Origin: Candidatus Bathyarchaeota archaeon
GTDB lineage: Archaea; Thermoproteota; Bathyarchaeia; Bathyarchaeales; Bathycorpusculaceae
Reading direction: 5' to 3'
NCBI GenBank assembly: GCA_963826715.1
Contig: CAWGYA010000002.1
Span: 224,001-288,000, forward strand
Length of the DNA stretch: 64,000 nt
The notes under the pieces are model-generated. The model worked only from the letters and a program-made list of their open reading frames with translations, made no database searches and was not told the DNA's origin. Of the stretch, positions 1 through 64,000 are shown in pieces; the stretch's first letter is position 1, and each line of letters starts with the position of its first letter. Position numbers and translations under genes: made by a program.

Positions 1-1924
1 CGCTCGGCACCTTGCATTCGAAACTCATTATTGGTTCAAGCAGTTTGGGGTCAGTGAGTAAGATTACGCAATAGATTGGTCTCCAAGTCATTGGGATTGC
101 CTGAGCAGGACCGCGGTGGACTGGGTCTTCGTGCAGGGTTATGTCTTCAAGGTTAATCTTTAAGCCATAAGCTGGTTCTTTAGCCAAGGGAGAAGTATGA
201 ACTGCTTCACGGAACCCAGTTTTTATGTGATCAATGATTTCTTCAACGTATTGGCGTCCGCGTATACGGTTAACGAGGATGTTGTTTTCTTCAACTGCCA
301 CAGCGCCTTTGGCTTCGTCAGGGGCCCAGCCAAATCCACGTAAAATCCTTGTGCGTTCGTCCTTGCTTTGCATGTCAGTTATTTTCTCTGATCTGATGGC
401 TTCGATTACTTCATCGCTGAGTTTTTCTATGGTTATCCAGAGTTTGTTGTGTTTGTTAGGGCTTTTACCCATTATTGCTGGACCCTTATAGTCGTGGCTG
501 ATTGTTTCTCTGAAAATGACAATAGGTTTGCTGAGTTTAACTTTTAGACCCGCTTCTTGCATACGATAAGCAGTGATTTCAAGGTGGAGTTCACCCATTC
601 CACTGAGGAGGAATTCTCCACTTTCTTTGTTCATGGTGAAATGTAGGTTGGGGTCTTCTGTAGTAAGTTTATGCATAACTTTGTCGAATAGTGGCAGATC
701 TTTGACGTCTTCTGGTTCAACAGCTACAGTAACGACTGGGTCAGACACATATCGCAGACCTTCAAAGCTGTGAACTTCAATGCCTGCTTCTGCAACTGTT
801 TCTCCTACGTGTAATGCTGGCAACCCTGAGATAGCACCTATATTTCCGGCTGGAACACGGTCAATGAAAACTCGATCAGTTGCCATACTCATGAAAACCT
901 GTTGTATGACTCCTTTTGAGTTGCCGCTGACTAACTGTACTTCTTTACCTTTGGTGATTGAGCCACTAAAGATTCTGCCAATGGCTACTGTACCACTGTG
1001 GGGGTCTACTTCGATGGTAGATATGCACATCAAGAGTGGAGCGTTTGGATCAACTTTCGCCATACCTAAACCGACTGGACTTTCGGGGTCGCCTGGCCAA
1101 ATCTGTGGCTGCCTGTAGGGTTGAGCCTCGTATGGATTAGGTAGGTGTTGGCAAAACATGTCGAGTATTGGGTCGGGCAATGGTGCCTTTTTACTAAGTT
1201 CATCAACTTTTCTTCCGACGTCAGCTGGCTCTCCGCTATATGCGTCAATAATGTCTTGGAAACTAACTTTCTTTAGTTTCATGTGATCTAGGTTTAATCC
1301 CCATTTATGTAGGGCTGATCCGAATGCGACACGGCTATCTTCTATTTTTACCTGCCAGTCTTGCTTGTGTTCAACTGGAGCGTATTTCTCAATTAAAGTG
1401 TTGACTCGCAATAGAATCTTTGCAAATTTTTTCTGAATTTCTGCTGGAGTTAATTTGATTTCTTTGATTAATCGATCGACTTTGTTGATAAATAGAAGCG
1501 GTTTGACACGTTCACGGAGTGCTTGCATCAAGACCGTTTCGGTTTGAGTCATTGGTCCTTCGACAGCATCCACGACGACAAGTGCTCCGTCAACAGCACG
1601 TAGGCTTCGTGTGACGGCACCTGAGAAATCTATGTGTCCAGGTGTGTCGATGAGATTAATGAGGTAATCTTGTTTATCAAATGTGTGAACTAGGCTGACG
1701 TTTGATGCGAAAACAGTCATTTGCCTTTTTTGTTCAAGGTCCCAGCTGTCGAGGAAGAGTTTTTGACCTGCGGTTTGGGTACTGATGATACCTGCGTGTG
1801 CTAGAAGGCTGTCGGATAGAGTGGTCTTGCCGTGGTCAACATGAGCAATAATGCTGGTGTTACGAATAATTTTTGGGTTATCCATTAATCTTACTATTTC
1901 GTCTGTTTGTCTATATCGCGCCAT
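1..1924 (-). CDS. fusA: Elongation factor 2 family GTPase, probably the divergent paralog aEF-2p; 3' end lies outside the window
   Basis: Absent from the ORF track. Manual translation from ATG 1924 gives MARYRQTDEIVRLM..AHVDHGKTTLSDSLL (G1), DTPGHIDF (G3), FINKVD (G4), GMGELHLE and HEDPVHRGPAQ (diphthamide loop). Confidence 0.93.
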   Translation of the reverse strand, partial: MARYRQTDEIVRLMDNPKIIRNTSIIAHVDHGKTTLSDSLLAHAGIISTQTAGQKLFLDSWDLEQKRQMTVFASNVSLVHTFDKQDYLINLIDTPGHIDFSGAVTRSLRAVDGALVVVDAVEGPMTQTETVLMQALRERVKPLLFINKVDRLIKEIKLTPAEIQKKFAKILLRVNTLIEKYAPVEHKQDWQVKIEDSRVAFGSALHKWGLNLDHMKLKKVSFQDIIDAYSGEPADVGRKVDELSKKAPLPDPILDMFCQHLPNPYEAQPYRQPQIWPGDPESPVGLGMAKVDPNAPLLMCISTIEVDPHSGTVAIGRIFSGSITKGKEVQLVSGNSKGVIQQVFMSMATDRVFIDRVPAGNIGAISGLPALHVGETVAEAGIEVHSFEGLRYVSDPVVTVAVEPEDVKDLPLFDKVMHKLTTEDPNLHFTMNKESGEFLLSGMGELHLEITAYRMQEAGLKVKLSKPIVIFRETISHDYKGPAIMGKSPNKHNKLWITIEKLSDEVIEAIRSEKITDMQSKDERTRILRGFGWAPDEAKGAVAVEENNILVNRIRGRQYVEEIIDHIKTGFREAVHTSPLAKEPAYGLKINLEDITLHEDPVHRGPAQAIPMTWRPIYCVILLTDPKLLEPIMSFECKVPS

Positions 1925-2557
1925 AAATTATGTTCTCCATTTTACGTGTAATTCACTTTTAATGCTTGTTTATTGATTATTTGAAGCATCATGTTATTCT
2001 CTCGTGAAATTGGTAAACTACCAGGGAAATTGAGTTTGTAGCCTATTAACTTTATGGCATTATATTCTTAAATAATTGAATATCACACAACCGCATATCC
2101 TTTGCCGTCAAGACTCCACTTCAGCTTTGTTTTTGGCATTCACAGCTGTTTTCACGGGATTTAAGCGCCTTAATTGCAGCTGGTTGAACTTTGCAAGTTA
2201 TTAAACTGGCGTTTCAAAAAGAATTAAAATTATTTTCCAATTTTTTATTACCAAAAAAGAAGAAAGCCCAATGCACGGGAAATCTTTTGCATTCAATAAT
2301 AGCCTTTGAGCAATCGTTTTCCCGGTTAAAAAGGGGGTTTTACCCGATTAGTTTAAATGTTACATTCTACCTTAAGGCAAAAATAATCTATAATAACAGC
2401 ACCATTGCTGATGCTGAGGATTTCAAATGCGTCATAAAATAGTTTCAATGCATAGGCAATACTTATTGGTCCACAACTCTTTAGCTTCAGTCAGCTACAT
2501 TTATCGCTGGGATCACCCATAAATTATTGGCCTCACAGGATTTTGGCGGTATAAAAT

Positions 2558-5332
2558 TTGGAAAAAGCTGCATCTAATCCAATTGAAAAGGTTTTCGAAG
2601 ACCTAAAAACATCGCCGGAAGGCTTAACAAGCCAAGAGGCTAAACTGCGCCTCAAAAATTATGGCTACAACAAACTCTCCGAGCGCCGTCAGCTTCCATT
2701 TATAAACAAGTTCGTTAAACATCTTAGAGATTTATTTGGCATACTTCTGCTGGTAGCAGCTGTATTATCCTTCATAAGTTCTCCAGACAATCCATCATTG
2801 GGATTAATCATTCTCGGAGTGGTTTTTGTTAACGTTTTTGTCAGCATTTTCCAAGAATCCCGAGCTGAAAAGGCAATGGCAACCCTGAAAAGTTGGATGC
2901 CTGAATTTGCCAAAATAATGCGGGATGGAGAACTAAAGAAAATTTCAGTCCGCGAAATCGTTCCAGGAGACATCATATATCTTGAAGAGGGCGACCAAGT
3001 TCCAGCGGATGCACGATTAATTGAAACATTCGATTTATGGACAAACAATGTGCCGTTGACTGGAGAATCTGAGCCTCAGCCCCGTTCAGCTGAAACCGTA
3101 AAAACCGTTGAAAAAGCCTACCTGTATTCACCCAACCTTGCGTTCATGAGCACCAGTGTGGCTAAAGGACAGGGAAAAGCAGTCGCCTACGCCACAGGCA
3201 TGGGCACACAATTTGGCAGAATTGCCAGTCTAACACAGACCATCCAGGAGGAAGATAGTCCCCTTCAAAAAGAAATCGGGTTGATGGCAAAATACGATTT
3301 CTTTATTGCCTTAGCTGTTGGCGCCATTTTCTTTTTAGCAAGCTTTCTTTTTCTACACGTTCCCTTCAGCAATAGTATATTCTTCATGATTGGCGTCATG
3401 GTCTGCTGTGTCCCTGAGGGTTTGCAGGTCACTGTTTCCAGCGCGTTAGCCATTAACGTGCTCAAAATGGTTAAGCAAAATGTTCTGGTTAAGCGTCTCT
3501 CATCCGTGCAGACATTGGGCAGCGTAACCGTAATTTGCACAGATAAAACAGGCACCATAACCAAGGGAGAAATGACAGTTAACAAGCTCTGGGTGAAGAA
3601 CCGCGTCATCGAAGTGTCGGGTTTAGGTTACATGCCAGTAGGTGACTTCACCATAAACGGACAACCACTAAGGGAAAGCGAAACAAAATCTCTCGATAAA
3701 CTACTCGAAATCGCGGCTCTCTGTAACGGCGCAAAGGTTGACCCCCCCTCTGACCGAAACAACAATTGGAGCGTCATCGGCGACCCAACAGACGGTGCTT
3801 TGCTTGTAGCCGCCTTGAAGTATGGGCAAAACATTGACGAGATCATCGCTGAGAAGCCCACAATCAATATTTTGCCGTTTAGCTTTGAACGAAAACGCAT
3901 GAGCACCGTTCATGCCCTCAACGGCGATACATTGATTTACACTAAAGGAGCGCCGAGAGTTATATTGGAGCTCTGTAAACGCGTGTTCATAGACGGTAAA
4001 GAAGATCCGCTGACGCAGGAAATTTTAGATGAGATAGAAGCAAAAATCCACGAATTCGCCACCGAGGGCCTGCGAGTGATCGCTATGTCGTACAATCGTA
4101 TGCCTAAAGGTACCTACCATAAAGGCGATGACGTCGAAAAAGAACTGGTTTTCGTTGGGTTAGCGGCCATGCGTGACCCGCCAAGGATGGAAGTTAAAGA
4201 TGCTGTCCTTAAAGCGAAAGCAGCGGGAATCAAAACAGTCATAATCACAGGCGACTACGGCCCAACCGCGGAGGTTATCGCACAGGAAGTTGGCATCGTC
4301 GAGAAAGGCGCCTGTAAAATCATCCGTGGCGTTGACCTTGAAGAGCTAAATGACCAAGCGATTTTTGACGAAGTCAAAAATGGAAATGTAATTTTCGCAA
4401 GAGTTTCTCCAGAACAGAAACTTCACATAGTCAAAGTGATAAAGAAAAGTGGCGAAATCGTGGCAGTCACAGGAGACGGAGCCAACGATGCGCCCTCGCT
4501 CAAAGAAGCCGACATAGGCGTAGCAATGGGCGCGTCTGGTACAGATGTGGCTCGGGAAGCCGCAGACATGGTCTTGCTAAATGACAGCTTTGCCTCCATA
4601 GTGAGGGCGGTAGAGTCAGGTAGAGCTATCTATGAAAACATTCGTAAATTCATTGTTTACGTATTCACACACAACTGGGCACAGTTAGTTCCATATGTAC
4701 TCTATGCTGTACTTGCGATTCCGCTGCCACTGCTGGTGGTACAAATCTTATCCATTGACCTAGCCATTGATGTTGTCCCTTCGCTAGCGCTGAGTCGTGA
4801 ACCACCCGAAACAGGAATTATGGAGGAACCACCAAGAAGCGTCAAAGAAAGACTGTTCACACGTGGAGTTTTTCTACGTTCACTCTACATTGGCTTAATC
4901 ATTGCTGCATTTTCAATGTATGGCTGCATTAGCACTTGGATGGCTGGCGGCTGGGAATTCGGAATGCAACTCGCAGCAAATGACCCTGTTTACATCAAAG
5001 GGGTTACGATGACGTTCGCCGGTATCGTGCTTGGTCAAGTAGGAAACGTGCTTTCCTGCAGAACAAGCAAGCAATCTATCTTTAAAACAAGTATAGCTAA
5101 GAACAAATGGATAATCGTAGGCATCATAGCACAGCTTTCAATCATATCCGTCCTAGTATATGTTCCGCTGATGCAAACATTCTTTGGAACCACAGCACTC
5201 GGAATTACAGACTGGTTGTACCTGCTCATGATTACGTTTGCAGTGATTTTCGCCGAGGAAGCCCGCAAATTTGTGGTGCGTAAATTCTTCACTAAAAAAG
5301 GAGAAGATATAACCAAACACGACCACACCTAA
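2558..5332 (+). CDS. Type II cation-transporting P-type ATPase
   Basis: Motifs TGES, PEGL, DKTGT, KGAP, DPPR, TGD and GDGANDAP; about 10 hydrophobic segments. Confidence 0.95.
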   Translation: MEKAASNPIEKVFEDLKTSPEGLTSQEAKLRLKNYGYNKLSERRQLPFINKFVKHLRDLFGILLLVAAVLSFISSPDNPSLGLIILGVVFVNVFVSIFQESRAEKAMATLKSWMPEFAKIMRDGELKKISVREIVPGDIIYLEEGDQVPADARLIETFDLWTNNVPLTGESEPQPRSAETVKTVEKAYLYSPNLAFMSTSVAKGQGKAVAYATGMGTQFGRIASLTQTIQEEDSPLQKEIGLMAKYDFFIALAVGAIFFLASFLFLHVPFSNSIFFMIGVMVCCVPEGLQVTVSSALAINVLKMVKQNVLVKRLSSVQTLGSVTVICTDKTGTITKGEMTVNKLWVKNRVIEVSGLGYMPVGDFTINGQPLRESETKSLDKLLEIAALCNGAKVDPPSDRNNNWSVIGDPTDGALLVAALKYGQNIDEIIAEKPTINILPFSFERKRMSTVHALNGDTLIYTKGAPRVILELCKRVFIDGKEDPLTQEILDEIEAKIHEFATEGLRVIAMSYNRMPKGTYHKGDDVEKELVFVGLAAMRDPPRMEVKDAVLKAKAAGIKTVIITGDYGPTAEVIAQEVGIVEKGACKIIRGVDLEELNDQAIFDEVKNGNVIFARVSPEQKLHIVKVIKKSGEIVAVTGDGANDAPSLKEADIGVAMGASGTDVAREAADMVLLNDSFASIVRAVESGRAIYENIRKFIVYVFTHNWAQLVPYVLYAVLAIPLPLLVVQILSIDLAIDVVPSLALSREPPETGIMEEPPRSVKERLFTRGVFLRSLYIGLIIAAFSMYGCISTWMAGGWEFGMQLAANDPVYIKGVTMTFAGIVLGQVGNVLSCRTSKQSIFKTSIAKNKWIIVGIIAQLSIISVLVYVPLMQTFFGTTALGITDWLYLLMITFAVIFAEEARKFVVRKFFTKKGEDITKHDHT

Positions 5333-5495
5333 TCTCCACTGCAAAAATTGGATATTCCTTAAAGCAAAACGGTAGCAAACAAATCACATGACCATAAATA
5401 GAGAAGGCTATAAAAAAACAAATTTCATGTGGCTTCTGGGCTAGAAATTTAAGTTAGCAATACACATTAAAAAGGCATCCAGATAGTGAATTGCT

Positions 5496-6398
5496 ATGCC
5501 ATACGACAGGGAAGAACTCGAAAAATTCCGCCTCTCAGGCAAGATTCTGCGCGAAACACGCGAGGAAATGCGCGGCTACGTTGAAGAAAATATGTTAATA
5601 ATTGATGTATGCGAAAAAACAGAGAATTTAATTCGAGAAAAAGGCGGCACCCCTGCATTCCCAACCAACGTAAGCATAAATGAAGTTGCTGCGCACTATA
5701 CTGCAATTCCCAACGATACTTCGACCATTCCCATTGGCTCCACTGTAAAAATAGATATAGGTGTTCACGTTGACGGCTATGTCACTGATACGGCATTCAC
5801 AATTGCCTTTAATCCTGAAGGAAAAGCTATGATATTGACAGCTGAGCTCGCCCTGAAAACAGTTATTGATAATATTCACGGGGACATGACGCTGGGCGAT
5901 TTAGGGGTATTGGCGGAAAAAACTATCAAAAACCGCGGATTCAAACCTATAAGCAATCTAACTGGGCACAGTGTTGGGCGCTATCTCATTCACGCAGGCA
6001 TATCTATTCCAAGCGTATCAGGGTTTAATCCTCATAAGGTGAAAACAGGCGAAGTTTACGCAATCGAACCTTTCGTTACATTACCAGATGCTATTGGGAG
6101 AGTTGATGATAGCCCACAGACCACTATCTACCGCTACTTGAAAGCAAAATCTCTCAAAACTGCCCAATCAAAAAAACTTGCTAAGCACATCGAAGGAAAA
6201 TTTCGAACATTACCATTTGCGGAGCGTTGGTTACTGGGAATTGTGCCTGATGAGCAGCATAAATCAGCTTTTAATGAGTTGCTTAAATCAAAATCAATCA
6301 TGAGTTACCCAGTTTTTATAGAAGCCAGCCGAAAACCTGTCGCTCAGGCTGAACATACAATGTTAATAAAAGAGGATGGATGTGAAGTTTTGACCTAA
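5496..6398 (+). CDS. map: Methionine aminopeptidase type II
   Basis: AAHYT, KIDIGVHVDGYVTDTA, NLTGH, AIEPF and AQAEHT, with the archaeal helical insert. Confidence 0.95.
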   Translation: MPYDREELEKFRLSGKILRETREEMRGYVEENMLIIDVCEKTENLIREKGGTPAFPTNVSINEVAAHYTAIPNDTSTIPIGSTVKIDIGVHVDGYVTDTAFTIAFNPEGKAMILTAELALKTVIDNIHGDMTLGDLGVLAEKTIKNRGFKPISNLTGHSVGRYLIHAGISIPSVSGFNPHKVKTGEVYAIEPFVTLPDAIGRVDDSPQTTIYRYLKAKSLKTAQSKKLAKHIEGKFRTLPFAERWLLGIVPDEQHKSAFNELLKSKSIMSYPVFIEASRKPVAQAEHTMLIKEDGCEVLT

Positions 6399-6401
6399 CG
6401 C

Positions 6402-6848
6402 TTAGACGGCGTAGGTTTTTTCTTTTTCTTTGACTTCTTTGAAGATAGCAGTTATCATTTGTTTTCCGTTGCATTTTTGGCATGGAACATCGAGGTCTTT
6501 AAAGACGTAGTCGCCACGCTGGAATTCACGCACTGTTTTGTAGTTGCAATCTTTGTTTTGACATTCGATTGTGGTCATTACCTTGGGAATTTCAATTTTC
6601 ACCTGAGCTGATTGCCTCCTTGATTGGTAAAGAAGGAACAATGACATTGCCATGGCGATTACGCCTATGCCTCCAAGAATCATTGCTGCCAACTGGTCCC
6701 CTTCCACAACGTAGGTTTCAAAGGCAATGAAGATAGCAACGACGGAAAGCGCCATTACTACCAGTACAATCATCGTCAGATAACTGGAGATTTTTTTGTT
6801 TGCAGATGAAGCTGAGTTTTGGGGTTGAGTCATATTAAACATCCTCAT
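6402..6848 (-). CDS. Membrane protein with two TM helices and a C-terminal Zn ribbon
   Basis: Two hydrophobic helices, then CxxxxC..REFQRGDYVFK..CxxC; abuts the DUF1512 gene. Confidence 0.75.
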   Translation of the reverse strand: MRMFNMTQPQNSASSANKKISSYLTMIVLVVMALSVVAIFIAFETYVVEGDQLAAMILGGIGVIAMAMSLFLLYQSRRQSAQVKIEIPKVMTTIECQNKDCNYKTVREFQRGDYVFKDLDVPCQKCNGKQMITAIFKEVKEKEKTYAV

Positions 6849-7957
6849 TATTGGCCCACTCCGATAGAGTTGCCTACACCAACGATAATGACTGTATCGC
6901 CTTCTTTGGTGCGTTCTTTAACGACATCTCTTACTCTGTCTATGACTTTGTCGACGGCGTCGTTGATTTCTCTTCGCATAGGCGAAACAGCGTCACCAAT
7001 GTCCTCTTTAACTATCACAGCATAGAGAGGAATGTTGTACTTTGTGACTTTCTCTTCAATCTTGAATTGGTCAACTCCTGGTCCGCCGATGGCTGCGCCG
7101 ATACCTTCAGCAACTTCACCGACCAACTCACCTTCGAGCTTAAGTCCAGCATCTATCATGATTACACTGGAGATTTTGCCCTTGTTTTCCTCGATGACAG
7201 TTTCAATTGCTTCGCCCGGCTTTCCTACGTTTCCACCTGGACCTTCTGCTTTGAGGACAAGCGCGGTGCGACCTTCAAAAGGTACAGTGGCAACCACGCA
7301 ATCCTTGGGAACTTTGCGAACTTCGAAACCATGCATGAGCTTAGATGCAATTAGGGGTCCAACTCCATCTCCGATGGGTTGACCATAAGCGAAGGCTTTT
7401 AATGCGCTTGAGTAAGCTTCAGCTTCTTTCATCACCATCGGCAAAATCATTTGCAGTTGCATAATTACATAGAGGCTGAGAGTTTTTTTGCCTTGGATAT
7501 AATAGTGGCGCACGACTTTGTAGATATAATTGAGCGCCATCGCGGCTTCCAGCGTATTTTCTAAGTTGTTAATTTGGATTTCGTTTGATGCCACTTCGGG
7601 CGCCATGAGCCTCACTTCTTCTTTTAGGCGTTCATCTCTAATATCTAAGATGTGGTCGAGCTTATTCACTATACCAGCTGGATCCATAGTTTGGGGACCG
7701 ATGGTAAAGTATTCTAGATATCGATCAACTCGTGCGGTGGGGTCTGTCGTCGGTTTTCCTATTTCCTTGAGGGTTTCTATGGCTGTTTTTTTGCCTTCGT
7801 CTTTTATGACGCGTAGTTTATGTAGCGAATTCTCAACTTCACGGACCATCACATACATTTGTATGCGTTGACCGTAGAAGATGAAAACTATAAAGAACAC
7901 ATACATGCCTAAACTGATAATTTGACTTATGGAGTCGCTTCCGGGAATCAAACTCAA
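6848..7957 (-). CDS. DUF1512 family protein
   Basis: GQPIGDGVGP, KAEGPGGNVG, IDAGLKLEGE..G.GAAIGGPG and GVGNSIGVGQ. Confidence 0.85.
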   Translation of the reverse strand: MSLIPGSDSISQIISLGMYVFFIVFIFYGQRIQMYVMVREVENSLHKLRVIKDEGKKTAIETLKEIGKPTTDPTARVDRYLEYFTIGPQTMDPAGIVNKLDHILDIRDERLKEEVRLMAPEVASNEIQINNLENTLEAAMALNYIYKVVRHYYIQGKKTLSLYVIMQLQMILPMVMKEAEAYSSALKAFAYGQPIGDGVGPLIASKLMHGFEVRKVPKDCVVATVPFEGRTALVLKAEGPGGNVGKPGEAIETVIEENKGKISSVIMIDAGLKLEGELVGEVAEGIGAAIGGPGVDQFKIEEKVTKYNIPLYAVIVKEDIGDAVSPMRREINDAVDKVIDRVRDVVKERTKEGDTVIIVGVGNSIGVGQ

Positions 7958-8043
7958 TCTTAAACACCACTTCTTTTCAAAAACTCTCTCTGCTTAGTTA
8001 TAAAGATATGCTATATCTCATCATGTTTGAATTGGGAAAAGTA

Positions 8044-8165
8044 GGTTGCCAGCTTTCCCAGGTTCACGTGGCCTAAGACCACACTACAGCTGGAAACGGA
8101 ACACGGTTTAACTTCTGAGTTCGGTATGGGATCAGGTGGAACCCGCGCCCTTTGACCGGCAAACC
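8044..8165 (-). rRNA. rrf: 5S rRNA, not linked to 16S/23S in this window
   Basis: Reverse complement reads GGTTTGCCGGTC...CACCTGATCCCATACCGAACTCAGAAGTTAAAC...GCTGGCAACC. The terminal helix pairs, the CCGAAC loop is conserved, and the length is about 122 nt. Confidence 0.95.
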
Positions 8166-8652
8166 TAAAACCTAACTGTTAGGCATCTCCTTATATACCT
8201 TTAGTTTTTCTGTTGCTGTTTTCAGTGGAAAATCAATGATTTTGACAATACTAATGTTTGTTAACAGAATATCAGACAAAATTCTGATTGTTGCGTCTTT
8301 CCGACACGTTTTTCTTCAGTCCCATTTACTTTAATCGAAGCGTTCCGTCTTTTTGAAGAGCTAAATCTCAAGTTATATAAAAGTAGGCAACGTGCCTGCC
8401 TGACTTTTTATTCATTCAAAGCTTAGTATTTTTTGTGTTATCTGGGGGGTAGCAAATCGCTGTTAGATAAGAGTTTGTTTCGGATTGAATCTAAACATCT
8501 GCAACATATATTAGACGACAATTAAGGATAAGTGTTATTTCCTAAAGATAGTTATTATCAGAGCGAAATATGCTTTTTTAACGAAAACTGCCTGCAACTA
8601 CCAGAACTCTAATAGGTGATAATGTTTTTCATAGCACCCGGGAGCTTCATAA

Positions 8653-9870
8653 ATGTCAAATGAGGAAAGCTACGTCGCAGATTTTCCCTCAGAAGTCATT
8701 AAAGAAGGCAGAGTACAAGTTTTAGTTCCAGACCTTACGGCTTATGGAGTTGTTCCCAGTGATTATGCACCCTCTAAAGCGCCAGTTTTCTATAACCCCG
8801 TCATGGAGTTCAATCGTGATCTATCAGTTTTAGCCTTCTGCGCTTACCAAAAGATGGTTAATCATGAACTCCGAATCTGCGAGCCTCTGACAAGCCAAGG
8901 CATCCGTGGCATCCGCTATGCAGCAGAAGTCCCAGATGTGAGTGAGGTTCATTTAAGCGACGTTAGTATCAAAGCCTGTGAGTTAGCCCACCACAACATT
9001 GAATTAAATCAGCTACAGGATAAGATAACACTGAAAAACAGTGACGCGAATCTAACCTTAAGTAACAATGCCTCGCCTAAAAAACGATTTGACATTATCG
9101 ACATAGACCCCTTTGGCACGCCAGCGCCTTATTTGGATTCTGCGTTTCGTGCTCTGAAAAATAAGGGATTATTGGCGGCTACGGCTACGGATTTGGCGCC
9201 TCTGTGCGGGGTTCATGCTAAAGCTTGCTTGCGCAAATATGGTGGCAAGCCGTTGCGCACAGAATATTGTCATGAGTTGGCTGTTCGGCTTCTGGCGGGT
9301 ACCATGGCTGTGACTGCTGCGAAATATGACATGGGCATAGAAGTTCTCTTTAGCCATAGCAGTGACCACTATATCCGAGTTTACGCCCAAATCAGTTATG
9401 GAGCTAAAAAAGGCGATGATAGCCTCAAAAACACAGGCTACATACTGCATTGTTTCAATTGTATGCACCGGGAAATAGCTCGCAGTTTATTTGGTTGCCC
9501 TACCTGTGGAGAATGTGGAGCAAAAATGGATTGGGCGGGACCATTGTGGATTGGCAAAATTGCGAACGAAGGGTTCATCGAACAGATATTAGTTGAGAAT
9601 CAGAGATTATCCTTTAGAAATCAAACAAAAATCTTAAAGATTCTCACCCAGATCAAAGCCGAATCTTATGCACCAATTACCTACTATGTAATTGACAAAC
9701 TCAGTGGAAAACTTAATTTACCTGCGCCTAGCAACCAGACTTTTCTATCTGCGCTCAAGAAAGCTGACTTTGAATCGGTGCTTACCCATTTTAATCCAAG
9801 AGGCATAAAAACTGATGCGCCAGCCTTAATGATGCATAAACTACTAAGAGACTTAGCAACAAAAGAGTAG
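8653..9870 (+). CDS. trm1: tRNA (guanine26-N2)-dimethyltransferase
   Basis: VFYNPVMEFNRDLS, GIRGIRY, DIDPFGTP, TATD, CxxC..CxxC and GPLWIG. Confidence 0.95.
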   Translation: MSNEESYVADFPSEVIKEGRVQVLVPDLTAYGVVPSDYAPSKAPVFYNPVMEFNRDLSVLAFCAYQKMVNHELRICEPLTSQGIRGIRYAAEVPDVSEVHLSDVSIKACELAHHNIELNQLQDKITLKNSDANLTLSNNASPKKRFDIIDIDPFGTPAPYLDSAFRALKNKGLLAATATDLAPLCGVHAKACLRKYGGKPLRTEYCHELAVRLLAGTMAVTAAKYDMGIEVLFSHSSDHYIRVYAQISYGAKKGDDSLKNTGYILHCFNCMHREIARSLFGCPTCGECGAKMDWAGPLWIGKIANEGFIEQILVENQRLSFRNQTKILKILTQIKAESYAPITYYVIDKLSGKLNLPAPSNQTFLSALKKADFESVLTHFNPRGIKTDAPALMMHKLLRDLATKE

Positions 9871-9941
9871 CGCCTTTTAGGGCAAACAACAAAAGTTAAA
9901 AGAGCAAAACCGAGTGTTTCTAAGTTAAGTAGTGAATAGTT

Positions 9942-10748
9942 ATGAATGATAAAATCGCAGTTATCGGCGCGGGTATGATGGGCAGCGCTATTATCAAAAG
10001 TCTCAAAAAAGGCGGCTACGGCGGAAAAATTACAGCTGTAGACATCGCCGTTGAGAAGCTGAAAGAACTCGAAAAACTCGGCATATCAATATCTACTGAT
10101 AATCGCTTAGCAGCCTCTGAAGCTGACATTATCTATGTCATTGTTAAACCAGGTGATGTAGCGAAGGTTCTCAAAGAAGTTGATAAAGAGATCAAGGGTA
10201 AACTGGTCATCTCGGCTGCTGCAACCGTTCCTTTGTCGTTTCTGTGTAAAAATGCGCCTGAAGCTAAAATCGTGCGGATAATGCCTAATCTCTGCGCTAT
10301 GGTGCAGGCATCCTATACAGCGTTTTGCTGCGAAGATAACGTCACGGAAGGAGACAAACAGAAAGTAAAAACGCTTCTAGATATGATTGGTATTTGCGAC
10401 GAAGTAAATGAGAAATATATGGATGCAATAACCGCTGTCAGCGGTAGCGGACCAGGCTACATTAGCATAATCATTGAGGCACTTACCTACGCAGGCTTAA
10501 AAGTTGGATTGCCTCGAAACTTAGCTCTTAGTTGCGCCGCCCAAACTTTAATGGGCACGGGCAAATTAGTCACGGAGATGCAGCTGGAACCAGCAAAAAT
10601 CAAGGATATGACAACAACTCCTGGCGGAACAACAATTGAAGCAATTTACCAACTGGAACAAAGTCGAATCCGCCCAGCCATGATACGCGCTATTGAGGAA
10701 GCCACCAAAAAAAGCGAAGCCATTCGAGACAAACTCAAACTTACTTAA
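9942..10748 (+). CDS. proC: Pyrroline-5-carboxylate reductase
   Basis: IGAGMMG, VKP, RIMPN, TAVSGSGP and TPGGTT. Confidence 0.95.
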   Translation: MNDKIAVIGAGMMGSAIIKSLKKGGYGGKITAVDIAVEKLKELEKLGISISTDNRLAASEADIIYVIVKPGDVAKVLKEVDKEIKGKLVISAAATVPLSFLCKNAPEAKIVRIMPNLCAMVQASYTAFCCEDNVTEGDKQKVKTLLDMIGICDEVNEKYMDAITAVSGSGPGYISIIIEALTYAGLKVGLPRNLALSCAAQTLMGTGKLVTEMQLEPAKIKDMTTTPGGTTIEAIYQLEQSRIRPAMIRAIEEATKKSEAIRDKLKLT

Positions 10749-10757
10749 GGGTCTACT

Positions 10758-11414
10758 ATGTTTGAAGCGGTTCTATTTGATTGGGATGGGACCCTTGCTG
10801 ATACAAAAAGTGTAATTGTTATTTCCTTCCAAAAAGCACTCAAAGAAATCAATCTCACTGTTTCAGCGCAATATATCGAACGTAGTATGGGGATTGGAGC
10901 AGCTGATACCTTCCGCGATATTTTAAAAGCTGATAGTAGGCGTATTGATGAAAAGGTTGTGGAGAAACTTGTTAAGCGGAAGAGTGAACTACAAATCGAA
11001 TTAGATAGGGATGTGAAGTTGTTTGAGGGCTCTCGTGATCTCCTTGATGAGTTACGGGGCAACTTGAAAATTGGGTTGGCTTCTATGAATAATCGTAATG
11101 TAATTATGGATTTGCTTCAAAATCAGAATTTAACCGACTATTTTGATGTTGTTTTAACTGTTGAAGCCATTTCTTATTCTAAGCCTAACCCAGAAATTTT
11201 TCTAAAGACTGCAAGAGCTCTAAATTCTAGCCCTGTGGGATGTGTGGTTTTTGAAGATTCTATCTTTGGAGTTAAGGCTGCGAAGGCGGCCGGTATGAGC
11301 TGCGTTGCCGTTACAACTGGCGCTTATAATGGTGAGGAACTTGCAGCTGCGAACCCGGATTTGATTGTAGAAAACTTGAAAGACGAAAAAATTTTGTCGT
11401 TTGTTTTAAAATGA
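10758..11414 (+). CDS. HAD-superfamily phosphatase (beta-phosphoglucomutase-like)
   Basis: FDWDGTL, KPNPEIF and FEDS..GV.AA.AAGM. Confidence 0.9.
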   Translation: MFEAVLFDWDGTLADTKSVIVISFQKALKEINLTVSAQYIERSMGIGAADTFRDILKADSRRIDEKVVEKLVKRKSELQIELDRDVKLFEGSRDLLDELRGNLKIGLASMNNRNVIMDLLQNQNLTDYFDVVLTVEAISYSKPNPEIFLKTARALNSSPVGCVVFEDSIFGVKAAKAAGMSCVAVTTGAYNGEELAAANPDLIVENLKDEKILSFVLK

Positions 11415-11507
11415 TAATACCTTGTGATTGTATAGATGCAGTCACATAGTTTTAAACATTTATCAAATACACTATTAATTTATCTTAATCAGTAGGAAGA
11501 AAAGATT

Positions 11508-11774
11508 TTGACACTTTCGAATAAAAAAACCAAGACCGCTCTGTATCAAGTTATGCTTTTAGATAATAACGAGCCCGAAGCTGTTGAAATCCAAGAGGCT
11601 GAGCAAATAAATTTTTGCCAGGTCAAAAAGCATCTAAAAAGTGGTGGGTCAGTCTTTATTACTAGTCGAGCCTCGCAAAAAATCCACCCACCCCAAACCA
11701 GAGCTCAAACGAACTATAATCGCTCCCGAAAAACTCTTGGACTACTCATCCATCAGCGTTTTAGAAGCCAATGA
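11508..11774 (+). CDS. Small hypothetical protein
   Basis: Clean 88-aa ORF filling the intergenic gap, with a GGSVFITS motif. Confidence 0.55.
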   Translation: MTLSNKKTKTALYQVMLLDNNEPEAVEIQEAEQINFCQVKKHLKSGGSVFITSRASQKIHPPQTRAQTNYNRSRKTLGLLIHQRFRSQ

Positions 11775-11848
11775 CTTATAGGTATGCTTCCAAGTTTTCG
11801 GCTGATTGAAACTCTTTTATAAAGCTTAGTTTTGATGAAATAGAGTAA

Positions 11849-13006
11849 TTAGTGGTGTATTTTTCTTAGCGTTTTTGGTATATAGGCACACCGTGGGTCG
11901 GAACCGTAAATGTCGCCGTTATAGAAAAGTGCTGCACTGCGACAGCCGCCGCAGATGTCTTTGTATTCGCAGACACCACATTTGCCCTTCAGGTTCTTCT
12001 TGTCTTTGATTTTGTTAAAGAAGTTGCTTTCTTGCATTTCTTGCCAAATTTGTTTTATCGGTCGGTTTTTGACGTTGCCAATTCGGTATACGTCATTATA
12101 GCTACAGGGGATAACGTCACCATTCTCGGCTATGCTCATGAATTTTCCGAAGAAACATCGACCTAAAAAGAAGCTGTTAAACCAGTTATCAAAATCAGGC
12201 ATACCCCGTTGCTTGGCGACTCTTGCGTAGAAGGGGATGTATACGTTGATGCTTGGAGTTTTTCCGTATTTTTGGGTTAAATCGTAGAGTTTGTTGCATA
12301 TCCATTCATACTGTGCGGGGGTTGGATCAGCTTTTAGGGTGCAGCTATCGCTGCTATAAGGAACAAAACCATGGAAAACGACCCATCGGGCACCATATTT
12401 TTTTGCCAGTTCCAACACATGAACCATGTCTGTCTCGTTTACGTTGGTAACGTCGCCGACGTTGGCAAAGGTGTAAACTAAAACATTTAGTAAATCAGCT
12501 TTTGCGAATCGCTCAATTGCTGAAATTGCCGATGAATATGCGCCTTTTCCGCGGATAGCTTCGTTTGTTTGCTCTGCGCCGTCTATGCTCACTGAGATTT
12601 TTGTCTTGTTTTTGATGATGTTTTTTATGGCTTTCTCATCTATCATGCGCCCGTCGGTTATGATGCTGGTGTTCAAACCAAGTCGTGTAGCATAATCGAG
12701 CACTTCGAATAGGTCTTTTCGAAGAAAGGGTTGGCCGCCTGTGATTCCAAAGAAGCTTGCCCCAAATTCAGCTACTTGGTCAACAATTTGTTTGGCAGAT
12801 TTGGTGTTGACTTCATCTGGAAAAGGGGCTTTGTTTGCTGAAATACAGTGAGCACAGTTACTGTCGCATGCGAAGGTACAACGCCAGGGAACGATTAGAA
12901 GGGGCCCTTTATTTTTCACGGGTTTGTCTCCTTTCATCGATGCTTTACTGAATGCTGCAATATTTGTATTTAATACTTTAGATTTGTTCATGCTTTTTTC
13001 AACCAT
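11849..13006 (-). CDS. Radical SAM/SPASM domain protein (NirJ/Ahb-like)
   Basis: CDSNCAHC (CxxxCxxC), TGGQP and VSIDG, followed by SPASM cysteines PC..KGKCGVCEYKDICGGCR..DPRC. Confidence 0.9.
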   Translation of the reverse strand: MVEKSMNKSKVLNTNIAAFSKASMKGDKPVKNKGPLLIVPWRCTFACDSNCAHCISANKAPFPDEVNTKSAKQIVDQVAEFGASFFGITGGQPFLRKDLFEVLDYATRLGLNTSIITDGRMIDEKAIKNIIKNKTKISVSIDGAEQTNEAIRGKGAYSSAISAIERFAKADLLNVLVYTFANVGDVTNVNETDMVHVLELAKKYGARWVVFHGFVPYSSDSCTLKADPTPAQYEWICNKLYDLTQKYGKTPSINVYIPFYARVAKQRGMPDFDNWFNSFFLGRCFFGKFMSIAENGDVIPCSYNDVYRIGNVKNRPIKQIWQEMQESNFFNKIKDKKNLKGKCGVCEYKDICGGCRSAALFYNGDIYGSDPRCAYIPKTLRKIHH

Positions 13007-13963
13007 TTATTTTAGCTGATAGAGATTACCAACGCTGTTATGGGCTATAGCATCCGGGAAATCTCGCGAAAGAGCTTGGTTTGCACGCCAACCTGTACAA
13101 TGGAAAGGAACAATCAAAATAGGAGAGATACTTTTCAGGTCCTTCATAGTTTCTTCAATGCGGCGTTCGTTTTCTTTTCCAGCCAGATGAAAACCTCCCA
13201 AAACTGCATAGACCTTGGTTACACCTGTGATTTGTTGCGCAAAACGAATTGTGTTTATGATACCAGCGTGAGCGCAACCCGAGATAACCACCAATCCCTT
13301 CCCGAGCAAGTTAAGAATCAAAGCTTGATCGTCTATAATATCTGGATCAGGTATCCATTCACCGTCGATCTGCACTCTATTTTGACTATATCCCAATTCA
13401 AATTTGCTGGTTCTTGGGATTTCACCTGTTACACAAACGCTATCATTGCCGATAAAATAGGGTTGCCTGATGTGTATGATTTTAGTGGATCCAAGCTGAT
13501 ATAAAGTTGGAAATGGGGGATTCTCCCTGATGTTGCCTGATGAATCGGCTGTTCCTCGGGGTTTAAGCACGTTACCGTGGGCAATTAGAGGCAACGCTGA
13601 ATTACCTATGGCTTTAAGCGCTAACTCGAGCCCACCGAAGTGGTCATAGTGCCCATGCGAGAGTACAACAAAATCCACCTCGCTCAAATCCACGCCCATA
13701 CGCTGTGCATTCAAGACTACGCCGTCGGCGCTGATGCCCGCGTCAAAGAGGACACTGAAAACCTCTTCGTCGATATAGCTGCGAACGAGCACTGAGAAAC
13801 CGTGTTCGGCGAGTGGCAGCTGTTGATTGCTTCTCTTAGTCCACTTCCAAAGCGGTACAACCTCTTTTTTGTCTGTACTGGAGAGGTAATCGATACAGTT
13901 GTCCATCAAACTGATGATTTCGATTTTTGAGGCAGCCTTTAACAAGGGGTTATTTGCTCCCAT
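13007..13963 (-). CDS. MBL-fold metallo-hydrolase (MJ0301/COG1237-like)
   Basis: AEHGFS, LFDAG, SHGHYDHFGG, GCAHAG, GGFHL and HCTG. Start moved to ATG 13963 to avoid overlapping the Lrp gene. Confidence 0.88.
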   Translation of the reverse strand: MGANNPLLKAASKIEIISLMDNCIDYLSSTDKKEVVPLWKWTKRSNQQLPLAEHGFSVLVRSYIDEEVFSVLFDAGISADGVVLNAQRMGVDLSEVDFVVLSHGHYDHFGGLELALKAIGNSALPLIAHGNVLKPRGTADSSGNIRENPPFPTLYQLGSTKIIHIRQPYFIGNDSVCVTGEIPRTSKFELGYSQNRVQIDGEWIPDPDIIDDQALILNLLGKGLVVISGCAHAGIINTIRFAQQITGVTKVYAVLGGFHLAGKENERRIEETMKDLKSISPILIVPFHCTGWRANQALSRDFPDAIAHNSVGNLYQLK

Positions 13964-13973
13964 CCTTTTCGCC

Positions 13974-14543
13974 TTAGAGTGTGCCTCGGTAGTTGATGTT
14001 AGTAGGGCAGCCAACGCATTTTTTGGTTTCAAATCGGTTGCACGGGTCGCAGTCCACGTTGCAGGGCGTCATCTTGTTGTTTTTGAGTGGGATATCTTGG
14101 CGGATTTGCAGAAAAGGTGAAAAGTAGGTGTCGCTAACAGGATAGAATTCTGATCGGCGAATGCCCTTGCTACACCTTAGCGAGCATTTCTCAATTGATA
14201 TACTCTCAAGGGTATCTTTGGTTTCCGCCACAACTAGAGCTATCAGATTGTAGCCACCAATGGTTTTGAATATCTGGATTACTCGGGGGCATTCTTTGAA
14301 GCGGTCAAGAAGGTTCTGCATGGCTTCGGCGCTTTCCATCTCTAGCATAACGATGGCTGGATGAAGTTGCAGCGCTTTGGGGTTAACGAGAGCAGTGATT
14401 TTTATTGTTCCATTCTTCTGAAGTTTTTCGAGACGTTTCTTTATGCCCATGCTGGTTAAGCCGATATTTTGGGCTATTTCCTGCAGTGTTGTGCGTCCAT
14501 TAGTTTGGAGTTGTGTGATTATTTTTTTGTCGATTTCATCCAT
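13974..14543 (-). CDS. Lrp/AsnC-family regulator with a Cys-rich C-terminal tail
   Basis: MDEIDKKIITQLQTNGR HTH, a RAM domain (IGGYNL) and the tail PCNVDCDPCNRFETKKCVGCP. Confidence 0.88.
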   Translation of the reverse strand: MDEIDKKIITQLQTNGRTTLQEIAQNIGLTSMGIKKRLEKLQKNGTIKITALVNPKALQLHPAIVMLEMESAEAMQNLLDRFKECPRVIQIFKTIGGYNLIALVVAETKDTLESISIEKCSLRCSKGIRRSEFYPVSDTYFSPFLQIRQDIPLKNNKMTPCNVDCDPCNRFETKKCVGCPTNINYRGTL

Positions 14544-14561
14544 GGGTAATTGCCCCAATTT

Positions 14562-14607
14562 GTTTATTTTCTAAACCAAACATATTAATATAATTTAGTT
14601 ATTAAAC
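14562..14607. promoter_or_regulatory. Paired 15-bp imperfect palindromes, candidate Lrp operator
   Basis: GTTTA-N5-TAAAC (14562-14576) and ATTTA-N5-TAAAC (14593-14607) lie 31 bp apart around an AT-rich core between divergent genes. Confidence 0.45.
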
Positions 14608-14677
14608 TTTTCACAGCTCAATAGTGCGGAAAAATTCAAAACCTGCACGACCGAACCCTAACAAAGAGATGGTAAGA

Positions 14678-15070
14678 ATGAAAATATGTCTAACCTCAAC
14701 TTCAGACAACCTAGAAGCCCAAATAGACCCCCGCTTCGGCAGATGCGCCTACCTACTAATCGTTGACCCAGAAACTATGGAGTTTGAAGTCGTATCAAAC
14801 ATGGCAGCCGCCTCAGGCGGAGGTGCAGGAATCCAAGCCGCACAAACAATCGCAAACAGTGACGTAAAAGTGTTGATAACAGGCAATGTTGGACCAAAGG
14901 CATTTAAGGCATTATCAGCTGCAAGCATCGAAATAATGATGGTAAATTCTGGATCAGTTAGAGAAGTGGTTGAGAAATTTAAAAAAGGCGAATTACAAAG
15001 AGTTGGTTCACCTACTGTCGGTGAACATTTTGGTTCAAATATGCAGAGACGAGGAGTATGGTCACTCTAA
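14678..15070 (+). CDS. NifB/NifX-family (COG1433) protein
   Basis: DPRFGRC, GGAGIQAAQ and ITGNVGPKA. Confidence 0.88.
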   Translation: MKICLTSTSDNLEAQIDPRFGRCAYLLIVDPETMEFEVVSNMAAASGGGAGIQAAQTIANSDVKVLITGNVGPKAFKALSAASIEIMMVNSGSVREVVEKFKKGELQRVGSPTVGEHFGSNMQRRGVWSL

Positions 15071-15103
15071 TCATAAGAAATTGTTGCAATTGGAGGTGAA
15101 AAA

Positions 15104-15478
15104 ATGACTGATAAAATAATCATACCTACAGAAAATAAAGAAGGCTTAAATGCGCCGTTAGGGCAGCACTTTGGACGCGCACCCCATTTCACAATTGTTG
15201 AAATCGACAATGGTAAAGTTACAAATATCGAAATAATGGCAAACACCAGCGAACACATGGGGGGAACAGGCTCTCCACATGACATGCTCACTCAGCTACA
15301 GCCGAAGGCTGTAGTAGTGCATGGAATGGGACCACGGGGCATAATAGCGTTTCAAAGTTCAGGCATCCAAGTCCTCAAAGCAAACGTAAATACCGTCAAA
15401 GAAGTAATTGAAGCATATACAAAAGGCAAACTCCCAGAGCTAACCGAAGGATGCCCAGATGCACACCACCATCATTAG
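15104..15478 (+). CDS. NifB/NifX-family (COG1433) protein with a C..HHHH tail
   Basis: HFGRAP.F, GMGPRG and C-terminal GCPDAHHHH. Confidence 0.88.
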   Translation: MTDKIIIPTENKEGLNAPLGQHFGRAPHFTIVEIDNGKVTNIEIMANTSEHMGGTGSPHDMLTQLQPKAVVVHGMGPRGIIAFQSSGIQVLKANVNTVKEVIEAYTKGKLPELTEGCPDAHHHH

Positions 15479-15531
15479 AAGCAAAGTTTTCAATAGATCT
15501 TCCTTTTTTCTTTAAAATTGAGGGATAAGGT

Positions 15532-16371
15532 TTGATTGTAACGGTTGCAAGCGGCAAAGGAGGCACAGGCAAAACATCTGTAGCGGTGAACATGGCGCTT
15601 TCGCTGGGCTGTGTGCAGTTCCTAGACTGCGATGTCGAGGAACCAAACGCGCACCTGCTTTTAAATTCCGATAAAATAAGAACTCAGCCAGTCCATTTAG
15701 CAGTCCCTAATATCAACATAGCACTATGTAACCACTGCGGAGCCTGCGCTAAATTTTGCCGCTACAACGCCCTCCTATCCCTAAAAGACGAAGTCCTAAT
15801 TTTCCCTGAACTCTGCCACAGCTGCGGCGGTTGCGTGCGGGTGTGCCCCCAAAAAGCCATCAGTGAAGAAGACCACCACATCGGAACCCTCAGCTTCGCA
15901 TCAGCCGACGGCGGCATATCGCTGGTGTACGGCGAATTGGAAGTTGGCAAACCGTTGGCGGTGCCAGTCATAAGAGCTGTAAAAAAACAAATCGATATAA
16001 CCAAAGATGTCATCGTAGATTCCCCGCCGGGCACCTCATGTTCCTTTGTGGAAACTGTGAGGGGGAGCGACTTCTGCATCTTAGTAACCGAACCCACCCC
16101 GTTTGGGCTCCATGACCTCTCAATTGCCGTGCAGGCGCTACGAAAAATGACGGTTCCTTTCGGCGTGGTGGTGAACCGCGCAGGCATCGGCGACCGAAAA
16201 ATATACCAGTACTTGCAACAAGAAAACATTGCTCTGCTGATGGAAATTCCCTACGACCGTAAAATCGCAGAGTACTACTCAAAAGGAATCCCTTTCAGCA
16301 CAGAGATGCCCCAGTGGAAAACCAATTTCCAAGCGCTCTTCAAAAACATTCGGGAGAAGATACAAAAATGA
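15532..16371 (+). CDS. MinD-superfamily P-loop ATPase with inserted ferredoxin domain
   Basis: SGKGGTGKT, DCDVEEPN, two CxxCxxCxxxC motifs, DSPPG and VTEPT. Confidence 0.9.
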   Translation: MIVTVASGKGGTGKTSVAVNMALSLGCVQFLDCDVEEPNAHLLLNSDKIRTQPVHLAVPNINIALCNHCGACAKFCRYNALLSLKDEVLIFPELCHSCGGCVRVCPQKAISEEDHHIGTLSFASADGGISLVYGELEVGKPLAVPVIRAVKKQIDITKDVIVDSPPGTSCSFVETVRGSDFCILVTEPTPFGLHDLSIAVQALRKMTVPFGVVVNRAGIGDRKIYQYLQQENIALLMEIPYDRKIAEYYSKGIPFSTEMPQWKTNFQALFKNIREKIQK

Positions 16372-17228
16372 AGCAACTCACGGTTTTAAGCGGCAAAGGA
16401 GGCACAGGCAAAACCTCGCTGACAGCTTGCTTTACAGTTCTATCTAAAGAGGCTGTTGTGGCAGACTGCGACGTGGACGCGCCAGATTTGCATATGCTTT
16501 TGCACCCTGAAATCTTAGAGACACAACGGTTTAGCGCCTCCAAAGTCGCAGTCATAGACAAAAGCAAATGCACCAAATGTGGCGCCTGCAAGGAAGCCTG
16601 CCGATTCGACGCCATAACGGACGCGGCAGAGGTGGATGCGGTGATATGTGAAGGCTGCACGGTCTGCACCTTAGTTTGCCCCGCAGACGCAATATCTTTG
16701 ACGGAGAGAACCTCTGGAAATGCGTACATCTCAAAAATCCCTCAGGGCTTTATGTCACATGCACTACTCTTTCCAGGCGAAGCTAACTCTGGCAAACTAG
16801 TCACGATAGTAAGACAAAACGCTAAGGTCATCGCAAAGAAAGAAAACATCGACCTCGTAATAATTGATGGTTCTCCAGGTATCGGTTGTCCCGTCATAGC
16901 CTCCATTTCGGGTGTAGATGCAGCTTTGTTAGTAACTGAACCGACTCTTTCAGGAATACATGACCTGGGTCGCGTTCTGCAGTTGCTCTGTCACTTTAAA
17001 GTGGCAGCTTTCGTCTGTATAAATATGCACGACATAAACCCCTCGAACACCGAAAAAATTGAGGAATTCTGCAAAATGCATGGCGTTGAAACGGTTGGCA
17101 GAATCCCCTTCGACCCCAAAGTAACCCAAGCTATGGTTAACGGCAAAACTATCATTGAATATGCGCCAGAATGCTGTTGCGCCGAGACAATTGGGTTAAT
17201 TTGGAAAAACCTGAATCTACGCTTCTAA
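16368..17228 (+). CDS. Second MinD-superfamily P-loop ATPase with inserted ferredoxin domain
   Basis: SGKGGTGKT, DCDVDAP, two CxxCxxCxxxC motifs and DGSPGIGCP; ATGA overlap with the preceding gene. Confidence 0.9.
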   Translation: MKQLTVLSGKGGTGKTSLTACFTVLSKEAVVADCDVDAPDLHMLLHPEILETQRFSASKVAVIDKSKCTKCGACKEACRFDAITDAAEVDAVICEGCTVCTLVCPADAISLTERTSGNAYISKIPQGFMSHALLFPGEANSGKLVTIVRQNAKVIAKKENIDLVIIDGSPGIGCPVIASISGVDAALLVTEPTLSGIHDLGRVLQLLCHFKVAAFVCINMHDINPSNTEKIEEFCKMHGVETVGRIPFDPKVTQAMVNGKTIIEYAPECCCAETIGLIWKNLNLRF

Positions 17229-17724
17229 AAGGGTATATTGGTAAAAAAGGACTTTACTTAGGTTGAGATTGATGAAGGCCGTTTATCGGTTTTGTTGTTT
17301 TGCGTGGTTATGGGGTTTTTTGTTTTTTCACTTCTTGGGTCGTGGTTTGGGTTGGTTTTTTGATTTGGTTTGTTTTTTAGCTGTGTTTTGGTTGTGGGGA
17401 GCTTGGTTTTTGTTCACTTCTTGCATGGTTTGGTTAGGTTGTGGAAGTGAGAAATGTTGAGTTTGCTTTATTGTATTTGCTGGTTACAAAATATTGCTTT
17501 TAGAGAAGCTTCGAAAAATAAGTTTTTCTGAGCGTTCTTCTTCTTTTCAAAGTTTAAAAAAATTGAGCCTATGTTGGCGGATTTGGGCCCAGGTTTTGGA
17601 GTTTTTTGAGAAAATGAGACTATCGCATCATTAAGAAAACTGTGCAAACCCCAAGCTAAACCAGTAAAGCCGAAAGCAAACTTAAAATTTTGCTAACAAC
17701 GTCAGGTACTGTAAGTGAATCGTT

Positions 17725-18141
17725 ATGGCGAAAATCATCAAAGGAAGCGCAAAACTTCTCGAAAACACCCGTTTAGTCGTAGATAACAGTCGTGGACATA
17801 GCGTAATCTGCGATTTACCTGAAGCTCAAGGCGGAACAAACACGGGACCTACTCCGTTGGAACTTGCTCTGATGTCCTTGGCAGGCTGCGGTGTAGTCAT
17901 CTATGCGGGTGTTTGCAAAAATAGCAAAATCGACCCGGGTATAATAGAAGTTAATGTGGAAGCAGAAAAAGGCCCTGATTCGCCTATATTAACAGGTGTA
18001 ACTATGAAAGTTAAAATATCCTCTAAGGTTCGCAGGCCACTTGTAGAAGCTGCTTGGCGTCGAACTGAAGCTAGTTGTCCTGTAGTCTTTATTTACAAAG
18101 ATCAAGTCCCTGTTAAAGTGGAATTAGAGATCACCGAGTAA
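17725..18141 (+). CDS. OsmC family protein
   Basis: GG.N.GPTP.EL.L.SLAGC and a second Cys in ASCPV. Confidence 0.85.
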   Translation: MAKIIKGSAKLLENTRLVVDNSRGHSVICDLPEAQGGTNTGPTPLELALMSLAGCGVVIYAGVCKNSKIDPGIIEVNVEAEKGPDSPILTGVTMKVKISSKVRRPLVEAAWRRTEASCPVVFIYKDQVPVKVELEITE

Positions 18142-18330
18142 TCTGATTTTTTTTATTCTTCTTTTATTTTGTAGGTTAGGAAGTATTTTTAAGGCAGCAA
18201 GCTCAAAAAAGCCTGGTAGTCAACCAAAATCCTAACAGAGCCCTTTTGCCTTATGCGCTGAGCAGAGTCTATTTTATGTTCGGCTTTAATTGTATAAAAA
18301 TGCTGGGTTGGAAGCAAAAAATTCCAAACG

Positions 18331-18744
18331 CTAAGTTTCTTCTTTTTCGGCTGAGTAGAGTTCGCCCTTCTTTAGAATATCCAGTGCTCTCTGGGTTTCC
18401 GTAGAAGAGAGTCTGCAGGTTTTGGGGTCATCCAAAAATGGCAATTCTGCTGGTGCATTTTTAATGACATGTAGGCTTTCCCATGTAACTTTGATGTCTT
18501 CGGAGGGAATATGAGTCTCAACATCCATGGCCCAAGTACCAGAGTCCAGCTCTTTGCCGCCCTCGGTCAAAGCTGTAAAAGGACCTAGCAAAGTTTTATC
18601 ATCGGAATTGTAGAGAAAAATCACTGAGCCTTCTTTGATTCTTTCGTTGGGTTTAGACTGGTTTTCAGCACAACCGTAATGTTTGGTGCTTAGGCATCTC
18701 TGAAGGCTAGTTTTGTTGCAATAAAACACGTATCCATCATACAT
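18331..18744 (-). CDS. DCD (development and cell death)-like / PUA-EVE-related domain protein
   Basis: GYVFYCN...C....YG...I.EG..IFLYN.....L.G.F.A...GG..LD..TW matches the remembered DCD pattern. Start placed at ATG 18744. Confidence 0.65.
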   Translation of the reverse strand: MYDGYVFYCNKTSLQRCLSTKHYGCAENQSKPNERIKEGSVIFLYNSDDKTLLGPFTALTEGGKELDSGTWAMDVETHIPSEDIKVTWESLHVIKNAPAELPFLDDPKTCRLSSTETQRALDILKKGELYSAEKEET

Positions 18745-19105
18745 AACAAGGAAACCTCTGTTATTTGAGAGTTGAGAGGTGTCGGCGCTTATTTCTGTTT
18801 TGCTTGGACACCGCAATAAGAGCTTTAATTTTAGCTTGCGATTTATAGATATTGATACAGTAAATTGAACGTCAATTAGTAATACTCAAATAATTTTTGA
18901 GTAATTACTAATTTGTCGGCATTTGTTTGTTTTGTTGTTGAACACAAATTTTCCTTAATTAACAAAAAAAGCTCAAAAACGTATATGTCCTGTTGTTTGT
19001 TTTGAGATTTTAACTTATATTTACACGTATATGTGTAGAACAGTATTATAGGTTAACATTGTAAAAGTATATTCTAAACGTTGATATATATCGTATATCA
19101 AAAGG

Positions 19106-19567
19106 GTGAATTGGGCAATGGCACAGCAATTAGAAATCAATGAGTTTGACGTTGAATTTTATTTTAATTCTGAAATGCCTTCAGTCTATGTTGAAACAAA
19201 AAATTATTCATCTAATTTGAATTTTAATAATAACTTTAATTCGCTCCTACTTGAAGCAATTGACGAAGGGTTAGCTATTTTGGGGATTCCTGCTAGAAAT
19301 ACGTTATATGCAAGGTTAGAGCGTAATTTTGGAGTAGAGAAAAACCAGATTCCCGAACATTTTGACAGATTCTTAGACATTATGTACAAGATTGTAGGGA
19401 TGGGCGTTCATCGAATAGAAACGCAGATACTAAAGATCCTTAAGAACAAACTTGAGATTAAAGCTAACTTGATTTGTTGCAACTCAAGCGATTGGATTAG
19501 TCAGGATTTATTTAAAGAATCTGTTGAAAGTTTACGACAGAAATACCTCGAACAATTTGTCGATTAA
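19106..19567 (+). CDS. Hypothetical helical protein (DUF3227-like)
   Basis: LLEAIDEGL..LG..LE..FG..IP..F...I.G.G..IE pattern, common in TACK signalling neighbourhoods. Confidence 0.6.
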   Translation: MNWAMAQQLEINEFDVEFYFNSEMPSVYVETKNYSSNLNFNNNFNSLLLEAIDEGLAILGIPARNTLYARLERNFGVEKNQIPEHFDRFLDIMYKIVGMGVHRIETQILKILKNKLEIKANLICCNSSDWISQDLFKESVESLRQKYLEQFVD

Positions 19568-20111
19568 TAAAATCCAACTAAGCCTAAGAGTGTGAAAAAG
19601 AAATAATTACCCATTTAGGGGTCATTTCCATGTCTACGAGATTAAATGAATTTAGATAGTGCTTCTAATAGATCTTCGAGTCATTTTGTACTATCTTCAG
19701 ACGCAGCAGCTTCTTGTTGCATTTTTCCACGTGGTCTTCTAATACAATAAGAATGCTGTGTTTAGAGCTGCACATATAGCGGCTACCGATAGGAGGATTT
19801 CTGGTGGTGGCTTGTCTTTTTCAACCATTTTTTTTAAGTTCATGTACATAAACTTCGATTCGGGATAGGTGATCTGTGACCTCTTTTCGTCTTTTATGAT
19901 AGCTTCGTTCGTGGAACATTCTTATCCCATCAAAGGAGATATCAAAAAATTGATTTTGCTGTATCAAATTCACTGCGTGAAAAGAAGAATAAATGACAGA
20001 AGAGAAAGACCGTTAAATCGTTCTTACAGCGGCAACTCAATAAGATATTAAAAAAGAGAATTTAGAAATTGCGTTTTCTAAAAAATCAGTTTACAATTTC
20101 ATTAATCTCGC

Positions 20112-20966
20112 TCATTTAGAACGTTTGGTAAGTTCTATAAGGCGTAATATTTCCTTTCGCGCTTCGCCGATTGTTAATGGAAGTTCGTCATCAATTGGCA
20201 GGTTGTCATTTCTTTTCAGAACCTCAAATAGGTGAGCTATTCGAGGTGAACGCAAGTTTACCTTTCGTATTAGCTCAGTGTTTGAAAAGTTTGTTTTAGG
20301 GGTGCCTTCAGAAACTATTTTTCCTTTATCTAAGATGTAGAGTTTATTTGCGAACAAAGGAACCATATCAACGTCATGTGTAGCCAATAATAATGTAATT
20401 CCATTTTCTTTGTTGAGTCGAAGCAATAAATGTAGGATATCGCTGGTAGCGATTGGATCAAGGCTTGAGGTGGGCTCGTCCATTATGATAACTTCAGGCT
20501 GCATAGCAAGAACTCCTGCAAGCGCTACCCGCTTTTTTTGTCCTGCACTTAAGAAATGGGGCGGTTTATCCGCATATTCATTCATGCCCACAATTGTAAG
20601 TGCTTCATCCACCAACTGCTTAACATGCTCAGTAGTGTAGCCCAAGTTAAGGGGTCCAAACGCTACATCTTGTTTAACTGTGGGGGCGAAGAGTTGGTCG
20701 TTTGGGTCTTGGAAAACGAAACCGATGCGTTTTCGCAGTTCAAGCAACGATTTGGCGTCGTATTGTAGCGGTTTTTCGTCGAATAGGATTCTACCGTGGG
20801 TGGGTTTTAAGATACCGTTTAAATGGTTTAGCAGCGTGGTTTTGCCTGAGCCGTTAGTGCCAAGCAGTGCGATGCGTTCGGCTCGTTCGAAGCTGACTGA
20901 AACGTTATCTAAGGCTAATGTGCCGTCGGAGTATTCGTGGGTGAGATTCTCTATTTTAAACAACAT
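20112..20966 (-). CDS. cbiO: Cobalt/nickel ECF transporter ATPase
   Basis: GTNGSGKT, FQDPNDQLF, LSAGQKKR, DEPT and ATHD. Confidence 0.92.
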   Translation of the reverse strand: MLFKIENLTHEYSDGTLALDNVSVSFERAERIALLGTNGSGKTTLLNHLNGILKPTHGRILFDEKPLQYDAKSLLELRKRIGFVFQDPNDQLFAPTVKQDVAFGPLNLGYTTEHVKQLVDEALTIVGMNEYADKPPHFLSAGQKKRVALAGVLAMQPEVIIMDEPTSSLDPIATSDILHLLLRLNKENGITLLLATHDVDMVPLFANKLYILDKGKIVSEGTPKTNFSNTELIRKVNLRSPRIAHLFEVLKRNDNLPIDDELPLTIGEARKEILRLIELTKRSK

Positions 20967-20970
20967 TTTC

Positions 20971-22761
20971 TTAGAGGCTCCATATCTGGATGATGTTTAA
21001 TGCAACTAAAGCAAGCATAACGTCTAGCATGATTATGCCTGCGATGATTACCCAGCTTGGGCGGGGTTGGTCTTCGAGCACGCGTATGTTGCCATCGTAG
21101 CCGCGTGCATTCATAGCTATGAAGGTGCGTTCGCCCTGCTCCAAGGTTCGTATAAAGAGGTTTGCCGCTAGCAGGGAAGTTTGGCGGATGCGTTTTAGGT
21201 AGCCTGTTTGTCCCAGCCGCAGTTTCTGGGCGGTGGTCATTTTGGAGGCGACTTCCATGAACACGAATATGTAGCGGTAGATGAGGAGGCTGATTTCTAT
21301 AAGGACTTTGGGGACGTAAATTTTTCTTAAGCTCAAGAACAGGTCGTTCATTGTTGTAGTTAAGACCAGGAAGAACAATGCAGAGACGCCGCCCAGGACC
21401 CGGAAGAAGGTTGCTACAGCGATAGTTATACCGTTGTTGTAGATTGTCCATGTGAACCACGGAAAGTGAACCTTGACTAATGGAGTACCGTTGCCGAAGA
21501 AAAGGGCAATGAAGATACAACTCAAAGCGGCGAAAATGAGTGGATAGATGAGCAGATCGAAGTAGAAGCGCGTAGGAATCTGTGCCACCGCTAAGATGAG
21601 AATAATGGCGATTATGAATACAGTTATGGGCACAACTGGGGAGGGCGATAGGACGCTGAGTACGAGCAAGGAAACTGCGAAGAAGATCTTGGTGGCGGGG
21701 CTAGTTTTTGCGAGTTGGTTGGTGTAGGCGAAGCTATCGATTTGGGCTGAGAGGTTAGCGTGACTTTTGTTGTGGCTGTGATGATGCTTATGCCGATTTT
21801 GGGCGGGAGAGTGTATTTTGGCTTTTCGCCTTGTTTTCACCATGATATAGGCGATTATTGAGGCACCAATTAACGCCTGCACGACAAACAATACTTCAAT
21901 GTATTCTTCTGGCAGGGAAATAACAGGAGTGAACCAGGGTTTGTAGCCAGTGGCGCTGATAATGTTGGCTGCTGCGTCATCGGTTCCAGACATGTTAGTG
22001 GAGACAAAAATCAGCGGCAAAGCAAACAACACCAAAAGCACAGTGATTAGGATAGCGTAGTGATGTTTTTTGAGGTGGAACTCTTTTTCTGAGAGCCCCG
22101 TGATGGGGGAGCGAATTACTTTGAGTGAGGTAAGAATTTTGCCTTTGTATTTTGTGAGGAACTCAAAGACGAATATGGCCAAGATGCCTTCGCCGATTGC
22201 CAGCGGGATTTGTGTGACTGCGAATATGCCTACGAAAGTTAGGAAGGATTCGGCGAAACCTGTTCCGGGGAAAGCAAGTGCCAGCTGGAAGGAGGTTGTG
22301 ACGTAGGTGAAAAGGTCGCTTAGGGCGACTGCAAGAAATACTGCGGCTTGGGTTGGTGCACGGATTTTTTTGCAGATTACCCAGATTATCCATGCGACTA
22401 CTGGTCCCATTATTCCCATGGAGAAGACGTTAGCGCCCAGTGTGGTTATGCCACCATGCGCCAGTAGGGTAGCTTGGAAGATCAATGCGATCATGGAAAG
22501 CACGGATGCTATTGCGGGTCCAAAGACGACAGAGGCTAAGCCGGAGCCGGTAGGGTGGCTGCTGCTGCCGAAAACTGAAGGCAGTTTGAGGGCGGAGACG
22601 ACAAATATGAATGCTCCCATTAATGCTAGTAGCGGCTTGGCTTCAGGGTTGTTTTTAGCGATTTTGGTTAGTCTGTAGATTCCATAGAAAACTATGGGGA
22701 TCATTATTGCCCACCAGAATTCCCACCAGGGGTGGGGCAGGAAGCCTTCCATTATGTGCGT
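20971..22761 (-). CDS. cbiM: Fused cobalt ECF transporter CbiM-CbiN-CbiQ; proposed ACG start at 22761 (first ATG at 22752)
   Basis: CbiM motifs (H-I-MEGFLP, GSSSHPTG, AHGGITTLGAN, TQIPLAIGEG), CbiN motifs (GTDD.A, YKPWF.P, E..LF..QA..G), a His-rich linker, and CbiQ motifs (YRYIFV, AQKLRLG, AMNARGY). Confidence 0.9.
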   Translation of the reverse strand, partial: THIMEGFLPHPWWEFWWAIMIPIVFYGIYRLTKIAKNNPEAKPLLALMGAFIFVVSALKLPSVFGSSSHPTGSGLASVVFGPAIASVLSMIALIFQATLLAHGGITTLGANVFSMGIMGPVVAWIIWVICKKIRAPTQAAVFLAVALSDLFTYVTTSFQLALAFPGTGFAESFLTFVGIFAVTQIPLAIGEGILAIFVFEFLTKYKGKILTSLKVIRSPITGLSEKEFHLKKHHYAILITVLLVLFALPLIFVSTNMSGTDDAAANIISATGYKPWFTPVISLPEEYIEVLFVVQALIGASIIAYIMVKTRRKAKIHSPAQNRHKHHHSHNKSHANLSAQIDSFAYTNQLAKTSPATKIFFAVSLLVLSVLSPSPVVPITVFIIAIILILAVAQIPTRFYFDLLIYPLIFAALSCIFIALFFGNGTPLVKVHFPWFTWTIYNNGITIAVATFFRVLGGVSALFFLVLTTTMNDLFLSLRKIYVPKVLIEISLLIYRYIFVFMEVASKMTTAQKLRLGQTGYLKRIRQTSLLAANLFIRTLEQGERTFIAMNARGYDGNIRVLEDQPRPSWVIIAGIIMLDVMLALVALNIIQIWSL

Positions 22762-22814
22762 GGTTTCGTCCTCTCTGTCAGGGTTTTACAATCAGAAACC
22801 ATATAAAACTATGT

Positions 22815-22828
22815 TTAACTAAAGTTAA
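22815..22828. promoter_or_regulatory. Palindrome TTAACT-AA-AGTTAA, candidate operator
   Basis: Perfect 6-bp arms in the short divergent gap between cbiMNQO and the HTH regulator. Confidence 0.4.
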
Positions 22829-22845
22829 TGTCAGGTTGAATAACT

Positions 22846-23679
22846 ATGGTGAAGCAACAACCAAATCTACTTCTAAAAGACAAAGGCGAATTTAGAAAAT
22901 TCCAAATCTTACTCGAAATCATGCGACACCAACCCCATATAAAACAAAAAGACATCAGCGACAAATTATGCATAACAATACAAGCCATATCCAAATACTT
23001 CAAAAAACTCCAAAAAGAAGGCTACCTCAAAACTGGAAGCGAACGTGCCGACTACCGCCTCACTCCCAAAGCCGTAACCAAACTCCGAGAAGACATGCAC
23101 AACCTAGAAGCCTACGTGAACGAAGTCAAGCATGATCTAAAAATTGAACATGCTTGGCCAGCCATCGCCACTCGAACTGTCAAAGCCGGCGAAGAAGTTG
23201 GATTAATGATGAAAGAAGGCGTAATATACACAGTCCCAACCGACAGCCCGCTCACACAAACAAGAGGCACAGCCCTTGCCGACGCTAAACCCGGCGAAGA
23301 CTTGGCACTAAGGGACCTCACTGGAAAAATACATGTTAAACAGGGAAAAATCTTAATCGTAAAATTACCCAGCATAAGAGAAGGCGGCTCACGCGTTGTT
23401 GACTTTGATAAAATGAAGACGATCTTTCACGAATTTAAACCTGACCGGGTCGGTGTAATGGGCGCTGTTGGGCGGGCTGTCGCGAACAGACTGGAGCTAA
23501 AGCCGGATATTGAATTCGGAATCAGCAGTTCAGCAGCCATTGCCGCCTCAAGAGGGCTAAATGTGTTTGTATTTGTTGTTGGCAGAATGGTTAACCGCAT
23601 GATTGAAGAAGTGGATTCCATTAATATGAAGAGTTCCGCACAAGTTATTTATGAGGTTAAAGATGGACGAAAAAACTAA
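22846..23679 (+). CDS. Winged-HTH transcriptional regulator (COG1497-like)
   Basis: N-terminal KQKDISDKLCITIQAISKYFKKL..EGY wHTH; C-terminal domain with AASRGL. Confidence 0.8.
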   Translation: MVKQQPNLLLKDKGEFRKFQILLEIMRHQPHIKQKDISDKLCITIQAISKYFKKLQKEGYLKTGSERADYRLTPKAVTKLREDMHNLEAYVNEVKHDLKIEHAWPAIATRTVKAGEEVGLMMKEGVIYTVPTDSPLTQTRGTALADAKPGEDLALRDLTGKIHVKQGKILIVKLPSIREGGSRVVDFDKMKTIFHEFKPDRVGVMGAVGRAVANRLELKPDIEFGISSSAAIAASRGLNVFVFVVGRMVNRMIEEVDSINMKSSAQVIYEVKDGRKN

Positions 23680-23769
23680 GCGTAGAGCAAGAGTTCTTTT
23701 GTTATTCTCTAAAATTTTTGATAGTTTCTCTGCGTTATTTCCGTTTTCGTGAGCGTTAACAATTTTGAG

Positions 23770-24648
23770 TTAGAAGTGTTTCATGATGAAATCCCTAATG
23801 TTTCTGTGACTAGTCATGAGTTCAACTAATTTTTTTGTGACTTGTGTTATTTGTGTGTCGAATAATCTTGTCACAGCCAAAGAAAATACAAAAACAAATG
23901 TCCCAATTATTATGCTTCCAACAACATTTATTGAACCAAGATACCAAACAATAAGATAAGTAACAGAAGCACTTATGAGCCCCATAAGAAAAGACCGTAT
24001 AATAAAATAAAGACGCTGCAACCAAGTTGAAAACAACAAAACCTTAATCACCGCTCGTTTCTCTAACTCATTTTTAGATCCGGATTTATCACTACCTATC
24101 TTTTGGAGCACCCCTTTTGCGTAGTTGGCATCTGACAAGCGTAACATCATTTTTGCATAGTGCGCGTCAGATAAATCTGTGGAACTTGCCGATTCAAGCT
24201 CTAACAAAATCCTCTGAGATATTTCATCTATTTCAACATCCACTCTCTCAATTTTTTCGTCTTTAGTTACCAAAGAAACTTTATCAGGTGTATTCTCTGG
24301 TTTTGCAGTAGCTGGGGGTTCGGAAGATTTAAATTGTTTTTTTATAAATAAGAAGAGACCAAAAATAGTTAGTGCCCCAACAACCCCTGAAGAGATACCA
24401 GTGATATACCAAGCTTTCCAGGCTGGCATTAATGTCATAAGGTATTCTAATGAACCTATCAGGGTGAAGAGTGCAGCAGACCCAAAGAATGAAATAACCA
24501 AAGCCAATAAAATGCCAATAATTATACTTGTTATCAAAAGTTTTTTGATACGTTCCTTTAAAGCAGCTTCAGTTTCATGAACAAAATCTTTGAGAACAGT
24601 TTTTATTTCATTGAATAACATTTCGATAATTTCTCTTAAGGAAGTCAA
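23770..24648 (-). CDS. Membrane protein with two TM-pair modules
   Basis: Two hydrophobic hairpins separated by a soluble linker. Confidence 0.65.
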   Translation of the reverse strand: MTSLREIIEMLFNEIKTVLKDFVHETEAALKERIKKLLITSIIIGILLALVISFFGSAALFTLIGSLEYLMTLMPAWKAWYITGISSGVVGALTIFGLFLFIKKQFKSSEPPATAKPENTPDKVSLVTKDEKIERVDVEIDEISQRILLELESASSTDLSDAHYAKMMLRLSDANYAKGVLQKIGSDKSGSKNELEKRAVIKVLLFSTWLQRLYFIIRSFLMGLISASVTYLIVWYLGSINVVGSIIIGTFVFVFSLAVTRLFDTQITQVTKKLVELMTSHRNIRDFIMKHF

Positions 24649-24802
24649 CTAATTCTTACACCTACCACTCTTTCAAATGACAAAGCTGTTTGTTACGAAA
24701 CTTAACGATATATAACCACTTATTTCAGCATCAAAATACATACGACGACAAAGCACCCATAGAAAAAAGGATATTTCGTTTTTACAATAGCAAATATGAG
24801 AC

Positions 24803-25000
24803 TTACTTCTTTTCTCTAACAGCGACCTTGGCTTTCAATTCGATAATGTATTCTTTTTCGTTTTTTCCAACGCCAAAGTTCCATTCTAGCACTTCAAAAT
24901 CTATATCTTTAAAGTGGTTACCCCAAGATTTCTGGAATTCACTCCATTTCTCACCCATTTTCTCTATCTGTTCTTTAACGTCTATTTTTTGTTCCGACAT
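24803..25000 (-). CDS. Small hypothetical protein
   Basis: 65 aa, preceded by a strong AGGAGGTG Shine-Dalgarno sequence. Confidence 0.7.
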   Translation of the reverse strand: MSEQKIDVKEQIEKMGEKWSEFQKSWGNHFKDIDFEVLEWNFGVGKNEKEYIIELKAKVAVREKK

Positions 25001-25090
25001 AATTTGTTACACCTCCTAAAATACTCTAAAAATTTTGGTAAATTGATTTTTTCCATCGGTTTTGCAAAATTCCATAAAAACCATCGGTTC

Positions 25091-25426
25091 TTAGGAGAAT
25101 ATAAAACCAATGATGAAGCCGACAATGAGTCCTATGCCCAACGGAAGCATGCCCATTAGAAGGGTGCCATATTGTATTGCTATTGGTCCATATGTGTCTG
25201 CAATGTTACTCAATGCACCAAGGCTTAAACCGAAAAACCCGAAATAGGCAACTATCACAAGAATTATGCCAGCAATAATTGCTATTTTCAACATTTTATG
25301 GGCAATATACCCCACGATAAGTCCGATAACAAATGGAATAATCATTAAAACGATCGGTGGTAGTCCACCTATGGTTCCAGCAGTAATGAAATTGAATACT
25401 TCTTCTATTGCACCCAAAATAAACAC
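25091..25426 (-). CDS. FUN14-like small membrane protein
   Basis: G..VGY..K..K hydrophobic N-terminal part and C-terminal LP.G.G..GF..GF. Confidence 0.55.
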   Translation of the reverse strand: MFILGAIEEVFNFITAGTIGGLPPIVLMIIPFVIGLIVGYIAHKMLKIAIIAGIILVIVAYFGFFGLSLGALSNIADTYGPIAIQYGTLLMGMLPLGIGLIVGFIIGFIFS

Positions 25427-25785
25427 ACTCTAAATAGGCAATATTCATGAAATCAACTATATTATGTATATGTGGTTGTGGTCACACAGTCACATAGCCT
25501 CATGCACGATTGTGAACATGGATTTACAGTCATAAGGTTATTCACTAAACACTTTATTAGGCAATTGTTTTTTCCGGTTCTATGGTTGGTTGGATTTTAA
25601 TATAACCAATCAACACCCTTACATCATTCTGCCTTTGTAAAAACAGATCCGGTTGGTAGCCAAACAATATTTAGGGTTCTTTGTTACTATCTTTATTTTT
25701 TGGAGCAAAGATCGTTAGTTATTTAAGAAATCTTGACGATAAGGCTTTTAAACCTACGAATGGCAGAAGGACATAGGGAATAAAA

Positions 25786-26283
25786 TTGAGTAGGAACAAG
25801 ATCATAGGTTTAATCGCCATAATAATTGTAGTAGCTATCGGCTTGCCGACTGTTTATTTTGTCGGATCTTCAATGACTTCAACTCAGCCGCCAACGAAAG
25901 AAATGGATTTTGTTGTCTCCGAAAAAAGTGATTGCCTACGATTTCTCAACAGCTCAGTTCCGACATTTTACGTGCCCTTTACAGTGGCTGCAAATGAGAA
26001 CTGGCAGCTAACGGTTAATTGCACCAAGATGTCTGGCGGCGCTAATGGCTGGACTGACGTTTACCTATACAGGGACTACTGGGATGGGGGAAGTAACAAC
26101 ACATGCAAAGCCGGAGATCTGTACCCAATTATAAGTGATATACAAAGCGTTGATTTCGAGATAAAAGCCAACCACCCCTACGCAGAAACTTTTGGTGCAT
26201 CGGCGAAGCAGAGCTATACTGTGTTCTTTGTAGTTCCTCCAGGCGGACCTTCTGAATTTCACGTGACTCTAAAACAATTGTAA
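25786..26283 (+). CDS. Membrane-anchored or secreted beta-rich protein
   Basis: N-terminal K+hydrophobic helix followed by a beta-strand-rich domain. Confidence 0.65.
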   Translation: MSRNKIIGLIAIIIVVAIGLPTVYFVGSSMTSTQPPTKEMDFVVSEKSDCLRFLNSSVPTFYVPFTVAANENWQLTVNCTKMSGGANGWTDVYLYRDYWDGGSNNTCKAGDLYPIISDIQSVDFEIKANHPYAETFGASAKQSYTVFFVVPPGGPSEFHVTLKQL

Positions 26284-26330
26284 GGGGAACTCTTTTTCTG
26301 AATTTTTCTTTTTTTGCGTTAACAATTTCT

Positions 26331-26921
26331 GTGCTGCTTTTGGCTTCCTCTGTTGGATTAGGTCAAGCAGTCCAGGTACATTCTGATTCGTTTCCACTAG
26401 TTGAGGCTGCTTCAGTTACAAGAGCAGTCTTTGCGAATGAAGGCGACAGGATTGTAGGTAATTTCACAGTCTCCAATATACCTACTTGGAGTGACTCCTC
26501 CACCAAAAGCGCAGAAACAGTACAGTATGCATTTAAAATTTCCAAGATTGAAGGTTTAGAAAAATGTCCAACTGACATCGTGCTCTATGAGGTCTACCAA
26601 ACAAATCATTCATCATTTGACGTTTACTGCGAATACACTGGCGACTATCGTTTTAGATTCAACGTTGGAAGTGGCGCTCCCGATTTAGGAGTGGGAAGCA
26701 TGGAAGCAATCCTCAATTATGTCATTATCGAAAAATCATCTCTCCCGACCCCAACCGAAAAACCAACTCCATTTAGCAGTCAAACGAACGCAGAAGCTCC
26801 TTATTCTGAAACCGCGTTTACTTCACCAATATTGGCTGGAGTTGGCACTTTGATTGTTATTTTCCTATTGGGGAGTGTTTACGCGGTGACAAGGGTAAAG
26901 AGTTTTTCTAAACATCACTAA
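26331..26921 (+). CDS. Cell-surface protein with signal peptide, P/T linker and C-terminal TM
   Basis: PTPTEKPTP linker and a C-terminal hydrophobic helix with a basic tail. The start is uncertain. Confidence 0.6.
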   Translation: MLLLASSVGLGQAVQVHSDSFPLVEAASVTRAVFANEGDRIVGNFTVSNIPTWSDSSTKSAETVQYAFKISKIEGLEKCPTDIVLYEVYQTNHSSFDVYCEYTGDYRFRFNVGSGAPDLGVGSMEAILNYVIIEKSSLPTPTEKPTPFSSQTNAEAPYSETAFTSPILAGVGTLIVIFLLGSVYAVTRVKSFSKHH

Positions 26922-27354
26922 TTAGATTTTAGCCTTTGTTTTTTTGTGGTAAACCAAAAAAAAGAAACCATACACTGTTCAATCAAATTCCTTTCATGCA
27001 AAGCAGCATTCACGCGTCAGGAGGAGGGAATTAAGTTTTAATTCGACATACCCAACTCCCCTTTTAATCTTGATTCAATTCTAAACTAAAATCAGAATGA
27101 AAACTTGAAACCTTTAGTTTACCAGTTTATCTTCCAGGCAACAGCAACTTCAGTTATTTCATAATAACTAATTTTTAATTTTAGTACTTATACAAATGAA
27201 TCTTTGAAAGAGAAGGATAAATTGGGTTTTTGTCACCTCTATTTTTCTGCGTCAATAACAGTCAGGTTTTTGGGAGTGTCGAATTAAAAGGATAATGTTT
27301 TTCAAAATATTACGGAGCTTTTACGATAAAGATAAGTGCTAAGACCGTCTATTT

Positions 27355-29766
27355 GTGATACAAGCTAATCTGAGGATGTTATCCTTGAAGCGCTATTCCC
27401 CCTATTCAAGAGTTACAAGAAATATTACTGCAATTTTGTTTATTGTTTTGATTATATTCGTTTTTATTTCATCTTCAACAGCTGCTTCTAACCCACCTCA
27501 AATCGAATGGAGAAAAACCTACAAAGGGGTGCAAGTTAATTCTGTTATCCAGACTTCAGATGGAGGTTACGCTATCGCAGGTACCCCTTGGTCACCTGAC
27601 GGAGTCACAATGATAAAGATGGATTCGTCTGGAAATGAGCAATGGGGGAAGGCACTTGGAGATGCTGTATCTTTGGTTCAAACCGGCGATTCTGGTTACG
27701 TCTTATTCTGCAAAAACGGTGATGTAGTAAAAACCGATGCAGAAGGAAATATCCTTTCAGATTTTTCCCTTGGATCAAATGGAGGAACCAAACAAGGAAT
27801 CATAGCTGATGATGAAACCTACATTGTCGTCGGTAACAGCATCAGGGAAGGTCAAGAGAATTATGTCTGGCTGCGCAAAGTTGATGCTCAAGGCAACATG
27901 CTTTGGGATTTGAACTTCACTGGTGGTTTTCAGGTTTCTGCGGTTGTAAACACTGTCGACCGCGGCTGCGCAGTGGCAGGTAACTGGAAAAATAATTTTT
28001 GGCTAGCCCGTCTTGATTCAAACGGCAATCAGCAGTGGAGCCAAAACTACGTCTATGGTGATCCTTTAGATCCGCATTTTGTTTACTCCTTAGCTAAGAC
28101 TAAGGATGGCGGATTTATCCTTGCAGGGACAGGAATGTGGCAATCAAGTCATGGCATGATTCCTTGGCTGATTAAAATTAATGCCCAAGGGTATGAACAA
28201 TGGAACCTGCCCTATGGTCAATATCCTGGTGATAGTTTTGGCGCGATTGTGCAAACTGCTAACGAGGGCTACTTAATTACTAAGCCAGGAACTGGAGCTA
28301 TTATGGGGGCAGATTCCTCTGGAAGTGAACTCTGGCAAGAACAACTAGGGACTTCAGCAATAATATCTCCATCTGGTTACCCCGAATCATCCTTAATCTC
28401 CACAAAGGATGGCGGATATGTAATTGCTGGAGCAACTTCGGGAAGCTCCTTCATGATCAAATTTTCTCCAGAAGAAGACATTAAGACAACAACCGTTAAA
28501 ATCACCAGTCCACAAAACAAAACATATGAAGTAAGTGATGTCCCATTGACGTTTACTGTGAATGATCAAACTTCCTTTCTTAGCTACAACCTCGATGACC
28601 TGCAACCTTTGATGATCACCGGAAATACAACTCTAACTCGATTAACTGTCGGAACTCACAACCTCACAGTTTACTCCCGGGATTCAACAGGGATGGTCAA
28701 AACTTCAGAAACAATTCTTTTCACGGTAGGAACTCGTTTCCCAAGTGAAATAGTAATAATCGGTGCCACTATCGCAGTAGGTACTATCGTCAGTTTTCTG
28801 ATTTATATAAAAAGGCGAAGTTTCTCTGATTACAGGAAAAATAATTTAAAGAGTTTCATTAAGAAACAAAATTTTGGTGCAATAACACAAAACAGGATTG
28901 TATGGACCTTAATGATAATAGGGTTGTGCTTCCTCTTGGTTTTTGTTCAGTTTTTCTTTCCCTACGTCTTCTATTCAACTTCCTCGAGAAACTCAAACTC
29001 ATCCTTTGAAGTGGGTGTTAGTTATGTCTATGAGCGAGACAATGTGGAGCAAATCTACAATGAAGTCTCACGCATCAAAGACTTAGGCTTTAAAGTGATT
29101 CGCGTTAATCTCATCTGTGATTCAAATATTGCTAATTCTTATTTGAACACTCTCTCGGATGTATTCTTCAGCGCTATTAGACAACTGGGTATAAAAGTTG
29201 CCCTGATAATCAACGAGCATAGCAGTGCCAGTGACGTAAATTACTATCTTGATAGGTGGGGTAAAGAATTAGCTTATATTCAAATCCTCAATGAACCCGA
29301 TGTTGCATCGTCATGGGAAATTGGCGCCTTATTCACAGATGATGAAGCAGGTTCAAAGTTCGAGGAATTTTACAACATAGTTGAGATGCATCAGCTTCCT
29401 GCGCAGTGCTACACTAATTTTTCCCCAGCCTTCATTGTTCGAAGTAATCTTCCAATCCAATTTAGTGAAAAGTTAGACTTCGTGGGTTTTGATGTTTTCA
29501 TGGATTCATTCCTGACTCTTTCACCTAACATGATACAGTTTCTTCAAAAAATAACGAATAAAGATGTGGTTATTGCTGAGTTTGGTATGTCAACAAACAA
29601 CGAGATGGCTCAGAGCGATTATATAATTAAAGGGCTAAATCTTTTCAAGAACATGGAACTTAAAGGCTGCTGGTTAGTTTACTGGAATAGCGCCGACAAT
29701 GATTATGGAATACGCGGTAGATTAGCGGAACAGAGGATAGGTGAATGGATTGCTCAAAATGCTTAA
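27355..29766 (+). CDS. Surface protein: beta-propeller, Ig-like domain, two TM helices and a clan GH-A-like domain
   Basis: Repeated (T)xDGG(Y/F)xxAG blades, an ITSPQNKTY..GTHNLTVY Ig-like domain, and C-terminal ILNEP and IAEFG. Confidence 0.7.
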   Translation: MIQANLRMLSLKRYSPYSRVTRNITAILFIVLIIFVFISSSTAASNPPQIEWRKTYKGVQVNSVIQTSDGGYAIAGTPWSPDGVTMIKMDSSGNEQWGKALGDAVSLVQTGDSGYVLFCKNGDVVKTDAEGNILSDFSLGSNGGTKQGIIADDETYIVVGNSIREGQENYVWLRKVDAQGNMLWDLNFTGGFQVSAVVNTVDRGCAVAGNWKNNFWLARLDSNGNQQWSQNYVYGDPLDPHFVYSLAKTKDGGFILAGTGMWQSSHGMIPWLIKINAQGYEQWNLPYGQYPGDSFGAIVQTANEGYLITKPGTGAIMGADSSGSELWQEQLGTSAIISPSGYPESSLISTKDGGYVIAGATSGSSFMIKFSPEEDIKTTTVKITSPQNKTYEVSDVPLTFTVNDQTSFLSYNLDDLQPLMITGNTTLTRLTVGTHNLTVYSRDSTGMVKTSETILFTVGTRFPSEIVIIGATIAVGTIVSFLIYIKRRSFSDYRKNNLKSFIKKQNFGAITQNRIVWTLMIIGLCFLLVFVQFFFPYVFYSTSSRNSNSSFEVGVSYVYERDNVEQIYNEVSRIKDLGFKVIRVNLICDSNIANSYLNTLSDVFFSAIRQLGIKVALIINEHSSASDVNYYLDRWGKELAYIQILNEPDVASSWEIGALFTDDEAGSKFEEFYNIVEMHQLPAQCYTNFSPAFIVRSNLPIQFSEKLDFVGFDVFMDSFLTLSPNMIQFLQKITNKDVVIAEFGMSTNNEMAQSDYIIKGLNLFKNMELKGCWLVYWNSADNDYGIRGRLAEQRIGEWIAQNA

Positions 29767-30193
29767 ACTTTCTAAACAAATCTTCATCCATGGCTTATTA
29801 ATAATAATTTCTTTAGTTATCATTCAACTGTTGCTGGATGCTTACCAAAACCTGTTTCTGCTTTATATGCCGCCCATAGGGTTTGCTTTATTTCTAGTAA
29901 CAATGTTTGCAATCCAACCCATAATTCTTGGAGTATTGAATATAGTCGTTCTTCACCGCTTATACAAGTGTGAAGGATGGCAGATGGGCTTCTGGCTGAA
30001 CGGGTTCTTCCTATTAATAGTCTTCTCCACAATAAATCTCCTGATACAAACTATAGCAGGCGTGTCGTTTTCAATAGCTGTTGGGATGATTGAAGTCCTT
30101 TTACTTGCCTATCCCTTTGGTTACATAGGAAAATTCAGCAACCGTGGCTGCGAGAACAGAAACCCACAACAAACACCACCAAATATTACATAA
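29741..30193 (+). CDS. Membrane protein with about 4 TM helices
   Basis: Hydrophobic helices; overlaps the end of the preceding gene. Confidence 0.65.
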   Translation: MNGLLKMLKLSKQIFIHGLLIIISLVIIQLLLDAYQNLFLLYMPPIGFALFLVTMFAIQPIILGVLNIVVLHRLYKCEGWQMGFWLNGFFLLIVFSTINLLIQTIAGVSFSIAVGMIEVLLLAYPFGYIGKFSNRGCENRNPQQTPPNIT

Positions 30194-30282
30194 CTTGTTT
30201 CCAAAACCTCGGAGCGAAAACGAATTACACATCTTTTATATTTTTAGTACTGACTAAGATTAGGATAAGTGATAAAAAATCT

Positions 30283-31308
30283 ATGACCGTTCATCTTTTA
30301 CCTTGGGACAGTAGCCTCAACCTACTAACTGAAGCAAATCGACTCTACGACGAAGCAGCAACATTTAGCAGCATCCAAAAAGGTGACTTAGTCGCCGTTA
30401 AATTACATGTGGGTGAATTAGGCAACCCCTACTATGTTCAACCATTCTTTATCCACGACATAATCCGCCGCATAAAGGAAGCAGGCGGCAAACCCTTCCT
30501 AACCGATTCCAACACGTATTATATGGCACAACGCCATAACGCGGTTGACCATATGCAGACTGCTTTGATGAACGGATTCAACTTACCGCCTTTCATCGTA
30601 GCAGATGGGCTTAAAAGCGAAAACTATCGATCCGTAAAAACCCGCGGTATCTTAGGGGAAATTGAGGTTTCAGGCGCCATTGCAGAAGCTGATGCAATGA
30701 TTGTTGTCTCTCACTGCAAGGGTCACGAATTAAATGGATTTGGCGGTGCCATTAAAAATTTGGGGATGGGCTGCACACCCCACGCGGGTAAGCTGCGACA
30801 GCATCGAGTTGTTAGTTTGGAAATAGACACTTCCAAGTGTGTGGGTTGTGGCAAGTGTAAAGAAGTCTGCGAATTTCATCTGCCAGACATCATCGAGGGC
30901 AAAGCCCACAACAACTCGGAGAAATGCATGCGTTGCCCCATGTGTATCGAAAGCTGCCCAATGAATGCCATTCATTACATAGATAAACAGAACCTTAGCA
31001 GGGCTCTTGCATCAGCTGCTTACGGGGTGCTTTCCACCTTCAATCCCAAAAAAGTCTCCTACGTGAGCTTCGCCAAAAACATCACTGAAGGATGCGATTG
31101 TCTACCCAACCCCGGACCGGTTGTGCAAAAAGACGTCGGGATATTTGCTTCAGATTCAGCAGTTTCCATCGACGCCGCTTTTCTGCGTTCGGTGGATATG
31201 AAAGTGTTTAACAACGCATCTCAGGTAGACTGCATGATACAGATTTCCGAGGCAAAAGCGCTGGGTTTAATGGGTGAGTTAGCACCCAAAGTCGAAATGA
31301 TCATGTAA
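30283..31308 (+). CDS. DUF362 Fe-S protein with a 2x[4Fe-4S] domain
   Basis: VKLHVGE.GN, TDSNT, HCKGH..GFGGAIKNLGMG, two CxxCxxCxxxC motifs and CDC. Confidence 0.9.
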   Translation: MTVHLLPWDSSLNLLTEANRLYDEAATFSSIQKGDLVAVKLHVGELGNPYYVQPFFIHDIIRRIKEAGGKPFLTDSNTYYMAQRHNAVDHMQTALMNGFNLPPFIVADGLKSENYRSVKTRGILGEIEVSGAIAEADAMIVVSHCKGHELNGFGGAIKNLGMGCTPHAGKLRQHRVVSLEIDTSKCVGCGKCKEVCEFHLPDIIEGKAHNNSEKCMRCPMCIESCPMNAIHYIDKQNLSRALASAAYGVLSTFNPKKVSYVSFAKNITEGCDCLPNPGPVVQKDVGIFASDSAVSIDAAFLRSVDMKVFNNASQVDCMIQISEAKALGLMGELAPKVEMIM

Positions 31309-32044
31309 GATATTTTGTTACTGACTGCACCTTCTTTCTTTTGTTTCGTCTTCTTATGAAGTACCAAGCGAGCACTGCCGCCGCAACCACCACAACAGCT
31401 ATGACGATGTAATGAGAGAAAGCTGCCACTTCACGCCATTTGCCACCCAAATAGAATCCAATGTAGATAAGCAAACTATTCCAGAGCAGACAACCCACAA
31501 GGGTATAGCCCAAAAATTTGGCAAGAGGCATTTTGACGGCGCCTGCTGGAAAAGAAATCAATGTACGCACTGCAGGGATTAGCCGCCCTACAAAAACCAT
31601 AACAGCACCATATTTTGAGAAGTAATTGGCGGCTACTTTGAGTTGACTCTCAGAGAAAACTGTTCGACCTAACAAACGGTATTTGGTGAGAGCTTCTACA
31701 CCCTTTAAACCTATGAAATAATCGATTAAAGAACCAAGCATAGCCGCAACAGTCGCAACTAATAATGTGATTGCAAAGTCCATGTGTCCTGTGGAGACAA
31801 GGTACCCTGCAAAAGGCAAGATGATTTCGCTGGGTATAGGTAGAGAGCTTGCTTCAAGCAGCATCAGAGAAAAGACGCCGGCGTAACCCCAAGAAGCCAC
31901 AGTTTGCGTTAAGGATACACCACCGACTGGGTTTGAGGAATCAGCCAAAATCTCAAGCAAAACGTATGTGATTAGGATTATGCCCATTGCTAAGACAAAT
32001 AGAAAAGGCACATATTTTTTGAGTTTTGGGGCATTTAGGTGCAA
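31301..32044 (-). CDS. DedA family membrane protein
   Basis: LE...P.PSE..LPFAGY and GRLIPAVRTLISFPAG. Confidence 0.9.
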   Translation of the reverse strand: MHLNAPKLKKYVPFLFVLAMGIILITYVLLEILADSSNPVGGVSLTQTVASWGYAGVFSLMLLEASSLPIPSEIILPFAGYLVSTGHMDFAITLLVATVAAMLGSLIDYFIGLKGVEALTKYRLLGRTVFSESQLKVAANYFSKYGAVMVFVGRLIPAVRTLISFPAGAVKMPLAKFLGYTLVGCLLWNSLLIYIGFYLGGKWREVAAFSHYIVIAVVVVAAAVLAWYFIRRRNKRKKVQSVTKYLT

Positions 32045-32408
32045 CTGAGGGATACCAACGTTAGCTTATGGGGTAAACCGGAATTTAACCTCAACTATAA
32101 ACCCGATAATAAACCTGATAGTATTAAGGGGCTATATTTTTTCCCTAGACCCCCATCAAGAACGCAACAGCCAAGAGTGTAAAACAAATTTACTTTTCAG
32201 GACAAAGCAAAAAAAAAGAGCCCATACTTAGCGGTTGACTCAACATTTCTCCTGCAGGAAGAAAAACCAACTATGAGAAAAGTAACCAATCAAACCTTTC
32301 CCGTTTTAATGGTGAGAAGTAAAACATCAAATCATATTAATCGAAAATTAAAAGATTTGTCATGATGAAAATTTTTCGGAGCGTTCCATAAACTGAAAGG
32401 GGAAGGTC

Positions 32409-32477
32409 AGTTGTAGACACAAAAGGGATAATATTGGGGACTCTTAGCGTAGGAGAAGGTAAAACGTGTCTACAACT
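32409..32477. repeat. 12-bp perfect inverted repeat in a long intergenic region
   Basis: AGTTGTAGACAC (32409-32420) and GTGTCTACAACT (32466-32477), with a 45-nt spacer. Confidence 0.8.
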
Positions 32478-32790
32478 CTCCCTACAATGATAAACAGAGT
32501 CTGAGAATATCTATTTTATGAATTTGAAATAAGTAAAATTTCTCAATACCTCCATGCGGATATCAAAAGTTGATTTTAAGCAGAATTTCAATCAAGGTCT
32601 AAATTTAATAAATTCAAATATGAATGAACTTTAACTGAATAAGATTGTATCTTTCATATATTGAATTACGAGGTAAATTCACTTAGAATCAAATTTTCTT
32701 TTTCATAACTTGTGTCACCGAGGCACAGAAACAATAGGTACAGCAGCTTTATGGCATATGTTCGTTTATTGAAGTTCTCAGGTATTTAGA

Positions 32791-33018
32791 GTGGAGACTA
32801 ATAAAACAGTATATTTCAAACAAAGAAAGAAAATGGAAAACAAAATTGCCAATATCTTCGAAAATGACATGAAAAGTGTTCCAAGTAGATTCAGAATTAT
32901 ATTAGCGGACGATATTTTATCCGCATTTGAAAGTAGAATTTATGCATTAAACCAAGCGCAAACAGAATTGCAGGTTAACGCAATAACCGAAGGAGATGTC
33001 CAAAATAAGGAGATCTAA
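32791..33018 (+). CDS. Small hypothetical protein
   Basis: 75-aa ORF coupled to the downstream HTH gene; contains ILADD...AFE.R. Confidence 0.55.
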   Translation: METNKTVYFKQRKKMENKIANIFENDMKSVPSRFRIILADDILSAFESRIYALNQAQTELQVNAITEGDVQNKEI

Positions 33019-33322
33019 ACTCGAAACGTACGTTGACATCCTTAGTTTATTGGCGCACAAGGGACCGTTAAAGCTTACACACATAATGCACAAAGCCAAT
33101 GTCAACTACAACGTACTAAAAGAAAACTTAACCTTCCTTATCAAACAAGGCTTGGTTGAAGAACACACCATTAGGATAGAACGGACAGTTTTCACAGTAA
33201 CTCAACGTGGAATAACCGTGTTAAAGTATTTCCGAGAACTCACCCAAGCGCTTCCTATTTCTGAAGTGACTCTAAGTCAAAAAAGTAGTTCTTCTGATAA
33301 ATTTTACAAAAACAGTACCTAA
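32996..33322 (+). CDS. Small winged-helix DNA-binding protein
   Basis: RRSKLE..DIL..L...LKLTHIM.KAN.N...L..L...GL..T..G pattern. Confidence 0.85.
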   Translation: MSKIRRSKLETYVDILSLLAHKGPLKLTHIMHKANVNYNVLKENLTFLIKQGLVEEHTIRIERTVFTVTQRGITVLKYFRELTQALPISEVTLSQKSSSSDKFYKNST

Positions 33323-33728
33323 AACCTCTTTCTCCAAAATTATTTGCGACCACGTCATAGGCTGCTGACGACAAATTAGTTAATTCTATCTTAAAATTTA
33401 GCCGAAAAATTTTGTAACAGAAAATCTGAATTCCTAATGAAATTAAAAAATGAAAACCAATGAATTTCAATTAAGCGTAGGAACCGATAATAAAGGTAAA
33501 AACTAAAATTTTTCTCTCCTTTTTCAGTTTGAATTGGGAAAAATTGTGGATTTACCTATAAACTCATCTCGTTAATTATTGATTCGTCTTTTTTAATTTT
33601 CAAAAGGTTTATCGTAAGTTTAAATGTCAATTCTTTATCTTTAGTTAAACAGATTACTCAATTTATAAAAAACAAAAGAAGGCAACAAACAGCCTACTAA
33701 TGCAAAACTTTTGAATTTATTGTTTTTT

Positions 33729-33763
33729 GGAAATTTGGTGGGGTCGGCCGGATTTGAACCGAC
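33729..33763. repeat. att site, distal copy of the tRNA-Trp 3' end
   Basis: GGAAATTTGGTGGGGTCGGCCGGATTTGAACCGAC, identical to 41285-41319. Confidence 0.97.
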
Positions 33764-33828
33764 TTCACTTTCTCTTTTTTGAAAAGAGAACCTGAGCTAA
33801 GAGAAAAATTATTGTTTTTGTTGTTCAT
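33729..33828 (-). CDS. int(N): N-terminal fragment of the split integrase
   Basis: ATG 33828 gives MNNKNNNFSLSSGSLFKKEKVK-SVQIRPTPPNF; the att site is read in the same frame as in int(C). Confidence 0.85.
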
Positions 33829-33870
33829 GTTCTTTGCCTAAAGAAATAAAGGGAATACACACTTATAAAG

Positions 33871-33885
33871 TAGTATTTTATACTA
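33871..33885. promoter_or_regulatory. Palindrome TAGTAT-TTT-ATACTA between the divergent int(N) and RHH genes
   Basis: Perfect 6-bp arms centred in a 74-bp divergent gap. Confidence 0.45.
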
Positions 33886-33902
33886 TCAAGTAGGATAGAG
33901 TT

Positions 33903-34055
33903 ATGAAAACCAAAGTAAGTGCAACATTAGATCAAGCTATTTTAGAATGGATAGACTCTCAAGTCAAAACTCAAAGATTCCGAAATAGAAGTCACGCTAT
34001 TGATTATGCCTTAACCCAACTCATAAACCAAGGAAAAACCGAGAATATAATGTAA
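33903..34055 (+). CDS. Ribbon-helix-helix (CopG-like) protein, 50 aa
   Basis: Below the ORF-track cutoff: MKTKVSATLDQAILEWIDSQVKTQRFRNRSHAIDYALTQLINQGKTENIM. Confidence 0.88.
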   Translation: MKTKVSATLDQAILEWIDSQVKTQRFRNRSHAIDYALTQLINQGKTENIM

Positions 34056-34103
34056 AGAAAAAGAGAAAAGGTTCACTTTTAGACTTCGATTGTTTGCGTT
34101 ACC

Positions 34104-34514
34104 TCATAATAATATCTCGACAAGGCGGGATTTTTCAGTGATAACACGAGAGTTAACCGTTACCGTTGGCTCACTATAACTTAGAATAACATCTATTTGG
34201 TCTGCAACATCACGCAATTTTTGAGCCGTTTCATGTGTTCCCGGAAGATAACCACATTCAAGCCTATACCAACCATGCTCTTTATCAACGCGGGGTTTTG
34301 ACTCTGGAGCTTTCCTACTGTAAGCGATAAACTGCACTTCAGAACCATACTTGTAACTATTAGTTACCAAACCAATAGCGAATGTGCTATCCGGAAAAAC
34401 CAACTTTTCTTTTTCGTTAATTGTTGCCGTTGTCAAATGGCTAGTCGTTGGAGAAATAAGCAAATCGTAGTAGTAAGCACCGTAACGAATTTTTGGCTCA
34501 GAAACAAATGTCAA
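34104..34514 (-). CDS. Element orphan protein
   Basis: Last gene of a chain coupled by 4-nt overlaps. Confidence 0.7.
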   Translation of the reverse strand: MTFVSEPKIRYGAYYYDLLISPTTSHLTTATINEKEKLVFPDSTFAIGLVTNSYKYGSEVQFIAYSRKAPESKPRVDKEHGWYRLECGYLPGTHETAQKLRDVADQIDVILSYSEPTVTVNSRVITEKSRLVEILL

Positions 34515-35164
34515 CGCTTAAAACTCCAAGGACTAGTGTTTACAAGTTCAGAAGAATGATAAGCGCATACCTGATACTCCTTAGCGACCTTGCCTTTAGG
34601 GTGATAAATCATAACTGATGTAGCTTCGTTTTTGCAACTGCCAATCATACAACGGTTTTCTAATTCAGAGTCATTCACAATAGCGTTAGAATTGCAATTA
34701 ACAATTCGTCTAGGTCTATTCTGAACGTTCTGAGTAAAACTTAACTCTCCAATAGCAACATTAACAACAGTTTCTTTTCTATCAGGTTCAATTTTCGTAT
34801 TAGCTAAGGCATGCTTTTTTATCATAGTTGCTGTTACGTAAGCCACGCTGTATTCGCAGAGTATTTTACAAACTGAGGTTCCATTTTGCTTTACTGCATT
34901 ATTTAAGGCTGTGCGTAGGTTTTTTGGGCAATCAAAACTTAAATGCGTCATTTCTCCATTAAATAAGGCTTGCTTAGTCGCTAAATCATCTATGGAAAAA
35001 GGCATGCTTTCAGCAATACGTAAATCCATAGTTGTTTTAGCTTTTTTGTTGTGTTTGGTTGTGAATGCTTTAGGATTGTAGTTTATGGGTTGTTCATTAA
35101 TTAAATAATCATGCTCTTCTGTGGGGTTTTGAAATGCTAAATCTTTGGGGTTAGTGGCTGTCAT
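34511..35164 (-). CDS. Element protein with an internal RHH-like segment and C-terminal Zn finger
   Basis: HLSFDCPKNLRTALNNAVKQNGTSVCKIL (RHH-like) and CMIGSC...CAYH. Confidence 0.7.
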   Translation of the reverse strand: MTATNPKDLAFQNPTEEHDYLINEQPINYNPKAFTTKHNKKAKTTMDLRIAESMPFSIDDLATKQALFNGEMTHLSFDCPKNLRTALNNAVKQNGTSVCKILCEYSVAYVTATMIKKHALANTKIEPDRKETVVNVAIGELSFTQNVQNRPRRIVNCNSNAIVNDSELENRCMIGSCKNEATSVMIYHPKGKVAKEYQVCAYHSSELVNTSPWSFKR

Positions 35165-35325
35165 GCTGTTGCCTTCTTACAGTTTTTGCCGTTGTTGGTT
35201 AAGCAAACTTTGTGTGGTTCCCAACCGTCATAAAAGTCGCAAGTTCCATCTAGAACTTTTGAGCAGAAGAAACTGTATGGAGTGATGTCTTTTAGCAAAA
35301 GTTTTAAATGAAATTCTCTGCTCAA
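35161..35325 (-). CDS. 54-aa microprotein with four Cys
   Basis: TTG start gives MSREFHLKLLLKDITPYSFFCSKVLDGTCDFYDGWEPHKVCLTNNGKNCKKATA; 4-nt overlaps with both neighbours. Confidence 0.7.
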   Translation of the reverse strand: MSREFHLKLLLKDITPYSFFCSKVLDGTCDFYDGWEPHKVCLTNNGKNCKKATA

Positions 35326-35567
35326 GTAGATACAGCTCCCATACTATAGTTTAGTTGGGGTGCGGCTGCTTGTCGAGGTTGATCTTGGCGGGTCGCCTCA
35401 CAAGCTACAGTTAACCAACAGTGAACGTTTAAGCCGTCGTCGCTGGGCATTATTTTGCTCCGGACGCTTAACGGGAAAACGTTTTCTAAGGTTTCAAGGG
35501 TTTTTAAAACTCGGGTTTGTTCCCCGATTATTTTTATGCTTATTTTGGTGTTTGTGTTCATGTTCAA
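35322..35567 (-). CDS. Element orphan protein
   Basis: First gene of the leftward coupled operon. Confidence 0.65.
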   Translation of the reverse strand: MNMNTNTKISIKIIGEQTRVLKTLETLENVFPLSVRSKIMPSDDGLNVHCWLTVACEATRQDQPRQAAAPQLNYSMGAVST

Positions 35568-35620
35568 CTTTCACTTGAACCGTTGCTGTGCCTCCAAGCA
35601 ACAGTTGGCTTCAAACATTT

Positions 35621-35677
35621 TATCGCTACGTAGCTATTCGCACCGATATTAATATAAGTATCGCTACGTAGTGATAC
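35621..35677. promoter_or_regulatory. Repeated palindromic sites in the divergent control region
   Basis: TATCGCTACGTAG occurs at 35621 and 35659; the second extends to the 20-bp near-palindrome GTATCGCTACGTAGTGATAC; ATATTAATAT lies between them. Confidence 0.65.
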
Positions 35678-35687
35678 AGGGTTAATT

Positions 35688-36263
35688 ATGCCGAGAAACA
35701 AGGAAGCCGTGAGAAAAGCACAAGAAAAATATCGAGATAAGAAACGGCAAGAGTTGGCAGAAAAAGCTAAAGTAATTAGGGAATATAAAAAACAAACTGA
35801 TAAGAAATTAGTCAACATCCTTTTTAATCGTTTATCGGAACAAGAGCAGCAACAAATAAAACCGCTCATAGATGCTGAAAAATTTCAAGAAGCAAAAAGA
35901 GCACTGGTTTTATTACAATATCAAAAAAGGGAAAAACAAGCTTTTGACATTAATAATTTTAAGCATCAACTTGTGAAAAAATATGTTCATTCTGATCCTG
36001 AATACTTAATACTTACACAAGAAGGACAGGCCTTCTATGAAAAATCTTTTCTCGCTTTCCTGAATTTCTTACAAACAACTCATGATTTAGAATTTCTAAA
36101 ACAAAGCGAGGATAAGGATGTTCTTTCAAAAATTGACATCTATCATACAAAACAATCCAAAGAAATAATGGCTGAGTTGGATCAATTCTTAAACAAAAAT
36201 TTAGTTAAATCAACCAAAGAAGTTAGAAAAGAAAGAGATAATCAGGGAAAAATAAACCTTTAA
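35688..36263 (+). CDS. Element protein with a basic N-terminal helix (putative DNA binding)
   Basis: MPRNKEAVRKAQEKYRDKKRQELAEK followed by helical sequence. Confidence 0.7.
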   Translation: MPRNKEAVRKAQEKYRDKKRQELAEKAKVIREYKKQTDKKLVNILFNRLSEQEQQQIKPLIDAEKFQEAKRALVLLQYQKREKQAFDINNFKHQLVKKYVHSDPEYLILTQEGQAFYEKSFLAFLNFLQTTHDLEFLKQSEDKDVLSKIDIYHTKQSKEIMAELDQFLNKNLVKSTKEVRKERDNQGKINL

Positions 36264-36303
36264 AATGGGTTAATTAAGCTAAATCCGTTAGGAGAATCAA
36301 CTG

Positions 36304-36567
36304 TTGACTGTATCCCCCCCAATAAGAAGCGACATATTATTAGCCTTATGGAAAAATTACCATATCTTAAAGGATTTACGCGAAGCAATAGAACAAAACA
36401 AAAAAGATGTTTCCCCCAAAAACAAATTTCAAGTTTACATTATTCAGGTTCAAGCTCAACTTTGCAAGGCTATTCTCGCAGGGTTAAGCGATCAGGAGCT
36501 AGAACTTAGATTAAAGGTGCTTGAGGAAAAATTAGCTAACGGAGTGTTAATCCCAAAACATGAATAA
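36304..36567 (+). CDS. Element orphan helical protein
   Basis: Upstream AGGAG; C-terminal ELELRLKVLEEKL. Confidence 0.7.
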   Translation: MTVSPPIRSDILLALWKNYHILKDLREAIEQNKKDVSPKNKFQVYIIQVQAQLCKAILAGLSDQELELRLKVLEEKLANGVLIPKHE

Positions 36568-37180
36568 CCTAAATAGAAAACTAACCAAACTAGAAAACAA
36601 CGTTGTTTCAGAAAATCCAAACCCTCAAGAAACCTTTTTGTCAATCCATAACGAAGCGGAACAAGCGTTACACGAACACGCAGCAAAAATACACAGAAAC
36701 CTAGTTAACAACTCTAACATTACCCTCGACATGATGTTTGATACTTCTATCCCGCTCATTAAACGTAATGAAATGGCTAAAGCACAACTGGCAGAGTATG
36801 ATCAAAACGACTTAGCTATACTTAATTCAAGTGATAACTTGATAAAACGTCGGATTCTTGACTTATTCATTAATGACCAAACAGCTATTTACCCAGAACA
36901 TAAGAACTATTTTTCAGAGCGTTTAATGTGGTTTCTATCAGAGTTTCAAGAATACGTAAAGCAGCAAACACATGCGACAATAATTGAGGAAAGCCCAGAA
37001 TATCAAGCAAACTTAGATGACGATAATGCGCCGGATTTAGTTGAAGAATATTTTAAAACCCAGCGTGACACTTTTACGCTTGAAAGCTGGGATGTTTTTT
37101 TTGATACTTACGTTTTGCCGATAGTAAGGAAACATCTAAAAGAAAAGTCAGAATTAGCCAAATCTGTTACTATTTCATAA
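36560..37180 (+). CDS. Element orphan helical protein
   Basis: Starts MNNLNRKLTKLEN; overlaps the preceding gene. Confidence 0.75.
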   Translation: MNNLNRKLTKLENNVVSENPNPQETFLSIHNEAEQALHEHAAKIHRNLVNNSNITLDMMFDTSIPLIKRNEMAKAQLAEYDQNDLAILNSSDNLIKRRILDLFINDQTAIYPEHKNYFSERLMWFLSEFQEYVKQQTHATIIEESPEYQANLDDDNAPDLVEEYFKTQRDTFTLESWDVFFDTYVLPIVRKHLKEKSELAKSVTIS

Positions 37181-37583
37181 TTGGAGTAGGATAAATTTTC
37201 TCTAGTTCTGGAATCAAAGCCCTTGCTTCAGTTAATTGATCGGTTAAGCTTGCAATATCTTGATTCGCTTGATCTATTTCAATATTCAAAGTTTCAATTT
37301 GCGCATTCAACTGAATTACATCATTATTCTTTGACAAGCTAGTCTTCTCAAGGTTACTGAGTTGACTCTGCAAATTAGTAATTTGTTTATTTAACTGAGC
37401 TACTTCGCGGTTTTTACTGCTTATTTCACTTTGAAGTTTGGAAATGTCGTTTATCAAATTTCCATGATCAGTTAAGTATGCTTGATAAGAGAACCAGCCT
37501 AACACTGAAAAAAGGAAAATACATAAAGCGATTGCTGAGATTTTTTTTGCGGTTGACTTTCTTATTGAAACGGTTTCTGACAT
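37170..37583 (-). CDS. Membrane-anchored coiled-coil protein (paralog 1)
   Basis: N-terminal TM helix followed by about 85 aa of heptad repeat. Confidence 0.8.
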   Translation of the reverse strand: MSETVSIRKSTAKKISAIALCIFLFSVLGWFSYQAYLTDHGNLINDISKLQSEISSKNREVAQLNKQITNLQSQLSNLEKTSLSKNNDVIQLNAQIETLNIEIDQANQDIASLTDQLTEARALIPELEKIYPTPIMK

Positions 37584-37627
37584 TTTATTTGGCTACCCTT
37601 TTTCCTTTTTTAAATCTTCACTTGCTT

Positions 37628-38050
37628 TTACTTAACGATAACAACTGGGCCTTCTGCTATTCCTGCCTGTAATATTTTGATATAATGTTGTGCGTCTGAT
37701 AATTCGTTTGTCAAGGTTGTAATTTTATTGTTAGCTTGTCCGAGTTCAACATTTAGAGCATTTATTTCTGAGCTTAACTGTACTATATCATCACTCGTAG
37801 GGGAAATAATTTTTGTCAGATTATTTATTTGACTCTGTAAGTCAGCAATTTGTATGTTTAATTGTTCAATGTCAGAGGATTTATTGTTCAATTGGTTTTG
37901 GAGTTGAGAAATATTCTTTGTTAGAGCAACACGTGGAAGAAAGACTCTATCATAGAGGAAGTAACTAGCAGCGGAAAGTACGATAATAATACAAGTTACT
38001 GCAATTAATTTCTTGACCGTTGATTTCTTGACTACAATTTTTTCCGACAT
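37628..38050 (-). CDS. Membrane-anchored coiled-coil protein (paralog 2)
   Basis: MSEKIVVKKSTVKK, TM helix and heptads; collinear with 37170-37583. Confidence 0.8.
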   Translation of the reverse strand: MSEKIVVKKSTVKKLIAVTCIIIVLSAASYFLYDRVFLPRVALTKNISQLQNQLNNKSSDIEQLNIQIADLQSQINNLTKIISPTSDDIVQLSSEINALNVELGQANNKITTLTNELSDAQHYIKILQAGIAEGPVVIVK

Positions 38051-38159
38051 GTACTTGCCCCGCAAAATTGAATTGTTTTACTATTTGATACATTTTGCTT
38101 ATTTAATTTGCCACTTCCTTTCTTTAAGGCTGTTCCTTGCAGATTGAATCACTATTAGC

Positions 38160-38717
38160 TTAACACTCTTTTTCACGAATCTTTTTTTTATTCTCAACTT
38201 TCAGCACTTTATTTCTATTCTTATTCCAGAGAATATCAATAATTATCGCTGCAACTATTATGGGAATAGAGAATACAAGAATCAGAGCAATACCATATTG
38301 GTCGAATAAATAGGAATAATCTGGAAAATAATATCGATATAGTGTCACACAGTAATCCTGAATTGCCCAAACAGGAGTGTAGAATGGATCGATTGAATTA
38401 GCAAGTTTGTTTGATATTTCCCCATAAGGGACACGAAGAACTGTGGTTGTCAACCATGACCAAAACTGTAATCTCAAACCAACAAAAAATATAGATCCAG
38501 TAAGCATGCTTAATGGCGTATAGAAAAATAAAATCCGTTTCCAAAATTGATAATCCTTAAAGAAATCCTTGAATTTCACTTGATAGAGAATTGCTGCTAT
38601 ACCGATTGTTAATCCGACAATATATCCGACATGAGCAATAGTCTGAGAACTATAGCCATCCAGTAAAGATAGAACTATAGTTTGAAAATCTGTCTCTGAG
38701 ATAGCATACAAGCTCAT
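38160..38717 (-). CDS. Element membrane protein (3-4 TM helices)
   Basis: Several hydrophobic helices and a basic C-terminal tail. Confidence 0.7.
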   Translation of the reverse strand: MSLYAISETDFQTIVLSLLDGYSSQTIAHVGYIVGLTIGIAAILYQVKFKDFFKDYQFWKRILFFYTPLSMLTGSIFFVGLRLQFWSWLTTTVLRVPYGEISNKLANSIDPFYTPVWAIQDYCVTLYRYYFPDYSYLFDQYGIALILVFSIPIIVAAIIIDILWNKNRNKVLKVENKKKIREKEC

Positions 38718-39095
38718 GTTTGCTAAATCGTTCGTTTTTCTATATTTAATTTGCTATTTTAGTTTACGGCACAGATTGACAAGCGTGCGCCGTATGGTTG
38801 ACGTTGAACTAATCAAAGTCGGAAAAAATAACTCTATTGCATTAGCACAATCGCCACGCATATGGTCGTCTTACAACTTCCTCTAAAATCCTTTCTGCAT
38901 CTTCGAGGTTTTCAGCTACGACAATTATCTCTACATTCTAGTCTAAATCTGAGGTAAATATAAAACGTGGCATATCTTTCCATCACTAAAAACATTCTTA
39001 CAAGGGTACAAATAAAGTTAGCGAAATATTAGCCCACTTTTTTTGACTTTTTTAGCGATGCAAAAACTTTAACCGTCAATAGATAGAAATAACTT

Positions 39096-39548
39096 TTGAA
39101 AGAGAAAATGTCAAAAAAGTTTTTGGTTACAGGTTTGGTTATTGGTCTTCTAATAGGGTTATCCATAGGTTATTTTTTGCCAAGCCTTATTTCAAATCAA
39201 TTAAGTCTTAATGAAATTACGGATCATAAAGTATCTTTAACGGTAACCAACATGGCAATTCAAGTAACTGGAGATTACTATCTTCTTCGAGTAAGTGCAA
39301 ACTTACCTTATAACAGCCTGACTTTATTCAATTGCGTAATGAAAGTGAGTTATCTAACGGAAAATAATCTTTGGAAAACTGCTTCTGAGAATATTGGACT
39401 TGTAAATTATGGTCAATATGTAGAGCCACACGTTAAGTTAGATGCTGATTTCAAAATTGGTGACCCAACACTTGAACACAGTAATTACTATCACTCATAT
39501 GATGGCGCCAATGTTGAAGTCGAAGTATATGGTTATATTGAGCCATAG
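39096..39548 (+). CDS. Membrane-anchored beta-rich protein
   Basis: KK+GLxxGLxxG TM helix followed by a beta-sandwich-like domain. Confidence 0.7.
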   Translation: MKEKMSKKFLVTGLVIGLLIGLSIGYFLPSLISNQLSLNEITDHKVSLTVTNMAIQVTGDYYLLRVSANLPYNSLTLFNCVMKVSYLTENNLWKTASENIGLVNYGQYVEPHVKLDADFKIGDPTLEHSNYYHSYDGANVEVEVYGYIEP

Positions 39549-39673
39549 CCGAGTTCGAAAAAATGTCGAATTAATTATGTTTGATAAGGTCAAAACATAG
39601 ATGGATAACTTATATGAAATCAACAAGTTTTAAAAAGAAACTGAGTCAAATACTAAGTAATAGAGGGTTCGAT

Positions 39674-40096
39674 ATGTTTAGCGCTAAGAATCCATTTGAA
39701 CCTCCAGTGAAGAAGAGAGCAACAATACGCGCAGAAGTGAAGAAGGCAGTTTTTGAACGAGCAAAAGGTCAATGTGAAAGCAGAAATTGTAATAAAAATC
39801 TAAAGTGGGGAAGTAGAGGTACAGGAACTAGAGGAGTATTCCACCATACGAGGAGTCCTTCTATATCTCCAACTGAAAAAACCGTAAGATTAGTTTGTCC
39901 AGATTGTCATTCAAATTTACATGAAATCAAAACAAGAACTAAAAATCACCCTCTTATAGGTCAAACAAAAGAAAGGGTCGTTGTTAGAAAAGATACAAAA
40001 CGCAAGGTAAAACAAGTTAGAAAAAAAGGGCTATCAAAAAGAAAACAGATTTTTCAAGTTTTCCAAATTCGTCACTTAAGTTTCCTTGAGGAATAA
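39674..40096 (+). CDS. HNH-like nuclease / Zn-finger protein
   Basis: VKKAVFERAKGQCESRNC...FHH...LVCPDCHSNLH. Confidence 0.72.
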   Translation: MFSAKNPFEPPVKKRATIRAEVKKAVFERAKGQCESRNCNKNLKWGSRGTGTRGVFHHTRSPSISPTEKTVRLVCPDCHSNLHEIKTRTKNHPLIGQTKERVVVRKDTKRKVKQVRKKGLSKRKQIFQVFQIRHLSFLEE

Positions 40097-40098
40097 GA

Positions 40099-40212
40099 AT
40101 GACATCACCAAAAATAAAAAAGGGAAAATGGGAGAAAGAACGAGAACGTAACAAAGATGGGTCTTGGAGAAAAAAACGTAAAGACGCCGGAAAGAAACGT
40201 AAGAAAAAGTAA
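40099..40212 (+). CDS. 37-aa highly basic microprotein
   Basis: MTSPKIKKGKWEKERERNKDGSWRKKRKDAGKKRKKK; starts 2 nt after the HNH stop. Confidence 0.55.
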   Translation: MTSPKIKKGKWEKERERNKDGSWRKKRKDAGKKRKKK

Positions 40213-40406
40213 CTTATTTCCGTTAAGTTGCTGTGAACAAAATGCTAGAAAAAAGGCAGTGAACTTTATAATTAAATGGAAGACTTCACCCTCAAAGTTA
40301 AAAGAACTTAGCAACAACTAGAAGAAGAACCAGTTGTTATGGTGCGTATCGCAGATGATGCAGAGATAATGATTACTCGGGAATACTAAAAATAGAAGAA
40401 AAAAAC

Positions 40407-41319
40407 CTATTTGGATTTTCTAAACAATTTAACCCCTTCCATGTCACATACAAACTCAAAACCCGACTCAACCAACAACATAGCTTCATCTGGATTTTTA
40501 GCGCATTTACAAACAAAACTCTGATCCTCAAAATGCACCAAATGAGTATAAACCAACGTATTCATAATGTTAACATGTCCAAGCAACTGCTTAACGTGCA
40601 AAATATCCTTAGTTTTATGATATTCATAAGAGGCTTTCCAGTGTCGAAAAGTTTTAAGGTTAATGCTCCTTAATCGGGGATTCTCCAACTTTTTAGCCAT
40701 GTATATTCGTGAGTCATAAAAATTCCGGGAAAACCGTTTTAACCTACTAGTTGGTGAGTCTCTGAAAACGTACTCGTTACGTTTCTTTAGACCCATAAGC
40801 ATAGCTAAAAGTTTACTTGATACTCTTAATGTTCTAGGTAAACTGTTCTTTTCAGGGTTATTGATTGTAACAACACTATTCTGGAAATCAATATCAATCC
40901 ATTTTAAAGCAAAGGCTTCTCCCGGTCTAGCACCTGTATCTTTAAGCATCTGAAGAAAGCAAGAAGTTTTCTTTCCACAGCCAGCAACCAAAGCATCAAC
41001 TTCACTTTCGGTTGGCACAAACGGTAATTTCTTTACAGCTCTATAGATTGGCTTCTCAAAAGGCAACTTTACATATTCACAGTATCGGGCGTATTTGTCG
41101 ACCAAAATCTGCTTTCGCGCTTCACTGACTTTCTTATTTGCTATAAACGTCTTAACTGCTTCAGTATCATTTAGAAAAACATTCTTTTCTAGGTACTTGA
41201 AAACGTCGCTGTATCCTTGAAGGGTAGCTTCCCGATAGCCCTTATTTTTTAGCCAAACAAGAAATTGCAAAACTGGGGGTGATCGGAAATTTGGTGGGGT
41301 CGGCCGGATTTGAACCGAC
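40407..41319 (-). CDS. int(C): catalytic part of the tyrosine integrase
   Basis: TGARPGE (R), EKNS (K), LKTFRH (KxxR), LLGH and TLVY (Y). The ORF-track extension to 41504 is tRNA sequence. Confidence 0.93.
41285..41319. repeat. att site overlapping the tRNA-Trp T-arm and 3' end
   Basis: Identical to 33729-33763. Confidence 0.97.
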
Positions 41320-41467
41320 GACCTCTGCCCAACAGCCGCGCGAAGCGACTGTTTACGGGTTTCTCTATGACCGCTCCAGAGATTCGTCATTCTCCTCGCG
41401 GAGTCAGCAAACCCGTGTGTGCTTGCTTTCTGGAGCCCGTCGTCATACCTGTCTAGACTACGACCCC
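41292..41467 (-). tRNA. tRNA-Trp(CCA) with two introns (37/38: 41361-41429; about 43/44: 41325-41354)
   Basis: Acceptor stem GGGGTCG/CGACCCC, anticodon arm ACGGG-CTCCAGA-CCCGT, T-arm GTCGG-TTCAAAT-CCGGC and encoded CCA; 77 nt after removing 69+30 nt. Confidence 0.92.
41361..41429 (-). ncRNA. Intron-encoded box C/D guide RNA
   Basis: ACGGGTTT-G-CTGA (guide plus D'), hairpin CTCC-GCGA-GGAG, ATGACGA (C'), and TCTGGAGC complementary to the anticodon loop. Confidence 0.7.
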
Positions 41468-41617
41468 ACCGTGGGTCTAGTCGAAGCATAAAGTAGAGGT
41501 GCATCCATAAAAATATTTATGCCCAACCCGCGGCATCAAGTGGATTACCAAGCTAAAAAAAATAAACTTTAGTTCTACCTAAAAAAATTTCAGATCAAAT
41601 TTAAAGATTGAAGCTAG

Positions 41618-41902
41618 TTATTTTCGTCTGTTCAGTTTAGTAACCGAAACAACTGTAACGCTACCAGCAATCAAGAGAGCTAAAATAAGAACTAAAGCGG
41701 GGAATTCGGGAATCACAGCTGCAACCAAATCCACTGATGATAAGGGTTCAACCAAACTGATGCTCCCATCTGCTCCACGGGTAGCAAATTCTGCATCCAA
41801 CGCTAAAGCGGCGTTACCTGTACTTGTGACTTTAAACGATATTGTAGCAATGGTCCCGCTCCCACTAAATGATGGGGTTAATGTCATGGCAGATATAAAC
41901 AC
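41618..41902 (-). pseudogene. 5'-truncated cohesin-like surface protein with a PEF-CTERM tail
   Basis: SGSGTIATISFKV..G...L.L (C-terminal half of a cohesin domain) and VIPEFP+TM+RRK; no signal peptide. Confidence 0.6.
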
Positions 41903-41906
41903 AAAG

Positions 41907-42068
41907 ATGCAAAACGCCGAAGGGCTAAAAGAGGTTAACTTGCCCTGCGGTTGTATTTACCATGACAAAGGCTGGATTCTAATGCGCATCGAGGAATGCG
42001 AATATCACCACCGCAAAAGAAATACCAAACGATCCTACCGGCCCAAAGCCGAATGTGTTAGACCTTAA
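41907..42068 (+). CDS. 53-aa Cys/His microprotein (paralog of 61537-61695)
   Basis: MQNAEGLKEVNLPCGCIYHDKGWILMRIEECEYHHRKRNTKRSYRPKAECVRP. Confidence 0.7.
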   Translation: MQNAEGLKEVNLPCGCIYHDKGWILMRIEECEYHHRKRNTKRSYRPKAECVRP

Positions 42069-42137
42069 ACCCAGTGATAATAGGTAAGTAAATTTTTTTT
42101 CACTTATCACCATAAAAGCAACCCCGCAAATACAGTA

Positions 42138-42647
42138 GTGTGGAAAACATGTCTTAGCCAAGCTCAAACCGAAAGCCTCGAGGAAATCATATTCAAAACT
42201 TTAGGCAACCAAAAGAGAAGAGACATCCTGCGTTTTGTTGGAGAACACAAAGAAGAGACTTTTACTGAAATCAAACACGCCGCCGAAATTGATGATAGCT
42301 CACTTGTTTCCTACCACATCAAAGCTTTAGAGGTTCTAATTTTCCAAGCCAAAGATAAGTATAGGCTTTCGGATTTGGGTCAGGAAGCATACTATTTAAT
42401 TGTTAAAACTAACAGTTCTGCAGGCAATAAAATAGTTGTTAAGACTCTTAAAAAAGAGTTGACATTCCTCATTGTTGCCAATGCTTTGCTTTGGGTAGCT
42501 GCATTTTTTGCGGTTTCGTATTTCCAAGAAAACATTAACCACGCTCTGTCTTCGACACTGATTCTTTTGTGGCTGGTCAGCAACGCAATCATCTATGGAA
42601 TTTCACAGACAACTAAGCAAGATAACTTCCGAAAAAAGTTCAATTAG
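42138..42647 (+). CDS. ArsR-like wHTH protein with two C-terminal TM helices
   Basis: FKTLGNQKRRDIL..TFTEIK...SYHIK.L..YRLS..G followed by hydrophobic helices. The start is uncertain. Confidence 0.75.
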   Translation: MWKTCLSQAQTESLEEIIFKTLGNQKRRDILRFVGEHKEETFTEIKHAAEIDDSSLVSYHIKALEVLIFQAKDKYRLSDLGQEAYYLIVKTNSSAGNKIVVKTLKKELTFLIVANALLWVAAFFAVSYFQENINHALSSTLILLWLVSNAIIYGISQTTKQDNFRKKFN

Positions 42648-42711
42648 CAGTTGAATACTAATAGTATTTTTCCGCAAGCCATTTAACCTTCCAGAAACCT
42701 TTTCTATCAGC

Positions 42712-43803
42712 ATGTCCCAGCCTCTTTCATCATCCGTGCCTAAACCTCAAAGTGCCGCAAAACGCATCCTAAAAATCGCTGTTCAAGTCATTGTAATGGT
42801 AGCGATTTTCGCAGCTTTGTTCTGGTATATTGGGTTAGATTCTCTTTACAACGCCTTACTTCACATTAGAATGGAGTATTTGGCGCTTGCTTTTCTGATG
42901 TACTTTGGTATCAATGTGTTTTTTGCGATTCGACTTAGACGTGTGTTAGCTAAAGGCGGCGTTAAAACGTCTTTCGGCAAGACTCTGCTAGCACAGTACG
43001 CTGGAATGCTAACAAGCGACGTTACACCAGGACGTTCTGGTTACATCCTGACACCCGTCTATCTCCGAGACCAAAACGTACCTGCTTCCAAAGGACTCTC
43101 AAGTATCCTGGGGATTCAAACAATAGAGTTTCTGGTTAAAGTAGCGGGTGGAATAGGTGCCGCCATATTCCTAATTCAGACAGTGCCAGCGGGAAACTGG
43201 CCCCCCACGACAATCTTCGGAATAAATGTAACATTCTTTGTCATAGGATTAGGTATAGCTTTAATGTTAACTGGCGCCCTCGTATTAGCCGCTATTTCTT
43301 GGTCCGAGAAAGCAATAGCCATCTTTGATCGAATAGCAAATTCGCGCTTCCTTAAAAGATTCACAGGTGGCATAATGGGCAAACTTGATGAGTACAAGGA
43401 TAGCGCCCAAAAAACTCGTTCAGCAATCCCAGAAATCTTCCTTTTGACAATGGTTTGCTGGATTCTTAAAGGCTTTGAATGGTACTTCTTGGGTTTGGCG
43501 TTAGGTCTTACTCAGATACCTTGGATAGGCTACTTTTTAATCCATCCCTTAGTAACTGCGTTAGCCTTTGTTCCTATCACTCCAGCAGGCGCTGGTATTC
43601 AAGAATTCGGAATCGTTGGCATTCTGAGCCTTCTGTTCGTTAGTCCAAGCCCTGAAATAGTTGGCGCTATAGGAGCATTCGCGGTACTTGCCAGAGGCTT
43701 ATTGATAATAGAGGATCTGGCAGGCGTTCCTCAGATTGTGAAGTCAACTAGCTTGATTTTTTCTCGCAATAAAAATAAAGAAATCCCAATTGCCCCACAG
43801 TAA
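42712..43803 (+). CDS. UPF0104 / LPG-synthase-TM (flippase-like) membrane protein
   Basis: TPGRSG and PITPAGAGIQE; multiple TM helices. Confidence 0.85.
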   Translation: MSQPLSSSVPKPQSAAKRILKIAVQVIVMVAIFAALFWYIGLDSLYNALLHIRMEYLALAFLMYFGINVFFAIRLRRVLAKGGVKTSFGKTLLAQYAGMLTSDVTPGRSGYILTPVYLRDQNVPASKGLSSILGIQTIEFLVKVAGGIGAAIFLIQTVPAGNWPPTTIFGINVTFFVIGLGIALMLTGALVLAAISWSEKAIAIFDRIANSRFLKRFTGGIMGKLDEYKDSAQKTRSAIPEIFLLTMVCWILKGFEWYFLGLALGLTQIPWIGYFLIHPLVTALAFVPITPAGAGIQEFGIVGILSLLFVSPSPEIVGAIGAFAVLARGLLIIEDLAGVPQIVKSTSLIFSRNKNKEIPIAPQ

Positions 43804-44251
43804 GCACTTTAGAGCTGCCTTAGTAATTTCATGGATAGAGAATTGAAATGGTGACCATTCTTCAAAGGTCACACCATTAAAAATCCTTCATTTAGCCAAT
43901 AGACCCTTTCATAACTCAGATGATTCGAAGTTAGTTTTGTTGAATAAAGATTTTTCAAAAAAGTAATTTTTAGTTGGCATGTAACTAAACCAAAAATAAT
44001 TATGAATATTTTTGGTGAATCCATTGATTTGGTTGGGAAATTCGTTTTTTGATATATTTAAGTTTCTTCTATCTGGAACTGGTAGCCAGACCAAGGAGAA
44101 AAATTAACTATAAAAGTACAGAGGAAGAACCTTGAAAACGTTAGAAATTCCAACTTCTGAGCGCAAAATGGGAAAATACACAATAGAAAGGAAATAAACT
44201 ATATTATTGGAAACATTAAACAAATTAAAAAATTAACTTGAAGGAAAAGTA

Positions 44252-45412
44252 ATGGCGGAACCTAGTAAAATTCTGATTGTTGACGACGAAGCGGGTATTC
44301 GGGAGGCCTTGCAAGAAATATTAATTCAAGAAGGCTACAAAACAGAGACCACACAAACTGGGAAAGAAGCCTTAGAAGTTTGCCAAAAAGAAAACTTCGA
44401 TGTTGCAATCATAGATGTAAGGTTACCCGACATTGACGGTACAAGTTTGCTGGAAACATTGAAAAAAATTGACCCTAATCTCATCAGGATCATAATTACG
44501 GGGCATCCCTCCCTCGAAAACGCTGTTCAATCACTAAATTCAGGAGCTGATGGATACATAGTCAAGCCCTTCAAACCTCAAAAATTACTAGAGCAAATTA
44601 AAGAACATCTTGAAAGACGCCAAAAAGACAAGTGGGAAAATCTGCTGATTAAAACCGGATTATCAGCCTATGAAGCAAAAATATATCTGGCCCTAAGCTT
44701 AGATGGCTGCTCTGAAGCCGGAAAACTAAGCTTATCTTCAGGCGTACCAAGAACAAAAACTTACGCCTCATTAAAAAAACTTGTTCAAATAGGTCTAGTT
44801 TTTGAAATCCCCGGAGAAACACAAAAATTCTCAATTGTAACGTCATCCAACGCCTTAGAAAATTTTGTCCAAAATTGGAAAAATGACCTTGCAGAACAAA
44901 CCACAACTCTAGTTGAACTTGAAAAAGCAATATCAACCCTTGAGTCAATTCAAGAAGAAAAACAAGCATCAGAAAATACTGGCATGAGAAAAGAAGAAGT
45001 CTGGTCAATTCACGAAGATGCAGAGATAACAAGAGTAACTGGCGAGATACTATCTAAGGCAAAAACTTCAGTTTGTGTTGTTACAACAGAAAAGGGCTTA
45101 GTTATGTTCTGTAAGAATTTCAACAAAATACTTGATGAACTAGCTGGAAAAGGAGTTGAAATTCAAATTAAGGTACCTGTTGACTCGTGTAACTCATCTT
45201 TTGTACATGAGCTTAGTTACATGTACAAAGTGACGAATTTACAAATTACAATGCCTATCTTCCTACTTATTGTAGACCAAAACAAACTGCTAATGACTGA
45301 TTTAAGAAAAGACGATCAAAAAATCAGTTCAAAGACAGAGTTTGGGTTATTCTCACAAGATGGAACCTTAAGCTCTCACGTTGTTTCTTTATTAGGGTTT
45401 GATAAATTATAG
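44252..45412 (+). CDS. Response regulator: receiver (REC) domain fused to a TrmB-type HTH and effector domain
   Basis: ILIVDDE, IDVRLPD, ITG and VKPF, followed by GLSAYEAKIYLAL..SGVPRTKTY..L..L...G. Confidence 0.9.
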   Translation: MAEPSKILIVDDEAGIREALQEILIQEGYKTETTQTGKEALEVCQKENFDVAIIDVRLPDIDGTSLLETLKKIDPNLIRIIITGHPSLENAVQSLNSGADGYIVKPFKPQKLLEQIKEHLERRQKDKWENLLIKTGLSAYEAKIYLALSLDGCSEAGKLSLSSGVPRTKTYASLKKLVQIGLVFEIPGETQKFSIVTSSNALENFVQNWKNDLAEQTTTLVELEKAISTLESIQEEKQASENTGMRKEEVWSIHEDAEITRVTGEILSKAKTSVCVVTTEKGLVMFCKNFNKILDELAGKGVEIQIKVPVDSCNSSFVHELSYMYKVTNLQITMPIFLLIVDQNKLLMTDLRKDDQKISSKTEFGLFSQDGTLSSHVVSLLGFDKL

Positions 45413-45510
45413 AAAGTATTTCAGGATGACAACTCCTGGTATATAAGGTGGCTTTTAATCAGACAGCTTTAGGTTTCTTTTTCTTGCTTTAATGAGAATA
45501 TTAAAGTAAA

Positions 45511-45664
45511 TGGTCGGGAGAGCAGGATTTGAACCTGCGACAGCTCGGTATCTGTGGCCTAGACAGGCTAGAATGAAGCCCACCAGTGGTAGACCTCTAC
45601 AGCTTCTCCGCCAACTATACGAGATAGATGGCTCGAGAGCTCTGCCAGGCTGAGCTACCTCCCG
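45511..45664 (-). tRNA. tRNA-Tyr(GTA) with two introns (30/31, 30 nt; 37/38, 47 nt)
   Basis: C1:G72 acceptor CGGGAGG/TCTCCCG, spliced anticodon arm CTCGG-CTGTAGA-CCGAG, BHB motifs at both introns and encoded CCA. Confidence 0.9.
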
Positions 45665-45789
45665 ACAAATTCCATAAAGACAGTGAGTAAGAATTTATGT
45701 GTTTTGGATTTATTGTCAGGCACCCGTCATACTAAACGTTTTAATCTGCTACAAGAGTGAAATTAACAAAAGAGGAGGCACAGAGAAAA

Positions 45790-46755
45790 ATGGCAAAAAC
45801 AATAGGCATAGTTACTTCAGGTGGAGATGCCCCAGGAATGAACGCAGCCATCCGTGGCGTCACTCGAGTCGGACACGCTATGGGCTTTAACATCATTGGG
45901 TTTGAACGCGGTTGGGACGGACTGTTAAGTAATAACTTCAAAAAACTTACACCCCGCAGCGTTGGCGGCATCATCCAGTTAGGCGGCACAATGCTTCATA
46001 CTCTGCGTTGCCCCAGTTTTGAAGAGAGAGGCGGTGTTGAGAGAGCAGCGGAAACATTAGCCGTAAATAACGTAGATGGACTCGTGGTTATTGGTGGCGA
46101 TGGTTCATTCAGGGGGGCACTTGATTTGAGTCATGTCAGCGAAACCCTGATGATTGGTATACCAGCCACTATTGACAATGATGTTTACGGTACCGATGAA
46201 ACTATCGGCTTTGATACTGCAGTAAATACCGCTGTAGGCGCCATCGACAAAATCCGGGACACCGCTATTAGCCATGAACGTATATTCATCGTGGAAGTTA
46301 TGGGTCGAAAAAGAGGCTTTTTAGCGTTGGAAGTCGGCATTTGTATAGGTGCCGAGGTTATCCTAATCCCTGAAAAGCCGTTGACCGTATGCGATATAAT
46401 CAATATAATGGAGAATAACGCCAAAAAAGGCAAACGTGCAGGCATAATCGTTGCAGCAGAGGGGTTTGGCAACTCAAGTAAAATAGCTCAGGAAATTCAA
46501 CAACAAACTAAAGCAGAAGTTCGGTTATCAATTTTGGGTTATGCCCAGAGAGGAGGAAGTCCAACGGTGAGAAGCAGGCTTTTGGCTAGTTTGTTTGCGG
46601 AGCGAGCTGTTGAATTGATCTGTGAAGGAAAGGGTAACATGGCAGTCGGTCTTCAAAATGGCGCAGTCTCAAACCTAGAGCTTGAGAGGTCAGCCAAAGA
46701 ACGCAAACCATTAGATTTGCGGTTACTTAAGGTGGCAGAAATGCTCTCGATATAG
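45790..46755 (+). CDS. pfkA: Bacterial-type ATP-dependent 6-phosphofructokinase
   Basis: TSGGDAPGMN, GGDGS, TIDND, GFDTA, EVMGR and LGYAQRGG. Confidence 0.93.
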   Translation: MAKTIGIVTSGGDAPGMNAAIRGVTRVGHAMGFNIIGFERGWDGLLSNNFKKLTPRSVGGIIQLGGTMLHTLRCPSFEERGGVERAAETLAVNNVDGLVVIGGDGSFRGALDLSHVSETLMIGIPATIDNDVYGTDETIGFDTAVNTAVGAIDKIRDTAISHERIFIVEVMGRKRGFLALEVGICIGAEVILIPEKPLTVCDIINIMENNAKKGKRAGIIVAAEGFGNSSKIAQEIQQQTKAEVRLSILGYAQRGGSPTVRSRLLASLFAERAVELICEGKGNMAVGLQNGAVSNLELERSAKERKPLDLRLLKVAEMLSI

Positions 46756-46767
46756 GCACTCGCCTTT

Positions 46768-48015
46768 TTATATTACTGATTCATAGATTTTTAGTGTTTC
46801 TTCCGCCACTTTACGCCAAGTAAAATAATCCAGCACCCTTTGGCGTCCGTTTATACCCCATTTCCTTGCTGACTTAGGGTCTTTGAGGGTTTCTTTTATG
46901 CCCCATGCTATATCTGCTGGGTCTGCCCCATTGATGTGTACACCAGTTTGCCCGGAACCACCGTTAACCACCTGCTCTCTGAAACCCACTACCCCTCGGG
47001 CGCCCACGACAATAGGTTTTTCAAGTGCCATAGCCTCTAAACTGACTATACCAAATGGTTCGTACGTTGAGGGAAAAATGCAGATGTCTGCAGCGGCATA
47101 ATGGAGAATTCGTTCTCTTTCCGACACGAAGTCAAATCGGTAAACGACATTATCCGTGATATTTAGTCGCTCAGCGGTTTCCGCGACGTCGGCTTGCTCT
47201 TCTCCTTTTCCTAAAATGACGAGTTTGGTTTTTGGGTATTCTTTTAACACCAAGGGCATAGCCTGTAACAAATTGTGAACACCTTTAACCCATGCAAGTC
47301 TTCCAACAAACAGCAGCATGTTCCATCCATCTGGAATATGATAACGTGCCCTAATTTCCAGAGCGTCTGACTTTTGGATTTTGGCTGGGTCATATCGGTC
47401 TGGGTTTACTCCGTTCCAGACTACACTGATTTTGCTCGGTGACCAGCCATGTCTTATGAGGTCTTCTTGCATAGCGTAGCTAACCGTTATAATTTTGTCT
47501 GAGTTTTGTGCCATCGCGCGTTCAAAATGAGAGACAACCTCAGAACCTTGTCCTCCGCTTCGACCCCACTCTGTGCTATGGGTGTGAAAAACAACTGGAA
47601 TTTTTGTCTCATTTTTTATGACAAGCCCTGCGATGCTGCTAAGCCAGTCATGCACACAGACAACGTCAAAATGGTAGTTATCTTTGCGAATGAGGTTGTT
47701 GATAAATTTAGTTGCAGATAGAATGTTATAGATGAAGATATCGTTGAAAAATTTTATGTTAGTACCCCATTTTTTAAGGTCATCTGCCACAAAGAAAGGC
47801 CAGATGTTGGTTGCGTCAGCTATTAGTGGACGGTGAACTTCAACTCCACGCAGGACCTCATTAGTTTTTAAGCCACCATTGTTTAATGTGAAAACTGTAA
47901 CGTCATGTCCGATATCTATGAATTCGCGCGTCATATATTCCGCATATGTCCCGAGTCCACCGACTAGCTGCGGAGGATACTCATAAACGAAAAAACCTAT
48001 CCTCAACAAACTCAC
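46768..48015 (-). CDS. GT4 glycosyltransferase (glycogen synthase-like)
   Basis: EYPP..VGGLG, HDW, HSTE.GR, VGRL..KG and EPFGIVSLEAMA. Confidence 0.9.
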   Translation of the reverse strand: MSLLRIGFFVYEYPPQLVGGLGTYAEYMTREFIDIGHDVTVFTLNNGGLKTNEVLRGVEVHRPLIADATNIWPFFVADDLKKWGTNIKFFNDIFIYNILSATKFINNLIRKDNYHFDVVCVHDWLSSIAGLVIKNETKIPVVFHTHSTEWGRSGGQGSEVVSHFERAMAQNSDKIITVSYAMQEDLIRHGWSPSKISVVWNGVNPDRYDPAKIQKSDALEIRARYHIPDGWNMLLFVGRLAWVKGVHNLLQAMPLVLKEYPKTKLVILGKGEEQADVAETAERLNITDNVVYRFDFVSERERILHYAAADICIFPSTYEPFGIVSLEAMALEKPIVVGARGVVGFREQVVNGGSGQTGVHINGADPADIAWGIKETLKDPKSARKWGINGRQRVLDYFTWRKVAEETLKIYESVI

Positions 48016-48129
48016 CTTGCTTATTTCAACTAGTATTTGGAGCTTTTATACTTTAACTACCACTCAAGTATTGTTTTTTCTCGGATATACTTTTTATTTT
48101 TGTTACACTTCTTTAATGGGGTGAAAAAG

Positions 48130-48668
48130 TTGAAGTCAGCCTTGATTATTTATACTTCAAACACGGGGAACACTCACAAAGTGGCCCAAGCAATCAAAGA
48201 AGGATTAGAAAAAGGCGGATTGCAAGTCGAAATGAAGAAACCTCAGGAAGCCAGCAGTACAGACTTCTTTGATTACGATTTAGTCTGCATGGGCACACCC
48301 TCGATTGAGTGGCAACCAGCAAAACCCATAGCTGACCTGCTGAAAAACAAACTGAACCTTTACCGTAGCCAAGGAAAATCTTACCTTCTGCCCCCAAAGT
48401 TGCAGGTAAAAACGCCCTAATATTCTGTACCTATTCAGGTCCTCACACAGGCATTGATGAGGCAACACCAGCAGGCAAGGTTATGCGGCAGTATTTTGAG
48501 CACTGGGGCTTTTCGGTTCTGGGCGAGTGGTATGTGGTTGGCGAGTTTCATGGCAGGTTGGATATGAGTATGCAGGGCAGGCTCGGTGACATCCGCGGCA
48601 GACCAACAGAGCAAGAGTTGGCGAAGATTAAAATGGATGCAGAGCAGATGGCGAGCCAGCTAAAGTAG
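48130..48668 (+). pseudogene. Flavodoxin-like gene with one frameshift near 48375
   Basis: YTSNTGNT..VA and GTPS; adding one A to GGAAAATC restores ..GKILPSAPK..FCTYSGPHTG..GRP. This may be a sequencing error. Confidence 0.75.
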
Positions 48669-48677
48669 TGGCGGATT

Positions 48678-48908
48678 ATGACTAAGACTTTGAGTTTGCC
48701 GTTGCGGGTCTACGAGGACCTTGCCCGCGTCTCTGAGGAGCTGTCGCTAATGGCGAAAAAACCCATTTCGACGTCGATGGCTGTGGATTTGCTTTTAGAA
48801 ATCTATCGTGCACACCTAAGCAATCCCTGTGCTCTGGACGCGTTTAGTCAGCAGATACGCAGCTTAAACTTGATGGCGCCAGAGGAGTTTGAACAGTTAC
48901 TGGGATGA
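48678..48908 (+). CDS. Small RHH-like protein
   Basis: MTKTLSLPLRVYEDL...ISTSMAVDLLL strand-helix-helix pattern. Confidence 0.6.
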   Translation: MTKTLSLPLRVYEDLARVSEELSLMAKKPISTSMAVDLLLEIYRAHLSNPCALDAFSQQIRSLNLMAPEEFEQLLG

Positions 48909-49173
48909 GAACATTAATAAAAAACACCAGAAGCACAAGTGAAAACAAAAAAGTAACCTATAAAAGACTCGTTCCCTCCCAACCCCCTGTTTGTCAGTGG
49001 GTCAAGTTTGGGCTGGTTTTGTTTTTCTATTATTAGATGATTGCAGAGTCGCCCTTACTCATAATCTTCGGGGGGCTTGGCCGAGGTTACTTTTTTCTTT
49101 CATACTGGTACCGCAATGCAGATTGGTTGTGGGCAGCTTCTGCAGGTGAAATCGGTTAAATTCTGGGTTTTGA

Positions 49174-52100
49174 TTAATCCAGAAAGGTTAGTGCAAAAAT
49201 CCGTCGTGGGTTGGCGCCGAACGTGGCTTGCTCGGTGATTTGGCTGAAGTCGCCTGAGGCGTAGATTTCCTTGAAAATTTCTTGGAGGTTTAGGGTGGTG
49301 TTGTAGTAGGGGGTTGTTCCGCCGTTTTCGTAGGCGAAGAGGTACTTGACGTGATTTTGCTTGCACATCCAAAGCAACTCGGTTATGTTGAAGGTGGGCG
49401 TGTAGGTATCTACGGGCAATGTGGGGTACTGGTAAATTTGGATTTGGCTGTTTCCGTTTTCGGCGAGGTAAAAGCGCACCATGTCTTGACTGAAGAAATT
49501 GAACGGGCTGAGCACCATGATGGATTGGTTGTTATCCATGCGGTCCATGGCGTACACAGTGGCGGATTCAATTGGGATTTGCACATCAAAATATGACACC
49601 ACCGCGTAGGTTTCATAGACGCTGTAGGCAGCGGCACCCGCAACCAAAACCACCAGCGCACCCGCCGCCGCCTTACGCAGCCGCGCCCTGTTCAGGGCTC
49701 TTTTGCCGTTCCAAGCGCCGACTTTGCCGTAAAGAAACATAATCAACGCGGAGGCTGCGATGGCTAAGGTGGGAAACAGAGGCAACACATAACGCCACTC
49801 CTTGTTGGTGATTAATGTGAAGAAGACATAGACGCAGGCGAACCAGACGAGGACGAATTTGTCGGCTTTTCGGTGGCGCAGCGCAAGAAAAACCAACCCC
49901 GCCAAACCCAATGCGTAAAGCGCGATGGAGATAGGGTGGAAGGCATCGTAGGGCCAAACCATATCTATAAAGTAGAATATGGGCGCTGGGAAGCGGCTAC
50001 TGTAGGCGAGTTTTTCGGGGTTGCCCACCTGCAAGGCATAGAGCCACTGGGTAAGAAACGTTGACGCATACACCTGATACGCAACCACAATCCACGGCAC
50101 CACAACCAGTACGGCAGTGACAACCAGAAGCGTGAAACGCAAGAATGCGCGCTTAAGCAGCCCCCGAGCTAAAAACAGCAAACTCACCGCCATAACCACA
50201 ACCGCAACTACCATCTGATACTTAGTTAAAATCCCCAGCCCCACCGATAAGCCAGCCAAAACCATGTATCGGTCCTGCTTGTTCTGCAGCCAAAGATAGA
50301 AGAGCAGCAATGAAAGGGTGAGGAAGAAGAGCAGCATGGTTTCCAGCAACGCCAGCCGCGACAACCAAAAGAAGCCAGGCATAACCGCCAGCAAAACAGC
50401 GGCGAGCAAAGCAGTTTTGGAGTCAAACATTTTTTGGGTAAGCTCAAAAACGACCCACAGTGAAAGAAACGCAAACATCACCGAAACCAACCTGGCGGAG
50501 AAGAGGCTTACCCCAAAAGCGTAGAAGGAAAAGACGGTTAGGCAATCAAACAGCGGCGGATAGAAAGCTGAGTTGACGAAGCTTGTGAAGTGCCCTGCCT
50601 GCAGCGCTACGGCGCCGTTTAGGTGGACGACTTCGTCCCAATCCAGTGGGTAATGCGTTGTGCTGAGGATCAGAACCGCGGCGTAGGCAATGGCGAAAAT
50701 TAGGAATGCTACTCGCCACTGGGTAAAGGCAGCTTTCAGCCTTGAAGAAGTAGGTGTGGGGGTTGATGGGGCAGTCATGTTCTCAGCGGCGGGTGTGTTT
50801 ACCATTCTGGCGGCTTGTGATATAAAACCTTTCAACCAAAGGGCAAACACCCAAACTCTGTGCCTAAATGCATAGATTAGCCCAAGCAGCAGCGCTCCAA
50901 AACCCAGAAGCTGAACAGTCATAAGGGGGTTGCTGAGGGTAAGCGGGGTGCGGGTTGAAAATGCGTAGCCGTAGTCGACATTGGGTTCCACGCGGTACTG
51001 CAGATAGTCGCGGCGGGAAACCGCGCAGGTGGAGTAGATGCTTGAAGCCAAAGATGCCGCAAGCAACACCACCGCCGCCAGAGCAGCCAAAGTCAGCAAC
51101 AGCCGTCGTCGACGAAGCGCTGACTTCGCAGTAACAAATAGCAACGAGCTCTTTACACTCAGGGACGCCGCCAGCAGCGCAAAGAAGGGTAAGGCTTGAT
51201 AGTCATATTTCACTGCGCCAATATAGGGTATATTTAGGTTCAAAACCGCGCCCAAATACGTGTTAACACCCAAAACAGCCAGCACTGTCACTAAACATGC
51301 GAAGTCAATTATCGATGTTTTGGAGAAATACTTTCTAAGCGAAAATCCCGCAGCCAAAGAAAACGCCACCGCAACTATCACGTACATACCGAGCCCATAA
51401 TTCACCATAAAATTGGCGACAAAAAAAGGCGAGATAGCCACGCCTGTGCTGGCAGGAACAGTGTTTGAGAAGTCGTTGTGGACAAAAAGTGACAGCAGCG
51501 ACCGACCCAGAAAAACCTGATACCACATAAGAGAAAACAAAAGTGTGGGCAGCGAAAAAGCTGCTAACTGAGCCGCAACACGCCCTGTGCCTTTAGGTTT
51601 CGACGGGAGGTAGAGAAGCAGAAGAGGAATCAACACGAAAAAGGCATAAAATTTGGTGAGAAAAGCCGCAGCGAAAACCATCCCCGCAGCCAACGCAAAC
51701 TTAATGGAGCCTTTGCGTATAGCTAAGACTCCAACGTAAAGACTGAGGAGACTAAAGAATAGACATTGTGCATCGATGAGAAAGCTGCGGGATAGAACGA
51801 GATGCCAGGGGTTTAAGCCGAGGAGTACAGCAGCAAAGAAGCCTGAAGATTTGCCGTAGAGTTCTCTGCCGAGAAAGTAAATAGTCGCCACGGAAGCCAG
51901 CCCGAAAAGCGTAACCAAAACCACGCCCACATCCATTGACACCCCGAATGCCCTAAATAACAGCCCTTCAAGGTAGTAACCAAGCGGTGGCTCGTCAATG
52001 ACAGTGCCGAAGCCCGACACGTAAGGAATGCCAATCTTTGCTACATTGGAGGCTGCTTCAAACTCAAGCTTGGTATCCCAAGTTTGGTAGGGCCCCATAG

Positions 52101-52200
52101 AAAAAACTACAAGCGCGGTACCTAACAGAATCAGCAGGAGCGGACCAAGCTCAATTAAGCGTTTTTTAGCTTTAACTCTATCCAGCAAGGCAGCCTCCAT
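49174..52200 (-). CDS. Tandem double ArnT/PMT-like (GT-C) glycosyltransferase
   Basis: Two repeats of WD(T/E)...PPL...G.A.LTK(F/Y); more than 20 TM helices. Confidence 0.85.
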   Translation of the reverse strand: MEAALLDRVKAKKRLIELGPLLLILLGTALVVFSMGPYQTWDTKLEFEAASNVAKIGIPYVSGFGTVIDEPPLGYYLEGLLFRAFGVSMDVGVVLVTLFGLASVATIYFLGRELYGKSSGFFAAVLLGLNPWHLVLSRSFLIDAQCLFFSLLSLYVGVLAIRKGSIKFALAAGMVFAAAFLTKFYAFFVLIPLLLLYLPSKPKGTGRVAAQLAAFSLPTLLFSLMWYQVFLGRSLLSLFVHNDFSNTVPASTGVAISPFFVANFMVNYGLGMYVIVAVAFSLAAGFSLRKYFSKTSIIDFACLVTVLAVLGVNTYLGAVLNLNIPYIGAVKYDYQALPFFALLAASLSVKSSLLFVTAKSALRRRRLLLTLAALAAVVLLAASLASSIYSTCAVSRRDYLQYRVEPNVDYGYAFSTRTPLTLSNPLMTVQLLGFGALLLGLIYAFRHRVWVFALWLKGFISQAARMVNTPAAENMTAPSTPTPTSSRLKAAFTQWRVAFLIFAIAYAAVLILSTTHYPLDWDEVVHLNGAVALQAGHFTSFVNSAFYPPLFDCLTVFSFYAFGVSLFSARLVSVMFAFLSLWVVFELTQKMFDSKTALLAAVLLAVMPGFFWLSRLALLETMLLFFLTLSLLLFYLWLQNKQDRYMVLAGLSVGLGILTKYQMVVAVVVMAVSLLFLARGLLKRAFLRFTLLVVTAVLVVVPWIVVAYQVYASTFLTQWLYALQVGNPEKLAYSSRFPAPIFYFIDMVWPYDAFHPISIALYALGLAGLVFLALRHRKADKFVLVWFACVYVFFTLITNKEWRYVLPLFPTLAIAASALIMFLYGKVGAWNGKRALNRARLRKAAAGALVVLVAGAAAYSVYETYAVVSYFDVQIPIESATVYAMDRMDNNQSIMVLSPFNFFSQDMVRFYLAENGNSQIQIYQYPTLPVDTYTPTFNITELLWMCKQNHVKYLFAYENGGTTPYYNTTLNLQEIFKEIYASGDFSQITEQATFGANPRRIFALTFLD

Positions 52201-52315
52201 TCAGCGATAGCAATCCACAAACCCAAGCAGCTTTGCGGCAAATTAAAATTTGTGCATCACCCCCTTGCAATGACGACAGTTAGAAACGCCTAAATCATCC
52301 GCATCCTGTTATTTT

Positions 52316-53365
52316 ATGATTTATATGCCCTACAACGAGTTACGGAAAGATTACCTTCTCAATCGCTGGGTTGTCATTGCGACCGATCGGGCGCGTCGAC
52401 CCATTGACCTTTCCAAGCCACGTCCACAAGCTACCAAATCCACCTCATGCCCAATGTGTGTAGGCAACGAGCATCTCACACCGCCAGCTGTAATGCTCTA
52501 CCGAAATCAAAAGGGCGTTATAGTAAGCAGCCAGGATCCAATAGAAAGCGAGCGCCCTAAGGATTGGCTAGTCCGCGTGATTCCCAATCTTTTCCCCGCC
52601 TTCACCCCGCCCAAGAAGCTCCAAGATACAAGAAATAATTTTTCCAGTCCTGAGTTCGGTTATGCGATTGGAAATCATGAAGTTGTGGTTGAATCACCAG
52701 ATCATAGCGAAGAGCCCGCCAAAGCCAGCCTTCCCCAGCTTAAACTTATTATTAATGCTTACATCGACCGCTTCAAAGATTTAAGTGCAAAAAATTATGT
52801 TCGTTATGTCTCGATTTTCCGTAACTATGGTTTGGCTGCGGGAGCTTCAATGACACACGCACACAGCCAAATCATAGCAACACCTATGTTGCCCCCAAAC
52901 TTAGCAGAGGAGCAACAAAATGCTGAAGCCTACCACAAAATGCACGGAGAATGCGTCTTCTGCGACATTATCAAGCGAGAAACCAAGGGTCCACGCTTCA
53001 TCTGGGAAAATACGGATTTTGTGGTTTTTGCTCCGTATGCTAGTTTCAACCCGATGGAGTTCTGGATATTCCCCAAACGCCATAGCCCAAACATTGCCGA
53101 TCTCTCCGTAGCTGAAGTCAAAGCATTCGCAGAAACCCTTAAACTAAGCCTTGCAGCCCTAAAAGACATCGTCAATGACCCCCCTTACAATTATGGCATC
53201 CACCAAACCATAACAGGTGATTATCATTGGCACCTTGAGGTTTATCCAAAACTAGCAACGTGGGCGGGGTTTGAAAAAAGCACTGGTGTTTATATCAATA
53301 CTGTCACACCAGAAGCCACCGCAGAAGCTCTAAATAAAGCAATTAAGTCTAAAGCTTTATTTTAG
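52316..53365 (+). CDS. galT: GalT-family nucleotidyltransferase
   Basis: ELRKD, RARRP, CPMC.GNE, GASMTHAHSQ, HWHLE and AGFE..TG. Confidence 0.88.
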   Translation: MIYMPYNELRKDYLLNRWVVIATDRARRPIDLSKPRPQATKSTSCPMCVGNEHLTPPAVMLYRNQKGVIVSSQDPIESERPKDWLVRVIPNLFPAFTPPKKLQDTRNNFSSPEFGYAIGNHEVVVESPDHSEEPAKASLPQLKLIINAYIDRFKDLSAKNYVRYVSIFRNYGLAAGASMTHAHSQIIATPMLPPNLAEEQQNAEAYHKMHGECVFCDIIKRETKGPRFIWENTDFVVFAPYASFNPMEFWIFPKRHSPNIADLSVAEVKAFAETLKLSLAALKDIVNDPPYNYGIHQTITGDYHWHLEVYPKLATWAGFEKSTGVYINTVTPEATAEALNKAIKSKALF

Positions 53366-55409
53366 GTTTAAGCATCAAGACATCTTCTACATAAGCCCTC
53401 AGCGGCTCGGCAATACTCCATGCCTGGGCTATGCAACCACGAGGAGTGTTAGGCGCTTCGCAATCATATATCTCGTTTAAGGTACCTAAGCCACCTTGAT
53501 GAATACCCATAGTAAAGAGAGGTAAAATTAATTTTTCTATGGCATACTTTCGTGCCTCTGCGGTGTTATCATTAACTTTAATGTATGCGGTCACGTAAGG
53601 ACCCAATAACCATGGCCAAATAGTACCGTTGTGATAAGCGGTATCACGACTGCGTCGGTCGCCAATACATTTACCTACAAACTTCGGATCATCCAAGGAA
53701 AGTGTCCGTAGACCATATGGAGTTACCAGTTCCTGGTTGACGACTTTGACTATGCGGCGACTATCGTCAACGTTTAACATGCTGTGGTCGAGAGAAACCG
53801 CGAAGATTTGGTTGGGGCGCATTGAAGCATCTGAACCATCAGGGGATAAAACGTCGTAGAGGCATCCAAGTGTTGGGTTCCAAAAGTTTTCAGTGAAGCT
53901 GCTTTTTGTTCGCTCTGCGATGTCATCATACTTATCCGCTAATGAATCGTCACCAAATCTGCCGGCAAGCATCTCCATAGTTCGCAAGGCGTTGTACCAA
54001 AGCGCCTGAATCTCTACTGCTTTACCTGCTCGGGGTGTTATCATATCCCCGTCCACTACGGCATCCATCCATGTAAGACGCGGTCCATGCATCAACAAAC
54101 CATCTTCGTCTAGCCTGATTCCATATGCGGTACCGCGTTCATGAAAATCAATTATTTCCCGCATTTTCTCCCAAAGCACAGATCGGACAAAACTAAAGTC
54201 CCCACTATATTTAAGGTACTGCAACACAGCGTTGACAAACCAAAGTGTACCGTCCACAGTGTTGTAGATTGGAATCCCTGTCTTGTCAGCAACCAAGTTC
54301 GGAATCATGCCGTCTTTTAGGTAACCAATGAAATGCACGAGAATATCCTTGGCTTCACCAAATCTACCCGTGACTAGGGATAAACCTGGTAATGAGATGA
54401 AGGTATCTCTACCCCAAGGCTCAAACCATGGATACCCAGCGATTACGGCTTTTCCACCCGTGGCATCTTGAACCATAAACGAATCGGCAGCAAGCAGTAT
54501 CCAGTTTAGCCAGTCACTCATTGGCACTATAGGATGACTTTTATAAAAAGCTGCAAGCAAGTCCTCTTTGCTTTTCCTCTCAATCACAAAAGAGGTATCA
54601 ACCTGTGAGGTGGTTACACCTATAGAATCCAAAATTGACTTAGCTTGAGTTCCATCATTGCTGATTGTACATGTAACCGCAAAATTCAGCTCGCTGCCCG
54701 ACGCAACCCGCACCTCAAAACATCCCGGCTGGAAACAATCATCAAGGTCCGATTCGCCCCTCAAAGTTTCATCTCGATAATGAAGCTTTTCAACCCAGTT
54801 TACCCGCTCAACAAATCTGCCTTCGGTTATGCGGCACATCAAAGTTAAATTCGACTGGAGAAAAATTGTTTGGAAACTGTCGCTGCCACTTTCCTGTGTG
54901 AAATTCAGCGGGTCACGCGATCGGTCAATCACGGTGTGGTAGTAGCGACAAGTAAGAAGGGGATATAACCTGATTTTTGCGTCATTGGTATTGTTGTTTT
55001 TGACATTGTAGATGACTACAGCGGCGTTTTTGTTTCTTGGCAAAAAAATGGTGCGTTTCAAAGACACCTCGGCCGCAAAGTAGGTAAAGTTGGGGTAGGG
55101 ATCAAGTGAGAACTCTTCAAGTACCTTGTAGCCTTCGGGATAAATGACGCCGTGGAATTCATTGGATCCCAACCGAAAAATGTCATCGCCTATAATGATA
55201 TCTTCGTCGAGTTTAGCTAGGCAAACGGTACGGTCACCTGGAGGATTAAGAGCGGCCACCAGCAGCCCATGATATTTTCTGGTGTTTATCGCTGGCACAC
55301 TCGAGGAGCCATAACTACCCAATCCGTTGGTTATCAGCCACTCCTGCAAGATAACCTCGTTAAAGCGCTTAAGAGAATCTTTAGGTAAAGTTAAGGTAGG
55401 TAAATTCAT
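53349..55409 (-). CDS. Glycogen debranching enzyme (amylo-alpha-1,6-glucosidase)
   Basis: EWLITNGLG, TRKYHGLL, AGYPWF..WGRDT, TWMDA, RPNQ, YHNGT.WPW and QAWS. Confidence 0.93.
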   Translation of the reverse strand: MNLPTLTLPKDSLKRFNEVILQEWLITNGLGSYGSSSVPAINTRKYHGLLVAALNPPGDRTVCLAKLDEDIIIGDDIFRLGSNEFHGVIYPEGYKVLEEFSLDPYPNFTYFAAEVSLKRTIFLPRNKNAAVVIYNVKNNNTNDAKIRLYPLLTCRYYHTVIDRSRDPLNFTQESGSDSFQTIFLQSNLTLMCRITEGRFVERVNWVEKLHYRDETLRGESDLDDCFQPGCFEVRVASGSELNFAVTCTISNDGTQAKSILDSIGVTTSQVDTSFVIERKSKEDLLAAFYKSHPIVPMSDWLNWILLAADSFMVQDATGGKAVIAGYPWFEPWGRDTFISLPGLSLVTGRFGEAKDILVHFIGYLKDGMIPNLVADKTGIPIYNTVDGTLWFVNAVLQYLKYSGDFSFVRSVLWEKMREIIDFHERGTAYGIRLDEDGLLMHGPRLTWMDAVVDGDMITPRAGKAVEIQALWYNALRTMEMLAGRFGDDSLADKYDDIAERTKSSFTENFWNPTLGCLYDVLSPDGSDASMRPNQIFAVSLDHSMLNVDDSRRIVKVVNQELVTPYGLRTLSLDDPKFVGKCIGDRRSRDTAYHNGTIWPWLLGPYVTAYIKVNDNTAEARKYAIEKLILPLFTMGIHQGGLGTLNEIYDCEAPNTPRGCIAQAWSIAEPLRAYVEDVLMLKPKIKL

Positions 55410-55412
55410 GAT

Positions 55413-56294
55413 TTAAGGCATCAACTTAGCTACATTTTTGTCCCGGGGCACACAGAAATAATTCGCCACTGGAACACATTTAGTCCTAAACATCAGTAAG
55501 TGGGGCTTAGTTAATTTATATTCTGTAAGGGTTTCAGCATACCCCATGCCTTTTGCAAACACAAGCTCAGCTTCGTCATAAACTTTGAGGAACTCTTCAG
55601 AGGCTTCTTTTCTCTGCAACCCTACGGCATCACAACCTGTGGTTATAACTTCGTCAGCGAGTTTGTCCATGTTGCTGATTTCTGCGTCTTCCATCGTGGC
55701 GTCATTGATCACAGGTCCACCTTTAACGACATAGGTGACTTTTAGTCCCATGTTCTTGAGCTGCTCGACTAATAACGTATCGAAAACTATTTCGCCTGCA
55801 TTATCCGCTAAATACAAAACACTCCAAGCCTTCTTGGCCAACTCATAAGCCTTATCGATGTCATCGATAACAAGATCTTTAGAGGCTTCCCGAATAACTG
55901 TAGCTAAATTCTTTAGGGTAAACTTGTGCCCAGGAATATCAAACTCCATAATGTTTCCCACAATGGCGCAAAGACATGCTTTTTTGAAGCGTTCCTGCTG
56001 GGTGTAACCTGACGCCACAGTTTTTTTAGCATGTGACAGCATCTTGAGAGCTGTTTTGTTAGCAATCTTCTTGTTGTATAGATAGGGGTCATCACACCCA
56101 GTTAGTTTGCGAATAATGCGATCACGTTTGGTCCCGATTTCCGCCGCGTTTGAGGTCGGCTTAAATTCGCGATTAAGAAGCTTCGTTATTTCGGCTAGGC
56201 AACGAAAGCGTAGTGCGGGATTTGTAGTAGCCTGGTATGTTTGGATTTGTGCCCTAGAAAGCAGGCATGATTCGCATTCAGCTTCAACCTTCAA
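55413..56294 (-). CDS. DUF89/ARMT1-like damage-control phosphatase
   Basis: ECxxC, DPY..K, GN, DNAGE, NDAT, KGMG and KC. Confidence 0.9.
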   Translation of the reverse strand: MKVEAECESCLLSRAQIQTYQATTNPALRFRCLAEITKLLNREFKPTSNAAEIGTKRDRIIRKLTGCDDPYLYNKKIANKTALKMLSHAKKTVASGYTQQERFKKACLCAIVGNIMEFDIPGHKFTLKNLATVIREASKDLVIDDIDKAYELAKKAWSVLYLADNAGEIVFDTLLVEQLKNMGLKVTYVVKGGPVINDATMEDAEISNMDKLADEVITTGCDAVGLQRKEASEEFLKVYDEAELVFAKGMGYAETLTEYKLTKPHLLMFRTKCVPVANYFCVPRDKNVAKLMP

Positions 56295-56312
56295 ACAAAT
56301 TCACGCAGATTA

Positions 56313-57038
<726 letters not shown>

Positions 57039-57316
57039 CTAAAGGTTTTCGTTATACTTTCTTTATTAATTCAAATTGCTTTTGATGCCACTCAGGATTT
57101 CCTGTTCTTCATAGAAGAAAGTCTGCTTAGCCACTCATGATTTTTGATTTAAATCCAAGGGGAGTAATTCACCTAATAATATCATTTTGGTACCAAATTA
57201 ATTCCCAGGAGAACTTTTTAATAACAGGTCATATCAAGAAATTTATTACAGGCTTTTTGTTTAAGATTTAGAAGGTTATAGATGTGAATGGCCCTCAATT
57301 ACCAATAACACCCAAG

Positions 57317-57451
57317 GTGTGTGACAACATTGCGTCTCCATGTTCAAGATGTGATAATGCAGGAGAAGAAGGCCCAGAAATTCCCTTGCTCTGCGAAAAA
57401 TGTGAAAAATTCAAGGCATGGGAAGAAAAAGAGTGCTCAACAGAAAAGTAG
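57317..57451 (+). CDS. 44-aa CxxC..CxxC microprotein
   Basis: GTG start gives MCDNIASPCSRCDNAGEEGPEIPLLCEKCEKFKAWEEKECSTEK. Confidence 0.5.
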   Translation: MCDNIASPCSRCDNAGEEGPEIPLLCEKCEKFKAWEEKECSTEK

Positions 57452-57755
57452 TGAGCTTAAGACATAATTCGCTTTTCCCACTCCTATAGGTAAAGCTTTT
57501 CAAAGCTTTCCGTTGAATGTTTCATTTACTCCTCATCAACAGAACAAAAACAAAAGCGGCTTATCATTTTTAAAAATATTTTAAAAATCCATAACTCTTC
57601 GTCGTAAGTATACTCCAGTTCTGGAAAAGGCTACTAATTCAAGGAGATAATTTAATTGAGGCTTCTGTTGCAGTTCCACTTTTCTATGTTTTCTAAAGCC
57701 ACAATAATAATAAGCAAAACAACCATATAATAAGTATCTTAGGCTTCTGTTAAAA

Positions 57756-60338
57756 ATGAATAGTTTGAATATTTCCAAAGAAAATATTCCAATTCATATA
57801 CTACATATTGACGATGACCAGTCAATTCAAGAGATAACAAAACTTATGCTACTTGAGCTCAACGATGGACTTGAGATTAATTGGGCTTCTTGTGTGGATG
57901 ACGCCTTCAAGAAACTGGTAGTTGGCAATTATGATGTTGTTGTTTGTGATTATGAGATGCCTCAAAAAGACGGTTTACAGCTCCTGAAATTACTCCGTCA
58001 ACAAAACAATAAAATCCCATTCATCCTATTCACTGGCAAAGGAAGAGAAGAAATAGCGATAAAAGCCCTAAACTTAGGTGCCGACGGATACATAAACAAA
58101 CAAGGCAACTCCGAAACAGTCTATAGAGAACTACTGCATGGAATAACCAGTGCAGTTGAACGTAAAAGAGCCATTGATGGTCTTGTTTGCTCTGAAGATA
58201 AATTCCGAGCTTATGTGGAGAATTCTCCTGTGGCTTTCTTTGTGACTAATTCTGAAGGTAAATATGTCGATGTGAACGATGCTGCCTGTAACTTGCTGAG
58301 TTACTCCAAAAATGAGCTATTAAAATTAAGTATTGTAGACATTCTTTATAAAAAAGACATACCTCTTGGTCTAAAACAGTTTACTTTACTTAAAGAAACG
58401 GGCAAGATTCTTTTTGAGGTGGTATTACAGAAAAAAAATGGAGAGCCTGTCGACGTTATTTTGAATGCTACAAAGCTCCCTGACGGGAGCTTGATAGCTT
58501 TTTGCGAAAACATAACCGAACTTAAAAAAAATAGCGCATTACTTGAAAAAAACCAAGCAGAGCTTAAAGCAATTGTTTATAATGCACCTGTTGGAATTGC
58601 GACATCGAATTCAAATATGCGTTTTAAAAGTGCAAATGAGGCATTCTGCAGAATAGTTGGTTATTCAGAGGATGAATTACAAAAACTTTCTTTTAAAAAC
58701 ATAACCTACCCCGAGGATCTCGAAGATAGTAATAAAGAAATGGAAAAACTCAGATATGGAAATATCCCCTTTTTTCATCAAGAGAAAAGGTATGTTCGAA
58801 AAGACGGCGGTATTATTGATGGAAAAGTCATAGTAAGTGCAATACGAGACAGCGAAAGTAAACTAGTTCTTTTTGTAGCTGAATTAGAAGACATCACTCA
58901 ACAAAAGCAAGCTGAGATAAAAATGAGAGAATCATTTGAGGTTCTTGAGCGTGTGGGGGAGGGTATTGATGCTGGGTTAGCGGTTATTGGCAAAGATTAC
59001 AGAGTGGTTTGGGCTAATAATCGTCTGATGGATTTAGGTGTTACACCAAACAAAAAATGCTATGAAACCTTTAACAATTTAGGTAAAGTTTGTCCTGATT
59101 GTGGAGCGGAGAAAATTTTCAAACAGAACGTATCACTTGATATTCATGAATACAAAACAGTGAACTCCAAAGGTGAAACTGTTTGGGTTGAGTTAAGGGT
59201 AACACCACTCAAAGACAGAAGTGGAAACGTCACAGCAGCATTAGAACTAGCAATACCCATAACAGAACGAAAAAAAACTGAAGAAAAACTAATTCAAAGT
59301 GATATAATTTTACAAAATAGCTCTGATTCGATTATTGTAACTGATTTGAAGGGGAAAATTATTTCGTTGAATAAGGGTGCTGAGAAAATTTTCGGATATA
59401 TTCCTCAGGATATTATCGGTGAAAATATTACTAAGATTTTAAAACCTGATGAGAAAACAGATGTTGCTCCAAATCAGCTTGAGAAAATTTGTAAGGGCAA
59501 GGATTTTGCACAACTATGGCAAGGAATAAGAAAAGACGGCTCCGATGTATGGCTGATGTTAACCACTAAGCGTCTATTTAATGAAAAAGACGAGCCTGTG
59601 GGAATGGTTGGTTTTGGCAAAGACATAACTGAGTATAAGAAAAGCCAGGACGAACTGAGAATAAGTCATGATAAATTAGGAATCGTTAATGAAAAACTGG
59701 AGGTTGTGGGGAGCTTAACTAGGCATGATGTCAACAACAAGCTTATGACGGCTAGGGCTAATCTGCATTTGCTTAGAAAGAAAATAGGAAATAAGTTGGA
59801 ATACGCAAAATATCTCAATGGAGTTGATTCTGCTATTGATGCTTCAGTTAAGATTTTTGAATTCAGTCGCTTATATGAAAAAATAGGTTCAGAAAATCTT
59901 TCATCCGAGAATGTTTACAGTTGTTTTAATCAGGCTGTATCTATTTTTCCAAGTTTGTCTTTTGTAAAGACAGTTAATGAATGTGAGGGACTTATGGTTG
60001 TTGCCGATTCTCTTTTGAAACAACTCTTCTATAATCTTATCGACAATTCTTTGAAGCATGGTGAAAAAGTGACTGAAATACGCCTCCACTTCGAGAAAGA
60101 GGGAGAGGTTGTTAAGATGTTTTATGAAGATGATGGAGTTGGTATCCCTGAAGCTATTAAAACGAAACTTTTCGAAGCGGGTTTCACAACAGGAAAAGGC
60201 AGCGGTTTTGGATTGTATTTGGTTAAGAAGATGATGGATGTTTACGGCTGGACAATATCTGAAGAAGGAAAACCATGCAAAGGAGCAAAATTCATAATAA
60301 CGATTCCTAAGAGATCCCAAGAAAACTCGCGTAATTAA
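57756..60338 (+). CDS. Hybrid sensor histidine kinase: REC, four PAS domains and kinase core
   Basis: HIDDD, CDYEMP and FTGKG; four PAS/PAC units ending (N/D/P)IT; RHDVNN, NSLKH, DDGVG and GSGFGL. Confidence 0.92.
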   Translation: MNSLNISKENIPIHILHIDDDQSIQEITKLMLLELNDGLEINWASCVDDAFKKLVVGNYDVVVCDYEMPQKDGLQLLKLLRQQNNKIPFILFTGKGREEIAIKALNLGADGYINKQGNSETVYRELLHGITSAVERKRAIDGLVCSEDKFRAYVENSPVAFFVTNSEGKYVDVNDAACNLLSYSKNELLKLSIVDILYKKDIPLGLKQFTLLKETGKILFEVVLQKKNGEPVDVILNATKLPDGSLIAFCENITELKKNSALLEKNQAELKAIVYNAPVGIATSNSNMRFKSANEAFCRIVGYSEDELQKLSFKNITYPEDLEDSNKEMEKLRYGNIPFFHQEKRYVRKDGGIIDGKVIVSAIRDSESKLVLFVAELEDITQQKQAEIKMRESFEVLERVGEGIDAGLAVIGKDYRVVWANNRLMDLGVTPNKKCYETFNNLGKVCPDCGAEKIFKQNVSLDIHEYKTVNSKGETVWVELRVTPLKDRSGNVTAALELAIPITERKKTEEKLIQSDIILQNSSDSIIVTDLKGKIISLNKGAEKIFGYIPQDIIGENITKILKPDEKTDVAPNQLEKICKGKDFAQLWQGIRKDGSDVWLMLTTKRLFNEKDEPVGMVGFGKDITEYKKSQDELRISHDKLGIVNEKLEVVGSLTRHDVNNKLMTARANLHLLRKKIGNKLEYAKYLNGVDSAIDASVKIFEFSRLYEKIGSENLSSENVYSCFNQAVSIFPSLSFVKTVNECEGLMVVADSLLKQLFYNLIDNSLKHGEKVTEIRLHFEKEGEVVKMFYEDDGVGIPEAIKTKLFEAGFTTGKGSGFGLYLVKKMMDVYGWTISEEGKPCKGAKFIITIPKRSQENSRN

Positions 60339-60569
60339 TAAGACGAATTAAACCTCACAAATACAGAGGGCTAATTTTCACGTTAAGATTAGCAAAGCAA
60401 ATTTAATTCTGAATTGGAAGAATCCCATAAAAATTATTACAGTTCCTTTAACTTTGGTAATTAACGATTTAAAAGCTAATCCGAAGTGGAATTTGAACCA
60501 TTTATACGATGGAACCAAATCCTGCATCCAATTTGAAATCTTTCATATCTCACAAATGCATTATTTGGC

Positions 60570-60908
60570 TTATCCAGATTCTCTTCTCGTGGCTTTACAT
60601 TTTGTGCATCTAAAAAAGGTAATTGTTGAATGGATAGTTTAGTCTGCCGCTTCGACAGTCCAAGTTTCGCTTTCGGTGTTTCCGCATGTTTCACAGACCA
60701 CACGAATGGTCGGAAGCTGTTTAGCTGTGCCTCTTTTTTTTGGTCTATGACAACGATTTCAGCGATTTTCATAGGATTCATACTTACTTTTTTGGTTAAT
60801 TCTTTATGCTCTACTATTTTTTGGTATTTACATTTTAGACATCTAATTGTTGGGGAGCCTTTTTTTGGCCGTTTGAAGTACCGATCCACATCTTGGGCAG
60901 AAATCCAT
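60570..60908 (-). pseudogene. Disrupted transcription factor S / RpoM-like gene
   Basis: Segments MDFCPRCGS.., ..IRCLKCKY.., ..PTIRVVCETCGN.. and AAD*..FFRCTKC require two frameshifts and contain an in-frame TAA at 60639-60641. Confidence 0.75.
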
Positions 60909-61129
60909 TGTTTGGTCACCTGAGGGGGAGGCTTTCTAACTAAATGATTTATGCTTTGCGACTTTTGCGATACAAATTATTTAGTTAATGTTTCATTTGG
61001 CAAAATTGAACCCAAGGACAGATTAAAAGTAATTACAGCGAATGTTGAAGTCATCTAAGGTTTCAAAAAATAGAAAACTCTAAGTATTAACATTTAACCT
61101 ACCAAAACACTTACCCTATAAGAACATCA

Positions 61130-61300
61130 TCATGGGATTTCTGTCATATTGTCTCGCAGAGCCAACCAGCGTTTAAACTCTAAACCAGTGCATTTGCCTT
61201 TCCCTATCCAGTTTTCGCCATACTTATTTCTAAGCTTCTCATTGTAAGACTCAAAAGTTTCGGATTCATTTACTTCTATGCTTTCCTTTTTCTTCACCAA
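61130..61300 (-). CDS. 56-aa hypothetical protein
   Basis: MVKKKESIEVNESETFESYNEKLRNKYGENWIGKGKCTGLEFKRWLALRDNMTEIP. Confidence 0.4.
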   Translation of the reverse strand: MVKKKESIEVNESETFESYNEKLRNKYGENWIGKGKCTGLEFKRWLALRDNMTEIP

Positions 61301-61536
61301 TTTTTAACTCCAATTTTAACTAATTCATATCTTGCTCTAAGTAAAGTATAACTATCAACATTGAAAAACATATTTCAGCAATTCAAAACAAATCATGCAA
61401 AACCTGAAAATATCACATTCAGATTTTTCCATTAGCCCAAGAATCGATTATCCTCAACGCTTACCATGACCGCTCTAAATGATCAGCAACTACTACTTTG
61501 TCATCGGTTATCTTTGTAGAGTAAAAAAATGAGCCC

Positions 61537-61695
61537 TTATTCGCCTCGGGTATCATTTCTATTACATTCTGCCTTTGGCCGATATTCTCTTTTCTTTGTT
61601 CGTTGCTTATGGTGTTTTTCGCATTCTTTTACTCGAACGAGCATCCACTCGTTTTCTTCGTAAACACATCCGCATAGCAAAGTTTTAGCAACCAT
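61537..61695 (-). CDS. 52-aa Cys/His microprotein (paralog of 41907-42068)
   Basis: MVAKTLLCGCVYEENEWMLVRVKECEKHHKQRTKKREYRPKAECNRNDTRGE. Confidence 0.72.
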   Translation of the reverse strand: MVAKTLLCGCVYEENEWMLVRVKECEKHHKQRTKKREYRPKAECNRNDTRGE

Positions 61696-61824
61696 TGAAT
61701 AAAACCACCATTCAAGTGCCCTGATTAAACAGAGTATTGGTTATTTATGAGAATATTGATTTTGTAAACCGCTTGTAGGAATTGAAAAAGCTGTGGACTC
61801 CAAGAAAAGGTATTATTAACTCGC

Positions 61825-63495
61825 TTATTGCCCATTTCCAGTCACTTTCTTCGCTACTTTCTCCGTGAGCATACCAATGAGCTGCCCATTTTTCACCACA
61901 GCTGCCCGCTTAAAGCCTTTCTCAGCCAGCACCCTCATGGCGGTCACCATAGATCCATCTTTTTCTAAAATGATAAGTGGTGTAAAGTAAAGATCTTTAA
62001 CCAAAGTACTCTTTGGATCTCGACCGCGCTCAATTATTTCCCGAAGTATTTCGCGATCGTTGATTACACCCAACGGCTTATGATTCTCCACAATTAAGAT
62101 AGAGTTGACGCTGGACCTTAGCATCTTATCGACCATCTCCGAAATTGTAGCAACAGTTTCTACCTCCACTGAAGGCAACTTAGTTCCCGCTTGGGTACTA
62201 ATTTCAGTAATATCTATGCCACGTTTCCAAATGTCGTTTAGCATTTCGCTGACACGTTCGATTTGGCTTGGATCGCTGCTGTAAAATGTATCTGCAAAGT
62301 AGAAAGCAGATTCAGTCCCAAAGTCATTTAACGGCGGCGTCTTAAACATGAAGAGGTGCTTGTAATCTACTAGCATCATGATAAGATAGCTAATGGGTAC
62401 ATGTTTGACTTCATATTGCTTCGCCAACTTCTGGGCGGGCTTCAAATTATCTAAATCAATAGAGGCCATTAAACGGACTTGGAGACCCTTCTTGAAAAAC
62501 TTGATTAGTGAATCATCCTCTGCAAGTCGGTTGATGCTCTGAGAGGAAGTAATGATAACAACATCTTTATTTGCAGATGCCAAAACCTCTGTAACCTTAT
62601 CCCATGCAGACTTTGGATCCCTAATGACGAGGGTTTCACCGATGGGTATACCACTTTTTAACTCGTCAATGCGCCTTGAAGCATCCACACCACTCTGCCA
62701 CATCTGTACAAAGAAAGCCTTCAGAACTGAAATGAACATCTTATCATTAATCCAGAGTCCCTCATCTTCTAGATTTAGTACTGAGGCTTCGTTGCCAAAA
62801 GGAGCATAAAGTATTGCTTCTTCATCATCCTTGATAAGGAAGCGTGGGAAAAATTTAGAGTTCATTGTAACATGACGTAGCTTGATATTTAGATTATCTT
62901 CAGAGATATTGTGGTCAATGCGGCTCACCGCCTTAAAGTTCTCCATTGAGATGTCAGTGATAATTTGGACCTGAACATTACGCTCCTGAGATGGGATAAC
63001 TGCTGCGTCAAAAATACCAGCAATATCCTCCTGGATCAACCCAAGTGCAGTCGTCAAAACGATAACTTCAGATTTTGATTCCTCTATCATATTAAGCATT
63101 TTTGAATGAATCTTTTTCTTACCTGTTATGATAGAAAATTTAGCGACGGGATACTCAGATTCAGGGGCGCTAATAGATTGCCAAGCTACTATCAGATTCT
63201 CTTTCTGCTCGTTTAAGTTAGAAACCTCGTTCTTTTTAGCAGCAATGAAGTTGTCAACTAACGCTGAGAAGGGCACAATGGTAAATCGTGTTGGACGCTC
63301 AAGAGTTGCTTCGATAAAGCCTTTCTCTTGGAGTTTTTTGAAGGTTCGATAAGCTTGCACACGCTCCATCTTTAAGCGCTTAGCTACAAAACTAGTGGAT
63401 TGCACACCACTTTTTGCAAGGAACATGTAAACTTGTATTTCCCGTTTAGATAAACCCAAAATTTGCAGGAACCGCGTAACGTCTTTTTCGCTCAT
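61825..63495 (-). CDS. TrmB-family regulator with a duplicated effector domain and a C-terminal CBS pair
   Basis: LGLSKREIQVY HTH, two PLD-like TrmB C-domains (FLIKDDEE and MLVDYKH), and a CBS pair (PLGVINDRE and QLIGMLTE). Confidence 0.85.
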   Translation of the reverse strand: MSEKDVTRFLQILGLSKREIQVYMFLAKSGVQSTSFVAKRLKMERVQAYRTFKKLQEKGFIEATLERPTRFTIVPFSALVDNFIAAKKNEVSNLNEQKENLIVAWQSISAPESEYPVAKFSIITGKKKIHSKMLNMIEESKSEVIVLTTALGLIQEDIAGIFDAAVIPSQERNVQVQIITDISMENFKAVSRIDHNISEDNLNIKLRHVTMNSKFFPRFLIKDDEEAILYAPFGNEASVLNLEDEGLWINDKMFISVLKAFFVQMWQSGVDASRRIDELKSGIPIGETLVIRDPKSAWDKVTEVLASANKDVVIITSSQSINRLAEDDSLIKFFKKGLQVRLMASIDLDNLKPAQKLAKQYEVKHVPISYLIMMLVDYKHLFMFKTPPLNDFGTESAFYFADTFYSSDPSQIERVSEMLNDIWKRGIDITEISTQAGTKLPSVEVETVATISEMVDKMLRSSVNSILIVENHKPLGVINDREILREIIERGRDPKSTLVKDLYFTPLIILEKDGSMVTAMRVLAEKGFKRAAVVKNGQLIGMLTEKVAKKVTGNGQ

Positions 63496-63596
63496 AAATT
63501 TTCCGCCATAAAGCCTAGCTGGTCCAGTCATTAATTAAGGGGCTCAAGTTTATAAATTGTAGCTTTTTTGACACAACAAAACACAATAAATTAAAG

Positions 63597-64000
63597 TTAT
63601 AATAGCTTTTTCTGTTCAAACCCAAATTCCTGTTTGACCCGACGTGCGGGCGCCCAAGATTTTCGAACAAAACTCGGATAAAACCCACCATTAATTGTTA
63701 ATAACTGTCTAAGGAAACCGGTGGTTTTATCATCGGTCAGGTATCCGCTGCCGAAATTGCCGTATTTGGCTTTGAGCAATTCGATTTCTCTGTCTCGTTC
63801 TACTTTGGCAATGATTGAGGCAGCGGAGACCACCGGGAAATTTCGATCCGCCTTATGCTGCGATATAATCGATGTTTTAGTGGTTAAGCATTCTTGGATA
63901 TGCAGACCAAAACGTTCTGCTAAAACATCTGCTGCATCAACATACACTTCGTCTGGTTTAAGCTCCTCAATAACCTTTGCCATAATTTGTGCTTCAAGGC
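63597..64000 (-). CDS. rnhB: Ribonuclease HII; 5' part lies outside the window
   Basis: YVDA, HKAD..FPVVSAASIIAKV.RD, GSGY and VRKSW. Confidence 0.93.
   Translation of the reverse strand, partial: LEAQIMAKVIEELKPDEVYVDAADVLAERFGLHIQECLTTKTSIISQHKADRNFPVVSAASIIAKVERDREIELLKAKYGNFGSGYLTDDKTTGFLRQLLTINGGFYPSFVRKSWAPARRVKQEFGFEQKKLL

Follow-up and report, generated by a model that had tools for sequence, protein, structure and literature searches.

A soil Bathyarchaeia mobile element integrated in tRNA-Trp, with its attachment core inside the reading frame of its own, apparently XerA-like integrase

The self-splitting of an integrase upon integration has so far been described mainly for another integrase family than the one considered here, in heat-loving archaea. 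In the type I "suicidal" integrases of the fuselloviruses SSV1 and SSV2, attP lies near the 5' end inside the integrase ORF (in the SSV1 record, int spans 961-1968 and holds the 44-bp site at 1735-1778), and integration, which takes place in a tRNA gene, puts Int(N) and Int(C) at opposite ends. The small (~6-7 kb) integrative Sulfolobus elements pSSVi and pXZ1 likewise combine a tRNA target with a self-splitting, SSV-type integrase, and pSSVi spreads solely with a helper fusellovirus. In bacteria, the Int of myxophage Mx8 is a precedent for an attP inside the int coding sequence and for a gene altered by integration, and differs from the locus described below in that its site is at the 3' end and that integration swaps the C-terminus and does not remove the start. 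Self-splitting integrases are also described on plasmid-like 8-38 kb elements of the pTN3/pT26-2 type, which lie in tRNA genes of Thermococcales, Archaeoglobales, and a few Methanosarcinales, with related copies throughout single genomes and decayed, entrapped remnants (PMC7253208, PMC8371274). A 2021 review places the SSV, pTN3, and pT26-2 integrases in one superfamily with PF16795 as the common domain (PMC8371274). Cryptic elements of Thaumarchaeota, finally, are described as small, integrase-bounded, inserted in tRNA genes of mesophilic archaea and devoid of viral or plasmid hallmarks, and one of them, NitEve-E3, has a split integrase (PMC6563490).

Here, we analyzed a window of 64,000 nucleotides (the whole stretch of DNA under study) from a Bathyarchaeia genome, hereafter G000, and found a tRNA-Trp-integrated mobile element with exact boundaries. 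Two identical 35-bp direct repeats, whose starts lie 7,556 bp apart (table 1), delimit 7,521 bp of DNA (7,556 bp counting one repeat), when the chance expectation of an exact 35-mer pair within 11 kb is estimated at ~1e-13. The repeat spans the T-arm, the 3' acceptor strand, and the CCA of tRNA-Trp plus 7 nt downstream, a core of 35 bp versus the 40-60 bp given in the review PMC8371274. Default ARAGORN and Rfam call no tRNA in the window; the ARAGORN intron search places the tRNA at the right repeat, with an intron called at 84 nt. A sequence-only reading of this DNA had already proposed the identical repeats, their spacing, and the insertion in tRNA-Trp, all of which stood when coordinates and identity were rechecked. 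The GC content of the element is 35.1%, versus 41.5% for the genome.

Table 1. Coordinates of the element's features within the 64,000-nucleotide window
Feature	Position	Strand	Description
attL	33729..33763	.	left 35-bp repeat copy; partial tRNA-Trp 3' end
Int(N)	33764..33828	-	ATG 33828 and 21 further codons (MNNKNNNFSLSSGSLFKKEKVK), reading into attL
Inverted repeat	33770..33790	-	conserved; 9-bp stem, 3-nt loop; within the Int(N) coding stretch
c01	33903..34055	+	ribbon-helix-helix protein of 50 aa, oriented away from Int(N); matches phrog_4738 (transcriptional repressor) at E 2.1e-5
c02	34104..34514	-	conserved 136-aa protein; 42 homologues; predicted fold without match
c03	34511..35164	-	217 aa; ribbon-helix-helix-like core and C-terminal Cys/His zinc ribbon (from alignment and AF2 model)
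c04, c05	35161..35567	-	54 and 81 aa; small ORFs that precede c03 in its leftward operon
c06, c07, c08	35688..37180	+	191, 87 and 206 aa; rightward operon
c09, c10, c11	37170..38717	-	137, 145 and 185 aa; membrane segments read from the sequences
c12	39096..39548	+	150 aa; N-terminal hydrophobic anchor and beta-rich body; no family hits
c13	39581..40096	+	171 aa; CxxC...HH...CxxCH, weakly HNH-nuclease-like; phrog_119, E 3.1e-4
Int(C)	40407..41318	-	303-codon frame beginning inside attR; holds the whole XerA-like tyrosine recombinase
attR	41285..41319	.	right 35-bp repeat copy; functional tRNA-Trp 3' end
tRNA-Trp(CCA)	41292..41467	-	integration target; ARAGORN with intron search; long anticodon-loop intron

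Read on the minus strand in the integrase frame, both repeat copies give SVQIRPTPPNF, and the open frame that contains the att core connects the integrase body with a leader starting at a distal ATG. The leader, 22 aa without a domain, has a stop 3 codons upstream of its ATG and a TATA-like TTTATAAG ~40 nt upstream, and 22 codons would stay open in this DNA with a probability of 0.23. As for Int(C), it is stop-free from 41318 to 40410 (303 aa), and the joined frame counts 22 + 303 = 325 aa. The SVQIRPTPPNF reading, the 22 codons from ATG 33828, and the 325-aa total had been claimed from the letters alone and could be re-derived here. We consider, with a probability of roughly 0.7, that the locus is an integrative element with attP inside its own integrase frame, split by integration, and of a cryptic, plasmid-like, or satellite nature. 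Insertion would result from site-specific recombination between the tRNA-Trp 3' end and the attP of the element, whose core falls within the element's own tyrosine recombinase frame, at the 5' end. On the free circle, the order would be promoter, ATG, 22-codon leader, 11 att-encoded codons, and a 292-codon XerA-like body, amounting to 325 aa; after integration, promoter, ATG, and leader would stay at attL, when the enzyme body would be left start-less at attR, directly behind the tRNA. The 325-aa form would then presumably be the one made, with Int(C) poorly or not expressed.

The enzyme itself looks like a PF00589 tyrosine recombinase of XerA-like type. It matches PF00589 with an E-value of 1.1e-15 and 58.2 bits (cut-off 27.1), as do 44 of 44 aligned relatives, and in an alignment to archaeal XerA its ARPGE (Arg), KTFRH, LGH (His), and VYTH (Tyr) motifs fall on the XerA catalytic positions, in agreement with the R, KxxR, H, and Y residues first picked out from the letters. 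The closest solved relatives of its family profile are the XerA proteins of Thermoplasma (5hxy, E 7.5e-18) and Pyrococcus (4a8e, E 7.9e-17), with which it has the two-domain body and the catalytic residues in common; positions 2-255 of the 263 of the NCBIfam XerA model (NF040815) align to Int(C) residues 18-261, at a score of 71.5 bits that is below the 220-bit cut-off of this equivalog. XerA differs, however, in having H-x-x-R where the integrase has K-x-x-R (KTFRH), in resolving chromosome dimers at dif, and in not being borne by mobile elements. Membership in the SSV/pTN3 family, implied by the earlier label "SSV1/pTN3-type", was rejected, for PF16795 is matched neither by the integrase nor by its aligned relatives when the SSV1 Int control matches it at E 1.5e-61, and hhalign of the integrase family profile against SSV1 Int gives a probability of 0.2%. 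Indeed, SSV1 Int carries PF16795 and PF07935 and no PF00589, whereas the enzyme here carries PF00589 alone, and the SSV1 split removes at least ~64 codons including a domain, whereas the split here concerns 22 codons and no domain; fuselloviruses also have no cargo in common with the element. pSSVi and pXZ1, of similar size, differ from it in integrase family and host, and no common genes would be expected. The pTN3/pT26-2 elements are set apart by the PF16795 superfamily and, as far as their descriptions go, by mostly hyperthermophilic hosts, whereas the host here comes from soil runs, and NitEve-E3 by another host class and an integrase that its description terms SSV1-like (PMC6563490).

What reads as the same N-terminal module is present at the far end of two further complete elements that have other tRNA cores. 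In a 9.6-kb element with 25-bp repeats (G469, locus L134), the leader ORF and the integrase ORF both read GSSPTLRT, and in G085 (locus L120), where 29-bp repeats bound a 3.3-kb element at tRNA-Cys, the leader reads MGSIPIPSS, a frame that at the tRNA side runs on into an integrase N-terminal stub. Leader and enzyme are therefore in frame in all three elements with both ends readable, across three different att cores and with the T-loop read in two different frames, these three cases being not fully independent given their common ancestry. ATG-started leaders with the motif [LF]SLS[SR]GSL..K.. occur at all five undecayed attL ends in sense orientation (G000, G469, G085, G043, and G004), where the parts upstream of the motif differ in length by multiples of 3 and are otherwise unrelated in sequence. 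The motif also adjoins antisense tRNA in three loci, without ATG in L159, flanked by stops on both sides in L126, and with an open frame upstream and no start seen in L148.

These observations bear on a possible, somewhat unlikely reading, according to which the integrase starts at the in-frame TTG at 41270-41268 (287 aa) and stays intact, with the att core located in the promoter region or 5' leader of the gene, just inside the end of the element; the protein would not include the distal ATG frame, whose conserved DNA would act as a terminator, regulatory hairpin, or arm-type binding site. Such a start would fit with the containment of the XerA alignment in Int(C), with the Met that the 287-aa homologue P0005 (74% identity) has at this very position, and with the many homologues called at 283-287 aa, lengths that are partly an annotation artefact since gene callers take the first ATG behind the tRNA. 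Moreover, a 365-aa frame is open across the whole tRNA-Trp, which makes read-through from the tRNA promoter conceivable; a fused leader and enzyme is absent from all 120 homologues listed, in which the leader motif was looked for, a 43-aa peptide searched among longer proteins found no match (weak evidence), and none of the genomes examined holds an intact gene of the 325-aa type. The leader conservation may also serve DNA or RNA structure instead of coding, as the conserved inverted repeat within it would allow: its motif occurs in 4 of 401 genomes of the class with 0 control hits, at a structure z-score of just -1.41 and with an invariant core stem, so that any folded structure is putative. 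However, this reading has to face the in-frame junctions of the three elements, the ATG kept at all five sense-oriented ends despite unrelated upstream sequence, and the lack of a Shine-Dalgarno-like motif, as read by eye, before TTG 41270. The claim that the integrase is "rebuilt only on excision" is thus overstated: integration takes away no more than the presumed promoter and the 22-aa leader with its ATG, the whole XerA-like body remains in Int(C), and together with the 287-aa frame from the TTG this makes the claim a tentative one.

With regard to the cargo, none of the 13 other ORFs matches a Rep, primase, helicase, ATPase, or capsid in Pfam, PHROGs, NCBIfam, or PADLOC, in line with the earlier impression of a cargo without hallmark genes. 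The c01 protein, which has weak Pfam RHH_1/ParD matches and of which the L134 element encodes a homologue (49% over 39 aa), is a likely regulator, with the adjacent int promoter as its candidate target. The 42 homologues of c02 are all unnamed or "hypothetical", and from Bathyarchaeia wherever named; the protein has a mean column identity of 62% and an AF2 model (pLDDT 88.2) for which Foldseek, at E<=0.001, gives no match in either PDB or BFVD. Its start is overlapped by the stop of c03 (75 cluster representatives), of which the AF2 model is confident at residues ~70-120 and 170-217 and the core, in our reading of the residue pattern, resembles a ribbon-helix-helix, without a family hit; the c03-c02 pair is also found in L135. 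c02 and a ribbon-helix-helix protein recur with integrase and leader in L134, and c02 and the leader in decayed tRNA-Trp remnants of G108 and G086. No family hits were obtained for c04 and c05 (Pfam, PHROGs), for c06 to c08 (Pfam, PHROGs, NCBIfam, PADLOC; the atlas gave no usable lead), or for c12 (the same four collections), and c09 to c11 gave nothing in Pfam but coiled-coil noise under cut-offs. c09 and c10 are paralogues (37.5% identical), each with a coiled coil and a membrane anchor at the N-terminus, and c11 reads as a multi-pass membrane protein. c13 matches a PADLOC endonuclease effector at E 4.3e-5 and has 614 bp at 91% identity in common with the C7 remnant, in which the gene is broken and part of which is 72% identical to the C-terminus of c08.

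On the whole, the locus fits best among cryptic integrative elements and may be a satellite dependent on another element for its spread. This last option, in the form of a satellite needing a helper virus or plasmid, is an unlikely one that has precedents in pSSVi/pSSVx with fuselloviruses, pSSVi being the model for it, and in bacterial phage satellites. It would account for an element without replication or packaging genes of its own, which the 18 related integrase matches in the genome, this integrase included, could complement in trans; in addition, the related L134 element has an HK97-gp10-like neck/tail-completion protein (PF04883, 24.3 bits, cut-off 21.4; phrog_5, E 2.2e-10) as well as an HTH protein that weakly matches small terminases. 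The G000 element, however, lacks these virus-derived genes, which could be unrelated cargo of L134, and no helper was found. Still less probable is a provirus of a small enveloped or spindle-shaped archaeal virus with structural proteins too divergent to be recognized, in which c09 to c12 would be the virion proteins. Its small size with a self-splitting integrase, as in fuselloviruses, and the membrane anchors read in 4 of the 13 cargo ORFs speak for it, but we know of no fusellovirus as small as 7.5 kb, and we saw neither a VP1-like protein with its pair of hydrophobic helices nor an ATPase, DnaA-like or otherwise, and no viral hallmark in PHROGs or Pfam. Huangdivirus, which encodes a tyrosine recombinase, is described as a spindle-shaped provirus of Bathyarchaeia (PMC10848311); the element DNA and c02, however, went unmatched in 50,697 phage and archaeal-virus records, IMG/VR holds no relative of the integrase or c02, and the host's own genome has no spacer-like match of at least 26 nt. 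As these records and the literature yielded no described family matching the element, its earlier description as "probably undescribed" stands.

That the repeats and the element reflect misassembly or chance repetition is very improbable, even though the genome is a metagenome-type assembly of 8 contigs and no listed contig of the soil runs bridges an occupied junction, given an exact repeat that coincides with a tRNA end and out of which the integrase frame emerges, a like architecture in other genomes, and the metagenome contigs of four runs from one soil study, where pieces of the element recur at 99-100% identity in 4 of 4 runs. Congener copies of the tRNA-Trp, 84-94% identical, have no integrase behind them, and at 6 congener loci the tRNA-Trp 3' end is followed by a T-rich spacer. 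Of the two junctions that the sequence-only reading had proposed to look for, the circular attP junction is not among the soil-run contigs listed, a null of little weight either way since rare forms are dropped from contigs, and the empty attB is present exactly in one of the four runs, X1, as a 296-nt contig that joins 33728 to 41285 without mismatch, the 35 nt at the join fitting either side. This contig marks the element as a discrete unit carried by some genomes and missing from others, a presence/absence polymorphism in which the empty site may come from never-infected strains instead of excision; in run X1, it coexists with contigs covering the element.

The insertion in tRNA-Trp is a real cryptic integrative element that was mobile recently, and its integrase, of an XerA-like family, contains the att site within its reading frame. 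It combines att repeats and an integrase with an absence of viral, conjugative or casposon signature genes, and is therefore a cryptic integrated element sensu PMC6563490. By the tRNA-Trp call, the right copy of its exact direct repeat (attR) comprises the tRNA's T-arm, 3' acceptor strand and CCA, plus 7 nt. Between the repeats lie 7,521 bp with a G+C content of 35.1%, against 41.5% for the 2.64-Mb genome. Pieces of the stretch are found at 99-100% identity in four soil-metagenome runs of one study, and one of these runs (X1) holds the unoccupied tRNA-Trp site, on a contig of 296 nt in which position 33728 is joined straight to 41285 with no mismatch, 35 nt fitting either side. A second X1 contig terminates exactly at 41284, as it should if the assembly graph forks at the repeat. 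The empty-site contig and the element pieces together indicate that some genomes of the population carry the element and others lack it, and that the repeats mark its exact boundaries; the contig is compatible with excision or with strains that were never occupied. The sequence-only reading had proposed to look for the empty attB and the circular attP junction: the former was thus recovered, and no joint leading back from one end to the other is among the listed metagenome contigs, which cannot show absence. In congeners (G015, G005, G007 and G003), the ferredoxin-DedA-tRNA-Trp neighborhood is conserved, the DedA-to-tRNA-Trp interval measures 4-6 kb and bears no relation to the element, and no integrase follows tRNA-Trp in the six congener loci where the end of this gene was found.

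Coordinates of the element, its relatives and neighboring features (window positions unless a contig is named)
Feature	Position	Repeat or target	Detail
Element (G000)	33729-41319	35-bp repeat, tRNA-Trp	both ends read SVQIRPTPPNF
attL and attR	33729-33763; 41285-41319		spacing 7,556 bp
Int(N), leader	ATG 33828		22 codons, then left repeat in the Int(C) frame
Int(C)	41318 (inside repeat) to stop at 40407		minus strand, 303 codons
Internal TTG	41270		in frame, 287 aa
tRNA-Trp(cca)	41292-41467		minus strand, long anticodon-loop intron
tRNA-Arg(tct) call	45511-45664 (C2:269511-269664)		with intron
Sso10a-family gene	32996-33322		just left of attL
5S rRNA gene	8044-8163		minus strand
Related element (G469, L134)	CAZWPI010000003.1:1392-11008	25-bp repeat, intron-bearing tRNA	9.6 kb; GSSPTLRT in leader ORF and in 305-aa integrase ORF
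Integrase-less cassette (L120)	G085:C12:4640-7996	29-bp repeat, tRNA-Cys	3.3 kb; both ends read MGSIPIPSS
Decayed relative in G000	C7:226859-232500 (L108 about 2860-8500)	tRNA-Ser(GCT)	312-aa integrase frame emerges from tRNA
Paralogous integrase in G000	C2:86.5-91.7 kb	23-bp direct repeat pair	5.1 kb apart
Leader-like module (L148)	IMGVR_UViG_3300031862_000546:~4850-13000	antisense tRNA	same inverted repeat
tRNA-Trp parts in G005 (L022)	G005:C35:54534-55791		match query 6-150 and 161-232, ~1 kb apart

Neither the default tRNA scan nor the Rfam scan of the window found a tRNA at the right repeat; tRNA-Trp was called by ARAGORN with intron search. Default ARAGORN and the Rfam gathering thresholds pass over intron-bearing tRNAs such as this one and the tRNA-Arg call, so that elements targeting tRNAs in such genomes are easily overlooked. 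In the congener G005, the separation of the tRNA-Trp parts suggests an insertion of ~1 kb in or near the intron.

The facts observed by the sequence-only reading were all borne out, namely the repeats, the in-frame reading of both copies and the 22 + 303 = 325 aa of the joined frame. The chance of 22 codons staying open in this DNA is 0.23, so that the frame could be fortuitous, which calls for a comparative test. Leader DNA was found beside att sites in other genomes, and in the three elements where both ends are readable (table), two different frames are used across the T-loop, and every join is in frame. In the G085 cassette, the att frame leads into a stub whose 30 residues align with the N-terminal end of a paralogous integrase. 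All five undecayed sense-oriented ends (G000, G469, G085, G043 and G004) carry an ATG-started leader of the form M...[LF]SLS[SR]GSL..K..; the upstream portions of these leaders show no sequence relationship, and the length differences between them are multiples of three. In the decayed remnants at tRNA-Trp of G108 and G086, the ATG is lost and stops are gained. Together, these comparisons support well, though not decisively, an integrase ORF spanning attP. The arrangement by which suicidal integrases are recognized, with attP inside the ORF and integration parting int(N) from int(C), is found in G000, L134 and G085, although the split may not matter if the enzyme starts at an internal TTG. Overall, we give the split-integrase mechanism a probability of about 70%.

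The strongest alternative is that Int(C) is already a complete enzyme after integration. Int(N), with its 22 aa, matches no family, and positions 2-255 of the 263 of the NCBIfam XerA model align to Int(C) residues 18-261; with the XerA-like body lying within Int(C), integration costs the gene its presumed promoter, its ATG and the 22 leader codons, and no part of the recombinase fold. The SSV1-like pattern of an Int(N) bearing a functional N-terminal domain, in SSV1 the D-335 domain (PF07935, residues 7-74), is thus absent here, the body starting at Int(C) residue 18. Moreover, a 74%-identical homologue has its starting Met exactly at the in-frame TTG. Hence, the earlier claim of an integrase rebuilt only on excision stands insofar as the frame joins leader to body, but its "only" is unproven, as the body is complete in Int(C) and a TTG start is possible. 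A second alternative is that the leader is conserved for DNA or RNA structure rather than as peptide. A conserved inverted repeat overlaps it, found in 4 of 401 genomes of the class with no control match; its hairpin stability is not significant (z-score -1.41), and covariation cannot be judged because the core stem is invariant. The motif lies beside an antisense tRNA in three loci: it lacks an ATG in L159, is flanked by stops on both sides in L126, and in L148 has a frame open upstream, with no start found. No leader is fused to the enzyme among the 120 homologues listed, and the 43-aa leader peptide has no match among longer proteins, which is weak evidence.

A match to PF00589 (E 1.1e-15, 58.2 bits vs a gathering score of 27.1) identifies Int(C) as a tyrosine recombinase, in which ARPGE, KTFRH, LGH and VYTH align to the catalytic positions of XerA and supply the Arg, [H/K]xxR, His and Tyr expected of the family. 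PF00589 is likewise matched by all 44 aligned relatives. Int(C) has no match to PF16795 at E<=0.1; a genome-wide search for this domain gave three weak matches under the cut-off, all of them away from the integrase locus, and it is not among the 25 listed of the 31 families matched by the 44 relatives. The SSV1 integrase (NC_001338), taken as a control, matches PF16795 (1.5e-61) and PF07935 (2.6e-34), and hhalign gives it a probability of 0.2% against the profile of the integrase family studied here. In the PDB, this profile finds XerA (7.5e-18 and 7.9e-17), IntI4, XerH and XerD, and not the SSV1 integrase at E<=10. As the XerA equivalog NF040815 scores 71.5 bits, under its cut-off of 220, the enzyme is, by sequence, a relative of XerA and not an orthologue.

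The element's integrase works like the SSV type but, having PF00589 without PF16795, is not a member of that family; of the "SSV1/pTN3-type" label initially proposed, only the att-in-ORF architecture is retained. According to PMC8371274, PF16795 is common to the SSV, pTN3-like and pT26-2-like suicidal integrases, which apparently stem from one event and form a single-origin group known mostly from hyperthermophiles. The occurrence of an att-in-ORF integrase in an XerA-like family, and in an archaeal class abundant in soil and sediment, would mean that this architecture evolved more than once, or is distributed far more widely than described. It would also be a modest test case for how such elements ever leave their site, since integration detaches no more than a short leader and the activity of Int(C) is directly comparable with that of the full-length form. 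The homologues that bear names come from Bathyarchaeia or Bathyarchaeota MAGs. Among 63 related metagenome integrase loci with a readable 5' end, a tRNA gene overlaps the start of the frame in 15, and in 23 (loci L040-L104) an N-terminal CxxC...CxxC zinc-ribbon extension of ~90-130 aa replaces the tRNA-overlapping start.

The cargo consists of 13 ORFs (c01-c13) in four divergent operons. As the sequence-only reading had stated, no Rep, primase, helicase, packaging ATPase or capsid is recognizable: Pfam, PHROGs, NCBIfam and PADLOC gave no cargo match to replication, packaging, capsid, conjugation or known defence families, and the only weak, nuclease-type matches of PADLOC and NCBIfam concern the weakly HNH-like c13. 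The 50-aa RHH protein c01 (phrog_4738, E 2.1e-5) diverges from the presumed promoter of the leader, and c09-c12 are, from their sequences, membrane-anchored. In a protein atlas, c08 and c06 reached scores of at most 0.85 or had no usable match. The 136-aa c02 is well conserved, with 42 homologues, all unnamed, at a mean column identity of 62%; its confident model (pLDDT 88.2) has a predicted fold that matches no solved structure, Foldseek yielding no match (best E 0.24 in the PDB and 0.076 in BFVD, with low TM-scores). Eight of the 42 homologues are encoded on contigs 6.5-8.9 kb long that may represent free circles. The 217-aa c03, with 75 cluster representatives, shows an RHH-like strand-helix-helix pattern and a C-terminal zinc ribbon, confident in the model, and its stop overlaps the start of c02. 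Companions of c02 are an integrase, a leader and an RHH protein in L134, c03 in L135, and a leader in the G086 and G108 remnants. Two candidate homologies with L134 were rejected, between c06 and a 169-aa ORF (E 0.051) and between c03 and the 138-aa ORF upstream of c02 (profile probability 0.2%).

Neither the DNA of the element nor c02 has a match in collections of phages and archaeal viruses or of plasmids, no relative of the integrase or of c02 is in IMG/VR, and the element's own genome holds no spacer-like match to it of at least 26 nt. No PHROG or Pfam profile identifies a VP1-like two-helix capsid protein or a DnaA-like AAA+ ATPase among the cargo ORFs, which, together with the comparison of the DNA and c02 with the phage collection, would place the element outside the Fuselloviridae and other spindle-shaped viruses. 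None of the four families described in the Bathyarchaeia virus survey resembles the element (PMC10848311), and Bathyarchaeota are unmentioned in the suicidal-integrase papers PMC7253208 and PMC8371274. We found no paper linking "SSV-type integrase" with Bathyarchaeota, and supplements could contain such cases. The element family enlarges a very small known Bathyarchaeia mobilome. A wider scenario, which we consider possible with the odds somewhat against it, is that suicidal integration arose a second time in an XerA-like PF00589 lineage widespread in soil and sediment Bathyarchaeia, that the leader and the inverted repeat would form a directionality switch, and that these integrases would mobilize an undescribed family of ~3-10-kb elements with a core of c02, restricted to Bathyarchaeia, and the RHH/zinc-ribbon protein; these elements would be active now, as suggested by a single soil sample that holds both occupied and empty sites.

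Related elements differ in cargo. That of L134 encodes an HK97-gp10-like neck or tail-completion protein, a 608-aa protein without family match, an HTH protein with weak small-terminase matches, and a second, short recombinase-like ORF. Helper-derived genes for morphogenesis or packaging, as carried by satellites, are absent from the G000 element; the neck and HTH proteins of L134 hint at satellite behavior in the element family. The L120 cassette encodes two Pro/Thr-rich secreted proteins of 359 and 272 aa with C-terminal anchors, its integrase being a 39-codon stub. In IMG/VR, 15 of the 16 loci matching the leader DNA motif are chance matches in unrelated contigs, and the real one, L148, adjoins a type I restriction-modification operon (HsdR-like helicase, methyltransferase and specificity subunit, by PHROG), so that the same end module seems to carry defence cargo elsewhere. 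The C7 remnant has a broken c13-like gene and two stretches in common with the window element, 614 bp at 91% identity (c13 region) and 143 bp at 80%, the former implying that elements exchange modules; no copy of the tRNA-Ser end with at most four mismatches in 24 nt was found within 35 kb as its left repeat.

The genome has 18 matches to the window integrase, itself included, several of them beside tRNA genes. Among the ~16 paralogous loci, several have a tRNA (Cys, Pro, Leu, Phe, His or Val) at the 3' end of int, a geometry unlike that of the window element. An exact repeat of at least 18 bp within 80 kb accompanies 2 of 16 integrase matches, those of the window element and of the C2 locus listed in the table. 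Just outside attL, the gene of an Sso10a-family chromatin protein (NF053610, E 7.8e-14, under the cut-off) has DNA matches at many congener loci and thus belongs to a multi-copy family in the genus, and a 5S rRNA gene (Rfam RF00001, 69.3 bits) is also encoded in the window.
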